Part shown: positions 1 through 64,000 of the stretch, piece by piece | How positions within the stretch are numbered: the stretch's first letter is position 1 | Layout: each line of letters begins with the position of its first letter | Origin: an archaeon | GTDB taxonomy: Archaea > Undinarchaeota > CAZHTU01 > JBDRCC01 | DNA length: 64,000 bases | Assembly: GCA_043822065.1 (NCBI GenBank) | Contig: JBDRCC010000006.1 | Span: forward strand, 16,578 to 80,577 | Direction: 5' to 3' | Position numbers and translations under genes: made by a program | The notes under the pieces: model-generated | What the model saw: only the letters and a program-made list of their open reading frames with translations | Databases searched by the model: none | What the model was told of the DNA's origin: nothing

Positions 1-3000
1 ATCGAGTTCATCCCTCAGCGCGCCGATGTCGGCGAGCACTACATAATGGTAAGCGCCGCAGACCAGTACGGGCTGGCTGCATACGAGGACTTCAAGCTGA
101 CAATACGCAGGATAAACAATCCGCCGGTGCTCTCGCCGATACCGGACCTTGTTGCAGTTCCGGGGCAGGAGTTCTACTACAAGGTGACCGCAACCGACCC
201 GGACGGCGACCCGCTGGCGTTTACCGACAACTCAACCATCTTTAACATATCTGCGGGCGGGATAATCAATTTCACTGCAACAGACGCCAACCTTGGCGAG
301 CACCCGACGGAAATATCCGTTTCGGACGGCCAGTACTCCGACAAGGAGCAGTTCCGCCTCAAGGTGCAGAGCATCTCCTACTGCGTAAAGGACTCAGACT
401 GCGTCTCCGGATACTGCAGGCATGACTGGGATGCTGAGAAGTTCTGCTCAGCCAACTCGACGGCATGCGTTTCCAACTATGAGACTGGGGCGGTAAAGAG
501 CTACCCGAGCGGCTCGCTGTTCGACACGGACACTGCAGACAAGGATGGCGAGGGCTACAGGTGCAGTCTCGGCCACTGGTCAGAGGACCCGTTCTCCACC
601 AAGGACACATTCTCCAAGATTGCCTTTAGCCATTCCGGGTATGACACGTCCACTCAGATAAAGCTGCCGCGCGGTGTTACGATAAGCGACGCCAGGCTGC
701 TCACCGAGGCATACTCAGCGATGTCCATTGACGTAGGCGTAGACGGCACTGAGGAGTACACCAGCAGGTACGAAAACCTGATTGCGGGCTCTGGCGGGCA
801 GTTTGGCTCAGCCCTTGCAGCAGCCGGCGACGTAAACCGGGACGGCTACGCAGACATACTAATCGGCGCAAGCCACGGCAACACTGCTTACCTCTACTTC
901 GGCTCGAAGACAGGTGCCACAGCCAAAGACTCAATCTCACTCACGAAGCTGTCCGGCTTCTTCGGCGCGTCAGTTGCTTCGGTCGGAGACATCGACGGCA
1001 ACAACCTCATAGACTTCATAGTCGGCGCACCTGGCAACAACTCCGCCTACATCTACCTGACGTATCCAAACCTAAGGTACAAGGACCACGAGTTCCGGCT
1101 AAGCGCCCAGACTGGGGACTTTGGCGCCGCAGTTTCCGGCGCAGGCGACGTGAACTCCGACAACTTCAAAGACTTCATTGTAGGCGCGCCTGCGGCAAAC
1201 AAGGCGTATGTCTACTACGGCGTCTACAAGAGCGTAAGCACACAGCCAGCTGTCAATCTAACCGGTCCGGCAGGTTTCGGCTCAGCGCTTGCCGCGGCTG
1301 GGGACATAAACAATGACGGGTACGACGACATAGCCGTCAGCGCCCCAGATTCAAAGAAGGTCTTTATCTACTATGGCTCTTCCGCAGGAATACTCGCTGA
1401 CTCCTACCAGGAACTTTCCGGCGAAGGGCTGTTCGGCTCGTCGGTGGCATCCGCAGGCGACGCCAACGGCGACGGATTCTCCGACCTAATCATCGGCGAC
1501 CCGTTCTCGAACAAGGCATACATCTACTACGGCAACGCGACAATGCTTGCGCAGCCAACTATCCTCCAAAAGCTGTCCGGCTTCTTCGGAAGCACGGTAT
1601 TCAGCGCGGGCGACGTCAACAACGACGGCTACGGCGACGTAATCATCAGCGCATACCAGACTGAGAAGCTGTACGTATACTTCGGCAGCGCAAATGGAAT
1701 AGACCCATCCTCTGAAGTTATAATAGACAAGGCGACAATCGGCGCCTTCGGCGAGGCAATTTCGCCGGGCGGCGACATAAACTACGACGGCTTCGACGAC
1801 ATAATATTCGGCTTCCCGCTCAACAATGAGGTTTATGTCTATTACCTGAACTCAGAGGGCGTGGACCTTGGCACCCCAATCGAAATAGTTGACATAAAGG
1901 GCGCCCTCCAGGCCAATGTCGACTCCTGCTCGCAGGACGTATGTACTGTGCCTGTGAAGATTACTTCAGGCTTCCCGCGGAACGTCACTGTCGACTCACT
2001 GCGCATTGTGTACTCCGTGCCTGGCGAAACCATTGTCATCGAGCAAAATGCAACTGCCAAACTGCCAGAGGGCGCAGGCTGCACAAGCCCTGAGAGCTGC
2101 CTGACTGGCACCTGCGTAATCTGCGGCAGCACTGGGCACTGCTCCGTCAGGAACTATCTTGTCGGGGACGGCTGCTGCCAGGCTGGCGAGGACGGGGCGA
2201 ATTCTCCTGCCGACTGCTGCAAGACGGGGGACGGCGTCTGCACCTCCAACTGCCAGCTCTTCCAGGACTACGACTGCCTGGTCGCGGAGGAAGAGGAAGA
2301 GGTTTTCCAAAACGAGATACTCCTGCAATTTTCCTCGCTCCCAAAGGATGGCATCCGTTCCAAGGTGATAACCAAGAAGTACATTGACCTTACTTCATTC
2401 GCAATCGACGTGAGGAACGACCTTCAGGACGTTTCATTCAGGATAAAGTCCTACCGGGCGCTTGACGAGCCGTTCGTCAAGCCGGAGGGGATACCCGACG
2501 CCCCAGGCCTGGTCTACAGGTACTTCAGCATAACTCCATACGACATCGGCAACGCAGATATCGACACAATAGCTCTGACGCTGAAGGTTGCAAAGGACTG
2601 GATTGCTGCAAACAATATTGATGAGAGCAAAATAACCGTCTACGAATACGCCAACAGCTGGGTTCCGCTCACGACGGGCTACCTAACTTCCGACCTGAAC
2701 TTTGCATATTACGCCACCTCCCTGGAGTCCCTCTCTTACTTTGCCATTTCCGGCGGGGAGCCAGGCATAACCGAGGCTGGCAAGGTGCCTGCCGAGGTCG
2801 ACAAGGGCGCAAGGCTCACGCTTCCGATATTCTCCGTGCCGCGCGAAGCCAACATCCTTGAGATTTTCCCAGTCGACGTGCGCGTCGCCAATATCGAGGG
2901 CGCGACGCTCCAGGACATAAAGCTTGAGTTAGTGGCGCCTGACGGCTGGACTGTTTCAGAGCCGCAGACATTCCAGACGCTCTCGCCAGGCGACTTCATA

Positions 3001-3606
3001 GACACCAGGTTCAAGGTTGCGAGCAAGGTATACGAGGCGCAGACTCCAGTGTCATTGACTTTCCTGATGACCTCCGGCGGCGAAACCGTGCTTACAAAGG
3101 AGGTTGAGCTCCAGGTGAATGTGCCTGACTTCCTGGTCGTGCCAGACCCGAAGATTCTCCTGGAAGGCAAGGGTCAGCTGAGGGTGTACACAATAATCAA
3201 CAGCGACAGGTATGAGGGCGAGGACCTGTCCATTGAAATGAACCTCAACGACCGCGGCAGCACAATCCTGACTGACGTGTACCGCCCGCAGGTAACCAAG
3301 GGCCTGACAATCAAGTACCAGGACTACTCCCTCACAACTCCGCTGGAAGACAAGGACTACAAGGTCAAGGCAGTAATGTACCTCAGGGGCATACCTGTGG
3401 GCAGCTCCGAGACTTCCGTTGACCTGTCCAACATCGTGCCTGCGAAAGTTGCGATAAGCGCCCCGACGACAGTGCTTGTGGGTGTGTTTGCCGGATTTGC
3501 TGTGCTGCTCTTGCTAGCATACGGTGCGATGAAGCGCGGCTACCTTGACAAACTCATTGCGTCATTTGGCAGGCTCCGCGAGCTTAGGAAGCCGATATAC
3601 AGCTAA
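1..3606 (+). CDS. Large surface protein, 5'-truncated: cadherin/Ig-like domain, FG-GAP (integrin-alpha beta-propeller) repeats, Cys-rich segment, PGF-pre-PGF domain, C-terminal TM anchor
   Basis: Frame is open from base 1. About 7 FG-GAP repeats (FGSALAAAGDVNRDGYADILIGA); VYRYFSI...KDWI...LSYFAI segment; hydrophobic C-terminal helix. Confidence 0.85.
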   Translation: MEFIPQRADVGEHYIMVSAADQYGLAAYEDFKLTIRRINNPPVLSPIPDLVAVPGQEFYYKVTATDPDGDPLAFTDNSTIFNISAGGIINFTATDANLGEHPTEISVSDGQYSDKEQFRLKVQSISYCVKDSDCVSGYCRHDWDAEKFCSANSTACVSNYETGAVKSYPSGSLFDTDTADKDGEGYRCSLGHWSEDPFSTKDTFSKIAFSHSGYDTSTQIKLPRGVTISDARLLTEAYSAMSIDVGVDGTEEYTSRYENLIAGSGGQFGSALAAAGDVNRDGYADILIGASHGNTAYLYFGSKTGATAKDSISLTKLSGFFGASVASVGDIDGNNLIDFIVGAPGNNSAYIYLTYPNLRYKDHEFRLSAQTGDFGAAVSGAGDVNSDNFKDFIVGAPAANKAYVYYGVYKSVSTQPAVNLTGPAGFGSALAAAGDINNDGYDDIAVSAPDSKKVFIYYGSSAGILADSYQELSGEGLFGSSVASAGDANGDGFSDLIIGDPFSNKAYIYYGNATMLAQPTILQKLSGFFGSTVFSAGDVNNDGYGDVIISAYQTEKLYVYFGSANGIDPSSEVIIDKATIGAFGEAISPGGDINYDGFDDIIFGFPLNNEVYVYYLNSEGVDLGTPIEIVDIKGALQANVDSCSQDVCTVPVKITSGFPRNVTVDSLRIVYSVPGETIVIEQNATAKLPEGAGCTSPESCLTGTCVICGSTGHCSVRNYLVGDGCCQAGEDGANSPADCCKTGDGVCTSNCQLFQDYDCLVAEEEEEVFQNEILLQFSSLPKDGIRSKVITKKYIDLTSFAIDVRNDLQDVSFRIKSYRALDEPFVKPEGIPDAPGLVYRYFSITPYDIGNADIDTIALTLKVAKDWIAANNIDESKITVYEYANSWVPLTTGYLTSDLNFAYYATSLESLSYFAISGGEPGITEAGKVPAEVDKGARLTLPIFSVPREANILEIFPVDVRVANIEGATLQDIKLELVAPDGWTVSEPQTFQTLSPGDFIDTRFKVASKVYEAQTPVSLTFLMTSGGETVLTKEVELQVNVPDFLVVPDPKILLEGKGQLRVYTIINSDRYEGEDLSIEMNLNDRGSTILTDVYRPQVTKGLTIKYQDYSLTTPLEDKDYKVKAVMYLRGIPVGSSETSVDLSNIVPAKVAISAPTTVLVGVFAGFAVLLLLAYGAMKRGYLDKLIASFGRLRELRKPIYS

Positions 3607-3664
3607 GAAACCAGGCTGAAACCAAAAGATTATATACTGTCTTTCTATATATCCCTCGAGGAAT

Positions 3665-3931
3665 ATGGTATACGTCTTTGGCATAGATATGCCCATAATG
3701 GAGCTACTTCTTGTATATGCTGTCCTCTCTGGGATAAGCCTTCTTGTGCTTGTGTATGAGATCTTCAAGCTGAAATCCCTGCTGCTTACCGAGAAGAAGG
3801 CGCTGACCGAGTTTGAGACGGATATAAACCGGTTTGAAGCCGAGGAAAAGAAGCTAGAGGAAGAGGAAAGAAAGCTTGCAGAGGAAGAGGCAAGGCTTGC
3901 CCAGGACGAAGCCGCCCTTGAAGAGGCTTAA
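3665..3931 (+). CDS. Small membrane protein with acidic coiled coil
   Basis: N-terminal TM helix then E/K-rich heptads; TATA-like sequence upstream. Confidence 0.7.
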   Translation: MVYVFGIDMPIMELLLVYAVLSGISLLVLVYEIFKLKSLLLTEKKALTEFETDINRFEAEEKKLEEEERKLAEEEARLAQDEAALEEA

Positions 3932-3997
3932 GCCTAGCTGCTTTGGCAGTCCAACCCAGAAGCAAAATTAAATAAAGCCATCTAGCATTCCTCCGTT

Positions 3998-5248
3998 ATG
4001 GATGCGCTAATACTTGCCGCAGGCAAAGGGGAGCGGATGTGGCCCCTGACTGACACCCGCCCGAAAGTCCTGCTTCCTGCAGCCGGAAAGACATTTCTTG
4101 AGTGGAATATTCTCGCCCTGAAAGAGGCAGGAATCCGCTCCGCAGTCATAATCGTCTCTGACGACCGGATAGAAAAGGCGCTTGGAAAATCCTGTTATGG
4201 CGTACGGCTGCAGTATGTCCTGCAGTCCCCGCCTGCGGGCACAGGGGACGCCGTGCTCAAGGCAGAGGGCAAGGTCAAGCCGCCGTTCCTCTGCATAAAC
4301 GGGGACAGCCTCGTAAACGGCAAGGAGGTCTCAAGGATAATCGCCAGGCACAAGGCGTCAGGCAAGAACGTCCTCGGAGTCATGAAAGTGGACGACATAT
4401 CCCAATTTGGGGAGATACTCTTCTCCGACACAGGATTGGTCAGCGAAATCCGCGAAAAGCCGCCCGCTCCAACGAGCTCTTTTGCGTCATGCGGCATATA
4501 TGCCTTCACAAAGGAGGTATTCTCCGCGCTAAAGAGGATAAAAAAATCCCCCCGTGGCGAATACGAGCTCACCGACGCGCTTCAGCTGCTGGCTGACGAA
4601 AAAAAGCTATACTCCGTCAAGGTAGCCTTCTGGAAGCACCTGTCATACCCCTGGGACCTTCTTGAAATCAACGAGCAGATATTATCCTCACTCAAGACAA
4701 AGGTCAACGGGACCGTCGAGAAGGGGGCGACTTTGAAGGGCGCGGTCTACGTGGGCAAAGGCGCACTTGTGAAATCCGGGGCGTACATCGAGGGTCCAGC
4801 CTACATAGGCGAAAATGCGACAGTGGGGCCCAACTGCTTCATCCGCAAATCAACTTCGCTCGGCAGCGGCGTCCGCATCGGAAACGCAGTTGAGATAAAA
4901 AATTCCATAATCATGGACAACACCTATATCTCCCACCTTACATACGTCGGCGACTCAGTCATAGGCTCCAACTGCAATCTCGGCGCCGGGACAGTCTGCG
5001 CAAACCTCCGCCTCGACAACGGCACCTGTAAGGCCCCAGTAAAGGGCAAGCTCATCGACAGCAGGCGCAGAAAGCTCGGGCTAATAATGGGGGACAACTC
5101 CCAGACCGGCATACACTCCGTTATAAACCCTGGAAAATTCATCGGGTCAAACTCAATAGTGGCTCCCGGCGTCCAAGTGACCAAAAACATCCCGTCCAAT
5201 TCCTTTGTTTCAGTGACGCAGAATTTGGAGGTGAAAGAATGCTCATAG
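3998..5248 (+). CDS. glmU: Bifunctional sugar-1-phosphate nucleotidylyltransferase/acetyltransferase (archaeal GlmU type)
   Basis: LAAGKGERMWPLTDTRPK motif; left-handed beta-helix repeats; HLTYVGDS. Confidence 0.9.
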   Translation: MDALILAAGKGERMWPLTDTRPKVLLPAAGKTFLEWNILALKEAGIRSAVIIVSDDRIEKALGKSCYGVRLQYVLQSPPAGTGDAVLKAEGKVKPPFLCINGDSLVNGKEVSRIIARHKASGKNVLGVMKVDDISQFGEILFSDTGLVSEIREKPPAPTSSFASCGIYAFTKEVFSALKRIKKSPRGEYELTDALQLLADEKKLYSVKVAFWKHLSYPWDLLEINEQILSSLKTKVNGTVEKGATLKGAVYVGKGALVKSGAYIEGPAYIGENATVGPNCFIRKSTSLGSGVRIGNAVEIKNSIIMDNTYISHLTYVGDSVIGSNCNLGAGTVCANLRLDNGTCKAPVKGKLIDSRRRKLGLIMGDNSQTGIHSVINPGKFIGSNSIVAPGVQVTKNIPSNSFVSVTQNLEVKECS

Positions 5249-5823
5249 CAATAGAGGGCATTGACGGCTCCGGCAAGGGGACTCAGTGCGAACTTCTGAA
5301 AAAATGGCTGAAGAAAGAGGGTTACGATGTTGTTGTGACTGCTGAGCCGACGCGGGGATATGTCGGGCAGCTAATCCGGAAGATATTGCGGAACGACCTC
5401 GACGTTGACCCAAAATCCCTGGCTCTGCTGTTCACAGCAGACAGGTTTGAGCACCAGGTAAAGGTGCTTGAGAAGCTTAAGGACCAGATAGTGATAACCG
5501 ACAGGTATTCCCTGAGCACGTATGCATACCAGGCAGCGCAGGGCGTGCCAGTCAGCTACCTGGAGAAGATACATGCCGGCATAATGAAGCCAGACCTCCA
5601 GATACTCCTGGACGTCAAGCCGGAGAATGCCGTAAAGCGCCTAAGGACAAACCACAAGTTTGAGAAGCCGGACTTCCTGAAGCGCGTCCGGAGGAAATAC
5701 CTTGAGCTTGCTGACGAGGACACATATGTCGTCTCCAGCGAGAAGAAGGTGCAGGACACATTCAAGGACATACAGAAAATAGTGAGGAACTACCTTAAAC
5801 GCAGGTATCAATCTAAAAAATGA
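5239..5823 (+). CDS. tmk: Thymidylate kinase
   Basis: IAIEGIDGSGKGT P-loop; LLFTADR; DRY motif. Confidence 0.95.
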   Translation: MLIAIEGIDGSGKGTQCELLKKWLKKEGYDVVVTAEPTRGYVGQLIRKILRNDLDVDPKSLALLFTADRFEHQVKVLEKLKDQIVITDRYSLSTYAYQAAQGVPVSYLEKIHAGIMKPDLQILLDVKPENAVKRLRTNHKFEKPDFLKRVRRKYLELADEDTYVVSSEKKVQDTFKDIQKIVRNYLKRRYQSKK

Positions 5824-6350
5824 GCGAAAAAGCCGCCAGCGCCCTCCTTAGCACGGACAGGGCCATAGTCTTTGACGAGAAGGATGCGAGCAGGATTTGG
5901 AACAAGGGCCACTTTGGCGAGTACCACGGCGGAAACCTTGAGCTTTCCATGCTCGAGGCGCTTTTCCTCATGGAGCAGGGGCGGCTTGCGCTCACTGACG
6001 GTGCAGGGAAGGAAATAAGCTACAAGCAGCTTTACACGGACTGCACAAAAAAGTACGAAAACTTTGTTTCAACCTTCGACGCCTACAAGGACCTGCGCGC
6101 GCGGGGCTACATCGTCAAGACAGGCTTCAAGTTTGGCGCGCACTTCAGGCTTTACCCGAAGGGCACAAACCCTGGCGAGGGGCACAGCGACTTTCTTGTC
6201 AACGTCCTTTCGGAGGAGTACCCATTCTCCCTGCAGGATTTGTCCAGGTCGGTCCGCCTTTCCCACAGCGTGAAAAAGAAGATATGGTACGCCGTTGTTG
6301 ATTCAGAGGGTGACCTGACCTACTATGAAATCGTCAGGGTCAAGCCTTAG
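5820..6350 (+). CDS. endA: tRNA-intron endonuclease (single-domain, alpha4-type size)
   Basis: YKDLRARGYIVKTGFKFGAHFRLY; catalytic His (GHS); SHSVKK. Confidence 0.92.
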   Translation: MSEKAASALLSTDRAIVFDEKDASRIWNKGHFGEYHGGNLELSMLEALFLMEQGRLALTDGAGKEISYKQLYTDCTKKYENFVSTFDAYKDLRARGYIVKTGFKFGAHFRLYPKGTNPGEGHSDFLVNVLSEEYPFSLQDLSRSVRLSHSVKKKIWYAVVDSEGDLTYYEIVRVKP

Positions 6351-6355
6351 CCGCC

Positions 6356-6784
6356 TTAATACGCCTTGAAGTCCTTCACTACCCCGCTCGCCTGTTTTAG
6401 GTTGTCAACCGAGAACGCTATCTGCCCCCTGTTGTTCTCCTTGTTTTTCCCAAGCAGGTAGACTGACTCGACGTTAACCCCCGCCTCGGCAAGCTTTCCC
6501 GCGACCTTGGCGAGCTCCCCCGGCCTGTCTATGAGCTCAAGCACCATTATGTCGCTCTCGGTAAAATTTATGTTGTTTTTCTGGAGCGCGTTTCTCGTGG
6601 TCGAAAGGTCGTCAGTGACAACCTTGATTAAGCCGTTCTTCGGCTTCCCCTCCGCAGGGAGCTCGAAGGCGCAAACCGCTTCGGTGGCAATCGCCTTTAT
6701 GTTCACCGCGCTTTTGGCGAGGCATCCGGTTACCTCCGCCAATGAACCAATCTTGTTTTTAACTATAATATTGAATTGCTTCAT
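6356..6784 (-). CDS. Tandem ACT-domain protein
   Basis: NKIGSLAEV and DRPGELAKV ACT motifs. Confidence 0.85.
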   Translation of the reverse strand: MKQFNIIVKNKIGSLAEVTGCLAKSAVNIKAIATEAVCAFELPAEGKPKNGLIKVVTDDLSTTRNALQKNNINFTESDIMVLELIDRPGELAKVAGKLAEAGVNVESVYLLGKNKENNRGQIAFSVDNLKQASGVVKDFKAY

Positions 6785-6823
6785 ACCCAGTATTACGCGC
6801 TTGAGGCTTATATACCTTGGGCG

Positions 6824-7612
6824 TTATGGGAGGTGCATCAGCCAGTAGGCCACCTTTATCCCAAAAGCAGCCCCCATAATGGCAATCTGCCGGCCAAGCC
6901 GGTATTCCCTCAGCTTTCCGCTTAGCAGGAGGGCAAGCCACACCAAGAAGAGGTAGGGCGGCACTATCGACAGCAGGTGGACGCTCTTGTGCGTCCAGGC
7001 GCCGAGCGCTATCCCCGCAATCTCGTCAAAGCCGGTTATGAAACCCGTGATGTAGACCAGGAACCTGTCCCGCAGGTCTAACTCGTTGAAAGCCAGCATT
7101 ATGGCCATGAGAAATAATAGGTTCATGCCGTACTCAAGGCTGAACCCTGAATAAAACACGTCAAACATGAACAGCATCAAAATCGTCCCAAACGCCAGCA
7201 GGCGGAAATTTATCTGCTGCAGGGTCTTTTCCTTTAGGTGCGCCCAGAAGTTCTCGGCTGCCCAGTATATTATCCCATACCCTGGCAAGAGGAATATCGG
7301 GACGCTAAAATAGTCGACAAAAGTGTACTCGAAGAGGCCTAGCCACACCCCCACTATCTCGTGCGTGAAGCCAACCACGGACGCCATCACCAGGAATATT
7401 CTTCCAAGGCGGTCTGAGTTCCTCCAAAATATGACCCATAACACAACCAGCATCGAAAACATGACTTCCTCATAGCCGTTGACATACAGCCCGAGGGAAA
7501 GCATTATCATGAGGACGGAGAAGACCATGAAATGCCAGGGCTCCTCGAAGAACTTGCGCTCCCTGGGGGCTGGCTGCCCGAGCAGCTCCCAGATATGCTT
7601 CTCACGTATCAT
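6824..7612 (-). CDS. Polytopic membrane protein with internally duplicated halves, function unknown
   Basis: About 8 hydrophobic segments; GFTHEIVGVWLG and GFDEIAGIALG repeat. Confidence 0.7.
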   Translation of the reverse strand: MIREKHIWELLGQPAPRERKFFEEPWHFMVFSVLMIMLSLGLYVNGYEEVMFSMLVVLWVIFWRNSDRLGRIFLVMASVVGFTHEIVGVWLGLFEYTFVDYFSVPIFLLPGYGIIYWAAENFWAHLKEKTLQQINFRLLAFGTILMLFMFDVFYSGFSLEYGMNLLFLMAIMLAFNELDLRDRFLVYITGFITGFDEIAGIALGAWTHKSVHLLSIVPPYLFLVWLALLLSGKLREYRLGRQIAIMGAAFGIKVAYWLMHLP

Positions 7613-7683
7613 GCATAGCCAAATCCAGCCAATTGTTAAATAATTTGCGAACTTATTTATCCTTTAGAGGAGTAGTCCCCTGT

Positions 7684-8442
7684 ATGCCGGCAGACAAATT
7701 CAAAGAAAGCGCAAAAACTCTCCTTTCCCTCCTAGAAAAGAGCGCCGCTTCCTGTTCGGAAGGGCTCACGCGGGCGTCGCTTGCCTTTTCCGGCGGACTC
7801 GATTCCGCAATCTTTGCGGGCATACTCCGCAAGCGGATTGGGCTTGAGCTTGTTGCAACCGGGGTAGCCGGCTCCTATGACCTCTCAAATGCGGCATCAG
7901 CCGCCTCGCAGCTTGGCATGCCCCTCAAACAGATAGTTCTGACAAAGGAGCAGATATGGGCTGCTGCGGATGCGGTTTCCAGGATTATAACGCCCGCGAA
8001 TCGGCTGAACGTCGAAATTGCTGTCCCCTTCTACATACTGTCCAAACAGATAACTACCCGGCACCTCTTTGCAGGACAGGGCGCGGATGAGCTCTTTGGA
8101 GGGTACTCGCGCTACACGCGCTCCAAAAACGCTCTTAGGGACATGGACGCTGACACTTCCGCGCTCCCCTTGGTTATAAACCGCAGGGAAGCCCGCGTCT
8201 GCAATAAATTCGGGGTCGAACTGCTCCTTCCATACTTGGGCAAGGAGCTGGCACTTTATGCCCTGAGCCTGCCTGTCGAGTACAGAATCTCAGGCGAAAA
8301 CCGGAAAGCAGTCCTTAGGGAAGCCGGCCGGCTTTTGGGTCTGCCGCCTGCCATTACAAACCAAAAGAAGAAGGCAATGCAGTACGGCTCTGGAATCTCC
8401 AAGGCGCTGCGGGGCTACTGGACTGCTAATTCTGCATTATGA
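7684..8442 (+). CDS. Stand-alone asparagine synthase C-terminal (PP-loop) domain protein
   Basis: AFSGGLDS, GQGADELFGGY, KKAMQYGSG. No N-terminal glutaminase domain. ATG at 7684. Confidence 0.85.
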   Translation: MPADKFKESAKTLLSLLEKSAASCSEGLTRASLAFSGGLDSAIFAGILRKRIGLELVATGVAGSYDLSNAASAASQLGMPLKQIVLTKEQIWAAADAVSRIITPANRLNVEIAVPFYILSKQITTRHLFAGQGADELFGGYSRYTRSKNALRDMDADTSALPLVINRREARVCNKFGVELLLPYLGKELALYALSLPVEYRISGENRKAVLREAGRLLGLPPAITNQKKKAMQYGSGISKALRGYWTANSAL

Positions 8443-8740
8443 ATTTGCAGTCCGGCGTTACTTCTACAAAATGGTGTGCGTCGCCAAGCCTGTACTGGGG
8501 GCACTGGTTGTCTGGGTTGTCGTCCACTTCCACCCTCGGGCTGTGCGCCACGTCGCACACCCAGTCCTCACCAATTTGCCCGAGGCAGGGTCCAGTCGAA
8601 AGGTCTGAACCTGCGTCCCGCCTGGCGATGCATGCCTGGAGGCACAGCTCCTTTTCGGTAAGCGGCTTTTCATGCCGGGAAATGCAGCCGAGCGAAATCA
8701 AAACAAGGCATAAAAGGCAAATCCATAGCGCTCGCTTCAT
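8426..8740 (-). CDS. Small Cys-rich putative lipoprotein
   Basis: Signal peptide ending ISLGC; six further Cys. Confidence 0.65.
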   Translation of the reverse strand: MKRALWICLLCLVLISLGCISRHEKPLTEKELCLQACIARRDAGSDLSTGPCLGQIGEDWVCDVAHSPRVEVDDNPDNQCPQYRLGDAHHFVEVTPDCKFIMQN

Positions 8741-8838
8741 GCTGATAGAAATCTCCTCAACTCTTATATAATTTGCTAAACCGCATCCTGAACTCCTTAG
8801 GAAACCTTAAAAAAGCCACCCGTACTAATCCATCGACT

Positions 8839-10083
8839 ATGCCAGAAATAGACCCATTCGAGGTTGCACTGAAACAGATAGATGCCGTTAAACCCTATCT
8901 AAAAGTACCAGACGACATTTTTGAGGTTATGAGGCATCCAAAACAGGTGCTTGAGGTCTCTGTGCCGGTTAAGATGGACGATGGCTCTATCAAGACCTTC
9001 CAGGGATACAGGTGCCAGTATAACACTGCCCGGGGCCCGGCAAAGGGCGGTATACGGTACCACCCCGATGTGTCAAGGTCCGAAGTTATGGCCCTTGCCT
9101 GCTGGATGACCTGGAAGTGCTCCGTAGTCGGAATACCCTACGGCGGCGGAAAGGGCGGAATAATCTGCAACCCGCCTAAGATGTCCCAGACCGAGCTCGA
9201 GAAGCTCAGCAGGGGATACATCCGCGCAATTTATGATACTATTGGCGAAACCAAGGACGTGCCAGCCCCCGATGTATTCACCACACCCCAGATAATGGCG
9301 TGGATGATGGACGAATACTCAATAATCGCAAGGCGCCAGGTGCCGGGCGTAATCACCGGCAAGCCACTCAGCCTCGGCGGCTCGGCAGGACGGACGGAAG
9401 CAACAGCGATGGGCGGGCTCTACGTGACAAACATGACTATGAAGCACCTTGGCCTCAAGGCAAAGGGCGCGGACGTAGTCATACAGGGCTTTGGCAACGT
9501 CGGAAGCAACATGGCAGTCCTTATGCACAACGCAGGCTACAATGTAACTGCAATCAGCGACGTCTTCGGAGGAATTGAAGACCCGAAGGGCATTAATGTG
9601 CCCCAGCTGATGGACCACTTCAAAAAGACAGGGACTGTCACGAAGTTCAAGGGCGCAAAAACAATCGACAACAAGGAAATCCTTGAGCGGAAGTGCGACA
9701 TCCTCATCCCCGCAGCGATAGAGGGCGTCATAACCAAGAAAAACGTGGACAACCTCAAGGCGAAGGTCGTTGTCGAGCTTGCAAACGGCCCGACGACTCC
9801 GGACGCCGACAAGGTGCTCTTCGACAAGGGCGTAACCCTCGTCCCGGACATCCTGGCAAACGCCGGCGGAGTCACGGTCTCGTACTTCGAGTGGGTGCAG
9901 AACCTCCAGAACTACTACTGGACCGTCGACGAAGTCAACACCAGGCTTGAGCGGATAATGACTGACGCTTTCAACGCGACAATCTACCGGAAGAAGAAGC
10001 ATGAGGTTGACATGCGCCAGGCGGCATACGTCGTCGCCATGGGCCGGGTAGCAGAAGCTATCCAACTAAGGGGACTTTATTAA
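8839..10083 (+). CDS. gdhA: Glutamate dehydrogenase
   Basis: GPAKGGIRYHP, GGGKGG, DVPAPD, GFGNVG, ANAGGVTVSYFEW. ATG at 8839. Confidence 0.96.
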   Translation: MPEIDPFEVALKQIDAVKPYLKVPDDIFEVMRHPKQVLEVSVPVKMDDGSIKTFQGYRCQYNTARGPAKGGIRYHPDVSRSEVMALACWMTWKCSVVGIPYGGGKGGIICNPPKMSQTELEKLSRGYIRAIYDTIGETKDVPAPDVFTTPQIMAWMMDEYSIIARRQVPGVITGKPLSLGGSAGRTEATAMGGLYVTNMTMKHLGLKAKGADVVIQGFGNVGSNMAVLMHNAGYNVTAISDVFGGIEDPKGINVPQLMDHFKKTGTVTKFKGAKTIDNKEILERKCDILIPAAIEGVITKKNVDNLKAKVVVELANGPTTPDADKVLFDKGVTLVPDILANAGGVTVSYFEWVQNLQNYYWTVDEVNTRLERIMTDAFNATIYRKKKHEVDMRQAAYVVAMGRVAEAIQLRGLY

Positions 10084-10088
10084 TCAGG

Positions 10089-10110
10089 GAAGGGGCTCTG
10101 CCCCTTCTTT
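10089..10110. terminator. Hairpin between convergent genes, likely terminator
   Basis: GAAGGGGC-TCT-GCCCCTTC followed by TTT, right after the gdhA stop. Confidence 0.55.
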
Positions 10111-11904
10111 CTAATTTTTCAGCTGTTTCTGCGCAGGCAGGAACCCTTTTTTCTTGACACTTATAAGTGATTTTTTCCCAATTCCGCCGATTCCTATTCT
10201 TCCATTCCTGTCGGTCTGCCCTACCGGCACATTATCGACCGCAACCAAGGCATCACTGACTGGTTTCTTTGAAAGCCCGGAGACCGCAAGCCTCAGCCTG
10301 CCCTGAGCTGCATCATGCTCGGCGATGTCCACGACAAGGCTCCTCGAAGCAATAAAGTATATGCTCCCCCCAAGGAGCAGGAGCATTAAGAGGAGCAGCC
10401 CGGCATTGCCAAAGCCCATTCCCCCAAGTGTCACTAAACCGGTCGGGCCTGCAGGCGCGGCTATGTCTATTTCCACTTGGTAGCTTATGTACCCTGCCTT
10501 GCCTGCCCATATCATGTCTCCGTCGTGTATGTCCGGGATGAGCATCTTACCGTCAGCGCCGGTTTTGCCCACGCTGGCGCCGTTCTTTCTGACCTCTGCT
10601 GCGTCTACGGGGCTTCCAGCCTCGTCAACGACCATTATCTCGATTATTCCGCCGTCCTCAATCTCTTCGGTAAGGACGTTTATCTTGAGCTGGGCCTTTT
10701 CACCGGTTGCCGGAGCAGTTGTGGCTTCTCCGCCGGTACCCGTCCTAACTACGCAGACATTCTCGTAGCAGACCTGCCCGCTTAAGCACTCGTCGTCGCT
10801 GTAGCACTCAAGTATGCTCGAGCTTCCTGACCACGAGCTTCCGCCTCCGCCGCCTGGGCTTCCGCCGTCGTCTCCGCCGTCGTCTCCGCCAGAGCTCCTG
10901 ACGGTTAGCGTCCTCGCTGCAAAGTTGTCCGAGAGGTCGGTCTCCCCTGCGACGAAGTCAACAGTGGAGTTTAATGGGAAAGTACCTTCGGACCCAAAGT
11001 AGACACTTACCTGATAAGTTTGCGAGCTCCCAGGGGCAAGGTCTACGCTCTGGTTCCCAAGGTACCCCCCATTAACATTAAAGTGGATGTATGTGACTGC
11101 CTGGACCTGGCCCTGGTTCTCAACGGTCGCCGTTATTGTCGCGTTGGTCCCTGGCGGCACCGGGTCCGGCGTGTATGCCAGGGCGGTTATTGCCACATCC
11201 CTGACCAGCGGAGGCATAAGCAGCTCCTTCGTTATCTCCGCAAATACGTAATCCCCCTCTGCGTCGGACGCCACTACCCTGTAGGTGTGGAATCCTGGCG
11301 TCAGGCTTGTTATCGTGAAAGTCGGGTGGACGCTGTTGGCGCTGTAGAGCTGCGGGTAGATTCGCTCCAATCCCCCAGTCACCACAGTCTGCCCGTCGAC
11401 CTGGAGGGTCGCATTTACGTTGTTCGCAGTCCCGCTTCCGACGTTTGTGACGTGCGCCGCAAGAGTGAATGTCTGGTTTGCGTAAATTGTGCCCGGGTCG
11501 GTTATGTTTACCTCAAGTTCCGGCGCGGTAGGAGCATTAACTACGACCTCAGTCCTTGCCTGGCAGGCTCCGCCGTCATGGGTCACATTCACAGTCATAT
11601 TGTAAACCCCTGGCTGGACCGCAGTCACTGACCAGACCGAATTGTTCTGGTAGTACCAGTCCGCCTGAAGGAGGTTTCCGAGCCCCACTGGGTTGGTGTC
11701 TGCCGTAACAAATGCAACAGGAAGGTCAAGCATAGCCTGGACGTTGTTAATATCGCCGCCGAAAGTCCAGATTACGAGCGAGACTTGGTTCATGTCTCCA
11801 AGGTCTACCGGCGAATAATAGCTGATTTCTATGTCCTCCGGGTTGCAGGCGTATGCAAACCCTGCAGCGAGCACCAGTGCCAGCATCAGGTAGTTGAGCT
11901 TCAT
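10111..11904 (-). CDS. CARDB/Ig-like surface glycoprotein with Gly/Ser linker, Cys knot, TM helix and cytoplasmic Ig-like tail
   Basis: Signal peptide; DVAITAL...ENQG...ETDLSDN CARDB motif; GGDDGG linker; TM segment. Confidence 0.8.
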   Translation of the reverse strand: MKLNYLMLALVLAAGFAYACNPEDIEISYYSPVDLGDMNQVSLVIWTFGGDINNVQAMLDLPVAFVTADTNPVGLGNLLQADWYYQNNSVWSVTAVQPGVYNMTVNVTHDGGACQARTEVVVNAPTAPELEVNITDPGTIYANQTFTLAAHVTNVGSGTANNVNATLQVDGQTVVTGGLERIYPQLYSANSVHPTFTITSLTPGFHTYRVVASDAEGDYVFAEITKELLMPPLVRDVAITALAYTPDPVPPGTNATITATVENQGQVQAVTYIHFNVNGGYLGNQSVDLAPGSSQTYQVSVYFGSEGTFPLNSTVDFVAGETDLSDNFAARTLTVRSSGGDDGGDDGGSPGGGGGSSWSGSSSILECYSDDECLSGQVCYENVCVVRTGTGGEATTAPATGEKAQLKINVLTEEIEDGGIIEIMVVDEAGSPVDAAEVRKNGASVGKTGADGKMLIPDIHDGDMIWAGKAGYISYQVEIDIAAPAGPTGLVTLGGMGFGNAGLLLLMLLLLGGSIYFIASRSLVVDIAEHDAAQGRLRLAVSGLSKKPVSDALVAVDNVPVGQTDRNGRIGIGGIGKKSLISVKKKGFLPAQKQLKN

Positions 11905-14900
11905 GATACCGTCACCTGCCCGACATCAGTTACTTCCTGGTATATCGTGCCCCTGACGTTGAAAACGCCAGTCTGGCTGGTGGAGTTGACGTACCACACC
12001 AGGCTCGTGGACTTGTTCACGTCTATGAATGGTATTATTCTCCAGTCAACGTCGTTGTTGCCGAATACGAGCCCGTTGTCGAGAGTTAGGTTGACCGGGA
12101 TGTTGTACTGCGCCTTCTTCGCAGTGTTCCAGACGTTTACCACCGAGACAAACGCCGAGTTCTGCGGCCTCTGCGACGGGACAAGGACGTCTATCGCCAG
12201 GACCTCGTCATACGAGTAAACCCTCTTCGAGAAGGGGTACTGGTTGTCGACAGTGTCAGTTTCCCCGCTGACCGGGTCGACGGATACCACAAAGCTGTGG
12301 TTGTACTGCGTTGATGCCCAGCTAAATGGCACATTGGTGGTTGCGCCTACTGCAAGGTTTGGTATCGTGTAGCTGTCCTTCTGTATTCCATCGACAAACA
12401 GCCTGACGACGAGGCTGCTCTCAGCCCTCTCGCCCTCGTTCTTTATGGCTGCTGTGAAGTTCATGACATCCTTTTCGATTACAACGCTTGGGACATACGT
12501 GACATTTACGACCCTTACGTCTGGTATCGGCGTCACTGTTACATTTATCCTGACTACTTTGGAGTCCTCAAGCCCCACAGTGTCCCTGACGCTTATGTTG
12601 ACCATGTGTATGCCTGCGTCCGCATGGACCGGCACGACTGATATTATTCCGCTGTTCTGGTCTATCGTGAAAAGCGGGCTGTTCGAGTAGAACCTGAGCG
12701 TGTCAAGCGGCATGTCCGGGTCGGTCGCGTTCACGTCAAGGTAGAACTGCTGGTACTCCCATGCGTAGTAGTCGCTTGCAAGGGTAGCCAGCACCGGCGG
12801 GTCGTTTACATTTATGACCGTTGCAACCGACATGTCCGAGTCGGTGTAGGTGCCGTCATTTGCAGTGAATGTTATCGTCTCAACGCCGTAGAAGTTAGGT
12901 GCCGGCGTCAGGGTCGCCACATGGGTGAGCGGGTCTATCGCAACAGCTATCTGGGCGTTTCCGCTTGCAGTCCAGGTTATGCTGGGGAGCGGAGTGTCCG
13001 CGTCAACGATATAATTGTCAAGGTCAATGCTGTTGTTGAACGAGTCCTCCATTATCCAGACGTTCGGTATGTCGCCGACATCAGGCCTTCCGGCTGCCGG
13101 AGCAACCGTTACCCGCATATAAGCAGTTATAACTGTCGTGCCGTCAGTCGCGTTGACAGTGACGTACCTGATGCCAGTATTTCCTATGCCAGGCGTCCAG
13201 GTCATCTGCCCTGTCGCCGGGTTGAACGTTATTGTGGTGTCGTTTATCCAGTAGGTTACTGCCTGCCCGTCCGGGTCTGTCGCATGGACTGTGTAGTCAA
13301 GGCTTGAGTCCTCGGCAATCGTCTGGTTTGCCGGGTACGGGTCCCAGTACGGCGCCTCTTCAACGCCGATAACTGTCACGGTTACGGTATCCGAGTCCGT
13401 CAGCCCGCCCGCGTCAGCTGCTGTGAACGTTATCGTCTCGCTTCCGGACCAGTTTGGAGCCGCTGTGAAATTGACCGTCCTGTCTGCCAGTATGGACACC
13501 ACGACATTCGTGTTTCCAGAATAGGTCCAGTTTATGTTCGCGTCAGGCGTCATGTCGTCGGTGACATACGCATCGAGACTTATTGTATCATTATAGAGGT
13601 CCTCAACGAACCAGACGTCCGGTATGTCTGTAACAACCGGCGCGTCGTTTACCTCGGTCACATTTACAAATATCTGGGCCCAGACTGCCTGCCCAGTGCT
13701 GTCGGTCGCATTGAACTCAACATGCCACATGCCGTTGAACCCTGCCGGCGCAGTCCAGCTCACGCCTCCGAGCGGCCCGACTGTGAACGTGGTGTCATTA
13801 ACTCCATATGTTATCGCATCGCCATATTGAAGGTCTGCGTCCGATGCAAGGAGTAGCATCGAAAGGGTGCCCTCCTCAGCAATCGTTTGGTTCTGAGGGT
13901 ATACCAACCAGAACGGGGCATCGTTTATCTGCTTGACATGAATAGTCAGGCTTGTCGTGTTCGCCAGCCCGTCCCCATCCATCGCCGTGAACGTTATAGT
14001 CTCATTTCCAGCCCAGTCAGCATCTGCGGTCAGGTTCAGCTGCCTGTTCGAGTCAATCGTGGCGTGGACGTTGGTGCCCGTCCCAGTCCAGACTATGTTC
14101 GCATCAGGTGTCATGTCGTCTGCGACATACGCATCCATATTCAGCGTGTCATTGTAAGCGTCCTCGTCGAACCAGACGTCCGGCATCGGGAAAGTCTCCG
14201 GCCTGTCGTTTACCGGGGTGACATTCACCCAGAAGTAGCCCCAAACAACTTCGCCAGCCGAGTCTGTGGCGTTGACCTCAAAGTACTCCATCCCATTGAA
14301 GCCGCCAGCTGGCGTCCAGGCAATGTTTCCGCTTGAGTCAATAGTAGCTGTTCCGTTTATAGCGTAAGTTATGGCATCACCATATGGCAGGTCGGCGTCG
14401 CCAGCCTCAACCTGGAATGCTGCGGTCCCGCCCTCAGCTATCGTCTGGTTTGCCGGGTAGGTTACCCAGAACGGGGCGTCATTAACCTGAATCACGCTGA
14501 CCGTGAGCTGCGTCGTGTTCGCCAGCCCGTCCCCATCCATCGCCGTGAACGTTATAGTCTCATTTCCAGCCCAGTCAGCATCCGCTGTCAGGTTCAATAT
14601 GCGAGTAGCAGAATCAATAACTGCGTGCACATTTGTCCCCGTACCCGTCCACACAATATCTGCATCTGCAGTCATATCATCTGTAACATAATCATCCATC
14701 ACGAGCGTGTCATTGTAAGTGTCCTCGTCAAACCAGACGTCCGGCATCGGGAAAGTCTCCGGCGGGTCGTTTACCGGGGTGACGTTCACCCAGAAGTAAG
14801 CCCAGGCAACCTCGCCTGCGAGGTCTGTCACGTTAACCTCAAAGTACTCATACCCGTTGAAGCTCCCTGGCGCAGTCCACTGGATGGTGCCGTTGGCATC

Positions 14901-17390
14901 AATCGTCGCCGTCCCGTTTATGCCGTATGCCAGGACATCACCATAGGGCGTGTCCACATCGCCGCCAGCCACCTGGAAGCCAACCGTTCCCCCCTCTTCG
15001 ACAGTTTGGTTTGTGGGGTAGACGAGCCAGAACGGTGCGTCATTGACCTGAATAACATGCACCGTGAGCTGCGTCGTGTTAGTAAGCCCGCCCTCGTCAG
15101 CCGCAGTGAACGTTATAGTCTCATTTCCAGCCCAGTTTGCGTTTGCAGTCAGGTTAAGCTGCCTGTTTGAATCAATCGTGGCGTGGACGTTAGTCCCCGT
15201 ACCAGTCCAGACTATGCTCGCGTCCGGCGTCATGTCGTCCTGGACGTAGGCGTCCATATTCAAGGTGTCATTGTAAGCATCCTCATCGAACCAGACATCC
15301 GGCATCGGGAAAGTCTCCGGCGGGTCGTTTACCGGGGTGACGTTCACCCAGAAGTAAGCCCAGGCAACCTCGCCTGCGAGGTCTGTAACATTAACTTCAA
15401 AGTATTCAATCCCGTTGAATCCCGCTGACGGGGTCCAGGTCACGAGGCCGTTTGCGTCAACAGCCGCAGTGCCGTTTATCGCGTAGGATATTGCGTCCCC
15501 GTAAGCCAAATCCGGGTCAGACCCATACAACTGATAAATCAGCTGGGTCTCCTCCTGTGTCTCAGTGTTGTTCGGGTAGGCAAGCCAGAATGGGGCGTCA
15601 TTTACGTTCAGCACGCTGACATTCACGGCTTCCGAGTCAGTCAGCCCGCCCTCGTCTGTTGCAGTCAGTATTATACTCTCGTTCCCGGACCAGTTGCCTG
15701 CCGGCGTGAGTGTCAGTACGCGGGTAAGCGGGTCGACGGAAACCTGGACGTTTGCCCCGTTTCCGCTCCAGACTATGTCTGCGTCGGCGGATTCAAGGTC
15801 TGCGACGTAATCGTCAAGGCCAATCGTGTTGTTAAGCATGTCCTCGTCAATCCATATCGCAGGGAATGGGTCTACGACCGGCGGGTCGTTTACCGGGACA
15901 ATGGTCACGAGCGTGCCGTCCGAGCCAATTCCGCCCTTTCCGTCGTCGGCCTGGAAAGTTATGGTCTCTGCGCCCGTCCAGTCTGCAGGCGGAGTGAAAG
16001 TGACAATGTTGTCCACGTCAACCGCGACGTTTATGTTTACGTTCCCGCTCCAGGTCCATGTCGGGACGTCGCCGTCTGGGTCTACGTAGCAGTCGTCAAG
16101 GTTAATCGAGTTGTTGAACGAATCCTCATCGGCGAACACGTCAGGGACATCCACGACCGGGGCGTCATTTCCGCACAGGACCTCAACGCCCATCGCCCCA
16201 TAGTCGCTCAGCCCGCCCTCGTCTGTTGCAGTAAATATTATAGTCGCGTTTCCGCACCAGTCTGCGGCTGGCGTAAGCGTGAGCATGCCGTCAGCTGCAA
16301 CTGTGGCCGTGACGTTGGCTCCGTTGTTTGTCCAGACAATGTCTGCGTCAGCGGTCTCCTCGTCAGCAACATAATCATCCATGTCGACGCTTGTGTCCGG
16401 CGTGTCCTCTGCCAGAGTCATCGCGGGCAGCGGGTCTACGACCGGCAGGTCGTTTACCTCTATAACATACATATTAAAGCTTGAGTTCGCCTGTGCGCCC
16501 TTCGAGTCGACAATCCAGACTGTTGTCCAGTACGGGCTGCCCGGGAGGTCTGCATTAACCGGAGTGAAGCTGAACTGCCCCGTGGCAAGGCCTATGTCAA
16601 ATAGGGTAGAATCGTCATAATACTGGAGCGGGAGGTTGTTTTCAGGGTCGGTTGCACTTACTGTGTAGCTGAAAAGAACGTCCTCTGTTGAGTACAGGGT
16701 TGGGATTCCAGCGCCGCCATTCACAATTGGCGCCTTATTATAATAGACTAATACATCCTGCCAGTCGATAAGGTTCGTGCTGTCCTTTGCCCAAAACCGC
16801 ACCTGCGCAGGGCTTGAGGGGAAATCCCCATTTTGGGGCACATAATTTATCTCGCCAGTCACCAAATTGAGTTTGGATTTCATGAATGTGTTGTCGACAT
16901 TAAACGACAGTATGTCGCCGAGGATGCTATCCTCATCCGTCGCAGTCAGGAAGTAGGTAAAAACCTGCCCCACATTCACGTAAAAGTCAGAAATTGCGCC
17001 AAGTACTGGCGCCTCGTTCACGTTCGTTACCGTTATCTGGATTGGCTGGCTTACCGGCGGGTTGACGCCGTCATTGACTGTGATACTGACAGTAATCGGG
17101 CTTGCAAGGACCTCCGGGTCATCCCCGAAAAAGCTCACATAGAACCTAACGTCCTTCTTCCCATTGTCTGCGGCTTCCTTAGTTACGGTCACCCAAGGGT
17201 TATCCGCTGAAAAGCTGAGGATGTCCTTGTCGTCGTCATACGCCCAAAAAGTCGTGCTGTATGTATGCTCCTCGTTGGTCGTAATATCGTTAAGAACCGT
17301 GAAGTATGGTGCTGAGTTCGCAGCAAACGCAAAGCTCGAGCTCAACAGTAATGCTAGGAACAACCAACCAACCTTACCCCTGGAACCCAT
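11901..17390 (-). CDS. Giant secreted adhesin-like protein with tandem cadherin/Ig-like (VNDAP-type) repeats and C-terminal CARDB
   Basis: Many VND[AP]P repeats about 95 aa apart; Asp-rich Ca-binding motifs; abundant N-x-S/T sequons; overlaps the next gene by ATGA. Confidence 0.85.
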   Translation of the reverse strand: MGSRGKVGWLFLALLLSSSFAFAANSAPYFTVLNDITTNEEHTYSTTFWAYDDDKDILSFSADNPWVTVTKEAADNGKKDVRFYVSFFGDDPEVLASPITVSITVNDGVNPPVSQPIQITVTNVNEAPVLGAISDFYVNVGQVFTYFLTATDEDSILGDILSFNVDNTFMKSKLNLVTGEINYVPQNGDFPSSPAQVRFWAKDSTNLIDWQDVLVYYNKAPIVNGGAGIPTLYSTEDVLFSYTVSATDPENNLPLQYYDDSTLFDIGLATGQFSFTPVNADLPGSPYWTTVWIVDSKGAQANSSFNMYVIEVNDLPVVDPLPAMTLAEDTPDTSVDMDDYVADEETADADIVWTNNGANVTATVAADGMLTLTPAADWCGNATIIFTATDEGGLSDYGAMGVEVLCGNDAPVVDVPDVFADEDSFNNSINLDDCYVDPDGDVPTWTWSGNVNINVAVDVDNIVTFTPPADWTGAETITFQADDGKGGIGSDGTLVTIVPVNDPPVVDPFPAIWIDEDMLNNTIGLDDYVADLESADADIVWSGNGANVQVSVDPLTRVLTLTPAGNWSGNESIILTATDEGGLTDSEAVNVSVLNVNDAPFWLAYPNNTETQEETQLIYQLYGSDPDLAYGDAISYAINGTAAVDANGLVTWTPSAGFNGIEYFEVNVTDLAGEVAWAYFWVNVTPVNDPPETFPMPDVWFDEDAYNDTLNMDAYVQDDMTPDASIVWTGTGTNVHATIDSNRQLNLTANANWAGNETITFTAADEGGLTNTTQLTVHVIQVNDAPFWLVYPTNQTVEEGGTVGFQVAGGDVDTPYGDVLAYGINGTATIDANGTIQWTAPGSFNGYEYFEVNVTDLAGEVAWAYFWVNVTPVNDPPETFPMPDVWFDEDTYNDTLVMDDYVTDDMTADADIVWTGTGTNVHAVIDSATRILNLTADADWAGNETITFTAMDGDGLANTTQLTVSVIQVNDAPFWVTYPANQTIAEGGTAAFQVEAGDADLPYGDAITYAINGTATIDSSGNIAWTPAGGFNGMEYFEVNATDSAGEVVWGYFWVNVTPVNDRPETFPMPDVWFDEDAYNDTLNMDAYVADDMTPDANIVWTGTGTNVHATIDSNRQLNLTADADWAGNETITFTAMDGDGLANTTSLTIHVKQINDAPFWLVYPQNQTIAEEGTLSMLLLASDADLQYGDAITYGVNDTTFTVGPLGGVSWTAPAGFNGMWHVEFNATDSTGQAVWAQIFVNVTEVNDAPVVTDIPDVWFVEDLYNDTISLDAYVTDDMTPDANINWTYSGNTNVVVSILADRTVNFTAAPNWSGSETITFTAADAGGLTDSDTVTVTVIGVEEAPYWDPYPANQTIAEDSSLDYTVHATDPDGQAVTYWINDTTITFNPATGQMTWTPGIGNTGIRYVTVNATDGTTVITAYMRVTVAPAAGRPDVGDIPNVWIMEDSFNNSIDLDNYIVDADTPLPSITWTASGNAQIAVAIDPLTHVATLTPAPNFYGVETITFTANDGTYTDSDMSVATVINVNDPPVLATLASDYYAWEYQQFYLDVNATDPDMPLDTLRFYSNSPLFTIDQNSGIISVVPVHADAGIHMVNISVRDTVGLEDSKVVRINVTVTPIPDVRVVNVTYVPSVVIEKDVMNFTAAIKNEGERAESSLVVRLFVDGIQKDSYTIPNLAVGATTNVPFSWASTQYNHSFVVSVDPVSGETDTVDNQYPFSKRVYSYDEVLAIDVLVPSQRPQNSAFVSVVNVWNTAKKAQYNIPVNLTLDNGLVFGNNDVDWRIIPFIDVNKSTSLVWYVNSTSQTGVFNVRGTIYQEVTDVGQVTVS
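13900..15600 (-). repeat. Near-identical intragenic tandem duplications, about 560-bp period
   Basis: CGGCATCGGGAAAGTCTCCGG at 14181, 14742 and 15300 (spacings 561 and 558 bp). Confidence 0.9.
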
Positions 17391-17453
17391 TTTTACAAGG
17401 TAGTATTGGCTCTTTTAAGTATATAAATGTTACCATCGCACAGTGGTATATAC

Positions 17454-19184
17454 CTACTCCATCGCGTTCTGATACGCGTGTATTATGTCATGATGCGTGA
17501 AGGCTCCGATGAGCTTCTTCTCGCCCAGCCTCTCGACAACCGGTATGAATGGGAGGTGCTTCTGGTGCATGAGGTCAAGGGCTTCGCGGACGGTGTTATC
17601 AGGGTAGATGACGTCAAATTCCACTTGCATGATGTCGTGCACTCTCTTTTCCTTGTCCCTATACGTTACGCGCTCGATATCCCGCAGCCTCACGATTCCG
17701 GTTACATTCCCCTTTTCCGTGACAGGATAATACGCCCTGGCCCGGACTTTTTTGTCCCTGACCGCACGCCTGAGCTCTCCTGCAAGCCTTATCCCTGCCA
17801 CGCTGTCAACCTGCTTATTCATGACATCGCCAACCTTAATCGTCGTAAGTATGTCCAGCTTCTCGCTCGGCGGCTTCAGCCCCTTGAGCCTGAGCCTCTT
17901 GGTGTAGATGTTATCCTCGCTGAAAATCGAGAATATGAAATAGCTCAGGGCGCAGGAGAACATCAGCGGAATCAAAAGCTGGTAGTTCCCGCTTACCTCG
18001 CTCGCGAATACTATCCCCGTCAGTGGCGCCTTGTTGACTGCAGTGAAAAACGCACCCATGCCCACCAATGCGAATACCATGGGGTTTTCAACACCTATAT
18101 TGAACGTGTTGACAAACGCAAGGCCCATCGCACCTCCGACCATGGTGCCGATGAATATTGTCGGGGAGAGGACACCCCCGCTCCCGCCGGAGCCAAGAGT
18201 GAATCCGGTCGCTAAGATTTTCATAAATACAAGCGCCGCAAGAAGCCCGATGGAGAAACCGCCAAATAGCACCGCTTCAACCGTCTTATATCCGACACCC
18301 ATGACCTGCGGGAACCAAAGGCCTATTGCGCCGACAAGAAACCCTCCGAAGGCGGCTTTGTACGGGGTCGGCAGCTTCAGCTTCTCGAATCCATGCTCTA
18401 TTCCATAATACGCCTTAACCCATAAGACGCCGGCAATCCCGCAAATTGCGCCAAGCAGCATGTACCCGAACAGCGAGTTTATATCTTGGAACACAAACGG
18501 CGGGGACGTGAATGCGTGCCCCTTGCCGAGCAGCTGCTCGCCAATCGAGGCTCCAAGGACCGAGGACAAAATTACCGGTATCAGGGTTTCTCGCCCCATC
18601 CTGCAGTGCAGGACTTCCACTGCGAAAAGCGCCCCTCCCAGCGGGGCATCAAAACTGCCCGCAATACCCGCCGCAAGCCCGCATGTCGCGAGAAGCTTTT
18701 TTTCCTCTGTGCCCATTTTGAATAGCTTGCCTATCCCTGAGCCGACGCCAGCGCCTATTTGCGCAATCGGCCCCTCCCGCCCAGAGCTTCCGCCGGAGCC
18801 AAGCGTGATTGCTGAAACAAGAGCTTTTACGACCGGAACCCTGAAGCGGATCTCGCCCTTCCTGTGCAAGACTGCCTCCATAACCTCAGGGATGCCGTGC
18901 CCAGCAGTCTCCTTCGCGAGATAGTAGGTTACTGTCCCAACAATAAGCCCTCCAATCGCAGGAATGAAGACTTTTCCGTACGCCCCAAGCTGCAGCACCA
19001 GGAGCCCGCCGACAACCTCCCTGAAAAAATACTCGTTAATCCTTATTATCGACTCAAAAAAGACGGCAGCAAGCCCCCCTGCAACGCCGACAAACATCGC
19101 AAAGGCATAAAGTATGAACGTCTCCCGGTGTGGGACTATTTTTTGGATATTCCGTCTTACGGCTGCGATCGCTTTACGGTGCAT
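17454..19184 (-). CDS. ClC family chloride channel/antiporter with C-terminal CBS pair
   Basis: GHGIPEV, GSSGREGP, GGVLSPTIF signatures; CBS domains. Confidence 0.93.
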   Translation of the reverse strand: MHRKAIAAVRRNIQKIVPHRETFILYAFAMFVGVAGGLAAVFFESIIRINEYFFREVVGGLLVLQLGAYGKVFIPAIGGLIVGTVTYYLAKETAGHGIPEVMEAVLHRKGEIRFRVPVVKALVSAITLGSGGSSGREGPIAQIGAGVGSGIGKLFKMGTEEKKLLATCGLAAGIAGSFDAPLGGALFAVEVLHCRMGRETLIPVILSSVLGASIGEQLLGKGHAFTSPPFVFQDINSLFGYMLLGAICGIAGVLWVKAYYGIEHGFEKLKLPTPYKAAFGGFLVGAIGLWFPQVMGVGYKTVEAVLFGGFSIGLLAALVFMKILATGFTLGSGGSGGVLSPTIFIGTMVGGAMGLAFVNTFNIGVENPMVFALVGMGAFFTAVNKAPLTGIVFASEVSGNYQLLIPLMFSCALSYFIFSIFSEDNIYTKRLRLKGLKPPSEKLDILTTIKVGDVMNKQVDSVAGIRLAGELRRAVRDKKVRARAYYPVTEKGNVTGIVRLRDIERVTYRDKEKRVHDIMQVEFDVIYPDNTVREALDLMHQKHLPFIPVVERLGEKKLIGAFTHHDIIHAYQNAME

Positions 19185-19201
19185 TTGACCGAGAAATCCC
19201 C

Positions 19202-19357
19202 CTATAGCGTGTGAAGGTAAAACTCGGCAAGAATCGTTATCACGCAGAGCGCAACGACGACCTCAGGGGGTATGTGGAGCCCTCCCTTAGTTTCATCTGA
19301 ATATCTCGTCAGCCCTGCCGCGGACGGCGGCAGAAGCACTCTCTTTTTGCTTGACAT
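19202..19357 (-). CDS. Preprotein translocase subunit Sec61beta (51 aa; not in the ORF track)
   Basis: Translated by eye: MSSKKRVLLPPSAAGLTRYSDETKGGLHIPPEVVVALCVITILAEFYLHTL. Has the AGLxRY...xP + TM pattern of Sec61beta. Confidence 0.85.
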   Translation of the reverse strand: MSSKKRVLLPPSAAGLTRYSDETKGGLHIPPEVVVALCVITILAEFYLHTL

Positions 19358-19404
19358 CGGACTAAATACTGTTTCTAGAAGTTATATACTTTGTCCTGCG
19401 AACC

Positions 19405-20610
19405 TCAAAGCCCGAAGCCAAAGGCGGCAAGCGCGAAAATAATTGCCAGCGAAACAAGGGTTGGGGCGCCCAATGTCCGGAGGTAATCCTTCAGCCCGAC
19501 CCTGAAATACTCCAGAGTCACGGAAACGCAGGCATGCGCCGGCGAGACCAGGCTCCCTAGGAACATGCTCGTGTACATATACGCAAATTGCGGGATTCCT
19601 ATGCTGCCCTGCGTAGCAACCACTACTGGGGCGACTATCGCAAACGGCAGCTGTGTTTCGCCCGCGGCTACGCCGAGAAGGAACCCCAAGATAACTGCCA
19701 GCAGGGGAAACGGCAGGGACAGGGATGAAATCAGCGCCGGCATCTCAGATGCCCTGAGTATGTTTATGAAGACAAATATCGAGATGATTATCAGCGAGAA
19801 TTTCCACGGCTTCGCGCCGGCTGCGACAGACCTTAGGCGTCTCAAATCAAATTTTCCAAGCCAGCATGCGAGAATGAGGCTTATCGTGACTGCAGCCAGA
19901 GTTGCGATTTCAAGGTAAGGCAGCGGCAATGTCCGCCGGAGCGTAACGTCAATAAGCGGGGCGCTTAGAAGTATCCCGAGCGGCATCGCAAGGTATTTTG
20001 GCGAGAACGCCCCAGTGTATTCCATACTGCCTTTCACCTGCCGAAGGAAGAACACTTGCCCGACAGCCAGGAGGAAAACGAACGGCAGGATGAGAAACGG
20101 TATTACGCTGTAAAGCTCCAGCCCAGCCATTTTCGCCTCTGCAAGGAGCGCCGGGTCGAGCGGATAAATCAAATGCGCAACGTGCCTGTACCAGACGTTC
20201 GACGCCGCCTTGACGTTGTCGGAGACGCCCGTCTCCACTTTCTTCAGCAGAGGGGCTGAAAATAATGCGCCGCCGGGCACAGGGAGCATGCCCAAAACTG
20301 CTGGCGCGAAGGCAACAAAGCCCTTCTTCCCGATTCTCATGTTTTGGACGAGATGGTCCATCATGCCAGAGCCCTCAAGGACCCCGCCGATTATGGGTAT
20401 CATTCCCACCGCCGCAGCCAGAAGCAGAATCGACGGGTCTGTCAGGGTGATTGCCACCCTTTCCGCGACAGTCCTAATGGGCAGCGCGAGAAACCCAAAC
20501 GTGAAGCTCCCTAAAAGAAGCCCTGCCGGAAGGTTTTTTCTTCCGACCCAGAGGACAATCGAGACGCCTAATACAAAAGAGATTCCAAGGCGGATGGTCT
20601 GTATATCCAT
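19405..20610 (-). CDS. DUF401-like polytopic membrane protein (putative transporter)
   Basis: GMLPVPGGALFSAP, NVWYRH, SPAHAC motifs. Confidence 0.75.
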   Translation of the reverse strand: MDIQTIRLGISFVLGVSIVLWVGRKNLPAGLLLGSFTFGFLALPIRTVAERVAITLTDPSILLLAAAVGMIPIIGGVLEGSGMMDHLVQNMRIGKKGFVAFAPAVLGMLPVPGGALFSAPLLKKVETGVSDNVKAASNVWYRHVAHLIYPLDPALLAEAKMAGLELYSVIPFLILPFVFLLAVGQVFFLRQVKGSMEYTGAFSPKYLAMPLGILLSAPLIDVTLRRTLPLPYLEIATLAAVTISLILACWLGKFDLRRLRSVAAGAKPWKFSLIIISIFVFINILRASEMPALISSLSLPFPLLAVILGFLLGVAAGETQLPFAIVAPVVVATQGSIGIPQFAYMYTSMFLGSLVSPAHACVSVTLEYFRVGLKDYLRTLGAPTLVSLAIIFALAAFGFGL

Positions 20611-20634
20611 CGTTGTGGCAGCAGCAGCTTATCC

Positions 20635-22044
20635 TTATTCGTCCGCCGCCCACCTGCCTTTTTTCAGCACCTTGGCAGCCATCTTCGCGCCGTTCCTTTT
20701 CTCGTTATCAAGCTCCCGCGTAATCGTTCTGGGGTCGATGTACCCCCATGTCTTGAGCGCCTGCGCAAGCTCCTTGTGCGTCTTGGCATACTCCTTCGCA
20801 GGGATGCCTTTCACCGTAGCATCTATTGCCTGGCGCATTGACATCGCGCCCTTAACCGTCCCGCCCGGGTGCCCGTGGACGCCGGCGCCTGCCTGGATGT
20901 TCACATCCTTGCCATGGAGCCGTACCAGCGCGTCCACCCTCCCTGCGTCAAGCCCGCCGGAGGCAATGGCCAGCATTGGCTTTATGTGGCTTGCAAATTC
21001 CATTTTCAGCGAGCCGTACTGCAATTTCTCGCCGACTTTCATCTGGTCTGCAATGTCATGGTACCTCTTTATCACAAGCGGCGAGCCCTCCATCTTGCCT
21101 ACTCCCGTTCCGATGTGAAGCTGGTCTATGCCCAGCATCCTGTAGAACTTTTCGTACACCTGGAAGTTTATTCCGTACGAGCCCCTGTTCGGAGCAGCAT
21201 ACCCTGCTCTGTGCCCGTGGGTTGCGAAGCCATATTTCCGCGTCAGCTCAAGGGTGTCCTGCAGCGCGCTCATGCCCATCACGTAAACATCAAGCATCAC
21301 AATGATGTTCTTCTGGAGCCCCATCTCGTTCAGGTAGTCAATCCGCTCGGCCATCCTCGAGTACCTGTCGCTCACGTTGCATGAATAAAGGTGGTTCTGC
21401 CCCGTCTCCCCGCCCGCCTTTTCAATCGCCTTTACGACATTGTGGAGCCTATCCGTCCACCTGCAGAAGTCCTGGTCCACGAGGTTCTCGTCATCCTTGA
21501 CAAGGTCAAGCCCGCCGGCGAATGAATTGTAAGCGACGTTCGCCCACTCCTTCGCGGTAAGCCCGACTTTAGGCTTGACAATGGTTCCGACGTGCGGTCG
21601 CCGGCTCTTTGTGGTCCCTGCCAGCTTTCGTATGCCCTCCAATCCGGCATACGGGCCCTTGAACCACTTCTGGTACTTCTTCGGGAATGCAATGTCAAAG
21701 ACATACAGCTCTTCAAGCTCCTTCAGCCCGAAGAGGTTCCCAAGCACTGACGCCTGAAACTGGCTTACGTTCTTCGCGTCGAAGTGCTCGACAGGATATG
21801 CGACCCAGACAAACCCGCTGTTTTTCGTGACCTTGTCAATCCTGAAAATCCTAGCGCGGTAATGGTCCCAGACGTGCTGGTTCATGGTCGATAATTTCGT
21901 CCACGAGCCGACGCTGCTTTCCGCGGCAATCGCCTCCGCGGTCTTTTCCAGGGTCATCTGGCTCTTTGTCCAGATGAGGACTACGAAGTCGTCCTGTGTT
22001 GGTTTGTACTTTAAGTCGATATAACTGTATCCGCCGTAAGCCAT
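20635..22044 (-). CDS. rbcL: RuBisCO large subunit, form III-like
   Basis: AAESSVGSW, GNLFG, TIVKPKVG, LVKDDE, HGHRAG, HIGTGVGK, ASGG, HGHP. Confidence 0.9.
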   Translation of the reverse strand: MAYGGYSYIDLKYKPTQDDFVVLIWTKSQMTLEKTAEAIAAESSVGSWTKLSTMNQHVWDHYRARIFRIDKVTKNSGFVWVAYPVEHFDAKNVSQFQASVLGNLFGLKELEELYVFDIAFPKKYQKWFKGPYAGLEGIRKLAGTTKSRRPHVGTIVKPKVGLTAKEWANVAYNSFAGGLDLVKDDENLVDQDFCRWTDRLHNVVKAIEKAGGETGQNHLYSCNVSDRYSRMAERIDYLNEMGLQKNIIVMLDVYVMGMSALQDTLELTRKYGFATHGHRAGYAAPNRGSYGINFQVYEKFYRMLGIDQLHIGTGVGKMEGSPLVIKRYHDIADQMKVGEKLQYGSLKMEFASHIKPMLAIASGGLDAGRVDALVRLHGKDVNIQAGAGVHGHPGGTVKGAMSMRQAIDATVKGIPAKEYAKTHKELAQALKTWGYIDPRTITRELDNEKRNGAKMAAKVLKKGRWAADE

Positions 22045-22099
22045 GGTATCACCCCTTACCCTAAATGCTCGAGATTATATAATACTTAATGGCGCGCGC

Positions 22100-23137
22100 C
22101 TATACTGCTAAGTCTTTGTAGGTCCTGACGACTTCCTTCAGCTTCGGCGAGTCAAAAACATCCCGTCCAAGGAACGCGTTGGCGGTCGAGGTGTACATCT
22201 GCCCTATTATCCTCTTCAGCTCAGGGTGCAGCTTCGGCGGCTTGGACCTGCAAAGCGCTTTCCAGTCCGTGACCTTTTTTTCCTCGGCAGCGTTCTTTGC
22301 CTTCTCGACGTCCGAATACCACGCAGTCTTCCTGTAGAATTTCCTTGCCACTTCCTTGCTAACTGGAAGCCCGTTGTATGTAAACCTGCACTCGTCCAGG
22401 GTGCCAAGGATGTCGACGAGCATAAGCTCCCTCATTGGCCCGTAAGCAAGTTCTATCTTTCCATCCTCATTTACGAGGTCTGCCGTCGCCCCAATTTCAG
22501 TTATAAGACCGTTTGCCTTCCGCAGGACGCCCTTGAGTTCGCCAAGCTCGGCATCACTCATGCAAGAAATCTCCTGCGCCTCCTCCCAGGTCATGTACCG
22601 ATCCCTTACTTCAAGCTTTGTGCTCACGTCAAATATAGGATTGTCAAGCACCGCGCCAGGCTTTGGATAGTGGTCCAGCCCAAGCGCCTGGTAGGTCGTG
22701 TCACCCCGTTCAAGCCTCTTGAAAACGCTAGAGCCCTCCGGCAGGCGGTTCCTGTAAATTACCTCAAGCGGAATAAGGAAGTTTTCCAGTTTTGGAGTAT
22801 AAGCTGAATAATCATACCTGCCGCCCTTGAACGGCGGCCTGATGACGTTAACGATTGACACTTCCATCACGTTCGACGGCTCTTCGAGCTCGTCCAGCCT
22901 GTGCGGCTTGCCGTCCTTGCCGACCAAGCCCTTGTAATGCGTTTTAATCCCGCGCCGCTCAATCTCCTCAAAACAGAAGGACCCCATTATGCACAGCGCG
23001 GCGCCCTTGTTCGGGATGTGGTCCGGCATCTCGCCCCAGTCGAACACAGAGTACCTGTCCGAGAAAACAAACCTGCCTACGCCCATCTTCCCCTTAGTGG
23101 GCTTTTTCAGAATTTGAAGGTCCTTTACGCTTCCCAT
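22100..23137 (-). CDS. purC: SAICAR synthetase (long archaeal type)
   Basis: MGSVKDL, FSDRYSVFDWG, IPLEVIYRN, STKLE, DGKIE, GTLDECRF. Confidence 0.93.
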   Translation of the reverse strand: MGSVKDLQILKKPTKGKMGVGRFVFSDRYSVFDWGEMPDHIPNKGAALCIMGSFCFEEIERRGIKTHYKGLVGKDGKPHRLDELEEPSNVMEVSIVNVIRPPFKGGRYDYSAYTPKLENFLIPLEVIYRNRLPEGSSVFKRLERGDTTYQALGLDHYPKPGAVLDNPIFDVSTKLEVRDRYMTWEEAQEISCMSDAELGELKGVLRKANGLITEIGATADLVNEDGKIELAYGPMRELMLVDILGTLDECRFTYNGLPVSKEVARKFYRKTAWYSDVEKAKNAAEEKKVTDWKALCRSKPPKLHPELKRIIGQMYTSTANAFLGRDVFDSPKLKEVVRTYKDLAV

Positions 23138-23177
23138 CGGCTTTCCTAAGAATCAGGGATATAAATAGATTTACTCA

Positions 23178-23227
23178 AACAAAAAGCGAGAGGCGGCAGT
23201 TCCCCGAATAAATGGGGCTTACTACAC
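23178..23227 (+). repeat. rnpB-3'-end-derived repeat R1
   Basis: CGAGAGGCGGCAGTTCCCCGAATAAATGGGGCTTACTACAC; core 23195-23224. Confidence 0.9.
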
Positions 23228-23250
23228 AAAAATACTTCTTCTGGATAAAA

Positions 23251-23682
23251 CTAGCCGGTGTTCTTTTTCAATTCGTTTTTGATTTTCGGCAGAAATTCTG
23301 TTAGGAACTCCAGTGCATCCTGGCATTCAGCAATGCTCACCGCTTCGGCGCTGTAAATGGCGTTGTTTCTCAACTTTCTTAATCTGTCAAAGGTTTCAGC
23401 ATCCTGGTTGGGGATCTCTGTGAACTCCTTTAGGAATGCCACGAGAACTGTGTGGGAATACGGCTTGTACCCTACGTTAGACATCAACGCCTGAACGGCC
23501 TCACGCATGCACTCATAGATGTCTTCGAAAATGAAGTCAGCGTTTTCTTCTGAAATCTCTTGAGTCTTTATATATTTCAAACGATTACTCGCTTTCGTAA
23601 TAAGGGAGTTTGCTTCTGCAGGGTCCGCTGTTTTTCTTACTACTTCCTGTTTGTCCAGATAGTACTCAAATTCCTCTATCAT
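23251..23682 (-). CDS. HEPN-domain protein (toxin of MNT-HEPN pair)
   Basis: IYECMREAVQAL...GYKPYSH...FDRLRKLRNNAIY. Confidence 0.8.
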   Translation of the reverse strand: MIEEFEYYLDKQEVVRKTADPAEANSLITKASNRLKYIKTQEISEENADFIFEDIYECMREAVQALMSNVGYKPYSHTVLVAFLKEFTEIPNQDAETFDRLRKLRNNAIYSAEAVSIAECQDALEFLTEFLPKIKNELKKNTG

Positions 23683-24209
23683 CTTAGCGCTCTTAGATAT
23701 CCGCTCAAAACTACTCCATTCGCCAGGTCATTTAGGAACTCTGGGTTTGACTTGCTGAGGTCCACGTCATGTATGTTTATTTTCCGTCCTAGAATCCCCT
23801 CAAACTTCTTTGCACTAAACTCAATGCTCCTTTTTGTCACAATTGCCAAATCAACATCACTCTTTATAGTGTCCTCGCCGCGCGAGTAGGAGCCAAAAAG
23901 CACAACTGCCTCTGGCTCATTGTACTTTCTTACAATTTCTGAGACAAGTCCAGACCTTTGAAGCATATATAAATTGAAAAACCTCTTGAGGGGGAAAAAC
24001 TCGCCACCGTCAAAATCTGGATAATAGTTCAGTACTGCTTTTCCCCTCTCAGACTTCAGAATTTTCTCAGATTCGAGCTTCTTTAGAATGCTGGAAACAG
24101 CAGGAAGTGACAAGCCAGTGAGCCGGCTTAATTCACGAATATGAAACTTCCCAGTGGGATTATTAAAGAACGGTTTCAATAGCTTAAACCGGTTATCTTT
24201 TTCTAACAT
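23679..24209 (-). CDS. wHTH-minimal nucleotidyltransferase (MNT antitoxin)
   Basis: FHIRELSRLTGLS HTH; LFGSYSRGED...SDVDL; ATGA overlap with the HEPN gene. Confidence 0.88.
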   Translation of the reverse strand: MLEKDNRFKLLKPFFNNPTGKFHIRELSRLTGLSLPAVSSILKKLESEKILKSERGKAVLNYYPDFDGGEFFPLKRFFNLYMLQRSGLVSEIVRKYNEPEAVVLFGSYSRGEDTIKSDVDLAIVTKRSIEFSAKKFEGILGRKINIHDVDLSKSNPEFLNDLANGVVLSGYLRALR

Positions 24210-24211
24210 CT

Positions 24212-24249
24212 GTTATAAAATAGTAACAAGTGTTATATAAACCTAACGG
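24212..24249 (-). promoter_or_regulatory. TATA promoter overlapped by two TGTTA-N8-TAAC inverted repeats (putative autoregulatory operators)
   Basis: TGTTATAAAATAGTAACA and TGTTATATAAACCTAACG; TTTATATA on the minus strand. Confidence 0.6.
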
Positions 24250-24263
24250 TTGAAGTAACACGA

Positions 24264-24323
24264 GCTCCCGTTGCATGCGAGAGTAAACGGGGGCAGTTCC
24301 CAAATAAATGGGGCTTACTATAC
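24264..24323 (+). repeat. rnpB-3'-end-derived repeat R2
   Basis: GCTCCCGTTGCATGCGAGAGTAAACGGGGGCAGTTCCCAAATAAATGGGGCTTACTATAC. Confidence 0.9.
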
Positions 24324-24382
24324 ACTCGCAGAGGGCGATTAACTAACAGTCCAAATCCATTCCTTGTTGTTTTTATTTCACC

Positions 24383-24928
24383 TCAATCGAAGTAGTTTTC
24401 AGGTTTTAGTCTTTCTGCGGCAGCTGTTTGTTCCTTTTTCATTCTTCTGATGTTTTTTCTGCCAATCTCTTTTATACCATCTTTCATTAACTCTTCATAG
24501 CCCTCCGTGTCAAGTTCGAGGTAGCAAAGTCTGCCATCATAGGCAACAATTCTATATCCTAACTTAAGGTGCAGAAAAGTAGAAGCGTCGAAGTCCTCGG
24601 TCTCTCTTTTGACTTTGGATACGGCAGCTATGACTCTGCGAACTCCATATTTCCCATATAGGCATTTTAGAACTTGGAATTCAAAGGACTGACCACAGCG
24701 TCTCCCCTTGAATTTTATGTGCAGCCCATGGATAAATGCAATGTTCCCGTCTAGGGTACACATTATCTCTCCGACTTGATTTTCTTCGTTGTGCTTGCCC
24801 TTCTCATAAAACAAAAACTGAATAGTTTTTGTAAGGCCCTTTCGACAATAAGGATAGTCTACTGGGAAGGGGCGCTGGTACATAATCAAAAGCATTCTTT
24901 CCTTGGAGTTTATTTTTATCTCTTCCAT
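24383..24928 (-). CDS. Hypothetical protein, possibly GNAT-like fold
   Basis: AFIHGLHIKFKGRRCG...LGYRIV resembles GNAT motifs A/B; AT-rich. Confidence 0.55.
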   Translation of the reverse strand: MEEIKINSKERMLLIMYQRPFPVDYPYCRKGLTKTIQFLFYEKGKHNEENQVGEIMCTLDGNIAFIHGLHIKFKGRRCGQSFEFQVLKCLYGKYGVRRVIAAVSKVKRETEDFDASTFLHLKLGYRIVAYDGRLCYLELDTEGYEELMKDGIKEIGRKNIRRMKKEQTAAAERLKPENYFD

Positions 24929-25087
24929 CTTATATCAATGCCCTTCCTGCTCCACATCGCATCATTTTTGAGCATGACTTTTCTGATGCTTTCTCCTTAT
25001 AAAAATGTAAGCGCCGGGCGCGGGAGCATAACCAGCAGTTCAAACCACATAATTGATACGAAACAGTAAGCCGGTAAAATGAGCTTA

Positions 25088-25429
25088 CTAACCTGCTAAC
25101 AGCTTTACTACCTCTAGCACAATTATTACTGGTAGCAAATAGAAAACAATACTGCCCAAAACAATATGCCCAATCAACGACTTAATCAGGAGTATTCCAG
25201 CAATCAGCCCTACTGCTACTGCTGGCAGTCCGATTGGCGACATTCCGTGGTGGACAACATGGATTACTTGTGCAAGTATTAGCAGCATGCCCAACGCCCA
25301 CAGCGCTGCTATGTTCGGAGTCGCACTTGAAATGTGGACCTTGAAAATCAGGCCAGCAAGTATTACCAAAAGAGTTGACGGAAGCACACATACTGGGTCT
25401 ATATGGCCCCTATTTGACATTTTAAACAT
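25088..25429 (-). CDS. Small His-containing 4-TM membrane protein
   Basis: Hydrophobic segments with GH and HVVHHG; divergent from the Fur gene. Confidence 0.65.
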   Translation of the reverse strand: MFKMSNRGHIDPVCVLPSTLLVILAGLIFKVHISSATPNIAALWALGMLLILAQVIHVVHHGMSPIGLPAVAVGLIAGILLIKSLIGHIVLGSIVFYLLPVIIVLEVVKLLAG

Positions 25430-25460
25430 AAGTTCAATTTGTCAGATATATTTAAATATG

Positions 25461-25483
25461 TTATTGATTTCCATTATCAATAA
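25461..25483. promoter_or_regulatory. Fur/Zur-box-like operator
   Basis: Perfect 8-7-8 inverted repeat TTATTGAT-TTCCATT-ATCAATAA between a TATA (TTTAAATA) and the fur start. Confidence 0.7.
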
Positions 25484-25487
25484 GCAA

Positions 25488-25856
25488 ATGCCAAGAAAAA
25501 CTAGGCAGAAAGAGCTCCTCCTGTCAGAGGTGGAAAAACTTGATGTCATCTTCTCTGCAGATGACCTGTTCAAGCTGGCTAGGGAAAAGGACACAAAGAT
25601 TGGGATTGCAACGGTATACCGCTTTCTTAGAAACCTAATGGCAAAGCAGCAGCTCCATTCCTACCTATGCAACCGGCGCATGGTATACTCCAAGGATATG
25701 AACAGCCACTGCCACTTTATATGCCAAAAATGCGGAAAAGTTGCTCACTTCAAAGTTGAGGATATCGGATTTATAAAAGAGAAAATAGACGGCCAGCTCT
25801 GCCATTTCCAGATAGATGTGCACGGGCTCTGCAGAGGCTGTCTAAAAGCCGAGTAG
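25488..25856 (+). CDS. Fur/Zur family metalloregulator
   Basis: IGIATVYRFL, HCHFICQKCG, HGLCRGC. ATG at 25488. Confidence 0.9.
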   Translation: MPRKTRQKELLLSEVEKLDVIFSADDLFKLAREKDTKIGIATVYRFLRNLMAKQQLHSYLCNRRMVYSKDMNSHCHFICQKCGKVAHFKVEDIGFIKEKIDGQLCHFQIDVHGLCRGCLKAE

Positions 25857-25870
25857 ATATTTTTTGCATG

Positions 25871-25940
25871 GCAAGCCCCTTAGCATGTGAAAGTAAAATC
25901 GAGAGGGGGCAGTCCCCCGACTAAATGGGGCTTACTATAC
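25871..25940 (+). repeat. rnpB-3'-end-derived repeat R3 (longest copy)
   Basis: GCAAGCCCCTTAGCATGTGAAAGTAAAATCGAGAGGGGGCAGTCCCCCGACTAAATGGGGCTTACTATAC. Confidence 0.92.
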
Positions 25941-25961
25941 AAATCCTTAACGACATGAAGA

Positions 25962-26507
25962 TTATTCTCCAGATTCGGTTAGAAGAGCATCAATTTTATC
26001 TACGAAATCATTTGCGTCCTTTACCAATAAATCTGCTGCCTCTCTTTCTATCCCCACTTCAGCCGAGTACTGCGCAGTTTCCCTTTCCCTCCTTGCTCGC
26101 CGGAGCTTCATGACATACTCTTCTTCAAGTTTTTTCGCCTCTCTCAGCGTCTCAAGGTGCTTCTTCTCCAGCAGCCCTTTTCTGACATAATAGCACTCGA
26201 GGGCCATACTCGTAGCGGCATGATTCTTGCTCCAGAAACCCAATTTACCTATCGCCGCTAAAGCGGCATGGTACATGGCGTAGTAGGAACAGACGACAAC
26301 CCAGTCGTTAGCTTTGAAATCGTGAAGCTTGAGAATATCCTGCGCATTCTTAGACTTGTCCAGCAATCTTAGAACCTTTGCAACCAACAGATTATGTCTT
26401 GCTTTTTCTATGTGGTTTGGAACTAACCTCGCAATGTGAAATCCTTTTCCGAACGTACCTTCTTCTTCAAACTTCCTAAGTTTTTTCTTAAGCTCTTCCG
26501 CTTTCAT
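25962..26507 (-). CDS. HEPN-domain protein
   Basis: DWVVVCSYYAMYHAALA, SKNH, RRERETAQY. Confidence 0.87.
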   Translation of the reverse strand: MKAEELKKKLRKFEEEGTFGKGFHIARLVPNHIEKARHNLLVAKVLRLLDKSKNAQDILKLHDFKANDWVVVCSYYAMYHAALAAIGKLGFWSKNHAATSMALECYYVRKGLLEKKHLETLREAKKLEEEYVMKLRRARRERETAQYSAEVGIEREAADLLVKDANDFVDKIDALLTESGE

Positions 26508-27127
26508 AACTTCACCTCGAACACAATATCCCAAAATCTCTTATGGCCAAAAATAATTATGCCATCTGTCAACGCTTCGGTACCGACAGTGGATGTTTCA
26601 GAGGCAAGCATTTTTTTCATACTTTCCAAATCTGCGACAACAGTCGAAATACTCTTGCCATAGCGCATCTCTATAGTACTTGCAATTCTATCAACCACCC
26701 CCTTATCCTTTAACGAGGACGATAGAGTGAGCAAATCAATATCACTTCTTTCGGTTCCCCCCCCTCTCGCATATGAGCCAAACAACACAACAGACTGTAG
26801 TCGTTCGCCAAGTTCTTCTTTAACGCCTGATAAAAATTCGTCAACTATTTTCCCTGCACTTGACTTTCTCCCAAAGAGCTCCTCCCGCTCTTCTTCCGTG
26901 AGGAGGGACAGATAAGTCTTAGTTTTTTCAGTGTCCTTCAAGCCAATTTCATACGCCTTTCCAACTCTATTCTTCCCAAGGACCCCTTCCGCGACCAAAG
27001 AGTTAACATGCCGGTGCGTCGGCTCATATGATAATCCAATTCTTTCCGAAAGTTCGCGGATAGTGTAAGTCGCACCAATGTCCCTTCTGTAAGCTTTCAA
27101 TACTCTAAAGATGTTTTCTAACTTCAT
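26504..27127 (-). CDS. wHTH-minimal nucleotidyltransferase
   Basis: TIRELSERIGLSY HTH; LFGSYARG...SDIDL. ATG at 27127. Confidence 0.88.
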   Translation of the reverse strand: MKLENIFRVLKAYRRDIGATYTIRELSERIGLSYEPTHRHVNSLVAEGVLGKNRVGKAYEIGLKDTEKTKTYLSLLTEEEREELFGRKSSAGKIVDEFLSGVKEELGERLQSVVLFGSYARGGGTERSDIDLLTLSSSLKDKGVVDRIASTIEMRYGKSISTVVADLESMKKMLASETSTVGTEALTDGIIIFGHKRFWDIVFEVKL

Positions 27128-27164
27128 ATTGGATTTTCCAATAATGTTATTGGATTTCCAAATA
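27127..27164. promoter_or_regulatory. Tandem operator palindromes upstream of the MNT gene
   Basis: TATTGGA-TTT-TCCAATA plus a second near-copy TATTGGATTTCCAAATA overlapping the TATA. Confidence 0.65.
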
Positions 27165-27182
27165 TAAACTTTTCGCTCCATG

Positions 27183-27219
27183 AAATCAAGGGGCAGTTCC
27201 CCGAACAAATGGGGCTTAC
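27183..27219 (+). repeat. rnpB-3'-end-derived repeat R4
   Basis: AAATCAAGGGGCAGTTCCCCGAACAAATGGGGCTTAC. Confidence 0.9.
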
Positions 27220-27246
27220 CTAACAGTCAAAGTCCATCTGCCGGAT

Positions 27247-27695
27247 TTACTCTATCCTGTCAATTAGGTCTGAGATGTCCTGTGCGTGTTTCTTCTTCCC
27301 TGCGATAAGGGTATGGAACGTGTCCCTTTGCAGCTTGCTGGAAGCAAGGCGTGCGCCCTTTTCATACATCTCTGCCGCCTTTACCTCTCCTATCAATCCT
27401 TCAGTCAGTTTCGCGACAAGTTTTGAGGTGGCAGGGGTGGCGCGTTTCACCTTTTTGCCAAAGAACTCACGGGATAATAGTTCCAGTACCTTGACATGCT
27501 GCTCACTCTCCGCAATAATCTTTTCAACGATAGCTCGTGCACTCTTTTTGTTTTCTGCGGGGATGTTCGCCCCCCCCCCAGTTCGGTTAACAGTTTTTTG
27601 TAGAAATCTATGGACGATAATTCCCCCGTTATAGCGACTTTGTTGATTAGTGTGATTAATTCTTTGTCCTGAATTCTCTTTTTGTAGTCCATCAT
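27247..27695 (-). pseudogene. Ferritin-like four-helix protein, frameshifted at a G10 tract
   Basis: GELSSIDFY (one frame) joins ESEQH...GEVKAAEMYE...KKKH (another frame) across the C10 run at 27570-27579. Confidence 0.65.
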
Positions 27696-27806
27696 CTTTA
27701 GCCCCCCCTTTTTTTTGGGCATATCCCCTTAAGAAAAACAAGTATTTAACACATACGTCTAAACAAACAAAGCCCTAAAATTAAGTAAAGATGCGCCGAG
27801 GGGGCG

Positions 27807-28586
27807 TCATCCTTTTTCACGCAAGGCTTGATTTAACCAGTCAGAGGCATACTCCGCTATTTCTTGCCAGCCCGGTTCCCCAATGACCCAGTGGGCATGG
27901 TTCGCGAATTCCTTGTAAGTTGAAACAGCCTTATATTTATCTGCAACTTTCCGAACAACTGAAGCAGGAGTGATCCTATCCTCGGCTCCGGCAACAACCA
28001 GAACAGGACAAGTAACCTTTGATTCATCAACGTTTGCCGCCCCCTTGGAATCAAGAAGCCAGAATCCGATTTCGTATGCTGCCCGCCCTGACTCGTAAAC
28101 AAATTTGTCAAAAGCCTCCTTTTGCTCATCGGCCGTGAGTAAATGCATCATCGAATACGCCGCATCATCAAAACCTTGCCGCATTGGCTTTCTCCAAAAG
28201 CCCCATTTTGTGAATACGCCCCAAAAACTTTTTATCACCGATGGCGTTAAGGCTATAATCCCCCGTGGTGATGCGGGAGTTAACAAAACAAGGGCTTTAG
28301 CCAATCCCCGGCTCCCAAGGATTTGTGCGAGAAGCCCGCCCATTGAGTGTCCCATCAGGATAGGGGTCGCGTCAAGCTCTCTAATTTTGTTCTCAAGGTC
28401 TTCAGCATAATCCAATATGCTGGTTGTTCCCAATAGGGGATTGGGGGTTTCACCCGGGCCCATATCATGAAAGCGCAGAGTGGGGTTAATACAATGATAA
28501 CCATTCTCCTCGAAAAATTTCTTGTAGTTCTCCCAACACCATCCGCCACCCCACATACCATGAATCATTATTATTGTTTCAGTCAT
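27807..28586 (-). CDS. Alpha/beta hydrolase
   Basis: IHGMWGG, GHSMGG nucleophile elbow, ED, HAHW; GGAGG RBS upstream. Confidence 0.9.
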   Translation of the reverse strand: MTETIIMIHGMWGGGWCWENYKKFFEENGYHCINPTLRFHDMGPGETPNPLLGTTSILDYAEDLENKIRELDATPILMGHSMGGLLAQILGSRGLAKALVLLTPASPRGIIALTPSVIKSFWGVFTKWGFWRKPMRQGFDDAAYSMMHLLTADEQKEAFDKFVYESGRAAYEIGFWLLDSKGAANVDESKVTCPVLVVAGAEDRITPASVVRKVADKYKAVSTYKEFANHAHWVIGEPGWQEIAEYASDWLNQALREKG

Positions 28587-28726
28587 GATTTGCCTCCGTT
28601 CGTTCAGCAATTTTGCATAATGCCCTATGCAGATATTTTTATATGCAATTGTTTATATAAAATATATTTGGTCACTACTGAACCTTTTCCTACGGTAAGC
28701 CCCACCTATTGTGCGAAAGTAAAATC

Positions 28727-29032
28727 GAGAGGAGGTAGTAAGCCCCATTCTGTTCAGGCCGCGGAAAACTTCACGCAAGGCCCTCTACGGCATTAGACTG
28801 AGCGTCTTAGACTTGCACCCGCCGGGGCCATGGCCGTTTCATTCCCATCCGCCGCCTCAGGTTTTCCATCATCACAAGGCGGAAAGGATATCGTTTCTGA
28901 TCCTGGCCCTGCCAGTCTCCCGGCAGCGCTTGCGCGCCAGTTTCGGCAGGATAGATTCCAGCCGAGGTGTGGGGACTTTCCTCGCCCCTTCGCGTTTGAA
29001 TGCTTAGGGACGGCGGCCGTTCTCCCCCTCTC
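28727..29032 (-). ncRNA. rnpB: RNase P RNA
   Basis: Minus strand has GAGGAAAGTCCCC (CR-I), CAGAAAC, TGAAAC, GGTGCAAG and AACAGAATGGGGCTTAC (CR-V). P1 is GAGAGGGGGAG/CTACCTCCTCTC. BRE-TATA (CGAAAGG-TTTTTAAA) lies upstream. Confidence 0.95.
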
Positions 29033-29135
29033 ACTATAGATAGGGCTCCCTGCTTTTAAAAACCTTTCGCCAAGCCCCCTGGGCTCAGCCCCATGACAGT
29101 TAGCTTTATAAAAATTCGTAGCATAGTCACATGGC

Positions 29136-30857
29136 ATGGATGTTCCGTTCTTCGCAGAGCTAACTGCAATCATCGTAACTACGTTGGCAGTCTCAGGCGC
29201 CCTCCGCCTGCTGAAGCAGCCGCTGATAATAGGCTATATCCTCTCCGGGGCCATAATCGGCCCTGCGGCGCTGAACCTTGTGCGCTCCCACGACGCTATT
29301 GCGAACTTTTCCCAGTTGGGCGTAGTCTTCCTGCTGTTCATCGTCGGGCTCAACCTGAACCCAAGGGTGATACGGGACGTGGGGAAAGTCGCGCTTGTGA
29401 CGGGCGTGGGGCAGGTGGCATTTACAGTCGCCTTCGCACTTCTGCTCTGCAAGCTCATAGGTTTCACCCTCATCGAGTCCCTTTATGTCTCAATAGCCCT
29501 TGCCTTCAGCAGCACAATCATCATAATGAAGCTGCTCTCGGACAAGAAGGAGATGGAGACCCTTTTTGCAAGAATCTCCATAGGGTTCCTTATAGTCCAA
29601 GACATCATCGCGATTGTCCTGCTTGTCGCCATCTCCTCGCTTGCAGGCGGGGCGAACGTTACCCTCCTCATTACGGAGACTCTTTTCAGGGGCCTTTTGA
29701 TAATGATTGCCCTTGTTGCAGTCAGCCTGTACGCCCTGCCCAAAATAGTGGCAGAAGTTGCCAAGTCGCAGGAGTTCCTGTTCCTGTTCTCCCTAGGGTG
29801 GTGCCTGTCCGTTGCGACCGCATTCCACTACGCGAATTTCTCCATTGAGGCTGGGGCGCTCTTAGCCGGAATTGCGCTCTCTATCAGCCCCTACCACTAC
29901 GAGATAAGCTCCAGGATGCGGCCCCTGCGGGACTTTTTCATAATCCTCTTCTTCATATGGCTTGGCTCCCAGATGCAGTTTGCGAACTTTGCCGCGCAGG
30001 TGCCCATCGGCATCGCCCTCTCAGCACTTGTGCTCTTCGGGAACCCGCTCATAGTCATGACCCTGATGGGCCTGCTCAACTACACCAAGCGGAACAGCTT
30101 CAAGGCAGGCCTAACGGTTGCGCAGATAAGCGAGTTCTCTCTTATAATAGTCGCGCTCGGGGTGAAGCTGGGGCACCTATCCGCAGAATTTCTGTCGCTA
30201 CTCACTTTTGTCGGGTTGCTGACGATGGGCGGCTCGACCTACATGATACTCTACTCCGACCGGCTTTACGGCATTCTGTCCAAGCGCCTCTCAATTTTTG
30301 AACGGAAGGGGAGGAAGATTGACGAGCACAGGTACCACAAGGACCATAGCTACGACATAATCCTCTTCGGGTATGACCGCATCGGGTATGACATCCTCGA
30401 GTCCCTCAAGAAGATAAAGCGGACCTTCCTCGTGATTGACTATGACCCGGAACTAATCGTGAAGCTCTCGAAGGAAGGGTATGACTGCAAGTATGGGGAC
30501 GCAAACGACTCCGAGCTCCTAAACGACCTCAATATGTCTGACACGAAGATGGTAGTTTCAACCATACCAACCATCGACACAAACCTCCTGATTATAAACA
30601 AGGTCAAGGAAGCGAACGACCGCACGATTATCGCAATCGTTTCCCACCAGATTGATGACGCACTGAGGCTCTATGACGCAGGTGCGACCTATGTCATACT
30701 GCCGCATTTCCTCGGCGGCCGGTACCTCTCGACAATGATCGAGCGCAACAAGCTCGACATAAACAAGTTCCTCCGGGAGCGCGCCCTCCACATCTCCGAC
30801 ATCAAGGCGAGGAAAGAAAGGGGGCACGAGCATCCAAGGCACGAGAAGCACCATTGA
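29136..30857 (+). CDS. CPA2 cation:proton antiporter (Kef type) with C-terminal RCK/TrkA_N domain
   Basis: LKQPLIIGY, FSSTII, IVQD, PLRDFF, QISEFS; GYDRIG, YGDA. Confidence 0.92.
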   Translation: MDVPFFAELTAIIVTTLAVSGALRLLKQPLIIGYILSGAIIGPAALNLVRSHDAIANFSQLGVVFLLFIVGLNLNPRVIRDVGKVALVTGVGQVAFTVAFALLLCKLIGFTLIESLYVSIALAFSSTIIIMKLLSDKKEMETLFARISIGFLIVQDIIAIVLLVAISSLAGGANVTLLITETLFRGLLIMIALVAVSLYALPKIVAEVAKSQEFLFLFSLGWCLSVATAFHYANFSIEAGALLAGIALSISPYHYEISSRMRPLRDFFIILFFIWLGSQMQFANFAAQVPIGIALSALVLFGNPLIVMTLMGLLNYTKRNSFKAGLTVAQISEFSLIIVALGVKLGHLSAEFLSLLTFVGLLTMGGSTYMILYSDRLYGILSKRLSIFERKGRKIDEHRYHKDHSYDIILFGYDRIGYDILESLKKIKRTFLVIDYDPELIVKLSKEGYDCKYGDANDSELLNDLNMSDTKMVVSTIPTIDTNLLIINKVKEANDRTIIAIVSHQIDDALRLYDAGATYVILPHFLGGRYLSTMIERNKLDINKFLRERALHISDIKARKERGHEHPRHEKHH

Positions 30858-30909
30858 GATGCCGCGGGCGCCACAATAACTACTTATAAGCCCCAGTAAT
30901 TTTACCCAT

Positions 30910-31266
30910 ATGATAAGCCTAAAAAAAGCAAAACCCCAGAAAAAGAAGCCGAAAACCGCAGCAAAGCTGCCGCCAAAAAAGGCGCTAACCCTCCCGTACG
31001 AGGAGTTCAAGAACCTTATAGCCAAGCTCATTGTCCTGGACATCGCGGTGGAGAACGTCTTCAACCACGGCCCGACGCCGCGGATAGTCGCAAACCTCTC
31101 CGCAGACAAGATAAACCTCCGCCAGGCGCTCAACTCCCTGAACGGGTCTTGCCCCGACTGCAAGCGGCTCTTTATAACCGTCGTTGACGAGCACAACAAG
31201 CGCGCAGAGAACATCCAGAAGGAGAAGAAGAAAGAGGAGATGAAGTTCGACAGGCGCGTCTACTGA
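30910..31266 (+). CDS. Hypothetical protein
   Basis: TATA upstream; CPDC motif; abuts the next gene. Confidence 0.55.
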   Translation: MISLKKAKPQKKKPKTAAKLPPKKALTLPYEEFKNLIAKLIVLDIAVENVFNHGPTPRIVANLSADKINLRQALNSLNGSCPDCKRLFITVVDEHNKRAENIQKEKKKEEMKFDRRVY

Positions 31267-31997
31267 TGGTTGAGCCGTCTGTCTTAGCGATATCTATACT
31301 TGTAATCCTGGTTGCCTACACTGTCAAAGGGTTCACAGGGTTCGGACCAGCCCTGATAAGTGTCCCCCTCCTCAGCATATTTTTGGACATCAAGTTTGTC
31401 CTTCCTGTCGTCCTCCTCCTCGACCTTGTTTCGTCTTCAATAATCCTCTGGCAGGAGCGCGGGAAAGTCCAGCTCAGGGGAGCCCTCCCGATCCTCCTTT
31501 TCTATGTCCTGGGCACCCTTGCTGGCTATTTTATCCTTGTCTCCATTTCAGCATCTGTGCTTGAGGCAGCCCTCGGGGCATTCATTATCATTTTTGCCAT
31601 CAGGATTTTCCTCCGCAAAAACACGTCCAAGCTAAGCCGCAGGCTCGACACTTATGCGAAATCCGCAGCAGGGCTTGGAAGCGGAATTCTCGGCTCCCTG
31701 TTCGGCACGAACGGCCCGCCGCTTGTCATATACTACTCCCGCACCCTGGAGGACAAAAAGCAAATCCGCGCGGCTACAGCCCCGTTCTTTGTGATAGACT
31801 GCCTTTGGAGGGGAGGGATGTACGCCTTTATCGGCATGTTCAGCGCGTCCACATTCGAGTTTTTTGGCTATCTCCTAATCCCGCTTCTCATTGGGGTGTT
31901 TATCGGCTCAAAACTGCACCTAAGAGTAGGCAAAGAAGCCTTCACAAAAGCGGTTGCTCTGATTTTAATAATCGCAGGGCTCAGGCTCCTGCTCTGA
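31266..31997 (+). CDS. TauE/SafE family membrane transporter
   Basis: KGFTGFG...P; GTNGPP. Confidence 0.88.
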   Translation: MVEPSVLAISILVILVAYTVKGFTGFGPALISVPLLSIFLDIKFVLPVVLLLDLVSSSIILWQERGKVQLRGALPILLFYVLGTLAGYFILVSISASVLEAALGAFIIIFAIRIFLRKNTSKLSRRLDTYAKSAAGLGSGILGSLFGTNGPPLVIYYSRTLEDKKQIRAATAPFFVIDCLWRGGMYAFIGMFSASTFEFFGYLLIPLLIGVFIGSKLHLRVGKEAFTKAVALILIIAGLRLLL

Positions 31998-32951
31998 TCA
32001 CTTCATGTAGATGTACCTGTCGAGCATCTTGTCGAAGACCCACGTCTCGCCGGTGTCCTCTATCTCAAGGAACGCCTTCACCTGGGAGTCGAAATAGTCA
32101 GCGTAATGCAGGGTGGCTGCTTCCGGAATCTTCGGCCTCCTTGGCGAGCCCCATTCCAGCTCGCCATGGTGGCTTACCAGCATGTGGTCCAGCTTCATCT
32201 TCAGGTCTTCCGGGAAATTGCCAATTTTCTTTATCTTTTCCTGGAGCATTTCAGACCCTATTGAGATGTGCCCCCTGAGCCTTCCTTCGTCAGTGAACTC
32301 GATGCTTGTGGTAACCACATACTCCCGCATCTTCCCAATGTCGTGGAGAACCGCGCCAGCCATGAGCAGGTCCTTGTCCATCCAGGGGTAATAGCTTGAG
32401 CATGCCTCGCAAAGCTCAATGACGCCGACCGTGTGCTCCAAAAGCCCGCCAATGTACCCGTGGTGCCTCTTTTTTGAGCCAGGGCACCTTTTGAAGTCCT
32501 CTGCAAATTTCGGGTCGCTGAAAAACGCCTCGAGGAGCCTCCTCAGGTGCTCGTTCTTTATCGCAGCCTTTACCTCAAGCAAGTACTTGTAAAGGGCGTC
32601 CAGGTCGCGGGCGGACGTCTCGACGAAGTCCTCCGTTTCGTAATCCGTGGTCTTTTCGAGCGTGTTGTAGTTAGCATCAACAGCCAGCTGGGCTTCGCCC
32701 TGGTAGTCCTTGACGCTCCCGCTGACGTTTATGACATCGCCTACGTTCAGGCTGCTATAGAGGCTCTTTGTCTGCCCCGAGTCTTTTCCCCAGTACCGCA
32801 GGCTTACGTCGCCGGTCGCATCCCCGACGGTCAGCCCGAACCAGTACCCTTCCTTGTCCTTGTACTTGTTCAGCCCCGCCTTGTGGCGGACGGCATACTT
32901 CGAGTTGGTGTCCATCCCCACCGTAAGCTCTTTTATGAATTCGCGTTTCAT
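31998..32951 (-). CDS. YhaM/Cbf1-like 3'-5' exoribonuclease (OB + HD)
   Basis: N-terminal OB fold; HHGYIGGLLEH, LHDIGK, SHHG, LHYAD. Confidence 0.9.
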   Translation of the reverse strand: MKREFIKELTVGMDTNSKYAVRHKAGLNKYKDKEGYWFGLTVGDATGDVSLRYWGKDSGQTKSLYSSLNVGDVINVSGSVKDYQGEAQLAVDANYNTLEKTTDYETEDFVETSARDLDALYKYLLEVKAAIKNEHLRRLLEAFFSDPKFAEDFKRCPGSKKRHHGYIGGLLEHTVGVIELCEACSSYYPWMDKDLLMAGAVLHDIGKMREYVVTTSIEFTDEGRLRGHISIGSEMLQEKIKKIGNFPEDLKMKLDHMLVSHHGELEWGSPRRPKIPEAATLHYADYFDSQVKAFLEIEDTGETWVFDKMLDRYIYMK

Positions 32952-33017
32952 CCGAGGGTACTAAGCGCTTCCCCTATTTATTTATATCCCCCTTCCATCT
33001 AGTTGTGGGGGTGCATC

Positions 33018-33608
33018 ATGCCTCACAAGAAACCCATGCCGAAATCCCAGCAGAAAAGGATTCTAATGGTAATCGCCCCATCTGGCTACAGGCCTGCCGA
33101 GCTTTACGAGCCGAAGAACATACTGGAGGGCTATGGCGCCTCAGTCGTTGTTGCTTCAAAAAATGCAGGGGTCATCCACGGGATGCCTGTCGACGAGCCG
33201 GAGTGGCAGACTGCAGTCGCGGACGTCAGCCTTGGCGACGTCAGCGTCTCGGATTATGACGCAGTCCTCTTCATAGGCGGCGCAGGGGTGCGCGAGATAT
33301 GGAACGACCGCCAGTACACCAGCCTGGCAAGGGCGGCGGCTGACGCAGGCATACTGATAGGCGCAATATGCATCGCGCCGATGATACTCGCGAACGCAAA
33401 CCTCCTCTCCGGCAAGAAGTCCACAATCCACGGAAGCGAGGCATCGACTTTCATCTCGAAGGGGCCAAATTATGTTGACTCTGACGTCGTCCGGTCAGGG
33501 AACATAATAACTGCAGCAGGGCCGCACGCCGCCTCAGATTTTGCCGAAGCCGTGGCAGAGGCTATCGGGCTTGCAAAGTCCCTAAAAACAGACAGGGATG
33601 CTAGCTGA
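33018..33608 (+). CDS. DJ-1/PfpI family protein
   Basis: DYDAVLFIGG, GAICIAP, IITAAGP. Confidence 0.9.
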   Translation: MPHKKPMPKSQQKRILMVIAPSGYRPAELYEPKNILEGYGASVVVASKNAGVIHGMPVDEPEWQTAVADVSLGDVSVSDYDAVLFIGGAGVREIWNDRQYTSLARAAADAGILIGAICIAPMILANANLLSGKKSTIHGSEASTFISKGPNYVDSDVVRSGNIITAAGPHAASDFAEAVAEAIGLAKSLKTDRDAS

Positions 33609-33663
33609 CCGCATTTGTTAAGAATATCACGGGCATAGTCCTGATTGAAACGGGGATGACAAG

Positions 33664-35021
33664 TTGACGTCGCTCACATTTTACGGAGGGGTCAGGGAGA
33701 TAGGCGGAAACAAGATACTGCTCGAGGGCGGCGACGCCCGCGTGTTCTTTGATTTCGGCCAGTCCTTTGACTTCGGGAAAAAATGGTTTATAGACTGGCT
33801 CCAGCCAAGGCAGAATACCGGGCTAAAAGACTACTTCGAGTTCGGGCTGATGCCGAGGATACCCGGGCTTTACTCCAAGGAGAACCTTGGTCCGACAGAC
33901 CTCCTCTACAAGGAGCCGGAATTCGACGGAATCTTCCTGAGCCACGCCCACATGGACCACGTCGACCACATCAAGTTTGCAGACCCAAAAATCCCAATCC
34001 ACTGCGGCGAGGCGACAGAGGCGTTCATCAAGGCGCACGAGGCGACGTCTCCCTTCGCTTCCTACGGCGCCCATGAGTACAGGACATTCCGCACCGGCAA
34101 AAAAATCAAGGTCCACGGGCTTGAGGTTGTCCCGGTTCACGTCGACCACTCAATACCAGGCGCCTATGCCTACATAATCCACGCCCCGGACCTGACATTG
34201 GCATACACCGGAGACTTCCGCCTCCACGGGCCAAAAAGCGGGCTGTCCGCCGATTTCATCAAATCTGCGGCAGAAGAGAAAATAGACGTCCTTATATCTG
34301 AGGGCACCCGCATGGCGCCAGCCGAAACGAGGCAGAACTTCACCGAGCAGAAAGTTTCGGAAATCGTGGACGGGACAATCGGCGCCCAGAAGAAGCTCGT
34401 CGTCACCACCTGCTATTCCCGCGACCTGACAGGTTCCAGACCTACTACAATGCGTCAAAAAAGCACGGAAGGACATACGTCATCCTGCCGAGGATGGCCT
34501 ACCTGATAGACAACGTCAGGAAGTTCCTCCCCCACCTGCCGGACATATTCGATGACGGCAACAACGTCAAAGTCTACTTCAAGAAAAAGAAGTCCGGGAA
34601 CTATGACGAAAAGGACTACTACAAATGGGAGCGCCCCTACCTCGACCAGCTCGTGGGCTCTGAGGAAATCAGCGGGAACCAGGGCAAGTACGTGCTTTAC
34701 CTCACATTCTATCAGTTCGCACAGCTCATAGACATCCGCCCAGAGCCAGGCAGCGATTTCATCCGCTCGCTTAGCGAGCCGTTCAGCGAGGAGGACCTTG
34801 AGGAGCCGATTCTCCACAGGTGGATTGAGCACTTCAAGCTGAAATTCACACAGGCGCACGCTTCAGGGCACATTGCCGCGAAGGAGCTTGAAGAGGCAAT
34901 AGGCAAAATCTCGCCAAAAAAGCTGATTCCAATCCACACGGAACACCCGGAAATGTTCAATAAGTTCCATCCCGATGTCCTTTCCGTGAAATTTGGGACT
35001 AAATACGACCTAAGCCCCTAG
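33664..35021 (+). pseudogene. MBL/beta-CASP ribonuclease (RNase J-like) split by a 1-nt frameshift near 34427
   Basis: GGVREIGGN, SHAHMDH, VDHS and TGD lie in one frame; HASGH and PIHTEH in the next. Adding one base restores RDLDRFQTYY. Confidence 0.8.
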
Positions 35022-35482
35022 TTGAAGTGGTACGACAGGGACTTGTTTCCCCCGTACTTCTGCTCGATTTGGCTTTTGAGCCTCTTCTGCTCGCCGCTTC
35101 CGATTATTATGCTCTTAAAATGCGGGAAATACCTCTTCCTCCAGCACCATGCATCCTTGGTGAACGGTATCCAGCTCTTTACGTAGAATGTGTACCCTTT
35201 GCCATCAGACTCACGCTCAAGATAGCTCATCAGGGACGCTAATATGACTGAGGCTATGCCGTTGCCCCTCTCGCTGTCCTTTATCATGACCTCCTTGACA
35301 AGGGCAGACCTGTAGTTCACCATCTTTACGTAGCTCCCAATTGCCCGCCTCTTTCCAATAAAAACTAGAAGGTACCCCACCTTGCCGCCGTCCTTGTAGC
35401 AGACAAACCGGTGCCTGTCCCAGATTGGCCTGCTAATGGTGCTTTCCCTTGCGATTATGTACCTATCCATCCTATAATACAC
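35018..35482 (-). CDS. GNAT-like protein
   Basis: VKEVMIKDSERGNGIA motif A. Confidence 0.6.
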   Translation of the reverse strand: MYYRMDRYIIARESTISRPIWDRHRFVCYKDGGKVGYLLVFIGKRRAIGSYVKMVNYRSALVKEVMIKDSERGNGIASVILASLMSYLERESDGKGYTFYVKSWIPFTKDAWCWRKRYFPHFKSIIIGSGEQKRLKSQIEQKYGGNKSLSYHFN

Positions 35483-35514
35483 TACTCAGACTGGAATATA
35501 AACTTAATCCCGAA

Positions 35515-35802
35515 TCAGGCTTTCGGCGGCTCAGGCTTGCAGCGGAAGTGCACCTTCTCATCCTTGGCGCTTTCGACAATTGTCCTCGTCACTTTGCCAA
35601 GCTTGCCCTCAGACGCGTCGTTTTTTGGGTTCACGTCCAGGATAAATGCAATGCTGTGGGTTTTCTCCATCTGCATCGTCATGTTCATTACCGGGTCGTC
35701 TTCCTTTTCCGGGGTAGGCATATTCTTGTCTATTATACCCTTCAGCTTATGCAGGCTGTTTTGGTCAAACAGGCTGACCACCAGCCGGTATGCTCCACCC
35801 AT
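35515..35802 (-). CDS. Hypothetical protein
   Basis: Intact ORF in a co-directional run of small genes. Confidence 0.5.
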   Translation of the reverse strand: MGGAYRLVVSLFDQNSLHKLKGIIDKNMPTPEKEDDPVMNMTMQMEKTHSIAFILDVNPKNDASEGKLGKVTRTIVESAKDEKVHFRCKPEPPKA

Positions 35803-35839
35803 AAAATAGCTAAGTCTCGCGGAAAATAAAAACCTATGC

Positions 35840-36046
35840 CTAAGGCACCTTTATGTCAAAATACTTCTCGAGGACGTCCCCGTTTGGCATCATCCCGCTG
35901 GGGATTGGATGGTTCTTTTCTATCAGCTTCCTGCGCTCGCAGTCATAGCAGTTCCCCTCGCAGTAGTTGCATATCCACAGCCTGCCGTTTTTGGAGTCTT
36001 TCAGCTGTTTGTACAACTCGCAGGCACCGGCATAGCTGCACTTCAT
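35840..36046 (-). CDS. Small Cys-rich hypothetical protein
   Basis: C-x5-C...CNYCEGNCYDCER...MMPNG. Confidence 0.6.
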   Translation of the reverse strand: MKCSYAGACELYKQLKDSKNGRLWICNYCEGNCYDCERRKLIEKNHPIPSGMMPNGDVLEKYFDIKVP

Positions 36047-36140
36047 GCCAAGAAAATATCATAAATCCGTAAATACCTTCCGTATTAGAGGTATATACGC
36101 ACTCCAAAAAATTCTTTAACAGCAAAGCCATTACTGTCTT

Positions 36141-36998
36141 GTGAAAACCTCGCACCACATCTACTTCAAAGACGCGTCCTGCATGGAGGATGTCCCTGAC
36201 GAAAGCGTCAACTTGGTAATTACCTCCCCACCTTATCCCATGATTGAGATGTGGGACGATATGTTCACCAAGGCAGACCCGGCGATAGGCTCGCTCTTCC
36301 GCTCCCTCGAGTCGAGCCAGTCTGAGGATGACGTCTCAAAAATCTACTCGCGCATGCACCTGTATCTTGGCAAGGTGTGGAGCGAGTGCTTCCGCGTCCT
36401 TGCGAACGGCGGGATTGCATGCATCAACATCGGCGACGCCACGAGAAACATCAACGGAAACTACCGCCTTTTCCCAAACCATTCGAGAATACTTCACGCA
36501 TTCGACAACCTTGGCTTCATCACCCTGCCTTATGTCCTCTGGAGCAAGCCGACAAACAAGCCGAACGCGTTCCTTGGCTCAGGCTTCCTGCCGCCGAATG
36601 CCTATGTCACAGTTGATGCGGAGTACATCCTGATATTCCGCAAGGGCGGGCTGCGCCATTTTACGCCCCACCATAGGATACGGTATGCCAGCAAGTTCAC
36701 AAAAGCAGAGCGGGACACTTGGTTCAGCCAGATATGGACGCTGAAGGGGGCAAAACAGCAGAATCCAGCCATCCTGCGCAGGACTGGCGCCTACCCCCAG
36801 GAGATATCCGACCGCCTCGTGAAGATGTTTTCAATAGCCGGCGACACCATCCTCGACCCATTTCTGGGCACAGGCACGACAATCAAAAGCGCGATAGCCC
36901 ACGGCCGCAGCTCAATCGGCTACGAAATAGACAAGTCGCTCAAGCCAGTGATAAAGCAAAAGCTCGGAATCAGCGCAGAAGTCGGCCTCTCGGATTGA
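36141..36998 (+). CDS. Orphan beta-class DNA methyltransferase (SPPY, likely m4C)
   Basis: LVITSPPY precedes LDPFLGTGTT; no adjacent endonuclease recognised. Confidence 0.9.
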   Translation: MKTSHHIYFKDASCMEDVPDESVNLVITSPPYPMIEMWDDMFTKADPAIGSLFRSLESSQSEDDVSKIYSRMHLYLGKVWSECFRVLANGGIACINIGDATRNINGNYRLFPNHSRILHAFDNLGFITLPYVLWSKPTNKPNAFLGSGFLPPNAYVTVDAEYILIFRKGGLRHFTPHHRIRYASKFTKAERDTWFSQIWTLKGAKQQNPAILRRTGAYPQEISDRLVKMFSIAGDTILDPFLGTGTTIKSAIAHGRSSIGYEIDKSLKPVIKQKLGISAEVGLSD

Positions 36999-37028
36999 TT
37001 TTTATATCCTGCCTGCCATAGATAGGAT

Positions 37029-37664
37029 ATGACGCGGATAAAGCACGGCGGAGTCATCGTCGAGCACTATGCCTTTGACTACAACGAGCCGAACGGCGAC
37101 GAGAAAAAGTTTCTGCTGCGCAAGGCTGCGCTCCTAGAACTGCTCCTCCAGAACTTCTATTCGACAAAGGGCATCTTTCCACACATTCCAGTCCAGGGCC
37201 CGATAAGCTTCGAGACAATGCTGCAAACCAACGACGACGAATTCATCAAGCGCCTTATATTCGACCACACCCTTCGCGGCGGGAGCATGGGGAAGTACTG
37301 CGACGAGGCATGGCTCCTCTACTACAAGGGAAAAGTCGCCGGCTTCTCTTCGATAATAACTAACTGGTACAACTATCCAGACACCTGCGAGCGTGCCAGC
37401 CACGACTTTCCAAAAGCTACGAAGGGCTTCAGGCTCGCAGACCACGCAATGGTCCTCGACATCTGCGTGCACCCGGATTATGCGGGTATCGGGCTCGGCA
37501 CTGCCCTGCTTGATGCAGTATTCCACAGGATAAAGCTCCTTAAAAGAAAGCCCGTCGCATATATCCGCGAAGGCCTGAAGTCCAAAGGGCTGTTCGAGAA
37601 GGCAGGCGGGAAAATAAAGGAAAGCGACTCTGAAAACGGCTTGTTCACAGTCTGCTTCCAGTAG
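37029..37664 (+). CDS. GNAT family acetyltransferase
   Basis: DICVHPDYAGIGLGTALL. Confidence 0.8.
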   Translation: MTRIKHGGVIVEHYAFDYNEPNGDEKKFLLRKAALLELLLQNFYSTKGIFPHIPVQGPISFETMLQTNDDEFIKRLIFDHTLRGGSMGKYCDEAWLLYYKGKVAGFSSIITNWYNYPDTCERASHDFPKATKGFRLADHAMVLDICVHPDYAGIGLGTALLDAVFHRIKLLKRKPVAYIREGLKSKGLFEKAGGKIKESDSENGLFTVCFQ

Positions 37665-37665
37665 C

Positions 37666-39330
37666 CTATTTTACCTGGTCAATAAAGCCGAGGCTCTCAG
37701 GAAGCGCCTTGCTGAGTATCCTTACTCCTTCCGCGATATTCTCAATCGTCGGCTTGCTGAAGTTTACCCTTGCCGTGTTCTTGTGCGTTTCAGGGTTTAG
37801 CGCGTAAAAGTCCTCACCTGGGACGATTGCCACACGGTTAAGGAACTCTTTGAAATCAGGATTGTCACTCTTCAGGGCGTCGTTCAAGTTCGTCATGTAT
37901 TCCTTGTCCAAAAGCCTCTTGTTGACGACCTCATTGGCGTCAAAGTTGTCCGGTCCCGTAAGCCAGAGGAACATGCCGCCTTCCGGCTTCGTCCACCTGA
38001 AGCCAAACCTCTGGAGCCCGCTCTCCTCCAGCGCGTCAAGCATGGCGTCCCGCTTCCCTTTGTACATCTTTTTTATGTTTTTGATATGCCCGCTGACAAT
38101 GTCTCCTTCCATCAGGAACTCATATGCGAGCCACTGGCTTAGGCTTGAGGAGTGCAGGTCGTAGGACTGCTTAGCCTGGACAAGCTTGTCGACGATGTCT
38201 TTTCTGGCAATCATGCAGCCAAGCCTAATCCCCGGTGCAAAAATCTTAGAGAATGAGCCTAGGTAGACGACAATATCCTCAGTGTCAAACGACTTTATTG
38301 GCGGCAGATATTTGCCTTCATACCGCAGTGAGCCGTACGGGTCGTCCTCGATTATCAACGTCTTATACTTCGACTCAAGCCCCTTGAACTGTGAATTGTG
38401 CTCGCAAACGACTGCATATATCTCCTTTCGGGCGTCGAGGGAAGTTGTAACTCCCGCTGGGTTCTGGAAATTTGGGATAAGGTAAACGAACTTCGGGTGA
38501 TGCTTTTCAAGGACTTTCTTAAGGTCAGACGGCTTAGGGCCATCCATCCCAAGCTCAAGCTCGTGGAACTTTGAAGTATGCATCCTGAACGGCCCAAGGG
38601 CGCCAGTGTATGTCGGCGCCTCGACCACAATCGAGTCCCATTTGTTGACAAGTATGTGCGCAAGCCCGAAAAGCGCCTGCTGGGAGCCTGCAGTAATCAT
38701 GATGTTGTGCGGCGTCTGGTCCTTTATCTTAAGCGTCTTTTCCGCAACTTCCAGCGTCTTCAGCCTGAGCTCCTCAAGCCCTGATGTCTCGTCGTACTGG
38801 AGCGCCCGCCTCGCCTTTGCAAAGTCGTTCTGCTTCAGTAGTATCTTATCGTTTAGGAGAGAGCCTATGACCTCAATCGGGAAGGACTTCGGGTCGGGGA
38901 TGCCGCCTGCGAAGGAGATTATGTCCTTTTCCTTCAGGACTGCCAAAAGCTGCCTTATCACGCTTGACCTCATGTTCTGGGCGGTCACGGAAAACAGCGA
39001 GTTGAAGTTTATGCTCTCTATGTTCGGGACGAACATGTCGACAATGCTCCTGTCGAATGGCCTCCAGCCATCTATCTCCTTCTTCTGCTCTAGTTTGTTG
39101 AAATGGCCCCTAATGAACTGCTTTATCTCCTCCTCGGTCATTGGATTGGTCAGGTCCAGGAAAAACCTGTCGCCCGCGCCAAAATCCTGCACCCAGTACT
39201 TCTCAAAGATTTCCCAGCTTTTCGTCAGCTCTAGTATGCGCTCTAGGACATGGTACGGGTGCCTGTCGTCTGCACGGTCAACATGGAAATAAACCTCAAT
39301 CGTCTTGAATTTCGGTGCGTCTCTCGCCAT
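37666..39330 (-). CDS. Class I PLP aminotransferase (LysN/ARO8 type) with an N-terminal extension of about 110 aa
   Basis: ISFAGGIPD, GSQQAL, PNFQNPAG, EDDPY, GSFSKIFAPGIRLG. Confidence 0.9.
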   Translation of the reverse strand: MARDAPKFKTIEVYFHVDRADDRHPYHVLERILELTKSWEIFEKYWVQDFGAGDRFFLDLTNPMTEEEIKQFIRGHFNKLEQKKEIDGWRPFDRSIVDMFVPNIESINFNSLFSVTAQNMRSSVIRQLLAVLKEKDIISFAGGIPDPKSFPIEVIGSLLNDKILLKQNDFAKARRALQYDETSGLEELRLKTLEVAEKTLKIKDQTPHNIMITAGSQQALFGLAHILVNKWDSIVVEAPTYTGALGPFRMHTSKFHELELGMDGPKPSDLKKVLEKHHPKFVYLIPNFQNPAGVTTSLDARKEIYAVVCEHNSQFKGLESKYKTLIIEDDPYGSLRYEGKYLPPIKSFDTEDIVVYLGSFSKIFAPGIRLGCMIARKDIVDKLVQAKQSYDLHSSSLSQWLAYEFLMEGDIVSGHIKNIKKMYKGKRDAMLDALEESGLQRFGFRWTKPEGGMFLWLTGPDNFDANEVVNKRLLDKEYMTNLNDALKSDNPDFKEFLNRVAIVPGEDFYALNPETHKNTARVNFSKPTIENIAEGVRILSKALPESLGFIDQVK

Positions 39331-39409
39331 CGCTCTAATATTTGCACTCCTCTTATTTAAATCCTTCTACCAGGATATGTTTTTATAATTCTGCCGCCTT
39401 AGTACTACC

Positions 39410-40156
39410 ATGGAAATCAAAAAGCAGTTCGAGCCGGCATACACCTCCGTTACAGTATCACTCGCCGAAGGCGAGTCAATACGCGCCGAAGGCGGCGCCA
39501 TGATGTCCCATTCGCCCCACGTAAAGATGGAGACCCAGATGCGGGACAAGTCCGTGCTGAAGTCCCTCAAGGTAATGGTCCTCGGGGCGGAGACCTTTTT
39601 CCTAAACAAGTTTACCGCCACAAATGGCCCTGGCGACGTCACCCTTGCGCCTGCCTTCCCTGGCGATATCACTACAATCGACCTCAATGGGAACGGCTAT
39701 ATCATCCAGTCCGGCTCCTACATGGCAAGCGAAAATGGCGTCGACATCGACACCAAATGGCAGGGGCTGAAGGGAATCCTTGCCGAAGGCGACCTTTTCT
39801 TCCTGCACGCTACCGGAAACGGAAATGTTCTCATCGCTTCCTTTGGCGGCATGGAGGCTTTCCAGCTAAACAAAGGCGAGGAGTACATCGTCGACAGCGG
39901 GCACCTCGTCGCTTTTGAGGACTCGATACAGTACGACGTCGAACTCGTCAAAGGGTTAAAATCAATAGCATTCTCCGGCGAGGGGCTAATCTGCAGGATG
40001 CGGGGGCCCGGCTGGGTAATTACCCAGTCCAGGTCTGTCGGCTCGTTCATCTCCTGGCTGATGCCATACCTGCCAAAGCAGTCCACAAAAATGAACGAGC
40101 GGGGCGATGCGGCCGCGCTTGCCGGAAGCATGATCGGCAGGCGGATGGGGATATAG
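39410..40156 (+). CDS. AIM24/TIGR00266 family protein
   Basis: AEGGAM, LAPAFPG, VDSGHLVAF, SGEGL...GPG. Confidence 0.88.
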   Translation: MEIKKQFEPAYTSVTVSLAEGESIRAEGGAMMSHSPHVKMETQMRDKSVLKSLKVMVLGAETFFLNKFTATNGPGDVTLAPAFPGDITTIDLNGNGYIIQSGSYMASENGVDIDTKWQGLKGILAEGDLFFLHATGNGNVLIASFGGMEAFQLNKGEEYIVDSGHLVAFEDSIQYDVELVKGLKSIAFSGEGLICRMRGPGWVITQSRSVGSFISWLMPYLPKQSTKMNERGDAAALAGSMIGRRMGI

Positions 40157-40170
40157 CACGGATAGTTGCA

Positions 40171-42360
40171 ATGGGTTCGAAGATTGTAAAGGGCGCAATT
40201 TCGGCTGGAAGTGAATACCTCAGCGAGGCAGAGGGATACCAACTTCTGAAGGAGTATGGCATTAAATTCCCCCCGTATGGCCTGGCCAAGAGCGATGCGG
40301 AGGCAGTCCGCATAGCAAAAAGGCTCGGCTTCCCCGTGGTCATGAAGGTTGCGTCCCCTCAGCTGCTTCACAAGGCAGAGATAGGGGGGGTAGCCCTTGG
40401 TCTGGACTCAGAACGAGAGGCGAGGCTTGCCTTTAAATCGCTCATGAAAAGAGCCAGAGAATGGGCTGGAAAGAGAAAGGGCAGGACGATTGAAGGCATT
40501 TTGGTCCAGAAGCAGTGCGCAGGCTACTCCCTCCCCCTCCTGGTGGGTGCCGTGACCGACCTGGTGATGGGAAAGGCGCTTGCACTGAGCATCGGCGGGG
40601 ATGCTGCTGATGTCTACACGAAGGACTTCGGCGACATTCAGTTCAGGGTACTTCCTGCGGACGATTCGGAGATACAGAGCATGCGGGAAAGCCTGCATGC
40701 AAAGCGGTTCTTCATGGAGTTCAGGGGAAATCCGAAACGGGATGCCTCAGCCCTCGACCAGACCCTCAAGAAGCTTTCAAGGATGGTCCTCGAGAATCCG
40801 GAGATAGAAAACATCGAGCTGAACCCCCTTCTGCTTTTTGGCAAGGCGGCTGCCGCAGTTGATGTCGTGACAGTTCTCAGGCGCAGGGTGAAAAAGCCAG
40901 AGGCGGGCAGGAAGCGCTGCCTTGATGCGCTCGCGCTTCTCAACAGGGATTCAAAGATAGGCATCGTTGGCTCCTTTTCCCAGGAGCCGGACCAGTCAGG
41001 AAAGCCGAAGGGCAGGTACGCGAGGATGGTAGTTGACAACCTCATTGCACTCGGCTACAAGGGGATAGTTCCCGTCTGGTTCAATGCTGGGGATGGGGAG
41101 AGGTACCGCGGATTCGAGTACTGCAAAAACGCGTCAGACACCAAGCTTGACATTGCAATAATCGTTGTTTCTGCGAAAAAAGTTGCTGGCGTCTTTGATG
41201 AATGCGTGAAATCCGGCGCCAAGCTCGTCGTTATCCAGTCCGCAGGCTTTGCAGAGACCGGGCCCATCGGGAGACGGGCGGAGGAGGAAATCCTGAAAAC
41301 GGCAAAGGCCGCTGGCGTCGCCGTCATGGGCCCGAACTGCCTTGGAATATTCGCCCCGAAATCAAAAATAGACACTATGTTCACTGACAAGATTTATGCT
41401 GGGCGGGCCAGGGGGGGCTTTTCGCTCATCTCCCAGAGCGGCGGCGTCGGGACCTCAATAATAGATGAGCTCTCCAAGAGGAGGCTGGGGGTGAGCCACG
41501 CCTTCTGCTACGGCAATGCCATGGACATAAACGAGACAGACCTCCTGGAGTACCTTGTGAACGACAGCGGCACGAAGATTCTTGCAATATACCTTGAGCA
41601 GATACGGGGAAAGCCAGAGCGGTTCAAAGCCTGCGTAAAAAAGCTCATGAAGAGAAGGGTCCCCATCGTCGTCCTCACCCCAAGCGTAAGCGAGAGGGGG
41701 GCGGCTGAGATAAGTACCCACACCGGCTCGGTCGCAGGGCGCGGAAAAATCCTGGAAGACTTCCTCAGGCACCAGTGCGGTGCGGTCCTCGCGGCTGACA
41801 TAGAAGACCTCTTCCAGGCGAGCTACTCCCTCCACCTGAACAACAAGCACTGCGGCCTTATGAAGGGGAACAGGGTCGCGCTTGTGAGCAATGCGGGCTC
41901 GGACAAGACGCTCATATCCATGAACCTTGAGAAGAACGGCCTCGCCCAGGCAAGGTTCTCGGCGGCGCAGAGGGAAGAGTTCTTCAGCCTGATAACGGGG
42001 AGCGAGATAGACGGCATAGCAACGGTCGACGAAGAGAACAACATAGTCCTTGACCTGACGGGGAGCGTCCAGAAGGGCACCTTCAACAAGGCGCTCGAGT
42101 TCGTCTTCTCGTGCAAAAATGTGGACGCTGTCGCCATGGGCGCCGCCATAAACACGGGCATAGAGTGGGAGGAGCTCGCCAAGAAGGCCTACCAGCTGAG
42201 GGAGAAGTACAGGAAGCCCGTCGTCTACCTCGAGTGGTTTGAGAACTCGGAGATTATCCGGAGCAAGTATGAAATCCCCGCTGGAAGGAGCCACGAGCGG
42301 TGCACGCGGGACCTAAAGAACTTCTTCGAGTTTTCAAAAGGCGCGAGGCAAGTTTTATAA
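40171..42360 (+). CDS. ADP-forming acyl-CoA synthetase, beta-alpha fusion
   Basis: N-terminal ATP-grasp (LHKAEIGGV, ELNPL); CoA-binding domain (SAGFAETG, GPNCLG, ISQSGG, STHTGS phospho-His). Confidence 0.88.
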   Translation: MGSKIVKGAISAGSEYLSEAEGYQLLKEYGIKFPPYGLAKSDAEAVRIAKRLGFPVVMKVASPQLLHKAEIGGVALGLDSEREARLAFKSLMKRAREWAGKRKGRTIEGILVQKQCAGYSLPLLVGAVTDLVMGKALALSIGGDAADVYTKDFGDIQFRVLPADDSEIQSMRESLHAKRFFMEFRGNPKRDASALDQTLKKLSRMVLENPEIENIELNPLLLFGKAAAAVDVVTVLRRRVKKPEAGRKRCLDALALLNRDSKIGIVGSFSQEPDQSGKPKGRYARMVVDNLIALGYKGIVPVWFNAGDGERYRGFEYCKNASDTKLDIAIIVVSAKKVAGVFDECVKSGAKLVVIQSAGFAETGPIGRRAEEEILKTAKAAGVAVMGPNCLGIFAPKSKIDTMFTDKIYAGRARGGFSLISQSGGVGTSIIDELSKRRLGVSHAFCYGNAMDINETDLLEYLVNDSGTKILAIYLEQIRGKPERFKACVKKLMKRRVPIVVLTPSVSERGAAEISTHTGSVAGRGKILEDFLRHQCGAVLAADIEDLFQASYSLHLNNKHCGLMKGNRVALVSNAGSDKTLISMNLEKNGLAQARFSAAQREEFFSLITGSEIDGIATVDEENNIVLDLTGSVQKGTFNKALEFVFSCKNVDAVAMGAAINTGIEWEELAKKAYQLREKYRKPVVYLEWFENSEIIRSKYEIPAGRSHERCTRDLKNFFEFSKGARQVL

Positions 42361-42382
42361 CGTTCCAGGACATTTGTCGCGT

Positions 42383-42583
42383 ATGGCAGTTAAGATAGAG
42401 CGGGACAGGTGCAAAGGGTGCGGCCTGTGCATCCATTTCTGCCCAGTAAAGATACTAAAGCGGTCGGGCAGGCTCAACAAGCGCGGGCAGTACCCAGCCG
42501 AGATAACCGACCAGAAGAAGTGCATCTCCTGCAAGATGTGCGCAATCATCTGCCCTGACACCGCAATAGAGGTGTTCAAATGA
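42383..42583 (+). CDS. 2x[4Fe-4S] ferredoxin, delta subunit of 2-oxoacid:ferredoxin oxidoreductase
   Basis: CKGCGLCIHFCP and CISCKMCAIICP. Confidence 0.9.
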   Translation: MAVKIERDRCKGCGLCIHFCPVKILKRSGRLNKRGQYPAEITDQKKCISCKMCAIICPDTAIEVFK

Positions 42584-43610
42584 AGGGGCTCATGGCTGGG
42601 AATGAGGCACTGGCGGAAGCCGCAATCCGCGCAGGCTGCAAGTTTTACTTCGGCTACCCCATAACCCCCCAGAGCGAAATCCCAGAATACCTCGCGAAGA
42701 ACTTCCAGAAGCGCGGCGGCCACTTTCTCCAGACTGAGAGCGAGGTCGCAACAATAAACATGGTGATGGGCGCTTCAGCCGCCGGCGCCAGGGCCATGAC
42801 GTCTTCCTCAAGCCCGGGCATAAGCCTGATGCAGGAGGGGATTTCCTACATGGTCGGCTGTGAGCTCCCTGCAGTCATTGTTGATGTGATGCGGGGGGGA
42901 CCTGGCCTCGGGAACATCGCCCCTGCCCAGGGCGACTACTTCCAGATGGTCAAGGGCGGCGGCCACGGCGACTACAACCTAATAGTCCTTGCCCCGAACT
43001 CGGTCCAGGAAATGGCAGACCTTACCCACCTTGCATTCGACCTTGCGGACAAGTACCGCAACCCGGCGGTGATACTCGCAGACGGCCTTCTCGGCCAGAT
43101 GATTGAGCCGGTCACCTTCAAAAAACACACCAAGAAAAAAGCCAGGAAGCCCTGGGCGCTCACCGGCGCAAAAAGCCGCAAGCCAAACATCATAAACTCC
43201 CTCTACCTCGCGCCCGAAGGCCTTGAGGCCCACAACAAGGACCTCCAGAAAAAATTCAAATCCATGAGGACGGAAGCCCGCTACGAATCATTCAGGGCAG
43301 ATGATGCCGACATCATCCTCGTCGCCTACGGCACCTGCTCCCGCTTAGCCAAGACCGTCGTCGAGGACGGCAGAAAAGAGGGGTTAAAGCTCGGTCTCAT
43401 CCGCCCCATAACCCTCTGGCCATTCCCTTCGGAGGCAATCAGAAAAGCGGCAGGGAGGGCAAGGGCGCTTCTTGTCGTCGAGCTGAGTGCGGGGCAGATG
43501 GTTGAGGACGTCCGCCTGGCAGTCAACGGAAAGAAGCCAGTCCACTTTTTCGGCAGGATGGGCGGGATGGTGCCTTTCCCCGAAGACATACTCAAGGAGG
43601 CCAAAAAGAT

Positions 43611-43614
<4 letters not shown>
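42580..43614 (+). CDS. vorB: 2-oxoacid:ferredoxin oxidoreductase alpha subunit (VorB type)
   Basis: [33 protein letters not shown]. Confidence 0.88.
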
Positions 43615-44337
<723 letters not shown>

Positions 44338-44345
<8 letters not shown>

Positions 44346-44874
44346 GCAGAAGGTTGTCGTCGCCGGCTTCGGAGGTCAGGGCATCCTCCTCATCGGCCGC
44401 CTCCTCGCCCGCGCCGCCATGCTCGAGGGGCATCACATAACCTGGATATCGTCTTACGGTCCTGAAATGCGCGGGGGGACTGCAAACTGCTCCGTCGTGA
44501 TATCCAGAAAGGAGATAGGCTCCCCCCTCGTCCCGAACCCGGACGCTGCAATCGTCATGAACCTGCCTTCCTTCGACAAGTTCGCGCCGTGCGTCAAAAG
44601 AGGAGGCATCCTTCTCATCGACGGCTCCCTCGTCACGAGGAAGTCCCCTCGGAAGGACATCTCCCAGTTCACGGTAAACGCAAACGACATCGCAAAAGGG
44701 CTCGGCGACCCGATTGCCGCAAACATGGTCATGCTTGGCGCCTACCTCAAGCTGACAAAGGCGGTCTCTTTAAGCAGCGTCATGAAGGCGATGAAGGAGA
44801 TGCTCCCGCCCCACCGCCAGAAGCTAATCCCGCTCAACAAAAAAGCAGTCGAAGCTGGCATGGGCGCCGTCTAA
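44338..44874 (+). CDS. 2-oxoacid:ferredoxin oxidoreductase gamma subunit
   Basis: [24 protein letters not shown]. Confidence 0.92.
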
Positions 44875-46109
44875 CCCTCCGCCAGGACCTCGGACAGTAT
44901 CCGTATCCCCTCTTCTATCTCCCCAACCGTCGGCTTGCTGAAGTTTATCCGCATGGTGTTCCTCTTGGGGTTCTCCGCGTAGAACCCGTCGCCTGGCACG
45001 TATGCAACCCTCCGGTCATACCCTTTGGACTTCATGTATTTCTTGTCCAGCAGCCTTTCCTCAAGGGTCTTCCTGGCGTCAAAACCCTCTGGCCCGGTCA
45101 TCCACAGGAACATCCCGCCGTCAGGCCTGGTCCACGTAAACCCGCTATCCTCCGGGAACTCCCGCTCAAGCGCGTCCAGCATGGACAGCATCTTTTTCTT
45201 GTAGAATTCCACAGTTGCCTTAATGTGCCCCGGCATATCCCCCCGCTCTAGGTACTTCCATATCAGCCACTGGCCAAGGGAGTTCGTCTGCAGGTCGTAC
45301 GACTGCTTTGCAAGCGTGAACTTGGACACTATGTCCTCCCGCGCAATCATGAACCCGACCCTCGTCCCGGGCGTAAAAACCTTGGAAAACGACCCCAGGT
45401 GCATCACCCTCTCCTCGTCATCGAAAGACTTTATCGACGGGATGTCCTTCCCCCTGTACCTGAGCCTCCAGTAAGGGTCGTCCTCCAGTATGAGGAAGTC
45501 GTGCTCGCATGCCAGCTCGTAAATCTGCTTCCTCTTTTTCAGGGACGTCGTTACTCCAGACGGGTTCTCGAAATTTGGGATTATGTACAGGAACTTGGGC
45601 CGCACGCCGCTCTCCAGGTGCCCCTTTAATTCTTCAATCTTCATCCCATCCTGCTCAAGCTCCACGGTGGCAAACTTCCCCCTGCGCATCCTAACCGGCC
45701 CTATCAGCCCCAGGTAGGTCGGAGAGCCTACTACAACCGCGTCCCCCGGGTTTATGAACATGTCCGCCGCAGCGTAAAGCGCCTGCTGGGAGCCGCTGGT
45801 CAACAGGATGTTCTTCACATCCGCGCGTATGCCTATCTCGCCGACATACTCGACGAGCTCCTTCCTGAAGCCAGGAATCCCCTCGGTCGGCCTGTACTGG
45901 AAGGCTTCCTCAAACATCCTGTCATCCGCAACCATCTCATCAAAAATGCTCACGAGCTCCTTCCGCGGGAAAGTCAACGGGTCCGGTATCCCGCCAGCAA
46001 AAGAAATGACGTCCGGCTCAGTCAAAATCTTCAAAAGCTCGCGGACGTCGCTGGCTTTGACCCCCCCTGCGGCGTCGGAAAAAAACTTTGACATGTCAGG
46101 CTTCTTCAT
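44871..46109 (-). CDS. Class I PLP aminotransferase (LysN/ARO8 type), paralog of 37666-39330
   Basis: ISFAGGIPD, GSQQAL, EDDPY, GSFSK; shares the RLLDKxYM insert. Confidence 0.92.
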   Translation of the reverse strand: MKKPDMSKFFSDAAGGVKASDVRELLKILTEPDVISFAGGIPDPLTFPRKELVSIFDEMVADDRMFEEAFQYRPTEGIPGFRKELVEYVGEIGIRADVKNILLTSGSQQALYAAADMFINPGDAVVVGSPTYLGLIGPVRMRRGKFATVELEQDGMKIEELKGHLESGVRPKFLYIIPNFENPSGVTTSLKKRKQIYELACEHDFLILEDDPYWRLRYRGKDIPSIKSFDDEERVMHLGSFSKVFTPGTRVGFMIAREDIVSKFTLAKQSYDLQTNSLGQWLIWKYLERGDMPGHIKATVEFYKKKMLSMLDALEREFPEDSGFTWTRPDGGMFLWMTGPEGFDARKTLEERLLDKKYMKSKGYDRRVAYVPGDGFYAENPKRNTMRINFSKPTVGEIEEGIRILSEVLAEG

Positions 46110-46198
46110 GCCAGATATAACGTCCAGCCGCTATAAAAACTTTAGAATACGGTTACCGGCAAGGGAGCTCGCTGTCCGGAGGAAGAATGGGGATCTAA

Positions 46199-46726
46199 TC
46201 AGATTTCAACTTCAGTCTCAAAGAACAGGCTGTCTTCCTTGCCCCTGCGCGCCTCGAGGTCGGAATATGAATACTTCCTGTCAGGTGTCTGGTCCAAGCT
46301 GAGCAGAAGGTGGAGGTCCTCCTGGTGCTTCCCCCTGAACCTCTTGTTGAACTGTTCGACCAAATCCTCCACTGCCTTCTCAAGTGTGCGGCGGTTGAGC
46401 TTGTCCGGCTTTATCGCCTCGTTTATCTGGTAGTTGAGCAGCGGCACTATCTGGCGCCTGTCATCCAAGTCGATGACCCGCACGCCAACCCTGCCGTCCG
46501 CGGGCCTGAAGACTCCGTCGTCGCCCCTCACAGCCACCATCGATATCACCTTGGGTATGGTCGGGACGACCGCCTCGGCGATAATCCTGCCCGATTCATC
46601 GAACGCCCAAAAAACGATGTGCGGCTTCAGGCTTATGGACGTGTCCTTGGGCTTGTTTTTCTCCCACCACGTCTGCGTGAAGAGGATTTTGCCGTGGAGG
46701 CAGGCTATTCTTATTTTCATGCGCAT
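46199..46726 (-). CDS. Hypothetical protein
   Basis: 175-aa ORF filling the gap, TATA-like sequence upstream; no motif recognised. Confidence 0.55.
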   Translation of the reverse strand: MRMKIRIACLHGKILFTQTWWEKNKPKDTSISLKPHIVFWAFDESGRIIAEAVVPTIPKVISMVAVRGDDGVFRPADGRVGVRVIDLDDRRQIVPLLNYQINEAIKPDKLNRRTLEKAVEDLVEQFNKRFRGKHQEDLHLLLSLDQTPDRKYSYSDLEARRGKEDSLFFETEVEI

Positions 46727-46780
46727 TGCTATTGGTCGAAGGGATAAATAACCCTTTTGGCGGGCGGAGAAGGCATAGGG

Positions 46781-47179
46781 CTATAAAAGCTTAGCCTCAA
46801 CCCTTGCCGCAAGCCCCTTGGAAACCAGGCCTTTCCTTATTTCTGCGAGCGGATGCTTGCACTTCGAAACGTCTGCCACAACCTCCCAGCGGGCCGTCTT
46901 AGTCCGCCTGGTCGACTTCGACTGCGTCCTGACGAGGTCGACACCCTCATTGAACAGGTACGTAGCTGCTTTCGATAGGGCTCCCGGCTTGTCGGAGAAC
47001 TCAATAACTAACTTGACCAACTTCTTACCCGCTTCAGCAACCGGGTGGACGACTATGCTCTCGCCGTCTTCCGAAAGGCCGACCATCACGCGGTCGCCTT
47101 CCTTAAGGTCTAGCTCCTCGCGGATGGAATTCGGTATCACAAGCCTTCCCCGCGTGTCAAGCCGGATGACGGAAGCCAT
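46781..47179 (-). CDS. AbrB/MazE DNA-binding domain fused to an ACT domain
   Basis: RLDTRGRLVIPNSIREELDLKEGD; DKPGALSK. Confidence 0.85.
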   Translation of the reverse strand: MASVIRLDTRGRLVIPNSIREELDLKEGDRVMVGLSEDGESIVVHPVAEAGKKLVKLVIEFSDKPGALSKAATYLFNEGVDLVRTQSKSTRRTKTARWEVVADVSKCKHPLAEIRKGLVSKGLAARVEAKLL

Positions 47180-47254
47180 GCTCCCACTTAATTCCCGCAA
47201 GTTTATAATCGTTCTCCAAAAAGATTTATAAACTCCGAAACCCGCCAGCAATTC

Positions 47255-47671
47255 ATGGAAAAGCTATACATCGACACAAATGTCTATGTTTCTTATCTCG
47301 AAGGGGAGTTCGGCGGCATAACTAAAAATCTCGGCCTCTACTCGGAGCAGCTTTTTAAGAGGGCATTCTCATGCGAATTCGTCATCGTCGCATCAGAAAT
47401 GGTGGTGAAAGAGCTGCTTGGCGTAATAGACGACAAGAACGCAGTTTCAGAAATCTTTGCAGAACTCCATAAAGCAGGAAAGCTGGAATGGGTTTTTGAA
47501 ACAGAGAAGATGGCAAGAGATGCGAATAGGATTGCGGCTTTGTACGCTTCACACCCGAGCGATGCACTTCATTCGCTTCTTGCAAAAAAGGCTGGCGTGC
47601 CGCTCATAACCTGGAACATAAAAGACTTCGCCAACCTAAACCTTGCTGTCTATAGCCCCGCGTCCATTTAG
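47255..47671 (+). CDS. PIN-domain (VapC-like) nuclease
   Basis: YIDTNV, E, DALH, LITWNIKDF. Confidence 0.87.
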   Translation: MEKLYIDTNVYVSYLEGEFGGITKNLGLYSEQLFKRAFSCEFVIVASEMVVKELLGVIDDKNAVSEIFAELHKAGKLEWVFETEKMARDANRIAALYASHPSDALHSLLAKKAGVPLITWNIKDFANLNLAVYSPASI

Positions 47672-47928
47672 TCTAGCTTGTAGCCCTTTTCCTCACAGTA
47701 CTCCTTCCAGATCTTGTCCTTAAGGGCTTTGTCCAGCGGCTTTGTTTTTCCGGTGAATGCCCCCCTGTACTTCAGGATGCCCTGCAGGCACGAGTCCCTG
47801 ATGGCTTCGGACCTGTTTGCATAAATCCCGTCGGCGACCATCCTGTCGAACTCGTCGAGCTGCCTCTTCGTGAACCTCACGCCGACAATCTCAGTCCGGT
47901 TGGCCTCGGTGACATTTTTCTGCGGCAT
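47668..47928 (-). CDS. Ribbon-helix-helix (CopG) protein
   Basis: IVGVRF...DRMVADGIYANRSEAIRD; ACACTTGT direct repeat upstream. Confidence 0.85.
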   Translation of the reverse strand: MPQKNVTEANRTEIVGVRFTKRQLDEFDRMVADGIYANRSEAIRDSCLQGILKYRGAFTGKTKPLDKALKDKIWKEYCEEKGYKLD

Positions 47929-47967
47929 AATACACTTGTATAACACTTGTTATATAAGGATTTCGGT

Positions 47968-48546
47968 CTACTTCCGCCTCTCCCTGAGCTCTTTTCGGAC
48001 TTCCTTCCATTCAATGCCCCTGTTTCCCAGCGCCACCATGCAGAAGAAAATGACGTCAGCGACTTCGTGCACCAGGTTCCCGTCCGGCTCCCCCTTGAGA
48101 GCCTTTACGACCTCTTCCGCCTCCTCCATTATTTTCTCTGCGATTTTCGCTTTGTCACCGATGATTTCTGCAACATAGCTGCCCTTGGGCTTGTCCCTCT
48201 TCCGCTGGGCGATGACGTCCATCACTTCCGCGAAGATGTCTTCCTGGTTTCCTTCGCCCCAGACCTTGGTGAAGCAGGTCTCAGTCCCCTTGTGGCACGC
48301 CGGCCCTGCTGGCTTGACCAAATACATCAGCGCGTCCCTGTCGCAGTCCTCGTATATTGCCTTGAGCTCCATGGTGTTGCCTGACTCCTCGCCCTTCATC
48401 CAGAGCTTTTTCCTGCCCCTTGACCAGAACCATGCCTTCTTTGTCTCTTTGGATTTTTTGAGGGCTTCCTGGTTGGCATAGGCGAGCATGAGCACCTTGC
48501 CCGAATCTGCGTCCTTGACAACCACAGGTTTCAGTTCATCCTTCAT
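47968..48546 (-). CDS. hisIE: Bifunctional PR-AMP cyclohydrolase / PR-ATP pyrophosphatase
   Basis: [24 protein letters not shown]; [13 protein letters not shown]. Confidence 0.93.
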
Positions 48547-49298
48547 CTCACTTCAACCCCCCTTTCTCTCAGGTACTTCTTCACATCAGCCACTTCGTAC
48601 TCTCCAAAGTGGAATATGCTCGCCGCAAGCGCAGCATCCGCCTTTCCCTCCGTCAGGGCATTGAAGATGGCGTCCAGGCTCCCCGCGCCGCCAGAGGCGA
48701 TTATCGGGATGTTGACTGCTTCCGCAATCGCCCGCGTCAGCCCGATGTCATAGCCTTTCTTTGTCCCGTCCGCGTCCCAGGAGGTCAGCAGTATCTCCCC
48801 TGCGCCGAGCCTCTCGGCTTCCTTCGCCCATTCAATGGCGTCCCTGCCAGTCGGCTCCCTCCCGCCGTTGACCAGGACCTCCCAGGAGGCGCCTTTTTTC
48901 CTGGCGTCGATTGCCAGGACGACGCACTGGCTCCCGAACCTCTTGGACGCTTGGCGGATTAGCTCAGGGTTCTTCACAGCTGCAGTGTTTATCGAGACCT
49001 TGTCCGCGCCATTCTTCAGGAGCCTCTCCATGTCTTCGACCTTCCTGATCCCCCCTCCGACCGTGAGCGGGATGAGGGCTTCGGACGCGGCTCTCCTGAC
49101 GACGCCGACCATGGTCTCGCGGTTCTCCGGCGAGGCACCTATGTCCAGGAAGACGATTTCATCCGCCCCCTGCCTGCCGTACTCCTTGGCCAGCTCGACG
49201 GGGTCCCCGCTGTCGCGAAGATTCTGGAATTTCACACCCTTCACAACCCTTCCGTCTAGAACGTCAAGGCACGGGATTATCCGCTTCGCCAGCATCAC
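48543..49298 (-). CDS. hisF: IGP synthase cyclase subunit
   Basis: [32 protein letters not shown]. Confidence 0.96.
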
Positions 49299-49879
49299 AG
49301 CACCCCTTTTGTGGACGGCAAATCATAGCTCCCGCTCTTTGAGGCTGCCACTTTCAACGACTTTGCCAGCGCCTTGAACACGGCTTCGACCTTGTGGTGG
49401 TCGTTTTTTCCCTCAGCTTTGACGCAGAGGTTGAACTTCCCGTTCAGGGCAAACGACTCAAGGAAGTGCTCGATGTTCTCCTTAGACACATCCCCTACCA
49501 TTTTCTCGTCGAACTCCGAGAACGGAAGCTCGATTTTGAAGTAGGGCCGCCCGGACAAATCAACTGCCACAGTTGCCACTGCATCGTCCATCGGCAGAAT
49601 CCAGTAGCCGAACCTTTCAATCCCTTTCTTGTCTCCGAGGGCTTTCAGCAGGGCTTCGCCTAAGCAGATTCCAACGTCTTCAGCGATGTGGTGCTCGTCC
49701 CCGTCCCTGCTCTCTGCGGTTACCTTCAAACCGAATCCGGAGTGCTTCCCGAGGGACTGGAGCATGTGGCTCAAAAACCGCAGCGGAGTCTTTACATCTG
49801 CTTTTCCTTTTCCGTCCAGATTAAGCTCCACGCTGACCCTCGTCTCCGCCGTTTCCCTAACCACCTTAGCTTTTCTCAT
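49295..49879 (-). CDS. hisB: Imidazoleglycerol-phosphate dehydratase
   Basis: [35 protein letters not shown] at 49879. Confidence 0.95.
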
Positions 49880-50549
49880 CAAACTCCCTCCTGTAAAGGT
49901 ATGTCCCAACGACGACCGCTTCCGCGCCGGCTTTCCCGGCGGCTTCAATGTCCTGCGCCGAGGAAATGCCGCCGGCGTATACTACTGGGACGCTCAATCC
50001 GCCCGCCAGCTCCTTCAGCAATGCAAGGTTCGGGCCCCTGAGTTTTCCCTCCTTCTCGACTGCGGTGTAAAGGACCCTCCCGACAAGCTTTTGGAATTTC
50101 AGGGCGAGGTCAAGCGGCGAAATTTCTGTCTTCACCTTCCACCCATCTACAGAAACTTTGTTCTGCCTTGAGTCCACAGCCAGGACCAGCCTCTCTTTCC
50201 CGAACTCCATGCTCAATTGATTGAGTAGCCGGGGGTTCCTCACCGCCGCGGTGCCGACGACAAGCCTGTCTGCGAAGGCGAGCTTCCTTGCCCGCCCTAA
50301 GCTCCTTATCCCGCCCCCAACCTGGACGAACAGGCCGGTCTCTTCCTTTATGCTCTTTATCATCTTGGTATTCCCGCCCCTCCCAAACGCGGCGTCAAGG
50401 TCGATGACGTGCAGCACCGAATATCCTTTATCCTTCCAGAACCTTGCAATTTCCAGGGGACTGTCCGAGCTGAAGAGGACTTTGTTTGGATTCCCCCCTT
50501 CAAGCTGGACGCACTTGCCGTTTAGGATGTCGATTGCCGGAATTATCAT
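49866..50549 (-). CDS. hisA: ProFAR isomerase
   Basis: IIPAIDILNGKCVQL, LHVIDLDAA, QVGGGIRS. Confidence 0.94.
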   Translation of the reverse strand: MIIPAIDILNGKCVQLEGGNPNKVLFSSDSPLEIARFWKDKGYSVLHVIDLDAAFGRGGNTKMIKSIKEETGLFVQVGGGIRSLGRARKLAFADRLVVGTAAVRNPRLLNQLSMEFGKERLVLAVDSRQNKVSVDGWKVKTEISPLDLALKFQKLVGRVLYTAVEKEGKLRGPNLALLKELAGGLSVPVVYAGGISSAQDIEAAGKAGAEAVVVGTYLYRREFDEKS

Positions 50550-51211
50550 CAGAAAACACCCCTCAGGTCGTCCACCTTTTCCAGGACGTAGTCCGCCCCG
50601 GCTTCCAGGAGCCTGTCCGTCAGCCCTTTTTTGTCCCCGCAGGTTTCAACGACTCCGACCGCCACATACCCGCCTCTCTTGGCTGCGAGTATGTCATCCA
50701 CACAGTCGCCGACGTACGCCATCTCCTTTCCAATCTCGCCGGCGACGAGGTCCAGCGCCTCGGAGTCAGGCTTCTCTTTGCTCGCGTCCTCCATGCACTT
50801 GAGCGACGAGAAGTAATCCCTCACGCCAAACCGCTTTAGGACGAACTCCGCTTCCGCCCGCGGCCTGCCGGTGGCTATGCCAAGCTTGTACCTTTTTCTA
50901 AGGTACGCAAGAACCTCCTTTCCGACCAGCATCCGCTCGTTGAGTATATAGCCATTCCATTTGTCGCCGAGGTAAATTTTCTGGAACTCTTCGATGACCT
51001 TCCCGCGGCTGGGTTTCTTTCCAGACTTCCTCCTGATTAGCTCGCAGGCCGCGTCCCAGTCGTTGTTGAACCCGCCGGAGTTTTTTATCTCCTGGACATC
51101 CCCTGTGGTGCCTTTCACGCCAAATTTCGCCGCAGTCTCCAGTATGGCTTTCCTGTACGACTCCCTGACGTCGACCAGCACCCCGTCCATGTCAAAGGCT
51201 ACCGCTTCCAT
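50549..51211 (-). CDS. HAD hydrolase, probable histidinol-phosphate phosphatase
   Basis: FDMDGVL, GGFNNDW, ATGRP, KP, VGDCVDD; lies inside the his operon. Confidence 0.8.
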   Translation of the reverse strand: MEAVAFDMDGVLVDVRESYRKAILETAAKFGVKGTTGDVQEIKNSGGFNNDWDAACELIRRKSGKKPSRGKVIEEFQKIYLGDKWNGYILNERMLVGKEVLAYLRKRYKLGIATGRPRAEAEFVLKRFGVRDYFSSLKCMEDASKEKPDSEALDLVAGEIGKEMAYVGDCVDDILAAKRGGYVAVGVVETCGDKKGLTDRLLEAGADYVLEKVDDLRGVF

Positions 51212-51741
51212 CTTTCAGCCTCCCGCACGAAATTCCTGAGGACCTGCAGCCCCTGCTCCCCCGACTTTTCAGGGTGGAACTGGACGCCGAAAAGGTTCTT
51301 GTACTCAAGGATTGAGCAGAAGCGCACGCCGTAGTCCGTCCATCCGACACTTCCCTTCTCCGGCTTGCAGTAGTAGGAGTTTGCAAAGTAGAAGTATGCC
51401 TTCCCCTTGAGCAGCCTTCCGTCCGACTCGACTTCGTTCCAGCCCATCTGCGGCCGCTTCACGCCGTCCGGGAACCTGACCACCCTGCCTGGCACCAGCC
51501 CGAAGCCCTTGCCGCCCTCCTCGCTTTTCTCAAGCAGGAGCTGCATCCCGAGGCAGATCCCGAGAACAGGGACGTTAGGAAGCTTGACTCCCGATACTGC
51601 AGAATAATTGCCGACCCCGGGGAGCACGACAGCGTCCGCGTTTTCAAGGTCCTTCCCAATTCTGACCTCGGCTCCAATCCTCTCAAACGCCTTCCTGACG
51701 CTGTACAGGTTGCCGACGCCGTAGTCGTAAATGAGTATCAT
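51199..51741 (-). CDS. hisH: IGP synthase glutaminase subunit
   Basis: DYGVGNLYSV, LPGVG, GICLGMQ, QFHPEKS. Confidence 0.95.
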   Translation of the reverse strand: MILIYDYGVGNLYSVRKAFERIGAEVRIGKDLENADAVVLPGVGNYSAVSGVKLPNVPVLGICLGMQLLLEKSEEGGKGFGLVPGRVVRFPDGVKRPQMGWNEVESDGRLLKGKAYFYFANSYYCKPEKGSVGWTDYGVRFCSILEYKNLFGVQFHPEKSGEQGLQVLRNFVREAERWKR

Positions 51742-52772
51742 TTCATTTCCTCCAGAGCCGCGACCAGCCTCTTGTTCTGCTCCTCAGTCCCGACGCTTAT
51801 CCGGATGTACTCCTTTTCAAATCCTCTCAGCTTCCCGTATTTGCGGATTGATATCCCCTTTGCCATCAGCCGCAAGGAAATTCCCTTCGCGTCATCGACC
51901 TGGACGAACACGAAGTTCCCGCCGGACGGGTATGCCTTGAGCCCAAGCCGCTTTAGCTCCCTTTCAAGATACGTTCTCCCGCCCTTCACGGCCCTGACAG
52001 TCTTTTGGATAAACTCATCGTCCTCCAGCGCGCCAGCCGCCGCCCTCTGGGCGTACTCGTTGACGCTGTACGGCAGGCGGACCTTGTACATCTGCCCTAC
52101 CACTTTCTCAGAGGCAATCGCGTACCCGACCCTCGCCCCAGCCAAGCCATAATCTTTTCCAAGGGACCGCGCAATTATGACATTGTCATACTCATCGACA
52201 AGCTCCGAAGCGCCGCACCCGGCGAACAGGTAATACGTCTCGTCCACGATGAGGGCGTTCGCCTTTTCCGCTATTTTCCTCAGGTCGCCCATGCCGACCA
52301 CCGTCCCTGTCGGGTTGTTCGGGTTGCAGACGACTGCCAGCTTCGTTTTATCCGAGATGGCATCGAGATAGCGCCCCGCGTCGAAGCTGAAGCCCTTCCC
52401 CAATGGGACCTCTGCCAGCTTCAATTCCCTCACTTCCGCCAGCTGCCTGTAAATCGGGAAAGTCGGGTACTGCGTGACCAGCCCGTCGCCCTCGCCGCAG
52501 AAGACCTGGAACAGTATCTGCAGGATGTCGTCGCAGCCGTTCCCGACGATTAGCCTCTTCTCTTCAATGCCAAGCTTCTTAGCCAGGGCCGCCCTCAGTT
52601 TCCTGCACTCGACGTCGGGGTAAAGCGCCAGGCTCCCGACGCCTTTCGCAGCCTCAATCGCCCTCCTGCTCGTCCCGAGGGGGTTCTCGTTGTTCGAAAG
52701 CCTGACGACGTCCCTCCTCTCCGAGCCGCCGATGTACGGCGTTATCCTCTCGATGTTTTTCCTGAACTTCAT
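51738..52772 (-). CDS. hisC: Histidinol-phosphate aminotransferase
   Basis: LSNNENP, GNGCDD, CNPNNPTG, DETY, RSLGKDYGLAGARVG. True start at 52772 (ATGA overlap). Confidence 0.93.
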   Translation of the reverse strand: MKFRKNIERITPYIGGSERRDVVRLSNNENPLGTSRRAIEAAKGVGSLALYPDVECRKLRAALAKKLGIEEKRLIVGNGCDDILQILFQVFCGEGDGLVTQYPTFPIYRQLAEVRELKLAEVPLGKGFSFDAGRYLDAISDKTKLAVVCNPNNPTGTVVGMGDLRKIAEKANALIVDETYYLFAGCGASELVDEYDNVIIARSLGKDYGLAGARVGYAIASEKVVGQMYKVRLPYSVNEYAQRAAAGALEDDEFIQKTVRAVKGGRTYLERELKRLGLKAYPSGGNFVFVQVDDAKGISLRLMAKGISIRKYGKLRGFEKEYIRISVGTEEQNKRLVAALEEMK

Positions 52773-54016
52773 TTCAGCCTCTCCCATACCGACCTTGCGT
52801 GCTCCGGCAGCCCTTCGGCGTCCGCCAGCGTCACAATCGCCCTCCCAATCCTGTTCAAGCCCTCCTTCGATACCTTCTGCCAGGTCACCTTCTTCAGGAA
52901 CATATCGACCGACACCCCTGAGCAGAACTTCGCCCCCCCGCCGGTCGGGAGGATGTGGTTCGTGCCTGAGCAGTAGTCCCCAGCCGCGACCGGGCTGTAC
53001 TCGCCGACGAAAATCGAGCCTGCGTTCCTTATCCTGCCGAGGATGTCCTTCCGGCACACTATCTCCAGGTGCTCCGGCGCATACCTGTTAGCGAACTTCA
53101 CTGCGTCGTCGATGGACTTGACTATGAGGATGTAGCTGTACCTCTCAAGCGACTTCTCGAGCATGTCCCTCCTCGGGCTCTCCCTGACCAGCTCGTCCAC
53201 CCTCCTGCCCACCCTTTCCGCCAGGTTCCTGTCCGGCGTGACCAGGACAGCAGCCGAGTCCGGGCCGTGCTCCGCCTGGGCGAGAAGGTCGCACGCGATA
53301 AAGTCCGGGTTCGCCGAGTTGTCCGCGATAATCAATACCTCGCTCGGTCCCGCGAAGAAGTCAATCCCCACCGGCACCATCCCCTTCGCGGCTGAGACGT
53401 AGACGTTCCCCGGGCCGACTATCTTGTCAACCTTGGGGACGGTTTCCGTGCCGTACGCCATCGCGCCAATCGCCTGCACTCCGCCCACTGCAAAGACCCT
53501 GTCCGCGCCGGCAATCTCGCACGCCGCAAGCGTTACGTCGTTGACCTTCCCGTCGGAGTTCGGCGGGGTGCAGACGATGACCTCCTCCACGCCGGCGACC
53601 TTGGCAGGCACGACGCCCATCAGGACTGTCGAGGGGTAGAACGCCCTCCCGCCCGGGACGTAGCACCCGACCCTCCTCAGCGGGATTACCTTTGTCCCGA
53701 GCTCGATGCCCTTCTTCCCCATGTAATCAGCTTTAGGCATCTGGACTTCGGCGAAGCTCCTTATGCTCCCTGCCGCAAACCTGAGCGAGTCGAGGATGTC
53801 CTTTGGAATCCGCTTCACGGAGGCTCTTACGTCCTTCCGCCCGACCTCAATGCCAGCAGGCTCCACGCCGTCAAACTTTTGCGTGTATTTCCTCAGGGCG
53901 GAATCGCCGCCCTTTTGGACGTCATCGAGAATGCCTTGGACGCCCTTCTTGATGCCTTCCAAATCCGCGTCCGCCCGCTTCAGGAGCCCGTCGCCTATTT
54001 TCTCGACCACCTTCAT
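52769..54016 (-). CDS. hisD: Histidinol dehydrogenase
   Basis: YVPGG, GPGNVYV, AGPSE, AQAEH, APEHL, GTNHILPT. True start at 54016. Confidence 0.96.
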   Translation of the reverse strand: MKVVEKIGDGLLKRADADLEGIKKGVQGILDDVQKGGDSALRKYTQKFDGVEPAGIEVGRKDVRASVKRIPKDILDSLRFAAGSIRSFAEVQMPKADYMGKKGIELGTKVIPLRRVGCYVPGGRAFYPSTVLMGVVPAKVAGVEEVIVCTPPNSDGKVNDVTLAACEIAGADRVFAVGGVQAIGAMAYGTETVPKVDKIVGPGNVYVSAAKGMVPVGIDFFAGPSEVLIIADNSANPDFIACDLLAQAEHGPDSAAVLVTPDRNLAERVGRRVDELVRESPRRDMLEKSLERYSYILIVKSIDDAVKFANRYAPEHLEIVCRKDILGRIRNAGSIFVGEYSPVAAGDYCSGTNHILPTGGGAKFCSGVSVDMFLKKVTWQKVSKEGLNRIGRAIVTLADAEGLPEHARSVWERLK

Positions 54017-54600
54017 AGCAGCCCCTCCAGCTTCCTTGCGAACGCAGAAGCCTCTTTCCCGTTCCCCCTGGAGACCAGCCTCGCGCTCGACTCCAGCAGG
54101 GTGTCCAAAACGACCAGCCTGTTCTCCATCAGCGTCCTCCCCGAGCTCGTCAGGTCCACGATATAATCCGCCATCCCGAGCCTGATAGTGTTCTCGACCG
54201 CGCCTGAGACCCTCACTATACGCGCTTCGATGCCCTTCTGCCTGAAGTATTTCCTCGCGAGGTTGGGGAAGCTCGTCGCAACCCTCGGCTTCTGCCCAAT
54301 CCCCGCAAGGCTTGAGCCTATCTGCCCCGCCAGCACCAGCCTGCACTTCCCGAAGCCCAGGTCCAGCAGGCTCCTGAGCCTGACGCCGCTCTCCCTTGCC
54401 ACGTCGTAGCCGGTTATACCTAGCTGCGCCGCCCCCTCCTCCAGGACGACGGGCACGTCCTGCGCCCTGACCAGCGCCGCCTCGTAGTTCCCGGCATAGG
54501 AGAAGAGCTTCCTGCCGCTGAAGGAAAACCCCAGCCTCTCGAGCAGCCTCTTCGAAGGCTCGCAAAGCACGCCCTTGTTCGGAATCGCAACCCTAATCAT
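54013..54600 (-). CDS. hisG: ATP phosphoribosyltransferase, short form (195 aa)
   Basis: AIPNKG, RAQDVP, GITGYD, LDLGFGKC, GAVE, IVDLTSSGRTL; AGGTGG RBS; no C-terminal regulatory domain. Confidence 0.93.
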   Translation of the reverse strand: MIRVAIPNKGVLCEPSKRLLERLGFSFSGRKLFSYAGNYEAALVRAQDVPVVLEEGAAQLGITGYDVARESGVRLRSLLDLGFGKCRLVLAGQIGSSLAGIGQKPRVATSFPNLARKYFRQKGIEARIVRVSGAVENTIRLGMADYIVDLTSSGRTLMENRLVVLDTLLESSARLVSRGNGKEASAFARKLEGLL

Positions 54601-54649
54601 AGTACCACCTAACAGTGAACGCAACCACCCGTTTGGTAAAAAAACGAAG

Positions 54650-54721
54650 GGCCGGAGGCGGGAGTCGAACCCGCGTCACCGGATCCACAGTCCGGTAGGA
54701 TACCGCTACCCCACTCCAGCC
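54650..54721 (-). tRNA. tRNA-His(GTG), genomic G-1, CCA not encoded
   Basis: GGCTGGAGTGGGGTAGCGGTATCCTACCGGACTGTGGATCCGGTGACGCGGGTTCGACTCCCGCCTCCGGCC folds as a cloverleaf with G-1:C73. Confidence 0.96.
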
Positions 54722-54877
54722 ACCTGACCGTAAGGGAGCAATCCGTCAAAAACAGTTCCCACTGTATGCGCCCCCCTTCAATGAAGGCAATCACATCTAG
54801 TGTAGCTTATTAGTTTCGCCATTTTCTTGTGGGAAAAACGTGGGAATATATTTGGGGCAGGTTGTATATAAATGTTT

Positions 54878-55717
54878 CTAGAGCTCACGCCTTTCTGCCG
54901 GCGTCGCGGCGTCAAGCGATTGTGCAACCTCAACAAGGTGCTTGACCAAATCCTTCTCCGACTCAAGGAATTTGTGCGCCAGGTAGTAAACCCCGTCCGT
55001 TTTCTCTTTTAGGTGGATGTGCCTGAGCTCGTGCTCTGCGTTTTCAATAGCGCCCCTGAACCGGGAAAACGCTTCATGGTCGTAAAGCCTGTGCTTGGCT
55101 TGGTGGTATACTAGCGCCATCATATCCTTGTAGAACTGCCTGCCCTCATGATGGAAACGGTTCCCAAACAGGTAGGGCCACCTATGCATTATCAGCCCCT
55201 TCATGGCATTCTTATCCGCATGCTTTAGCATGCTGCCGATAAACCCGACGGCAAATCCCTTGTGCAGCTCATAGAGGCCCTTTCTCCCTATCCTGTCGCA
55301 GAGGAGCGATATCGTGCTGTACTCGTTTGTCAGCTCGACATACATGTTGTAGGCGAATCCAAACACGGGCGAGCCTTCGGGCACAATCGTGTGTAAAACG
55401 TATGGTCCCTCATGATGCGCTTTCCCAAAAACTGTGTCTTGCTTCAGGTGGCCGACCTCGTGGTAGATCTGGTATTCCATATTGGCCCAGAACTGCTTGT
55501 CCCCCTCCTTACTGAAGTCCTGGTGCTGGTCAGCAAGGTAGGTGTTTACTACCAAGGACTTTTCGCCGTCCGAAATGTTAACCTGCGCAAAGGTGCTCTC
55601 CCTGTCCCGCCCTATCTCCTTGAACTCCATCGGGGCGATGCCACTTTGGGCGAGCTTCCAGTCCCTTACCGCTCTGCTATAGAATCCTCTTGTGAGCTCC
55701 TTCAGCCCGTCATTCAT
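54878..55717 (-). CDS. Hypothetical protein with an HExxH motif (zincin-like)
   Basis: IYHEVGHLK with a downstream E; own TATA. Confidence 0.6.
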   Translation of the reverse strand: MNDGLKELTRGFYSRAVRDWKLAQSGIAPMEFKEIGRDRESTFAQVNISDGEKSLVVNTYLADQHQDFSKEGDKQFWANMEYQIYHEVGHLKQDTVFGKAHHEGPYVLHTIVPEGSPVFGFAYNMYVELTNEYSTISLLCDRIGRKGLYELHKGFAVGFIGSMLKHADKNAMKGLIMHRWPYLFGNRFHHEGRQFYKDMMALVYHQAKHRLYDHEAFSRFRGAIENAEHELRHIHLKEKTDGVYYLAHKFLESEKDLVKHLVEVAQSLDAATPAERREL

Positions 55718-55861
55718 AGTAGCTACTTGTCGAAAGAGGTATAAAAAGACTTCTGGCGGGGCTCACGCTGCCCTTGCCCTATGCTGACGGCTCGGGCGCC
55801 TCTTTATTTTCCATATTGAAAATATTTCCTGAAAAACCCCCCGAGAACCATTATAAACATT

Positions 55862-56473
55862 ATGCCCCTAAACAGCCCCATGCCAAAGCCCAAGAAACCC
55901 GAAAAGAAGCCAAAGAGCCCGCTCATCGCGGCTATACTCAGCTTCCTAATCCCCGGGCTCGGCCAGCTCTACAAGGGCGAGGGCAGGCTGGCGCTCCTCA
56001 TGTTCCTGGCATGGGCGGCAGTCACCCTCGTTGCCAGGGTGGGCATTGTGGTTTCCATAATATGCGCCTGGGACGCCTACACGGGGCGGATATCCGGCTC
56101 CTTCTACGGCAGGAAGACGGCGCCCGCGGAAAGGCGCGCGGAAAGGGCGCCGGCAAAGCCGACGCCGAAGAGGCTCAAGGTCTCCAAGCCCAAGCCCGCC
56201 GCGGAAGAGAGCCCGGAGAAGGTCCTCGTCCGGACGCTCCTCGACGTCGCCGTGGAAAACGACTACTACAAGGTCCAGCTGATAACCAACAGGATGGCCG
56301 AGAGGTACCCGGAGGAGCAGGATTGGCTTAATACTAAGTGGGTCGGCAGGGCGCTGAACGAGCTCGGCTTCACGGAGAGGCGGAGGCAGCGCTCGGGGAT
56401 GCAGGTCAGGCTGTCGCCGGAGACGGTCAGGGAGACGGCGCGGAAACTTGGGGTGCTCGTTTATAGACAGTAG
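55862..56473 (+). CDS. Membrane protein (TM2-like N-terminus) fused to a wHTH-like C-terminal domain
   Basis: KSPLIAAILSFLIPGLGQLY; basic linker; WLNTKWVGRALNELGF. Confidence 0.6.
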   Translation: MPLNSPMPKPKKPEKKPKSPLIAAILSFLIPGLGQLYKGEGRLALLMFLAWAAVTLVARVGIVVSIICAWDAYTGRISGSFYGRKTAPAERRAERAPAKPTPKRLKVSKPKPAAEESPEKVLVRTLLDVAVENDYYKVQLITNRMAERYPEEQDWLNTKWVGRALNELGFTERRRQRSGMQVRLSPETVRETARKLGVLVYRQ

Positions 56474-56562
56474 TTATGTATAATTTACTACCTCATATCG
56501 GGCATTCTTCGAGAGGGTCATAGGAAAACTTATTAAGTACAAAACAATAACTCAGATAAGAT

Positions 56563-57459
56563 ATGTACCTTAGAATAAATTCGGTTAGCAATGAGATTCG
56601 CTTCAAGGAGAGTATACTAAAGAATTTTAATTACTGGCTAAAGCACAATAATAAATTCGCAGAGTTTTTCAATCCAGCGAAGTGTCATCCACTAACACTA
56701 GATCTGAAACTTGTCAAATTAGTAACCTTCGTATCACGCGATTTAAATATCCCTATCTCATGGAGCTGGTATAAATATGGTCCCGCTGTTGTTAGAACTA
56801 GTAAGATCTCTGTTGAAAGTCTATTGACGTTAGGCAGTTCCAAGGAATTCATTAAAGACATGGGTCCTTCATTTGAGACGAACTATAGCGAGTTTATTAA
56901 ATACCCAGATATTTTCTCTTATCTAAACTTCGTTTACTCTGAAAAAGATGAAAACGAGATGTATCTATCAAAATTACAACTATTTAATGCATTTGATACT
57001 GCAAAATCAAATATATACGGGTCTAAAAAAATAGAGTATGATACCATCTCAGATCTAACCTCTCAATTTCATTTGGATCTACATAGTACTGTTGTCCCAG
57101 ATGATGTTTGTAACGATTTTGAACTACAGAATCTTATTGTGGACTATACAACAATTATGGAGGAGTTAATACTCAAGAATCAGTTTGAACCAAAGAATAC
57201 TGACTCTTACTCGGCGCTTTTAGATAGAACCTACAATGCCTTATGGGACAATGGATGGGAAGCCTATGCGAGTAAGATGTCTATGAATACAATGCGTTCC
57301 TTTTCAGATGAGCAGAAACAGTATCTCATTGATGAAGAGTTTTCCTACTATCCCCTCAAGCTAAAATACGCATCTGACCTTCTTGGGCACTTAAAGCAGG
57401 ATATCGCCAAAGAGAACTTGTCATTAGATGCCTCCGAACGAGAGCAATTGATGACTTGA
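56563..57459 (+). CDS. Panacea/SocA (DUF4065)-like protein, putative antitoxin
   Basis: LKLVKLV...WSWYKYGP resembles the KLxKL...WxxGP signature; strongly AT-rich. Confidence 0.6.
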   Translation: MYLRINSVSNEIRFKESILKNFNYWLKHNNKFAEFFNPAKCHPLTLDLKLVKLVTFVSRDLNIPISWSWYKYGPAVVRTSKISVESLLTLGSSKEFIKDMGPSFETNYSEFIKYPDIFSYLNFVYSEKDENEMYLSKLQLFNAFDTAKSNIYGSKKIEYDTISDLTSQFHLDLHSTVVPDDVCNDFELQNLIVDYTTIMEELILKNQFEPKNTDSYSALLDRTYNALWDNGWEAYASKMSMNTMRSFSDEQKQYLIDEEFSYYPLKLKYASDLLGHLKQDIAKENLSLDASEREQLMT

Positions 57460-57463
57460 GTAT

Positions 57464-58135
57464 ATGAACCACTATTTTGTAGATACGAATATAATCTTCA
57501 GTTATTCACATAAATTTGAGACTACTCATGATTTATCTAATAAATTACTATCCCGTACTAGAGTATATGCTAGTAAGATATCATTCGACGAAGTCAATGC
57601 AGTTAGAAACACAAGAGATAACATTTATAGCCAGTTTGCAAGAGTAGTAAAACAAGCAGCAATTCCAGAACGTGATTTATTCAAAGAGGATGTACTCTTT
57701 AGACTTGTTTCAGATATTATCAAAACAAATAGGCATTATTCTCATTTAGAAGATGTTTTTCGTTATATACTAAAGATAACCTCCTCTGAGACCAAAACAA
57801 AGAAAACATTAGTTAAATACTTTAGAAGAGTGATTAGGGATATCACTCAGAATATCGAGACTGCTCTAGATATCCTAAAACCTCCCATTAGTATTGTTGG
57901 GGATGTGGAACTTGAAACGCAGATTGCTAAATTTATAACTCCTGAAACCGACAGAAAGATAGTCTCTGAAGCCGCCTATTGGTTCCAAAACAACATAAGT
58001 GCTGGAAGGAACAACCATTTTGTAACAAATGACGCTGAACACATCTTGAGTCAAAAATCGAATTTGATTAGAATTGTAGACGGCTATTTCTCAAACAACT
58101 TTAAGTTCCGTTTGGAGCATATACGAGACACCTGA
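57464..58135 (+). CDS. PIN-like domain protein, putative toxin
   Basis: YFVDTNII, DEV, DRKI, FVTND; 4 nt downstream of its partner. Confidence 0.75.
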   Translation: MNHYFVDTNIIFSYSHKFETTHDLSNKLLSRTRVYASKISFDEVNAVRNTRDNIYSQFARVVKQAAIPERDLFKEDVLFRLVSDIIKTNRHYSHLEDVFRYILKITSSETKTKKTLVKYFRRVIRDITQNIETALDILKPPISIVGDVELETQIAKFITPETDRKIVSEAAYWFQNNISAGRNNHFVTNDAEHILSQKSNLIRIVDGYFSNNFKFRLEHIRDT

Positions 58136-58170
58136 ACTATCTTTATGAAAGCTGCCGTTATTCATCCATT

Positions 58171-58284
58171 GGTGTAGTTAGTGTAGTTTGGTGTATGTTC
58201 ACCTACACCAGCATTTTACCTACACCAACCCAATTTCAGGATATGGGGGTGTAGTTTGTGCAGTTAGTGTAGTTTGTGTAGTTA
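58171..58284. repeat. Iteron-like GTGTAGTT(A/T) direct and inverted repeats
   Basis: 3 forward copies, 2 inverted (CCTACACCA), then 4 tandem 9-bp copies. Confidence 0.85.
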
Positions 58285-58619
58285 TGCGGCTTTAAGCCCC
58301 TATAGTGCTATAGTACAGTAGCGGTTTCTTGCGGTTGCACGCCGGTCAAACGCCCGGTCCGGCGCCATTTGCGGATCTTGGCTGCGCAGGTGCGGAAACG
58401 CCTATCATGCGGGCGGAGCCCGCATGAACGTCCCCCCCTGATTATATGGGCAGCTTTGCTGCCCCTCTCTTTTCTATTGTGGCTCGCGGCGCGGGCGGGC
58501 GCCGGCGCTTGGGAAAAACTGGAATTGGCTGGGAAGGGCTCCTATACCTTATCATGCCTGGGTCTGGCGGGCCGCGAAAACTATTTATACTGTAATATAT
58601 AACAGTAATGCAGTGAGAA

Positions 58620-58922
58620 ATGGAAACCGCAACCCTCATCACCTACGACCTGCCCTCTGCCAGCATGTCCCAGGCCAGGATAACCGCCTTCCACCGCAGG
58701 CTCTACGGGTATACGGATTACTCCAACCACGGCAGCTACCACTACGAGCGGAAGGGCCTGCTTTCCGACATTCCGCACCTGAACCCGAGCAGGTCGGTGA
58801 TAATCGTGCCGAAGGACAAGACGGGACCGGTGCTGGCGTTCCTTGAGGAGTGGGGGGCGAAGGTGTTTGCGATAGACGTCATTTTGAACGATAAACAGGC
58901 CGAAGTACTTTCAAAATCTTAG
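58620..58922 (+). CDS. Small Cas2/VapD-like (ferredoxin-fold) protein, copy 1
   Basis: LITYDL...FHRRLYG...SRSVIIV; upstream palindrome TACTGT-AATATATA-ACAGTA. Confidence 0.6.
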   Translation: METATLITYDLPSASMSQARITAFHRRLYGYTDYSNHGSYHYERKGLLSDIPHLNPSRSVIIVPKDKTGPVLAFLEEWGAKVFAIDVILNDKQAEVLSKS

Positions 58923-59021
58923 TGCCCCGAACTGGCAGCGGCCAAAAGGTCAAAATTCACCGTTTCTCGTATCCAGCGCAAAGTTTAAATAAGAAGCAGT
59001 CACTTATCTCATTATCAAGTC

Positions 59022-59061
59022 CCCAGTATGACCCCATCCTTCGGGGTGGGGGAATACTGGG
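59022..59061 (+). ncRNA. Structured 5'-leader hairpin upstream of the NYN gene (putative cis RNA element)
   Basis: CCCAGTAT-GA-CCCCATCC-TTCG-GGGTGGGG-GA-ATACTGGG, about 30 nt after TTTAAATA. Confidence 0.6.
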
Positions 59062-59084
59062 CTGATACTCCTTATCGGATTCTG

Positions 59085-59762
59085 ATGAGCGATAAGCCGA
59101 AGACCAAAGAAGCTGAGAACGCGTTCCTTTTCATAGATGGGAACAATTTCTACCATATATTGAAGTGCCATCAACTGGACGGTCGGCTAAGCGTATCTCC
59201 CGGCGAAATAGACTTCTCAAAGCTTAGCAAGGTAATCTGCGACTTCTTTGGAGTGGAGCATAGCAAAACCATTTACTATAACTCAGTCCCAGATATACGC
59301 GATGGCGAAGAGGCTTATTACAAACATATGCAGTTTTTGGATGACCTGAAGAAGCTACCAAGACTTGAAGTCAAGACCAGAAAGCTGCAAAAGCATTCGA
59401 CCGAGGAGATTCTCAGGTCGCGCCGGAGGAAAATTGGGGATTTGGACTTATGCGGTAAATGCAAACCGCTAATTGAGAAAAATTGTGCAGAATGCATTGG
59501 CGACTTCAAAAAGAAAGAGAAGGGGATCGACGTCATGATAGCGGTTGACATGATTGAGGCAGCGATTAAAGATAAATGCGATTGTTGCATCCTGCTCTCG
59601 GGGGACGCGGATTTTGTTCCGGCGCTCGAGCTGGTTCAAAAGAACGGAAAAAAGGCATTCAGTTCTGCGATGCCTAGAGGCTACTCGACCCTCCTGCGCG
59701 AGAAATTCAAGTTCTTTACGCTTTACCCAGACCTTTTGGAAGAGAACTGTTTGAAAGCTTGA
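59085..59762 (+). CDS. NYN/LabA-DUF88 PIN-like ribonuclease with a Cys4 insert
   Basis: FIDGNNFYH, KEKGIDV, LLSGDADF; CGKC...CAEC insert. Confidence 0.9.
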   Translation: MSDKPKTKEAENAFLFIDGNNFYHILKCHQLDGRLSVSPGEIDFSKLSKVICDFFGVEHSKTIYYNSVPDIRDGEEAYYKHMQFLDDLKKLPRLEVKTRKLQKHSTEEILRSRRRKIGDLDLCGKCKPLIEKNCAECIGDFKKKEKGIDVMIAVDMIEAAIKDKCDCCILLSGDADFVPALELVQKNGKKAFSSAMPRGYSTLLREKFKFFTLYPDLLEENCLKA

Positions 59763-59765
59763 TAA

Positions 59766-59962
59766 GGCGGGCGAAGTACACCTACAAGCGGAAGGGCCTG
59801 CTTTCGGACATCCCGCACCTGAACCCGAGCCGGTCGGTCTTAATAGTACCGAAGGATAAGACGGGACCGGTGCTGGCGTTCCTTGAGGAGTGGGGGGCGA
59901 AGGTGTTTGCGATAGATGTTGTGCTGGATGAAAGCCAAGCTGAAGTCTTTTCAAATGTTTAG
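59766..59962 (+). pseudogene. 3' half of the Cas2-like gene, copy 2
   Basis: Near-identical DNA to the 3' halves of copies 1 and 3; begins 3 nt after the NYN stop. Confidence 0.85.
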
Positions 59963-60111
59963 CTCTTCGGTTCTCTACGTTTTAGCGCATCCAGAACATA
60001 CAGTGGCGATGCCACCCGCGCAAATCTTGGGTAACACTTCGACGAGCGTTTGTTCTAGCATTTCAATCCACCATCATTAACTAATCTTTTGATATTTTTA
60101 ATTATTATTAA

Positions 60112-61437
60112 TTAACTGCTTTCTTTTGTGTAGTAGGCTCCGCGCGTTTTGCCGACTCGTTTTAACAAGCCGCGTTTTATTAGGTCGTTCAGGTCTGAAA
60201 CCGCGATCGGACGCGAGACTGCAACCATTTTTTCGTATGTTTTTGATGTTAATGAATGATTCTTCTCTAAATATGCCAAGGCGCGTTTTTGCCGTTCGTT
60301 GATGTCTATTTCAGCCATGTGGAACTTGTTATACAGGGTTACCCTGAAGTAGCTTCCCAGCTCTTCAAAAACTGGTTCGGGCAAACCCGCTCCTTTCATT
60401 GCGGAACGCATTCGGGGTATGCCTGTTGCGAAGCCTTCTATGAGTTTAAGGTCGCGCAACAAGCGATAGGTTAAGTGATTTCTGGGGACTGAAAGTCTGC
60501 CCAGCAGTTGGATGCTCAATCCTGTTGGCAATGTACCGGGATTTATGAATTCGATTCTGTCGTCAAAAATGTTTACTTGAACGGTATCGCGGCTGAGGTA
60601 ATCCCTGTGGGTAAGCGCATTTAGCAACGCTTCCCGCACGACTGTGAATGGATAGTCCGGCTGCTCTTCTCTTTCTAGTCCTTCTATTTTTAAGGCAGTG
60701 CGCGTGTTTTTCTTTATGAAGTCCTCGGCCTCCCTTAGATTTTCCAAAATGGTGGCGTTGGCGATTCTTGAGTCGATTATATCGACTGGCTGGTCTCCCT
60801 TGAATCGCACGAGCTTTATTTCGTTTTGAGGCAGATATCTGGCCGGTTCTTTGGCGAAGAATAGCACTGCGGTGTTCTTTATCCACAAGTCGCCGTTCTT
60901 GCCCGCCAAACCGAGATTGAGCAGGTACTCTTTAACATTGGCTTCATCAAACGCGACCTCTGGAGAACGTTTCTTTACGAACGCGCGCATCCGATTTACG
61001 TCTAAGTCTTCGAGTTTCGCCTGCGAACGAGATTCATCAAAAGATAGGATGTGCCTGTTAATCAAATAATCCTGAAGGGTCCGCCCTTCGAGTTTCGTGT
61101 TGGTGCTTCCAGCGCGGTAATAGACTATCCCGCCAAAAGTGCAAAATGCCCCCTGCCCTATTTGGTATACTTCGCACACAACTGTTTTCTTTTGTTCTTT
61201 CTCTTCAACAAAAATTTTGTGAAACGGAACCGGAGAGACCTGTTGTATCGAGCCCTCAAGCCTCTGTTGTAATGTGTCAAGCCCATTCACGGGAATTCCG
61301 ATTATCTTACCATCATCCGCTATTCCAACAACTATCTTTCCTCCGGACGCGTTGGCAAATGCGCACACAGTCTGGCTTATGCCCTTAAAGTTATCGACAC
61401 TGCGTTTGAACTCAAGACCTTGGCTTTCGGCATTCAT
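60112..61437 (-). CDS. AlbA_2/Schlafen + HATPase_c_4 + wHTH protein
   Basis: ESQGLEFKRS, CAFANASGG, REALLNALTHRDY, NPGTLP, GIPRM; C-terminal HTH. Confidence 0.9.
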   Translation of the reverse strand: MNAESQGLEFKRSVDNFKGISQTVCAFANASGGKIVVGIADDGKIIGIPVNGLDTLQQRLEGSIQQVSPVPFHKIFVEEKEQKKTVVCEVYQIGQGAFCTFGGIVYYRAGSTNTKLEGRTLQDYLINRHILSFDESRSQAKLEDLDVNRMRAFVKKRSPEVAFDEANVKEYLLNLGLAGKNGDLWIKNTAVLFFAKEPARYLPQNEIKLVRFKGDQPVDIIDSRIANATILENLREAEDFIKKNTRTALKIEGLEREEQPDYPFTVVREALLNALTHRDYLSRDTVQVNIFDDRIEFINPGTLPTGLSIQLLGRLSVPRNHLTYRLLRDLKLIEGFATGIPRMRSAMKGAGLPEPVFEELGSYFRVTLYNKFHMAEIDINERQKRALAYLEKNHSLTSKTYEKMVAVSRPIAVSDLNDLIKRGLLKRVGKTRGAYYTKESS

Positions 61438-61695
61438 AAACAACAACCAATATCATAAAGTATTGTTAGATACTAATACTTAATGATATTTAAAGATATC
61501 GCGCGCTCTGACGCCGTTTTTGCCATTTTTGTTAACTTTGACATTTTCTGTGTTGTCCCGAATTAAGGCTCCTCCCGGATTTTCGATTCATTTCTCCCCC
61601 TAAGTATTTTTCGCCTGGTTCTTCCACATCTTATCCATGAACGCCTGGCCTCAAGGCTCATGTGCGGCCGGCGGAAGGCATAAATACAAGTTTTA

Positions 61696-61711
61696 CGTAA
61701 ATATATTTACG
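61696..61711. promoter_or_regulatory. Perfect 16-bp palindrome upstream of Cas2-like copy 3 (14-bp core repeated at 63778)
   Basis: CGTAAATATATTTACG. Confidence 0.65.
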
Positions 61712-61719
61712 GAAGAAAG

Positions 61720-62028
61720 ATGACACGAAAAACCGCCACCCTGATAGCCTACGACCTCAGCTCCGGCAGCACGTCCAAGCCCCAGGCGCCCCTGTTCCAC
61801 AAGCGGCTGTACGGCTACACCGACAGCTCGCACGGCGGGAAGTACACCTACAAGCGGAAGGGCCTGCTTTCGGACATCCCGCACCTGAACCCGAGCCGGT
61901 CGGTCTTAATAGTACCGAAGGATAAGACGGGACCTGTGCTGACGTTCCTTGAGGAGTATGGGGCGAGGGTGTTTGCGATAGATGTTGTGCTGAACGAAAA
62001 ACAGGTTGTATCGCTTTCAAAAGGTTAG
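61720..62028 (+). CDS. Small Cas2/VapD-like protein, copy 3
   Basis: LIAYDL...FHKRLYG; paralog of 58620-58922. Confidence 0.6.
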   Translation: MTRKTATLIAYDLSSGSTSKPQAPLFHKRLYGYTDSSHGGKYTYKRKGLLSDIPHLNPSRSVLIVPKDKTGPVLTFLEEYGARVFAIDVVLNEKQVVSLSKG

Positions 62029-62185
62029 AAAACTATTTTGGTGTTAGAACTATCTTGTCGTTTTCTATGGTAATATCTTACCTTCTTTATGTTTTTGCAA
62101 TTCGGCAGAGATTTGACCAGTGATTTGGGCAAGGTTATGACATAAGAAAAGTACTCTCTGTTCCGGGTCTTTCGTTTCCGGAGTT

Positions 62186-62983
62186 TTACTCCAGCATCTT
62201 CAAGACTGTCTTTTTGGCGGTTTCTCCTTTGATGCCGAATAGGTCCTTCCAGAGTTCATCCGTGCATTTTTCATCCAGGATACTATCAAGCTTTGCCCCG
62301 CTTTCCGCATCAGGCGAATAAAGGCGCCGTAATTTTTCTTTGTCCATGGGGCGCGGGGAGTAAAGCGATAGTGCAACAATGTCGTACAGGTCCTTTATCT
62401 GTTTATGTTCCCTGTCCCTGTTGATGACGGCGTTGAGCTTCATGGCCAATAAAACCTCGACGGAGGGCAGATAAACTGTTTTGCCGAACATCCCATGCTC
62501 TATCCTGCCGGCAGGACCCGAAAAAACTTTTTCAAGCAGAGGCTCGTCGGCAGGGACGAAACCGAAAGCCTTTGAAAAGTCAGGATGGATTTCACTTACC
62601 ATCAGGTCAACGTATAGGTCGAATATGAACGGCAGCATGGTGGCTTTTGCCTCCTCTCCGGACAGTTCTTTTCCGGTTTCCGTGTGGATTTGCTTCAGCA
62701 GCCTGAAGCCCTGCATTTCAAAACCGAGCTCCCGCTCTAGAACATTCATTGCCTTCGCGAAAGCAGAATTTTCAAGCTCCTGAAAAGACCAGCCTTTTTT
62801 TATACGGAAGCCCAGGTCTATGTCCCGCGAGCCGAGATATTCCCTCCCACGTGCAGATTTGAACCTCTCGTTTACGAGATACCGCACGGCCCAGCCGCCC
62901 ATCAGGCAGATTGGTTCGTCCAGCACATCAAAGACTTCTTTCAGATAACGCTGTGATGTGTCTGTCTCATACCTTTCGTACAT
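62186..62983 (-). CDS. AbiEii-like nucleotidyltransferase toxin
   Basis: LMGGWAV, SRDIDL, MKL...R...KDLYDI. Confidence 0.8.
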   Translation of the reverse strand: MYERYETDTSQRYLKEVFDVLDEPICLMGGWAVRYLVNERFKSARGREYLGSRDIDLGFRIKKGWSFQELENSAFAKAMNVLERELGFEMQGFRLLKQIHTETGKELSGEEAKATMLPFIFDLYVDLMVSEIHPDFSKAFGFVPADEPLLEKVFSGPAGRIEHGMFGKTVYLPSVEVLLAMKLNAVINRDREHKQIKDLYDIVALSLYSPRPMDKEKLRRLYSPDAESGAKLDSILDEKCTDELWKDLFGIKGETAKKTVLKMLE

Positions 62984-63671
62984 TTCCTTCGAAGCCCTCC
63001 CGTTTAATCAACAGCTCTGCCGCTTCCGTACAGGGCCCGCCCTCTGCGAGCAGGTCAAGGATAAGCTGCGGCGCGGAAACCCTTGGCAGGTCCGCAAGTA
63101 AAACCCCCCACTCCCCTTCTTCCGTAACACTCCGGGGCCGCACATTAGCATGTTTATCTACATAACGGAAAATATGGGGGTCAGCATCATACAAAACCCT
63201 AAGATTTCCGCCGCCCCTTACGCCAGCCTCCATGATCAAATCGTGCCAACCCGGCAGGTCTTTTACATAGAGGTCATAGCGTGAAAGAAATAGGTAGTGC
63301 TGGGCTGCACTTTCCGCAGCATATGTCGTTAAGGCGTATTCCAGCTTTTTCTTGCAGGCCTGAGATAAGAGCTTGGCGGGGTCCCTCACATTGTAATCCC
63401 TGTATTTCGGCTTCTTGTGGACTCCAAGCCAGTAGTCAAACAGACCCCTGGCGTTGATAATCTCGGTCCCCTTGATTAGCTTCCTTTCCTCTAATTGCTT
63501 AAGGACTTTATGGGCCCAGCCGTAATAAGTCTCAGCTTCCTTTGCCACCCTGTATTTTGTCAGTTCTGATACTCTATATTCCGCCAAAATGCTTCGGCGG
63601 TTCAGCAACACCCTTATTATCCGTTCTCTTTTCCAGCCTTTCATTTTAATCGAGTGGACATATCTCTTCAA
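62967..63671 (-). CDS. AbiEi-like wHTH antitoxin/regulator
   Basis: N-terminal wHTH; YALT, GGNL, VSAPQLILDL...EAAE; GAGATATATCTC-type palindromes upstream. Confidence 0.75.
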   Translation of the reverse strand: MKRYVHSIKMKGWKRERIIRVLLNRRSILAEYRVSELTKYRVAKEAETYYGWAHKVLKQLEERKLIKGTEIINARGLFDYWLGVHKKPKYRDYNVRDPAKLLSQACKKKLEYALTTYAAESAAQHYLFLSRYDLYVKDLPGWHDLIMEAGVRGGGNLRVLYDADPHIFRYVDKHANVRPRSVTEEGEWGVLLADLPRVSAPQLILDLLAEGGPCTEAAELLIKREGFEGNVRKV

Positions 63672-63777
63672 TTTATATATAGTTTGTGTTAGAGATATAT
63701 CTCCTTAGTATATATACCTTCTTATTTAGAGATATATTGCCTCAAATCGCTGATTTGCGAGACGCCCCTCTGCGCTT

Positions 63778-63852
63778 GTAAATATATTTACGGAAGAAAG
63801 ATGAAGCGAAAAACCGCCACCCTGACAGCCTACGGCCTCAGCTCCAGCAGCA
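63778..63852 (+). pseudogene. Promoter and 5' fragment of the Cas2-like gene, copy 4
   Basis: Matches 61697-61771 (GTAAATATATTTACGGAAGAAAGATGA...AAAACCGCCACCCTGA), then diverges. Confidence 0.85.
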
Positions 63853-63866
63853 GGTTCACCGAGAGG

Positions 63867-64000
63867 TTATACTGATAAGACCATCAACAGAAACACCACT
63901 ATACCAAGAACGAGGATAGCTATGACTGCCAGAGAACAGTAGCCTACAATGTTTGCAACCGTCAGTCTAGTTATTTTATCTCGTTTAGTTATTTTATCTC
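63867..64000 (-). CDS. 3' end of a gene running off the window, with a C-terminal TM helix
   Basis: Translated by eye: ...DKITKRDKITRLTVANIVGYCSLAVIAILVLGIVVFLLMVLSV*. Confidence 0.45.
   Translation of the reverse strand, partial: DKITKRDKITRLTVANIVGYCSLAVIAILVLGIVVFLLMVLSV

Follow-up and report, generated by a model that had tools for sequence, protein, structure and literature searches.

Casposons at the 3' ends of archaeal tRNA genes lie behind a stable RNA gene, have inverted ends, are flanked by copies of their target and occur in tandem arrays; the target duplication of casposons measures 14-15 bp. The attC sites of integrons carry the core motifs RYYYAAC and GTTRRRY at their ends. Among tyrosine recombinases, dyad symmetry with an overlap of ~7 bp is the rule for the recombination sites, and tRNA genes serve as archaeal targets, according to passages of a review of the archaeal enzymes (PMC8371274), which also record cases of tandem integration and of lost integrases among archaea, as well as weak binding of a Pyrococcus XerA to unrelated att sites of stem-loop form. 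In the attP sites of IMEX, similarity to the target is limited to the central region and a single arm, as described in a portion of PMC5357621. The annotated class met most often in archaeal cassettes is that of toxin-antitoxin (TA) genes (10.5%), and most archaeal integrons are CALINs, as stated in parts of PMC9668308.

Here we describe an array of short repeats next to rnpB, the archaeal RNase P RNA gene, in a 64,000-nucleotide stretch of an undinarchaeotal genome (GCA_043822065.1, contig JBDRCC010000006.1), henceforth the window. The assembly comprises 1.03 Mb in 22 contigs and is 82% complete. The gene is intact, and the repeats, which carry rnpB sequence in two orientations and share a sharply conserved block, separate unrelated cassettes within an island of deviating composition. 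Judging from the anatomy of the sequence, we lean towards reading the repeats as att-type scars left by cassettes that lack an integrase and entered in series at the rnpB 3' end. Neither 'rnpB' nor 'RNase P' occurs in the text of the review of archaeal tyrosine recombinases (PMC8371274), and the excerpts of the matches listed in full-text literature searches contain no report of rnpB as an integration site.

The array between purC and rnpB

The rnpB gene occupies positions 28727..29032 on the minus strand and matches the Rfam model RF00373 over model positions 1-288 of 288 with 131.1 bits; with this full-length match, in which P1 and CR-V are both aligned, the gene stands intact, as a target regenerated upon insertion would. 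In the Rfam alignment, the last nine bases of the gene (28727-28735, minus strand) form the P1 3' strand, and the CR-V/P4 segment copied in the repeats is found at 28736-28760 (minus strand). AAUGGGGCUUAC falls on the conserved ACAGAA..GGcUUAc segment of the family (CR-V and the P4 3' strand), and CUGAACAGAAUGGGGCUUACUACCUCCUCUC of the window is aligned to the conserved 3' end of the family; from this placement of CUGAACAGAAUGGGGCUUACUACCUCCUCUC on RF00373, it follows that AAUGGGGCUUAC is the CR-V segment with the P4 3' strand. By exact 13-mers, CR-V is the sole part of rnpB that recurs more than once. With at most one mismatch, ATGGGGCTTAC is present six times in the window, compared with a chance expectation of 0.95, and none of 100 shuffles reaches six copies. 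Four of the copies are on the plus strand (23212, 24308, 25925 and 27209) and two on the minus strand, one at 28738 within rnpB and one, with a single mismatch, at 28695. The latter is the further box that the first-pass annotation had reported just past rnpB; it belongs to a second P4-strand motif (28694..28705, minus strand) that has the orientation of the gene and lies 33 nt past the rnpB 3' end.

The array lies in a low-GC island between purC (SAICAR synthetase; 22100..23137, minus strand), which forms the native-GC left boundary, and rnpB, and divides the interval of 23.2-28.7 kb. The GC content is 0.41-0.46 across 23100-28700 and 0.52-0.57 in the flanks, with the changes at purC and rnpB. 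Four good copies of the repeat are found on the same strand, at 23.2, 24.3, 25.9 and 27.2 kb, along with two decayed ones, and the repeated unit is 45-85 nt long. A nhmmer profile built from the four good copies retrieves those four alone from the 1.03-Mb genome, the next match being rnpB itself at E 0.32.

All copies are on the plus strand. R1 (also labelled Ra; 23182..23225, block 23193-23223, E 2.9e-14) is the outermost junction and adjoins the purC promoter. R2 (Rb; 24262..24320, E 6.8e-13) consists of an upstream G/C stem, a decayed copy of the rnpB trailer and a block (24290-24319) that is one C shorter than in the other copies. It is followed at 24339..24360 by an extra partial right arm with the bases after it (Rb'), which resembles 27216-27237 (78% over 32 nt). 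R3 (Rc; 25862..25945, block 25906-25936, E 2e-14) forms an imperfect palindrome of 84 nt, in which the first 52 nt from the left share homology with the 3' end of rnpB, its trailer and the box; the repeat initially reported at 25871-25940 is this copy. R4 (Rd; 27182..27221, block 27190-27220, E 2.6e-12) has a right arm ending in ACC, as does the box at 28694. The decayed fifth copy Rx (25064..25097) is the best small palindrome of the set (7/9 arm positions), with fold z-scores of -1.6 and -1.8. An IS200/IS605-type reading, based on the TTAC before every cassette, was rejected: there is no TnpA, and the whole unit of 45-85 nt is repeated, not the tetranucleotide alone.

The cassettes are 1.0-1.5 kb in size and contain no integrase. 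Cassette 1 (23226..24261, minus strand) encodes a HEPN protein (23251-23682) and a nucleotidyltransferase/wHTH protein (23679-24209), and cassette 3 (25946..27181, minus strand) likewise encodes a HEPN protein (25962-26534) and a nucleotidyltransferase/wHTH protein (26504-27133), each of the two being a HEPN/MNT pair. Cassette 2 (24321..25861, open reading frames within 24383-25856), which Rx splits into 2a and 2b, carries 181-aa and 113-aa open reading frames on the minus strand, both without a family, and a Fur-family regulator on the plus strand. Cassette 4 (27222..28693, minus strand) carries a 164-aa open reading frame without a clear family (from 27247) and an alpha/beta hydrolase (27807-28610). 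In cassettes 1, 3 and 4, the stop codon of the final reading frame lies 24-25 nt ahead of the repeat. Scanning 14 open reading frames at the array revealed no recombinase family.

The two nucleotidyltransferases share 25% identity, and no significant alignment was obtained between the two HEPN proteins or between the two family-less reading frames that were compared; no close relative of the cassette 3 nucleotidyltransferase was found in the genome-contig collection. The proteins of the cassettes are thus unrelated, yet 24 of the 31 columns of the block shared by the repeats are invariant, and therefore the repeats were not carried along by segmental duplication, an origin that we ruled out on this ground.

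Read on the gene strand, the body of rnpB leads into the CR-V loop with its P4 strand, then into the P1 strand with the trailer, the second P4-strand motif and cassette 4. Beyond cassette 4 come the P4-strand motif and the CR-V loop, both flipped, next a P4 strand in degenerate form and a P1 strand and trailer in decay, then cassette 3 and so on, until, at the far end of the array, a P1-like strand and a T-run precede the purC promoter.

Two orientations of rnpB sequence and the conserved block

Each repeat was aligned locally to positions 28680-28780 on both strands, with 300 shuffles each. The right half of the repeat had been described as a CR-V/P4 copy opposite in orientation to the gene, and all four copies bear this out. 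The inverted match to the rnpB 3' region extends over 23203-23225 in R1 (23 of 24 columns), 24307-24320 in R2 (14/14), 25924-25937 in R3 (14/14) and 27200-27219 in R4 (20 of 21 columns), with 0/300 shuffles attaining it in each case, so that the inverted copy amounts to 14-23 nt. The left half had been taken for the rnpB 3' flank in the orientation of the gene. This holds strongly for R3 (25862-25913, 52 nt, 0/300 shuffles), which includes the 18-mer GAAAGTAAAATCGAGAGG, found exactly at 25889 and 28715 only, and moderately for R1 (23182-23200, 19 nt, 1/300 shuffles), but the match is weak in R2 (12 nt, 10/300) and absent from the scored alignment of R4 (155/300), where a gapped remnant of the P1 strand can be discerned by eye. 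R3 and R1 thus match the description as a chimera of two orientations, which becomes less apt for R2 and R4. The reported motif CCCC-8 nt-GGGG is present in three of the four copies, R2 having CCC instead. It had been argued, furthermore, that simple displacement of an attachment site fails to explain the inversion. This is half right: the left half is a copy of the displaced-end type, oriented as the gene is, and it is the right half alone that needs a further explanation.

Two details concern the history of the same-orientation part. R3 contains GAGAGGGGG, which is identical to the rnpB 5' end, and its complement would accordingly pair perfectly as the P1 3' strand; the present rnpB 3' end pairs with the 5' end with one G-U. 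The perfect pairing of the P1 copy in R3 is consistent with its being a former rnpB 3' end. The degenerate P4 strand has one derived form common to all four repeats, and therefore these strands are not independent decays of real rnpB ends.

Conservation among the four repeats is concentrated in a 31-nt block, in which 24/31 columns are invariant, compared with 4/38 upstream, that is, in the rnpB-derived trailer half, and 3/10 downstream. The block is a quasi-dyad that consists of a left arm, an A-rich spacer of 6-8 nt and a right arm; in R4 (27190-27220) it reads GGGGCAGTTCCCCGAACAAATGGGGCTTACC. Its ungapped dyad symmetry is weak, at 6/10 to 7/11.

The first-pass annotation had also spoken of conserved hairpins and of an upstream stem kept despite sequence change, for which the four copies do not give support. 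The z-scores for folding of single-stranded DNA (plus/minus strand) are 0.08/0.31 for R1, -0.78/-0.91 for R2, -1.88/-2.54 for R3 and -0.44/0.38 for R4, so that R3 alone folds better than its shuffles, and no pair has changed in a compensatory manner. The upstream stem is found only in R2 and R3, where it is built from C4/G5 tracts derived from the P4 and P1 copies. For the proposed covariation check, homologous repeats were sought and none was found in any collection searched; RNAalifold applied to the four local copies drew 9 pairs for the plus strand and 8 for the minus strand, none of them with a compensatory change, a result that at n=4 is uninformative either way and decides nothing. What is conserved is sequence; conservation of a hairpin is not supported.

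These observations bear on the suggestion that the repeats act as RNA, either as a miniature P4 helix on the plus strand (AGU(U)CCCC/GGGGCU) or through read-through transcripts with 14-15 nt antisense to the catalytic core of RNase P. All four copies allow a P4-like helix with a bulge on their plus strand, transcription of the cassettes uses the strand expected for the antisense RNA, and R3 has a weak match to RNase_MRP (16.5 bits, E 0.11). That score is below the gathering score of 50, however, and R3 is the only copy to give any match in the RNase P/MRP clan test, R1, R2 and R4 having none even at E up to 10. No compensatory pair is seen among the four copies, the fold energies of R1 and R4 are no better than those of shuffles, and nothing similar was found at 12 other rnpB loci examined. 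Copying both strands of helices P1 and P4 yields the resemblance automatically. The duplex energies of read-through transcripts with rnpB were set aside, being dominated by the G/C tracts. The P1/P4 mimic and the antisense RNA proposed earlier thus have no support here, and we regard a functional RNA as extremely unlikely.

The same chimeric anatomy could come about by local rearrangement, that is, by a fold-back duplication of the rnpB tail that was then copied along with neighbouring genes by illegitimate recombination, with no mobile element involved. In line with this, every repeat can be described as a head-to-head fusion of the rnpB tail with itself about the CR-V loop of 8 nt, and R3 and Rx are the most palindromic copies. 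Such a history, however, leaves the low-GC composition, the unrelated cassettes and the sharp conservation of the 31-nt block unexplained, and in our estimation it is highly unlikely.

Origin of the repeats

The array is peculiar to this lineage as far as the collections searched extend. An exact pattern of the repeat core matched 0 loci in the genome, metagenome and viral contig collections; a pattern of the left arm matched two loci from bacterial MAGs in the genome contigs, which is about the number estimated by chance, and none in the viral contigs. R3 gave no blastn match to phages and plasmids, and among the 17 genomes of the phylum in the genome collection, this one included, blastn found nothing outside this genome below E 0.08, the best outside match (E 0.08) falling at chance level within a HEPN-like reading frame. 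At 58 loci elsewhere that contain the same CR-V motif, it is present in a single copy within +/-2 kb. No extra copy with up to two mismatches was found within +/-1.5 kb at 13 rnpB loci, namely, those of 12 other genomes and the own locus, for which this span reaches none of the four repeats. Extending the rnpB loci of 11 relatives to 9.5 kb revealed no extra copy except one match with two mismatches, 6.8 kb away. Relatives of the Kef-like neighbour were retrieved at eight metagenome loci, of which seven were scanned with Rfam (one of 1.2 kb was left out) and contained no rnpB, and in none of the relatives' loci retrieved does purC or the Kef-like gene adjoin rnpB. Since synteny is not kept in the relatives, there is no empty site to compare; neither an empty site nor a polymorphic array nor a homologous repeat was found in the collections and relatives searched. 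The GC content of the island is foreign relative to the flanks and no such array was found at the 12 other rnpB loci: what we see is an insertion footprint specific to this lineage and no general trait of rnpB loci.

In the att-type reading favoured here, site-specific recombination would have made the array, and each scar, read on the gene strand, would have two parts. The first is a flipped, near-exact copy of rnpB from about -32 to -10 (CR-V and the P4 3' strand); directly after it comes a worn pseudo-copy of the rnpB end in the orientation of the gene (degenerate P4, P1 3' strand and T-rich trailer). The same-orientation part would be the old rnpB 3' end, displaced by a circular cassette that carried its own copy of that end, so that recombination of the cassette with rnpB re-makes the gene. 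The flipped part would be cassette-borne and, together with the degenerate P4 strand, would form the 31-bp quasi-dyad, which has the shape of a tyrosine-recombinase core site. The attachment site of the cassette would thus be a palindrome composed of flipped motif, loop, degenerate motif, P1 strand with trailer, and motif. Upon insertion, the gene would keep its own P4 strand and gain a new tail from the cassette, and the old tail would be left behind, fused to the flipped arm of the cassette; serial recombination of circular cassettes with rnpB would yield the observed order. In favour of this reading are the confinement of the repeats to this locus, the island bounded by purC and rnpB, the unrelated cassettes, the full-length rnpB and the constant distance of 24-25 nt from the final stop codon to the repeat in cassettes 1, 3 and 4. 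The 84-nt palindrome of R3 fits the complete predicted junction. A private variant of the arm (ACC, not ACT) is found at either end of cassette 4, in inverted orientation, as is expected if both derive from a single palindromic attP.

The crossover is best placed in or beside the P1-strand/trailer segment, because nowhere else would rnpB stay functional. An exchange within the dyad, aligned by the matching loop, would invert DNA and cut off P1, so this orientation cannot be the productive one, and therefore the flipped copy would sit harmlessly on the cassette side. A crossover within the dyad would agree better with the low conservation of the trailer, yet with rnpB as the partner it would destroy P4 or P1. 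Several observations count against att-type scars: the array has no integrase, the dyad is weak, the hairpins of R1 and R4 are unstable, the degenerate P4 strands share a derived form, and other repeats of RNA gene ends in this genome have no flipped part. The latter comprise copies of the tRNA-Tyr 3' end on contig C7 (C7:22985 and C7:24130) and a duplicated tRNA-Arg end, all of them simple direct copies; that the genome contains such partial copies of RNA genes at all counts, on the other hand, in favour of the att-type reading. The option of inverted recombinase-binding arms around a short spacer, which the first-pass annotation had raised, fits the anatomy best, given the 31-nt block and the heterogeneous low-GC cassettes, but its dyad is weak, no matching recombinase was found and stability as a single-stranded hairpin is confined to R3.

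The enzyme would have acted in trans or have been lost since. The assembly, which is 82% complete, contains a single match to PF00589, on another contig, which passes the XerA equivalog model NF040815 (258.9 bits, cut-off 220); no match was found in it to resolvase, Y1 transposase, IS110, TnpB or DDE_Tnp_1, and there are 0 matches to Cas1 (PF01867). This inventory bears on three further readings that invoke other enzymes.

First, the repeats may be attC-type single-stranded hairpins, with the rnpB end resembling attI and the array being a CALIN without an integrase. The cassettes are short and mostly hold one or two genes, with the repeat 24-25 nt after the stop codon, TA-type pairs are present in 2 of the 4-5 cassettes, and R3, an 84-nt imperfect palindrome with bulges, has a z-score of -2.54. 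A clear fold beyond shuffles is, however, seen in one of the four repeats only, the core motifs RYYYAAC/GTTRRRY can be made out by eye in R4 alone (ACCTAAC / GTTAGGT), and the sole tyrosine recombinase, although it passes the XerA model, fails the integron-integrase model TIGR02249 (194.3 bits, cut-off 265). With Rfam, which may contain no attC family, positions 22900-28800 gave no attC match at E up to 10. We rate an integron-like origin as rather improbable.

Second, the cassettes might have moved as transposons in the style of casposons, with the P4 motif as the terminal inverted repeat, insertion in the rnpB tail and duplication of ~30 bp of the target. The box at 28694..28705 and the right arm of R4 form an 11-bp perfect inverted repeat that spans cassette 4 (75% complementary over 24 nt), same-orientation copies of the rnpB tail lie on both sides of this cassette, and decayed inward-facing arms are seen at the ends of cassettes 1 and 2b. 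Against this, neither Cas1 nor a member of the tested transposase families is seen in the genome, a proximal arm is missing from cassette 3, and the putative target duplication is about twice the length of that of casposons. To our knowledge, terminal repeats that copy the target itself are not a feature of transposons, and here the terminal repeats are copies of the target. Transposition of this kind is, in our view, distinctly improbable.

Third, IMEX-like or dif-module-like cassettes could have exploited the host XerA, with the 31-bp block as a pseudo-dif of 11-6-11 geometry. XerA is the only recombinase found, RNAalifold pairs on the plus strand leave a 6-nt spacer between two arms of ~11 nt, and the one-arm attP of IMEX (in the portion of PMC5357621) and the weak att binding by Pyrococcus XerA (in the passages of PMC8371274) speak for the idea. 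Yet the array is located at rnpB, not at dif, and a scan for 11-6-11 dyads gave as the best dif candidate a site on another contig (C11:11775-11802) with GCGCATAA-type arms, near-copies of which are present in three of the 16 other genomes of the phylum. This candidate has a stronger dyad (10/11 positions) than the block, and by eye neither its arms nor its spacer resemble those of the block. Exploitation of XerA is very unlikely on these grounds.

A broader interpretation of the att-type scars is that they belong to a hitherto undescribed platform for cassette capture in DPANN archaea, in which the rnpB end is the entry site, a quasi-palindrome derived from P4 is the cassette site, and the recombinase, encoded outside the array, is possibly the host XerA or comes from an extrachromosomal element or a host cell. 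Such a platform would be a functional analogue of integrons built on a stable RNA gene; we consider it unlikely.

Relation to known systems

If the att-type reading is correct, archaeal mobile DNA has in rnpB a further landing site besides the genes for tRNA and tmRNA, and the locus shows a genome of ~1 Mb with almost no recombinases gaining defence-type and accessory genes module by module. The two-orientation scar would then be a clue to the shape of the recombinase site, a dyad of the P4 strand of the gene and its flipped copy. For annotation, it would be a caution that short rnpB-like matches in the vicinity of the gene may mark scars of recombination instead of RNA genes.

The rnpB array is like casposons in its position behind a stable RNA gene, its inverted ends, its flanking copies of the target and its tandem arrangement, but it has no Cas1, tiny inserts, a target copy about twice as long and ends that copy the target. 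With archaeal CALINs, as depicted in parts of PMC9668308, it shares a series of short cassettes that are unrelated, frequently of TA type and separated by imperfect palindromes placed behind each of them, as well as repeats that are more similar within the genome than to anything elsewhere; it differs in that the core motif is seen by eye in one of four repeats, one repeat folds well, the repeats derive from the neighbouring RNA gene and no IntI was found. The IMEX and dif-flanked modules, in the portion of PMC5357621 that describes them, are alike in having no element-borne recombinase, in sharing one arm and part of the centre with the chromosomal site and in forming tandem arrays, but here rnpB takes the place of dif as the chromosomal counterpart, and the block does not resemble the dif candidate found in this genome. 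The closest comparison within the same genome is provided by the tRNA-Tyr-derived scars, which likewise record the gain of a single module behind a stable RNA gene with no integrase nearby, but simply repeat the T arm and acceptor strand in direct orientation and lack a flipped half.

The elements at tRNA and tmRNA 3' ends (pT26-2, pTN3, SSV and thaumarchaeal elements), as presented in passages of PMC8371274, resemble the rnpB array in placing foreign DNA behind a stable RNA gene that is left intact, in the partial copies of the 3' end that bound the inserts, which here are clear in R3 and R1, weak in R2 and unscored in R4, in serial insertion with possible loss of the integrase, and in a dyad-like site with a short A-rich spacer. 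They differ in that the target here is rnpB and the inserts are 1.0-1.5 kb long without an integrase; and, unlike ordinary att repeats, the junctions of the rnpB array also carry a flipped segment of the gene.

Matches to the junction repeat and copies of tRNA ends

The plus strand of R3, one of the four junction repeats beside rnpB (25862..25945), yields a sub-threshold RNase_MRP match over the full model (window 25881-25947, 16.5 bits, E 0.11), which is a side effect of the fact that R3 carries copies of both P4 strands. The top non-self blastn match of the repeat (E 0.08) falls at positions 1495-1520 of L109, a locus in another genome of the phylum (G003:C2), within a reading frame that codes for a helix of the AYYAMF type, as is usual in HEPN proteins. 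Translated in one frame, the right arm of the repeat, that is, the flipped copy of an rnpB P4 strand, reads NGAYY, and we take both the L109 match and the resemblance to the HEPN helix as coincidence.

Copies of gene ends are also found elsewhere in the source genome (G000). The 3' end of tRNA-Tyr has two partial direct copies in the region C7:22335-24151; the one at C7:22985 has 2 mismatches over 22 nt, and the one at C7:24130 has 5 over the same length. The end of tRNA-Arg(UCG) has an exact 18-nt copy about 70 nt beyond the gene (C1:28567-28730). The flipped half is absent from the end copies of both tRNAs.

Contents and flanks of the island

The small, low-GC island between purC and rnpB encompasses two HEPN and nucleotidyltransferase/wHTH pairs of the toxin-antitoxin type (window 23251-24209 and 25962-27133); the two nucleotidyltransferases share just 25% identity, and the HEPN proteins are not alignable to each other. 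The first gene of cassette 4 contains C10 (27570-27579) and C7/T8 (27702-27716) runs. Here, two minus-strand ORFs (27247-27741 and 27447-27722) overlap in different frames, suggesting a homopolymer frameshift, either real slippage or an assembly error.

Immediately left of the island are a 1829-aa ORF (11901-17390) and the RuBisCO large-chain gene (20635-22044), both on the minus strand; the gene order on this side is RuBisCO large chain, purC and R1, the outermost repeat. On the opposite side, the stretch at 29071-29097, flanked by the promoter region of rnpB and a Kef-like gene, contains a small palindrome and a pair of AAGCCCC / AGCCCCAT motifs; given that AAGCCCC is present 13 times in the window, this may be due to chance.

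A candidate dif site

In the genome-wide scan for 11-6-11 palindromes, the top site lies outside the window, at C11:11775-11802; its arms are of the GCGCATAA type, and its dyad symmetry holds at 10 of 11 positions. Of the 16 other genomes in the phylum, 3 contain near-copies of this site (at most 2 mismatches), and there were no control hits. This palindrome is likely to be the dif site for XerA, the single tyrosine recombinase found in the genome.

Follow-up and report, generated by a model that had tools for sequence, protein, structure and literature searches.

Toxin-antitoxin and defence genes are common cargo of integron cassettes. In IS26-type arrays, copies of the insertion sequence (IS) are common to adjoining cargo segments, and insertion sequences can encode small regulators of their own: InsA of IS1, for example, is a DNA-binding protein that controls the promoter of its element. 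Prochlorococcus tycheposon arrays repeat a partial tRNA and are made of elements with tyrosine recombinases (bioRxiv 10.1101/2020.12.28.424599). [quoted passage not shown]

Here we analyse a 64,000-nt stretch of archaeal DNA (the window), where one small gene is found in four copies or fragments between 58.6 and 63.9 kb: two intact (c1, c3), one 3' half (c2) and one decayed 5' fragment (c4). In alternation with these stand one gene of NYN type, one of AlbA_2/HATPase_c_4 type and an AbiEii pair. We tentatively propose, with slightly less than even confidence in the reading as a whole, that this is a self-contained gene for an autorepressor with a link to mobile DNA, and that its copies act as internal homology tracts for cargo turnover.

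Layout of the array beside tRNA-His

The left border of the variable island holding the array is tRNA-His (54649-54720, minus strand; ARAGORN, Rfam tRNA 61.3 bits), beside the end of the his operon at 54624 (HisG by Pfam). The first copy, c1 (58620-58922, plus strand; HMM E 2.7e-36), encodes 100 aa with an N-terminus of type A. It is followed by the NYN/LabA-like gene (59085-59762, plus strand; Pfam NYN 6e-16), whose ORF is open from 59028, whose database protein model (225 aa) begins at 59085 and whose C-terminus is native. At junction J1, the heptamer TGATAAG (59760-59766, plus strand) comprises the NYN stop and 4 nt, and homology to the small gene follows directly. This is c2 (59767-59962, plus strand; DNA homology 59766/59773-59962), a 3' half without promoter, with an ORF of 67 codons whose TTG start overlaps the NYN stop. 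With that stop at 59760-59762 and the homology starting from 59766/59773, c2 begins 4-11 nt past the NYN gene; it had been placed just past this stop, correctly, but at 3 nt.

The SLFN_AlbA_2 + HATPase_c_4 gene (60112-61446, minus strand, 444 aa; Pfam 1e-18 and 4e-22) also matches the PADLOC pAgo-associated region (1.4e-28). Next comes c3 (61720-62028, plus strand, 102 aa; HMM E 2.2e-33), intact and with an N-terminus of type B. Compared with AbiE type IV toxin-antitoxin systems, the following pair consists of an AbiEii-family nucleotidyltransferase gene (62186-62983, minus strand; Pfam AbiEii 7e-07, seven PADLOC AbiEii models) and an upstream partner of 234 aa (62967-63671, minus strand), which is AbiEi-like solely by position, as it overlaps AbiEii by 17 nt; searches of Pfam, NCBIfam and PADLOC, AbiEi models included, gave no match for it. 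The cargo labels of the preliminary description thus hold for NYN, AlbA_2/HATPase_c_4 and AbiEii; the winged-helix tail of the AlbA gene is a weak match (E 0.05), and the AbiEi-like label found no model.

The last element, c4 (63778-63875, plus strand), joins a promoter-proximal piece with the right half of a palindrome to a decayed 5' fragment. Its positions 63778-63858 are 91% identical to c3 61697-61777, with fainter likeness on to a stop at 63873-63875; its 24 codons show YD changed to YG and an in-frame gap. Directly 3' of the last c4 codons the heptamer TGATAAG recurs (junction J2, 63873-63879, plus strand). A convergent gene is represented by its 3' end (63867-64000, minus strand); its C-terminus is hydrophobic, its stop codon lies within the c4 remnant, and it runs past the window edge.

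A DNA profile built from c1 and c3 found four sites only in the 64 kb, namely c1-c4. The four elements described beforehand are where they were said to be; a protein profile search of the window returned c1, c2 and c3 only. Among the 66 window ORFs scanned (43 at E<=1e-8, plus 12 and 11; ORF 52769-54565 was left out), none belonged to Cas1, recombinase or transposase families, and the window held no CRISPR-like repeat family, in agreement with the earlier statement that no cas1, CRISPR array or transposase is nearby. No repeated fragment of tRNA-His was found either.

The copies have exchanged sequence

The copies have exchanged sequence, whether through gene conversion or through homologous recombination. 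Half copy c2 has 90% identity to c3 over 197 nt, including a perfect 96-nt run (59773-59868), and 87% identical to c1 over 174 nt, including a perfect 59-nt run (59858-59916); its tail beyond the c1-identical tract is unique. Its informative sites are, in order, 13 c3-like, 5 c1-like and 6 c3-like. The longest identical stretch that c1 and c3 have in common is <=19 nt, with 83% identity in their 3' parts and 64% in their 5' parts. The 3' halves had been called nearly identical, which suits c2-c3 and c1-c2 but not c1-c3; the divergence of the 5' halves is confirmed. Copy c2 is a c3/c1 chimera with perfect tracts of 96 and 59 nt, and the copies are real recombination substrates. Homology among copies stops at the stop codon and ~25 nt 5' of the start, the flanks not being common.

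Could the alternation be an artefact of collapsed or mis-joined repeats? The sequence probably comes from a contig of 80,577 bp assembled from a metagenome, and the identical 96-nt tract of c2 and c3 could allow an assembler to swap downstream sequence. However, the four copies are mutually distinct (64-91% outside the identical tracts) with unique flanks, and the fragments adjoin complete genes. Moreover, the c3-to-c1 switch within c2 has an overlap of just 11 nt, shorter than usual assembly words, so this join must presumably be in the reads. An artefact thus appears extremely improbable.

Close homologues from other genomes (9 sequences) were compared in their N- and C-parts. In the N-part, c1 agrees with P0004, P0007 and P0008 at 33-34 of 38 positions and with c3 at 22 of 38; in the C-part it agrees with c3 at 27 of 36 and with P0007 at 19 of 35. 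P0004 and P0007 themselves agree at 40/41 in the N-part and at 22/35 in the C-part. The two halves of these proteins hence have incongruent relationships. A PHI-like test gave p 0.003, 0.045 and 0.33 at windows of 5, 8 and 12, the signal being gone at the widest. The copies also differ from their cargo in GC3 (0.68-0.78 vs 0.52-0.58); with a mean of 0.69 (sd 0.08) for 34 long ORFs outside islands, they are host-like or higher. This gap could stem from expression level instead of origin.

One feature is not accounted for by simple recombination between copies: the same heptamer stands at both fragment junctions. With both strands counted, the window has only 7 TGATAAG sites, close to the chance level of 6.6, and two of these sites fall exactly at J1 and J2; a rough hand calculation puts two breaks with the same 7-mer at ~0.002-0.01. 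A recombinase from elsewhere might insert circular cargo at a fixed site in the small gene, in which case 59767-63872 (4.1 kb: c2 half, AlbA gene, c3, AbiE pair and c4 fragment) would have entered as a circle via TGATAAG. The order of 3' half and 5' fragment is the one expected from a circle integrating through a site in its own gene, the 5' end of c3 is 91% like c4 while its 3' end has 96 identical nt in common with c2, and the array adjoins a tRNA gene. Seen as a duplicated attachment site, the locus has a 7-nt core at both junctions and no recombinase in the window, on a contig of which ~16 kb lie outside the window.

We nevertheless find this scenario fairly unlikely. Integrase, recombinase and transposase families are absent from the 66 ORFs scanned, and the presumed circle has no replication gene. 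Putting c4 and c2 back together at the heptamer would give no open gene, since ~7 codons would be lacking and the joint contains stop codons, and the presumed empty site would deprive the convergent gene of its stop. Half-copies with a common breakpoint had been predicted among homologues. In favour of the scenario, three (P0113, P0130 and P0100) of 10 C-terminal-only fragments among the best 150 family matches begin at the (G)KY position of c2, though such fragments may be mere contig-edge truncations; the break points of c2 and c4 differ. Finally, and again against it, the gene is single-copy in all seven distant loci discussed below.

Predicted regulator and its relatives

The repeated gene belongs to a broad, mostly archaeal and unnamed family of 419 clusters; at E<=0.1, neither Pfam nor NCBIfam nor PADLOC gave a family for c1, c2 or c3. 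Its product of ~100 residues is predicted to adopt a ferredoxin/RRM-like fold (AF2 model, pLDDT 89). The preliminary description had labelled it Cas2/VapD-like and called for structure prediction. The likeness lies in size, in a beta-alpha-beta-beta-alpha-beta core whose first strand is hydrophobic and in the predicted dimer, with weak similarity by Foldseek. Searched against PDB and BFVD, though, the model had no match at E<=1e-3; in PDB, Cas2 chains stayed below threshold (E 0.06-0.2, prob 0.66-0.89, TM 0.41-0.52), mixed with CutA1 and PII. Pfam detected PaaX_M, a Cas2-like domain, in 1/108 family members (E 0.028) and CRISPR_Cas2 in 1/108 (E 0.13), both far below cut-off, and hhalign of the family profile with E. 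coli Cas2 and PaaX gave a probability <1%. In Cas2, the acidic residue ending strand 1 is the metal-binding Asp. At this position (D12 of c3), T (0.19), K (0.18) and S (0.18) lead among the 108 members and Asp is not conserved; the conserved motif of the family is instead the strand 2-strand 3 hairpin (G32, S37, Y42, Y44, R46, G48). There was no Cas1 among the 66 ORFs scanned and no CRISPR-like repeat in the window, and the neighbours differ from copy to copy, where a VapX-like partner would mark VapD; the Cas2/VapD label finds no support.

It is accordingly very unlikely that the small gene encodes a ribonuclease toxin of Cas2/VapD type, even if Cas2 chains are its most consistent weak structural matches (5zyf_C, prob 0.89, TM 0.44/0.52; 5xvp_F, prob 0.84) and single family members reach PaaX_M and CRISPR_Cas2. 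The same judgement covers a role as common partner of the adjoining defence genes: c1 lies 5' of the NYN gene on the same strand, but near c3 and c4 the cargo has a convergent or divergent orientation, without co-transcription, and varies from copy to copy, and AbiE would already be a complete pair by itself.

The promoters point to another function. Between a TATA-like box and the start of c1 lies a 20-nt palindrome, TACTGTAA-TATA-TAACAGTA (58588-58607), equalled in 1/300 shuffles and with no second site in the window at <=3 mismatches. A 22-nt palindrome with the core CGTAAATATATTTACG (61693-61714) lies 5' of c3; it is unique in the window and was equalled in 0/300 shuffles. Both are putative operators. 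Palindrome arms of >=10 nt, with <=1 mismatch allowed, are found in 7/10 family upstream regions (c3/c4 and L004/L005 not being independent) and in 2.3-7.7% of random 90-nt windows; the other three are weak (c4, 8 nt; L006, 7 nt; L007, 8 nt). Family members of several phyla have in common the half-site TAC-T/G-G/T-A/T-A, between TATA box and start codon.

Modelled as a homodimer from an alignment made for this analysis, the protein scored 0.65 against 0.00 for the best of 3 controls, with contact agreement >=96% and partner pLDDT >=81 across runs; the chains pack via strands 1, 4/5 and 6. The dimer-score mark is reached by 20/30 proteins solved as one-chain pairs and 1/23 solved as single chains, counts that hold only roughly here because of this alignment. 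A palindrome in the own promoter, kept in relatives, is present and a homodimer is predicted, both as expected of an autoregulated dimeric DNA-binding protein. From sequence and models, we infer that the small protein probably binds DNA as a homodimer and represses the promoter of its own gene.

The neighbourhoods compared come from distant loci rather than from the close relatives (65-78% identity): all seven (7/7) carry just one copy of the gene, in unrelated settings. In three of them (L004, L005 and L006) it lies within an IS5-family insertion sequence, between terminal inverted repeats: one and the same element, with a 17/17 repeat, is found in L004 and L005, and the repeat of L006 spans 33 nt at 85% and is accompanied by a direct repeat of 9 bp in the flanks. 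Inside these elements are a DDE_Tnp_1/IS5-family transposase and the small gene, which is divergent from it and has its stop within the right terminal repeat. These IS-borne relatives, like the conserved promoter palindrome, are new with respect to the preliminary description.

Each window copy might then be the remnant of an IS5-family element whose transposase parts were lost or replaced, the island being built by IS-mediated cargo capture. The order of minus-strand gene, palindrome and plus-strand small gene recurs in AlbA/c3 and AbiE/c4, with the WYL gene of L002 and at the three IS loci, and many close homologues sit on contigs of just 572-2050 bp, typical of repeats. On the other hand, a tblastn search of the window with the L005 transposase found nothing at E<=1, and terminal repeats around the modules are not above background: the best pair (60068-60092/62017-62041, 72% over 25 nt) is like many chance pairs. 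The IS-borne relatives are 31-42% identical to the window copies, whose homology ends at the gene with differing flanks. We judge such an origin improbable.

Our preferred, autorepressor reading would run as follows. The repeat unit is a self-contained gene that brings its own promoter, and the encoded ferredoxin/RRM-like homodimer of ~100 residues would bind DNA and shut down that promoter. Copies c1 and c3 are intact paralogues with different N-terminal and operator types, c2 and c4 being fragments, in a variable island by tRNA-His, with cargo genes of differing base composition between them. Half copies would arise from recombination or deletion between copies, and through these internal homology tracts cargo modules could be lost, duplicated or swapped. 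Against it we count that no DNA-binding family matched any of 108 family members and no fold matched significantly, the weak palindromes (3/10), the PHI-like p of 0.33 at the widest window, and the lack of a transposase homologue or convincing terminal repeats in the window. The gene had been proposed as an integration target or homology anchor. The anchor role is partly upheld by the c2 chimera, the incongruent halves and GC3; the integration target is unproven, given a window without recombinase, single-copy distant relatives and the differing breaks of c2 and c4.

Comparison with known systems

Like integron cassettes, the cargo genes are promoter-less or self-contained and set apart by a recurring element. 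Here, however, this unit is a 300-nt coding gene, an ORF at whose stop codon the repeats end, rather than a folded attC; cargo orientation is mixed, and none of the 66 window ORFs scanned matched an integrase family such as IntI. With IS26 and IS1 the locus has in common a mobile-element-borne repeat between cargo segments and a small element-encoded DNA-binding regulator, predicted in our case. Transposase and terminal inverted repeats, the components of an IS5-family element, are both present in 3/7 distant loci, whereas the window copies have neither: the IS link is seen in distant relatives alone.

Tycheposons likewise form tRNA-side islands with full and partial attachment copies between cargo and degenerated remnants (bioRxiv 10.1101/2020.12.28.424599); unlike them, the window has a protein-coding repeat, no recombinase seen and no repeated tRNA-His fragment. 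In the rhs-CT/rhsI array too, coding-sequence fragments precede variable modules and the common stretch is a substrate for homologous recombination that rearranges the locus (in the window, perfect tracts of 96 and 59 nt), but what varies in rhs is the tip of that very protein, in frame, and its immunity gene (PMC3967940). The window, by contrast, combines separate and unrelated cargo genes on either strand with a complete small gene that has its own promoter, in an archaeal host.

Four small-gene copies and their mosaic

A small gene is present in four versions in the window, between 58.6 and 63.9 kb. Two of them are intact: c1 (58620-58922, 100 aa) and c3 (61720-62028, 102 aa). The copy lying between these, c2, is a 3′ half whose DNA homology starts at 59766-59773 and ends at the stop at 59962. 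The fourth, c4 (63778-63858), corresponds to c3 from near its promoter through its first codons; YD has become YG, an in-frame gap is present, and after 63858 the copy passes into a decayed stretch with a stop at 63873-63875. A DNA profile built from c1 and c3 matches exactly these four places in 64 kb, in agreement with a preliminary description of the locus; the family protein profile matches c1, c2 and c3 and nothing else in the window. As first reported, c2 lies beside the stop of the NYN gene (59760-59762), its homology beginning 4-11 nt after that stop. The TTG start of the c2 remnant overlaps the NYN stop (TTGA, 59759-59762), and translational coupling with NYN could yield a 67-residue C-terminal fragment from c2.

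By BLAST, identities are 90% over 197 nt for c2-c3, 87% over 174 nt for c1-c2, 77% over 299 nt for c1-c3 and 91% over 81 nt for c3-c4. Compared by codon, c1 and c3 are 64% identical in their 5′ parts and 83% in their 3′ parts: the divergence of the 5′ halves was correctly noticed, while 'nearly identical' overstates the 3′ similarity of this pair.

The c2 remnant is a chimera. Its positions 59773-59868 match c3 perfectly (96 nt) and 59858-59916 match c1 perfectly (59 nt), the longest identical run common to c1 and c3 being 19 nt. At sites where c1 and c3 differ, c2 is c3-like 13 times, then c1-like five times, then c3-like six times, followed by a tail of its own. These perfect tracts and site switches demonstrate, at the level of the DNA itself, recent recombination or gene conversion of the copies with one another. 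A single-breakpoint test on c2 is not significant (p 0.27), because the pattern has several switches. It is very improbable that the array is an assembly artefact: the overlap at the c3-to-c1 switch inside c2 is just 11 nt, and we infer that an assembler using longer words would have been unable to invent this join.

A broad family with a predicted operator and dimer

A word-seeded search recovered 14 proteins, two of them from the window itself, the others including ABH829_00700 from a MAG labelled 'archaeon' and the paralogues ACFLQI_03240, _01555 and _03015, all three in one Undinarchaeota MAG; several of the 14 lie on contigs of only 572-2050 bp. With a profile search of 1.84 billion representatives, the family proved to be broad and uncharacterised, comprising 419 clusters at 50% identity (E ≤ 1e-3; 199 at E ≤ 1e-10), nearly all with a length of about 100 aa. 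Among 8000 candidates there were no longer fused forms, which is weak evidence. One ORF of 195 aa (P0086) starts with the first 64 residues of a family member and continues into an apparent internal piece of a class I aminoacyl-tRNA synthetase; either the contig is chimeric or an insertion into a host gene has occurred. The portions of the literature consulted on Cas2-like proteins and archaeal insertion sequences, Undinarchaeota defence and insertion-sequence passenger genes hold no description of the family or of the arrangement.

Nothing consistent emerged from comparing the small protein with Pfam, NCBIfam and PADLOC, or 108 relatives with Pfam: PaaX_M, a Cas2-like domain, was touched by one of the 108 (E 0.028) and CRISPR_Cas2 by one (E 0.13). 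A profile search of PDB sequences gave a best E of 0.15, and a search of the ESM Atlas yielded only clusters that are unnamed and mostly archaeal. The AlphaFold model (pLDDT 89) runs through strand 1, helix 1, strands 2-3, a short helix, strands 4-5, helix 2, strand 6 and helix 3. Foldseek returned no match at E ≤ 1e-3 in PDB and BFVD; its weak matches are CutA1, PII, type II-A Cas2 (TM 0.41-0.52) and RdRp palm domains (BFVD fragments at E ≥ 0.014), which for the model means just a generic ferredoxin/RRM-like fold. Probabilities below 1% were obtained with hhalign against E. coli Cas2 and PaaX, tests that are weak because each template was a single sequence.

The residues of the invariant core lie in the hairpin formed by strands 2 and 3 (G32, S37, Y42, Y44, R46, G48). 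The Asp after strand 1, which had prompted the Cas2/VapD label of the preliminary description, is not conserved in the family; since the fold is also only generic and no Pfam family is consistent, we do not assign the protein to Cas2/VapD, a label that the data do not support. That the small protein acts as a Cas2-like toxin is, in our estimate, very improbable, with the weak type II-A Cas2 resemblance on one side and the variable Asp on the other.

Palindromes, which are putative operators, precede both intact copies, one of 20 nt upstream of c1 and one of 22 nt upstream of c3, each between a TATA-like box and the start codon, and both are unique in 64 kb at up to three mismatches. A palindrome in this position, with a related half-site, also precedes the gene in distant relatives from bins labelled Aenigmatarchaeota, Woesearchaeota, Saccharibacteria, Nanohaloarchaea and Bacteroidota. 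Of 10 upstream regions, 7 have arms that extend to at least 10 nt with one mismatch or none (c3/c4 and the L004/L005 loci described below not being independent), compared with 2.3-7.7% of random 90-nt windows; the arms of the remaining regions reach 8 nt in c4, 7 nt in L006 and 8 nt in L007.

Modelled as a homodimer, the protein scores 0.65 (best of three controls, 0.00), with at least 96% contact agreement between runs and pLDDT of at least 81. Of proteins solved as one-chain pairs, 20 of 30 reach this mark, and of those solved as single chains, 1 of 23; these counts are only rough because our own alignment was used. The modelled interface involves strands 1, 4/5 and 6, leaving the basic helix 1 and the conserved hairpin exposed. 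From the upstream palindromes and this model, we infer a dimeric DNA binder that would repress its own promoter. The largest difference between c1 and c3 lies before and in helix 1, and their palindromes differ too; this would fit two specificities, and mere linkage fits it equally.

Relatives in insertion sequences and in other genomes

One scan of species-representative genomes identified seven loci (L001-L007) with a family gene of 31-42% identity, single-copy in all. Two of them, L004 and L005, share one 1.36-kb element (88-92% identical), which has terminal inverted repeats at its ends (17/17 nt in L004) and encloses a DDE_Tnp_1/IS5-family transposase gene and the divergent small gene, whose stop lies in the right terminal repeat and whose palindrome occupies the 46-nt spacer. 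L006 carries another, different element of this kind, with a 33-nt terminal repeat at 85% and an identical 9 nt flanking both ends. In L002, the family gene is divergent from a WYL-domain gene; beside those of L001, L003 and L007 we found no mobile gene. At 2004-2599 of L004, an IS200-like element (Y1_Tnp, 1.7e-25) is nested in the IS5-family transposase gene. On the Hadarchaeota contig of L007, the family gene (347-667) is split by an in-frame stop at 521-523 and is probably a pseudogene.

Relatives riding in such elements raise the alternative that the copies are relics of insertion sequences. Transposases of the L004-L006 type have no homologue in the window, and the best pair of terminal inverted repeats around the modules is not above background; we consider this origin unlikely.

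Nine close homologues group differently by their N-terminal 40 and C-terminal 36 residues. c1 groups with Undinarchaeota proteins in the N part (33-34/38) and with c3 in the C part (27/36); the homologues P0004 and P0007 share 40 of 41 N-part and 22 of 35 C-part residues, and the partner of P0003 is P0001 by its N part and P0007 by its C part. A PHI-like compatibility test on 34 informative columns (p 0.003, 0.045 and 0.33 for windows of 5, 8 and 12 sites) lends modest support to recombination beyond this genome. Among the best 150 matches, 10 C-terminal-only members were fetched, 3 of them with the same (G)KY start as c2; they may be either real fragments or contig ends.

Cargo, junctions and models of exchange

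Three gene sets separate the copies: an NYN/LabA-like gene (Pfam, 6e-16), a gene with SLFN_AlbA_2 and HATPase_c_4 domains (1e-18 and 4e-22), and an AbiEii gene (7e-07), overlapped by the gene of a 234-aa partner. Pfam thus bears out the first naming of these genes, apart from the wHTH, which is weak, and the 'AbiEi-like' partner, for which no family matched. For the NYN protein, 512 relatives were retrieved at E ≤ 1e-5; those with names come from DPANN archaea and are about 50% identical to it. The protein keeps its native C-terminus, 10 of 10 aligned homologues ending at, or within three residues of, the same CLK motif. Locus-tag adjacency through these homologues gave no informative names. 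A separate palindrome (61449-61490; 16-nt arms, 94% complementary) directly precedes the start of the AlbA_2/HATPase_c_4 gene, which probably has its own operator.

The array sits in a variable stretch beginning directly after the his operon and tRNA-His gene; the remaining window carries the usual genes of an archaeal chromosome (tRNA-intron endonuclease, RuBisCO large chain, POR, his genes). GC3 is 0.68-0.78 in the copies, 0.52-0.58 in the cargo genes and 0.69 (sd 0.08) in 34 long ORFs outside islands. No Cas1, recombinase or transposase family matched among the 66 window ORFs scanned, about 16 kb of the contig lying outside the window, and no CRISPR-like repeat family was found in the window; the preliminary description had likewise noted no cas1, CRISPR array or transposase nearby. 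No tRNA-His fragments serving as att repeats were found. On 54-64 kb, Rfam returned nothing but the tRNA, and the GC-rich spacer 58290-58600 has a fold z of -0.15, hence no structured RNA.

Several further features accompany the array. Two neighbouring very-low-GC genes of no recognised family (56563-58135; GC 0.34-0.36, GC3 0.31-0.39), the second with a weak PIN-like N-terminus (E 0.011), are clearly foreign by composition. Between them and c1, an iteron-like cluster at 58169-58285 consists of direct 9-nt repeats (GTGTAGTT + A/T), with inverted copies (CTACACC) mid-cluster. The 8-mer CCTTATCA at 58547-58554 (+) and its reverse complement at 59760-59767 (-) bracket c1 and NYN; there are three exact copies in the window, and the rough chance estimate for the bracketing pair is ~0.05. 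Upstream of c3 and of c4, at a distance of 80-90 nt, stands a related motif, CTTATC.

Elsewhere in the window, a second repeat-structured island of low GC (23177-27227; 0.41-0.45), presumably the other 'accordion' mentioned in the preliminary description, holds two pairs of HEPN and wHTH-nucleotidyltransferase (MNT-type) genes (23251-24209 and 25962-27208), with a copy of a 54-nt repeat after each pair (copies at 23177, 25890 and 27174; 61-87% identical). An 1829-aa surface-type protein (11901-17390; Big_9, cadherin-like, CARDB) has internal repeats of ~561 nt (families D1, D3-D5), and an N6/N4 DNA methylase gene (1.5e-36) followed by a 211-aa gene of no family (36141-37664) may form a small restriction-modification pair.

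The heptamer TGATAAG stands exactly at both fragment junctions: at 59760-59766 as the NYN stop plus 4 nt, followed by c2 homology, and at 63873-63879 directly after the last c4 codons. It occurs seven times in the window on both strands, which is chance level. The order 3′ half, cargo, c3, cargo, 5′ fragment, with c3 resembling c4 in its 5′ part and c2 in its 3′ part, is the pattern left by a 4.1-kb circle integrating via a site inside its own gene copy. We find it doubtful, however, that the gene is an integration target: joining the fragments again would give no open gene, a convergent gene would lack its stop at the presumed empty site, and no recombinase is in view. That the small protein serves for DNA recognition in a cassette-exchange system with a protein-coding gene as its anchor is quite improbable. 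In that scenario it would bind the palindrome at the 5′ end of its own gene and, with a recombinase or transposase supplied in trans, take up and release small circular cargo units at a fixed position within the gene, marked by the TGATAAG core; the array would then correspond, in archaea, to integron or IS26-type arrays, and the IS5-borne relatives would be the autonomous form.

The best-supported account is that the gene would encode a self-regulating DNA-binding protein associated with mobile elements, and that its paralogous copies in the island recombine with one another into mosaics, presumably also into half copies, and might supply homology for cargo loss, duplication and replacement. 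From the initial proposal of an integration target or homology anchor, we thus keep the anchor: mosaic c2 shows the copies recombining, and exchange of cargo through them is predicted.

How defence genes are gained and shuffled in small, reduced archaeal genomes, where recognisable integrases are often absent, is poorly known. The locus offers a concrete, testable case, with recombining copies that bracket defence-type cargo and a family that rides in insertion sequences elsewhere. If the copies mediate cargo exchange, a mechanism anchored in a protein gene would join the tRNA-, attC- and IS-anchored ones; regardless of this, the family is now defined, and its predicted operator and dimer lend themselves to biochemical testing.

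As far as the parts of the sources consulted describe them, the arrangements this locus works most like are orphan rhs arrays, in which variable modules are preceded by fragments of a conserved coding sequence that recombine with the main gene (PMC3967940), and tRNA-anchored tycheposon arrays with partial attachment copies between cargo (bioRxiv 10.1101/2020.12.28.424599). Three things set the present locus apart from both as described there: its anchor is a complete small gene of regulatory type, its cargo is made up of unrelated genes lying on both strands, and it occurs in an archaeon.
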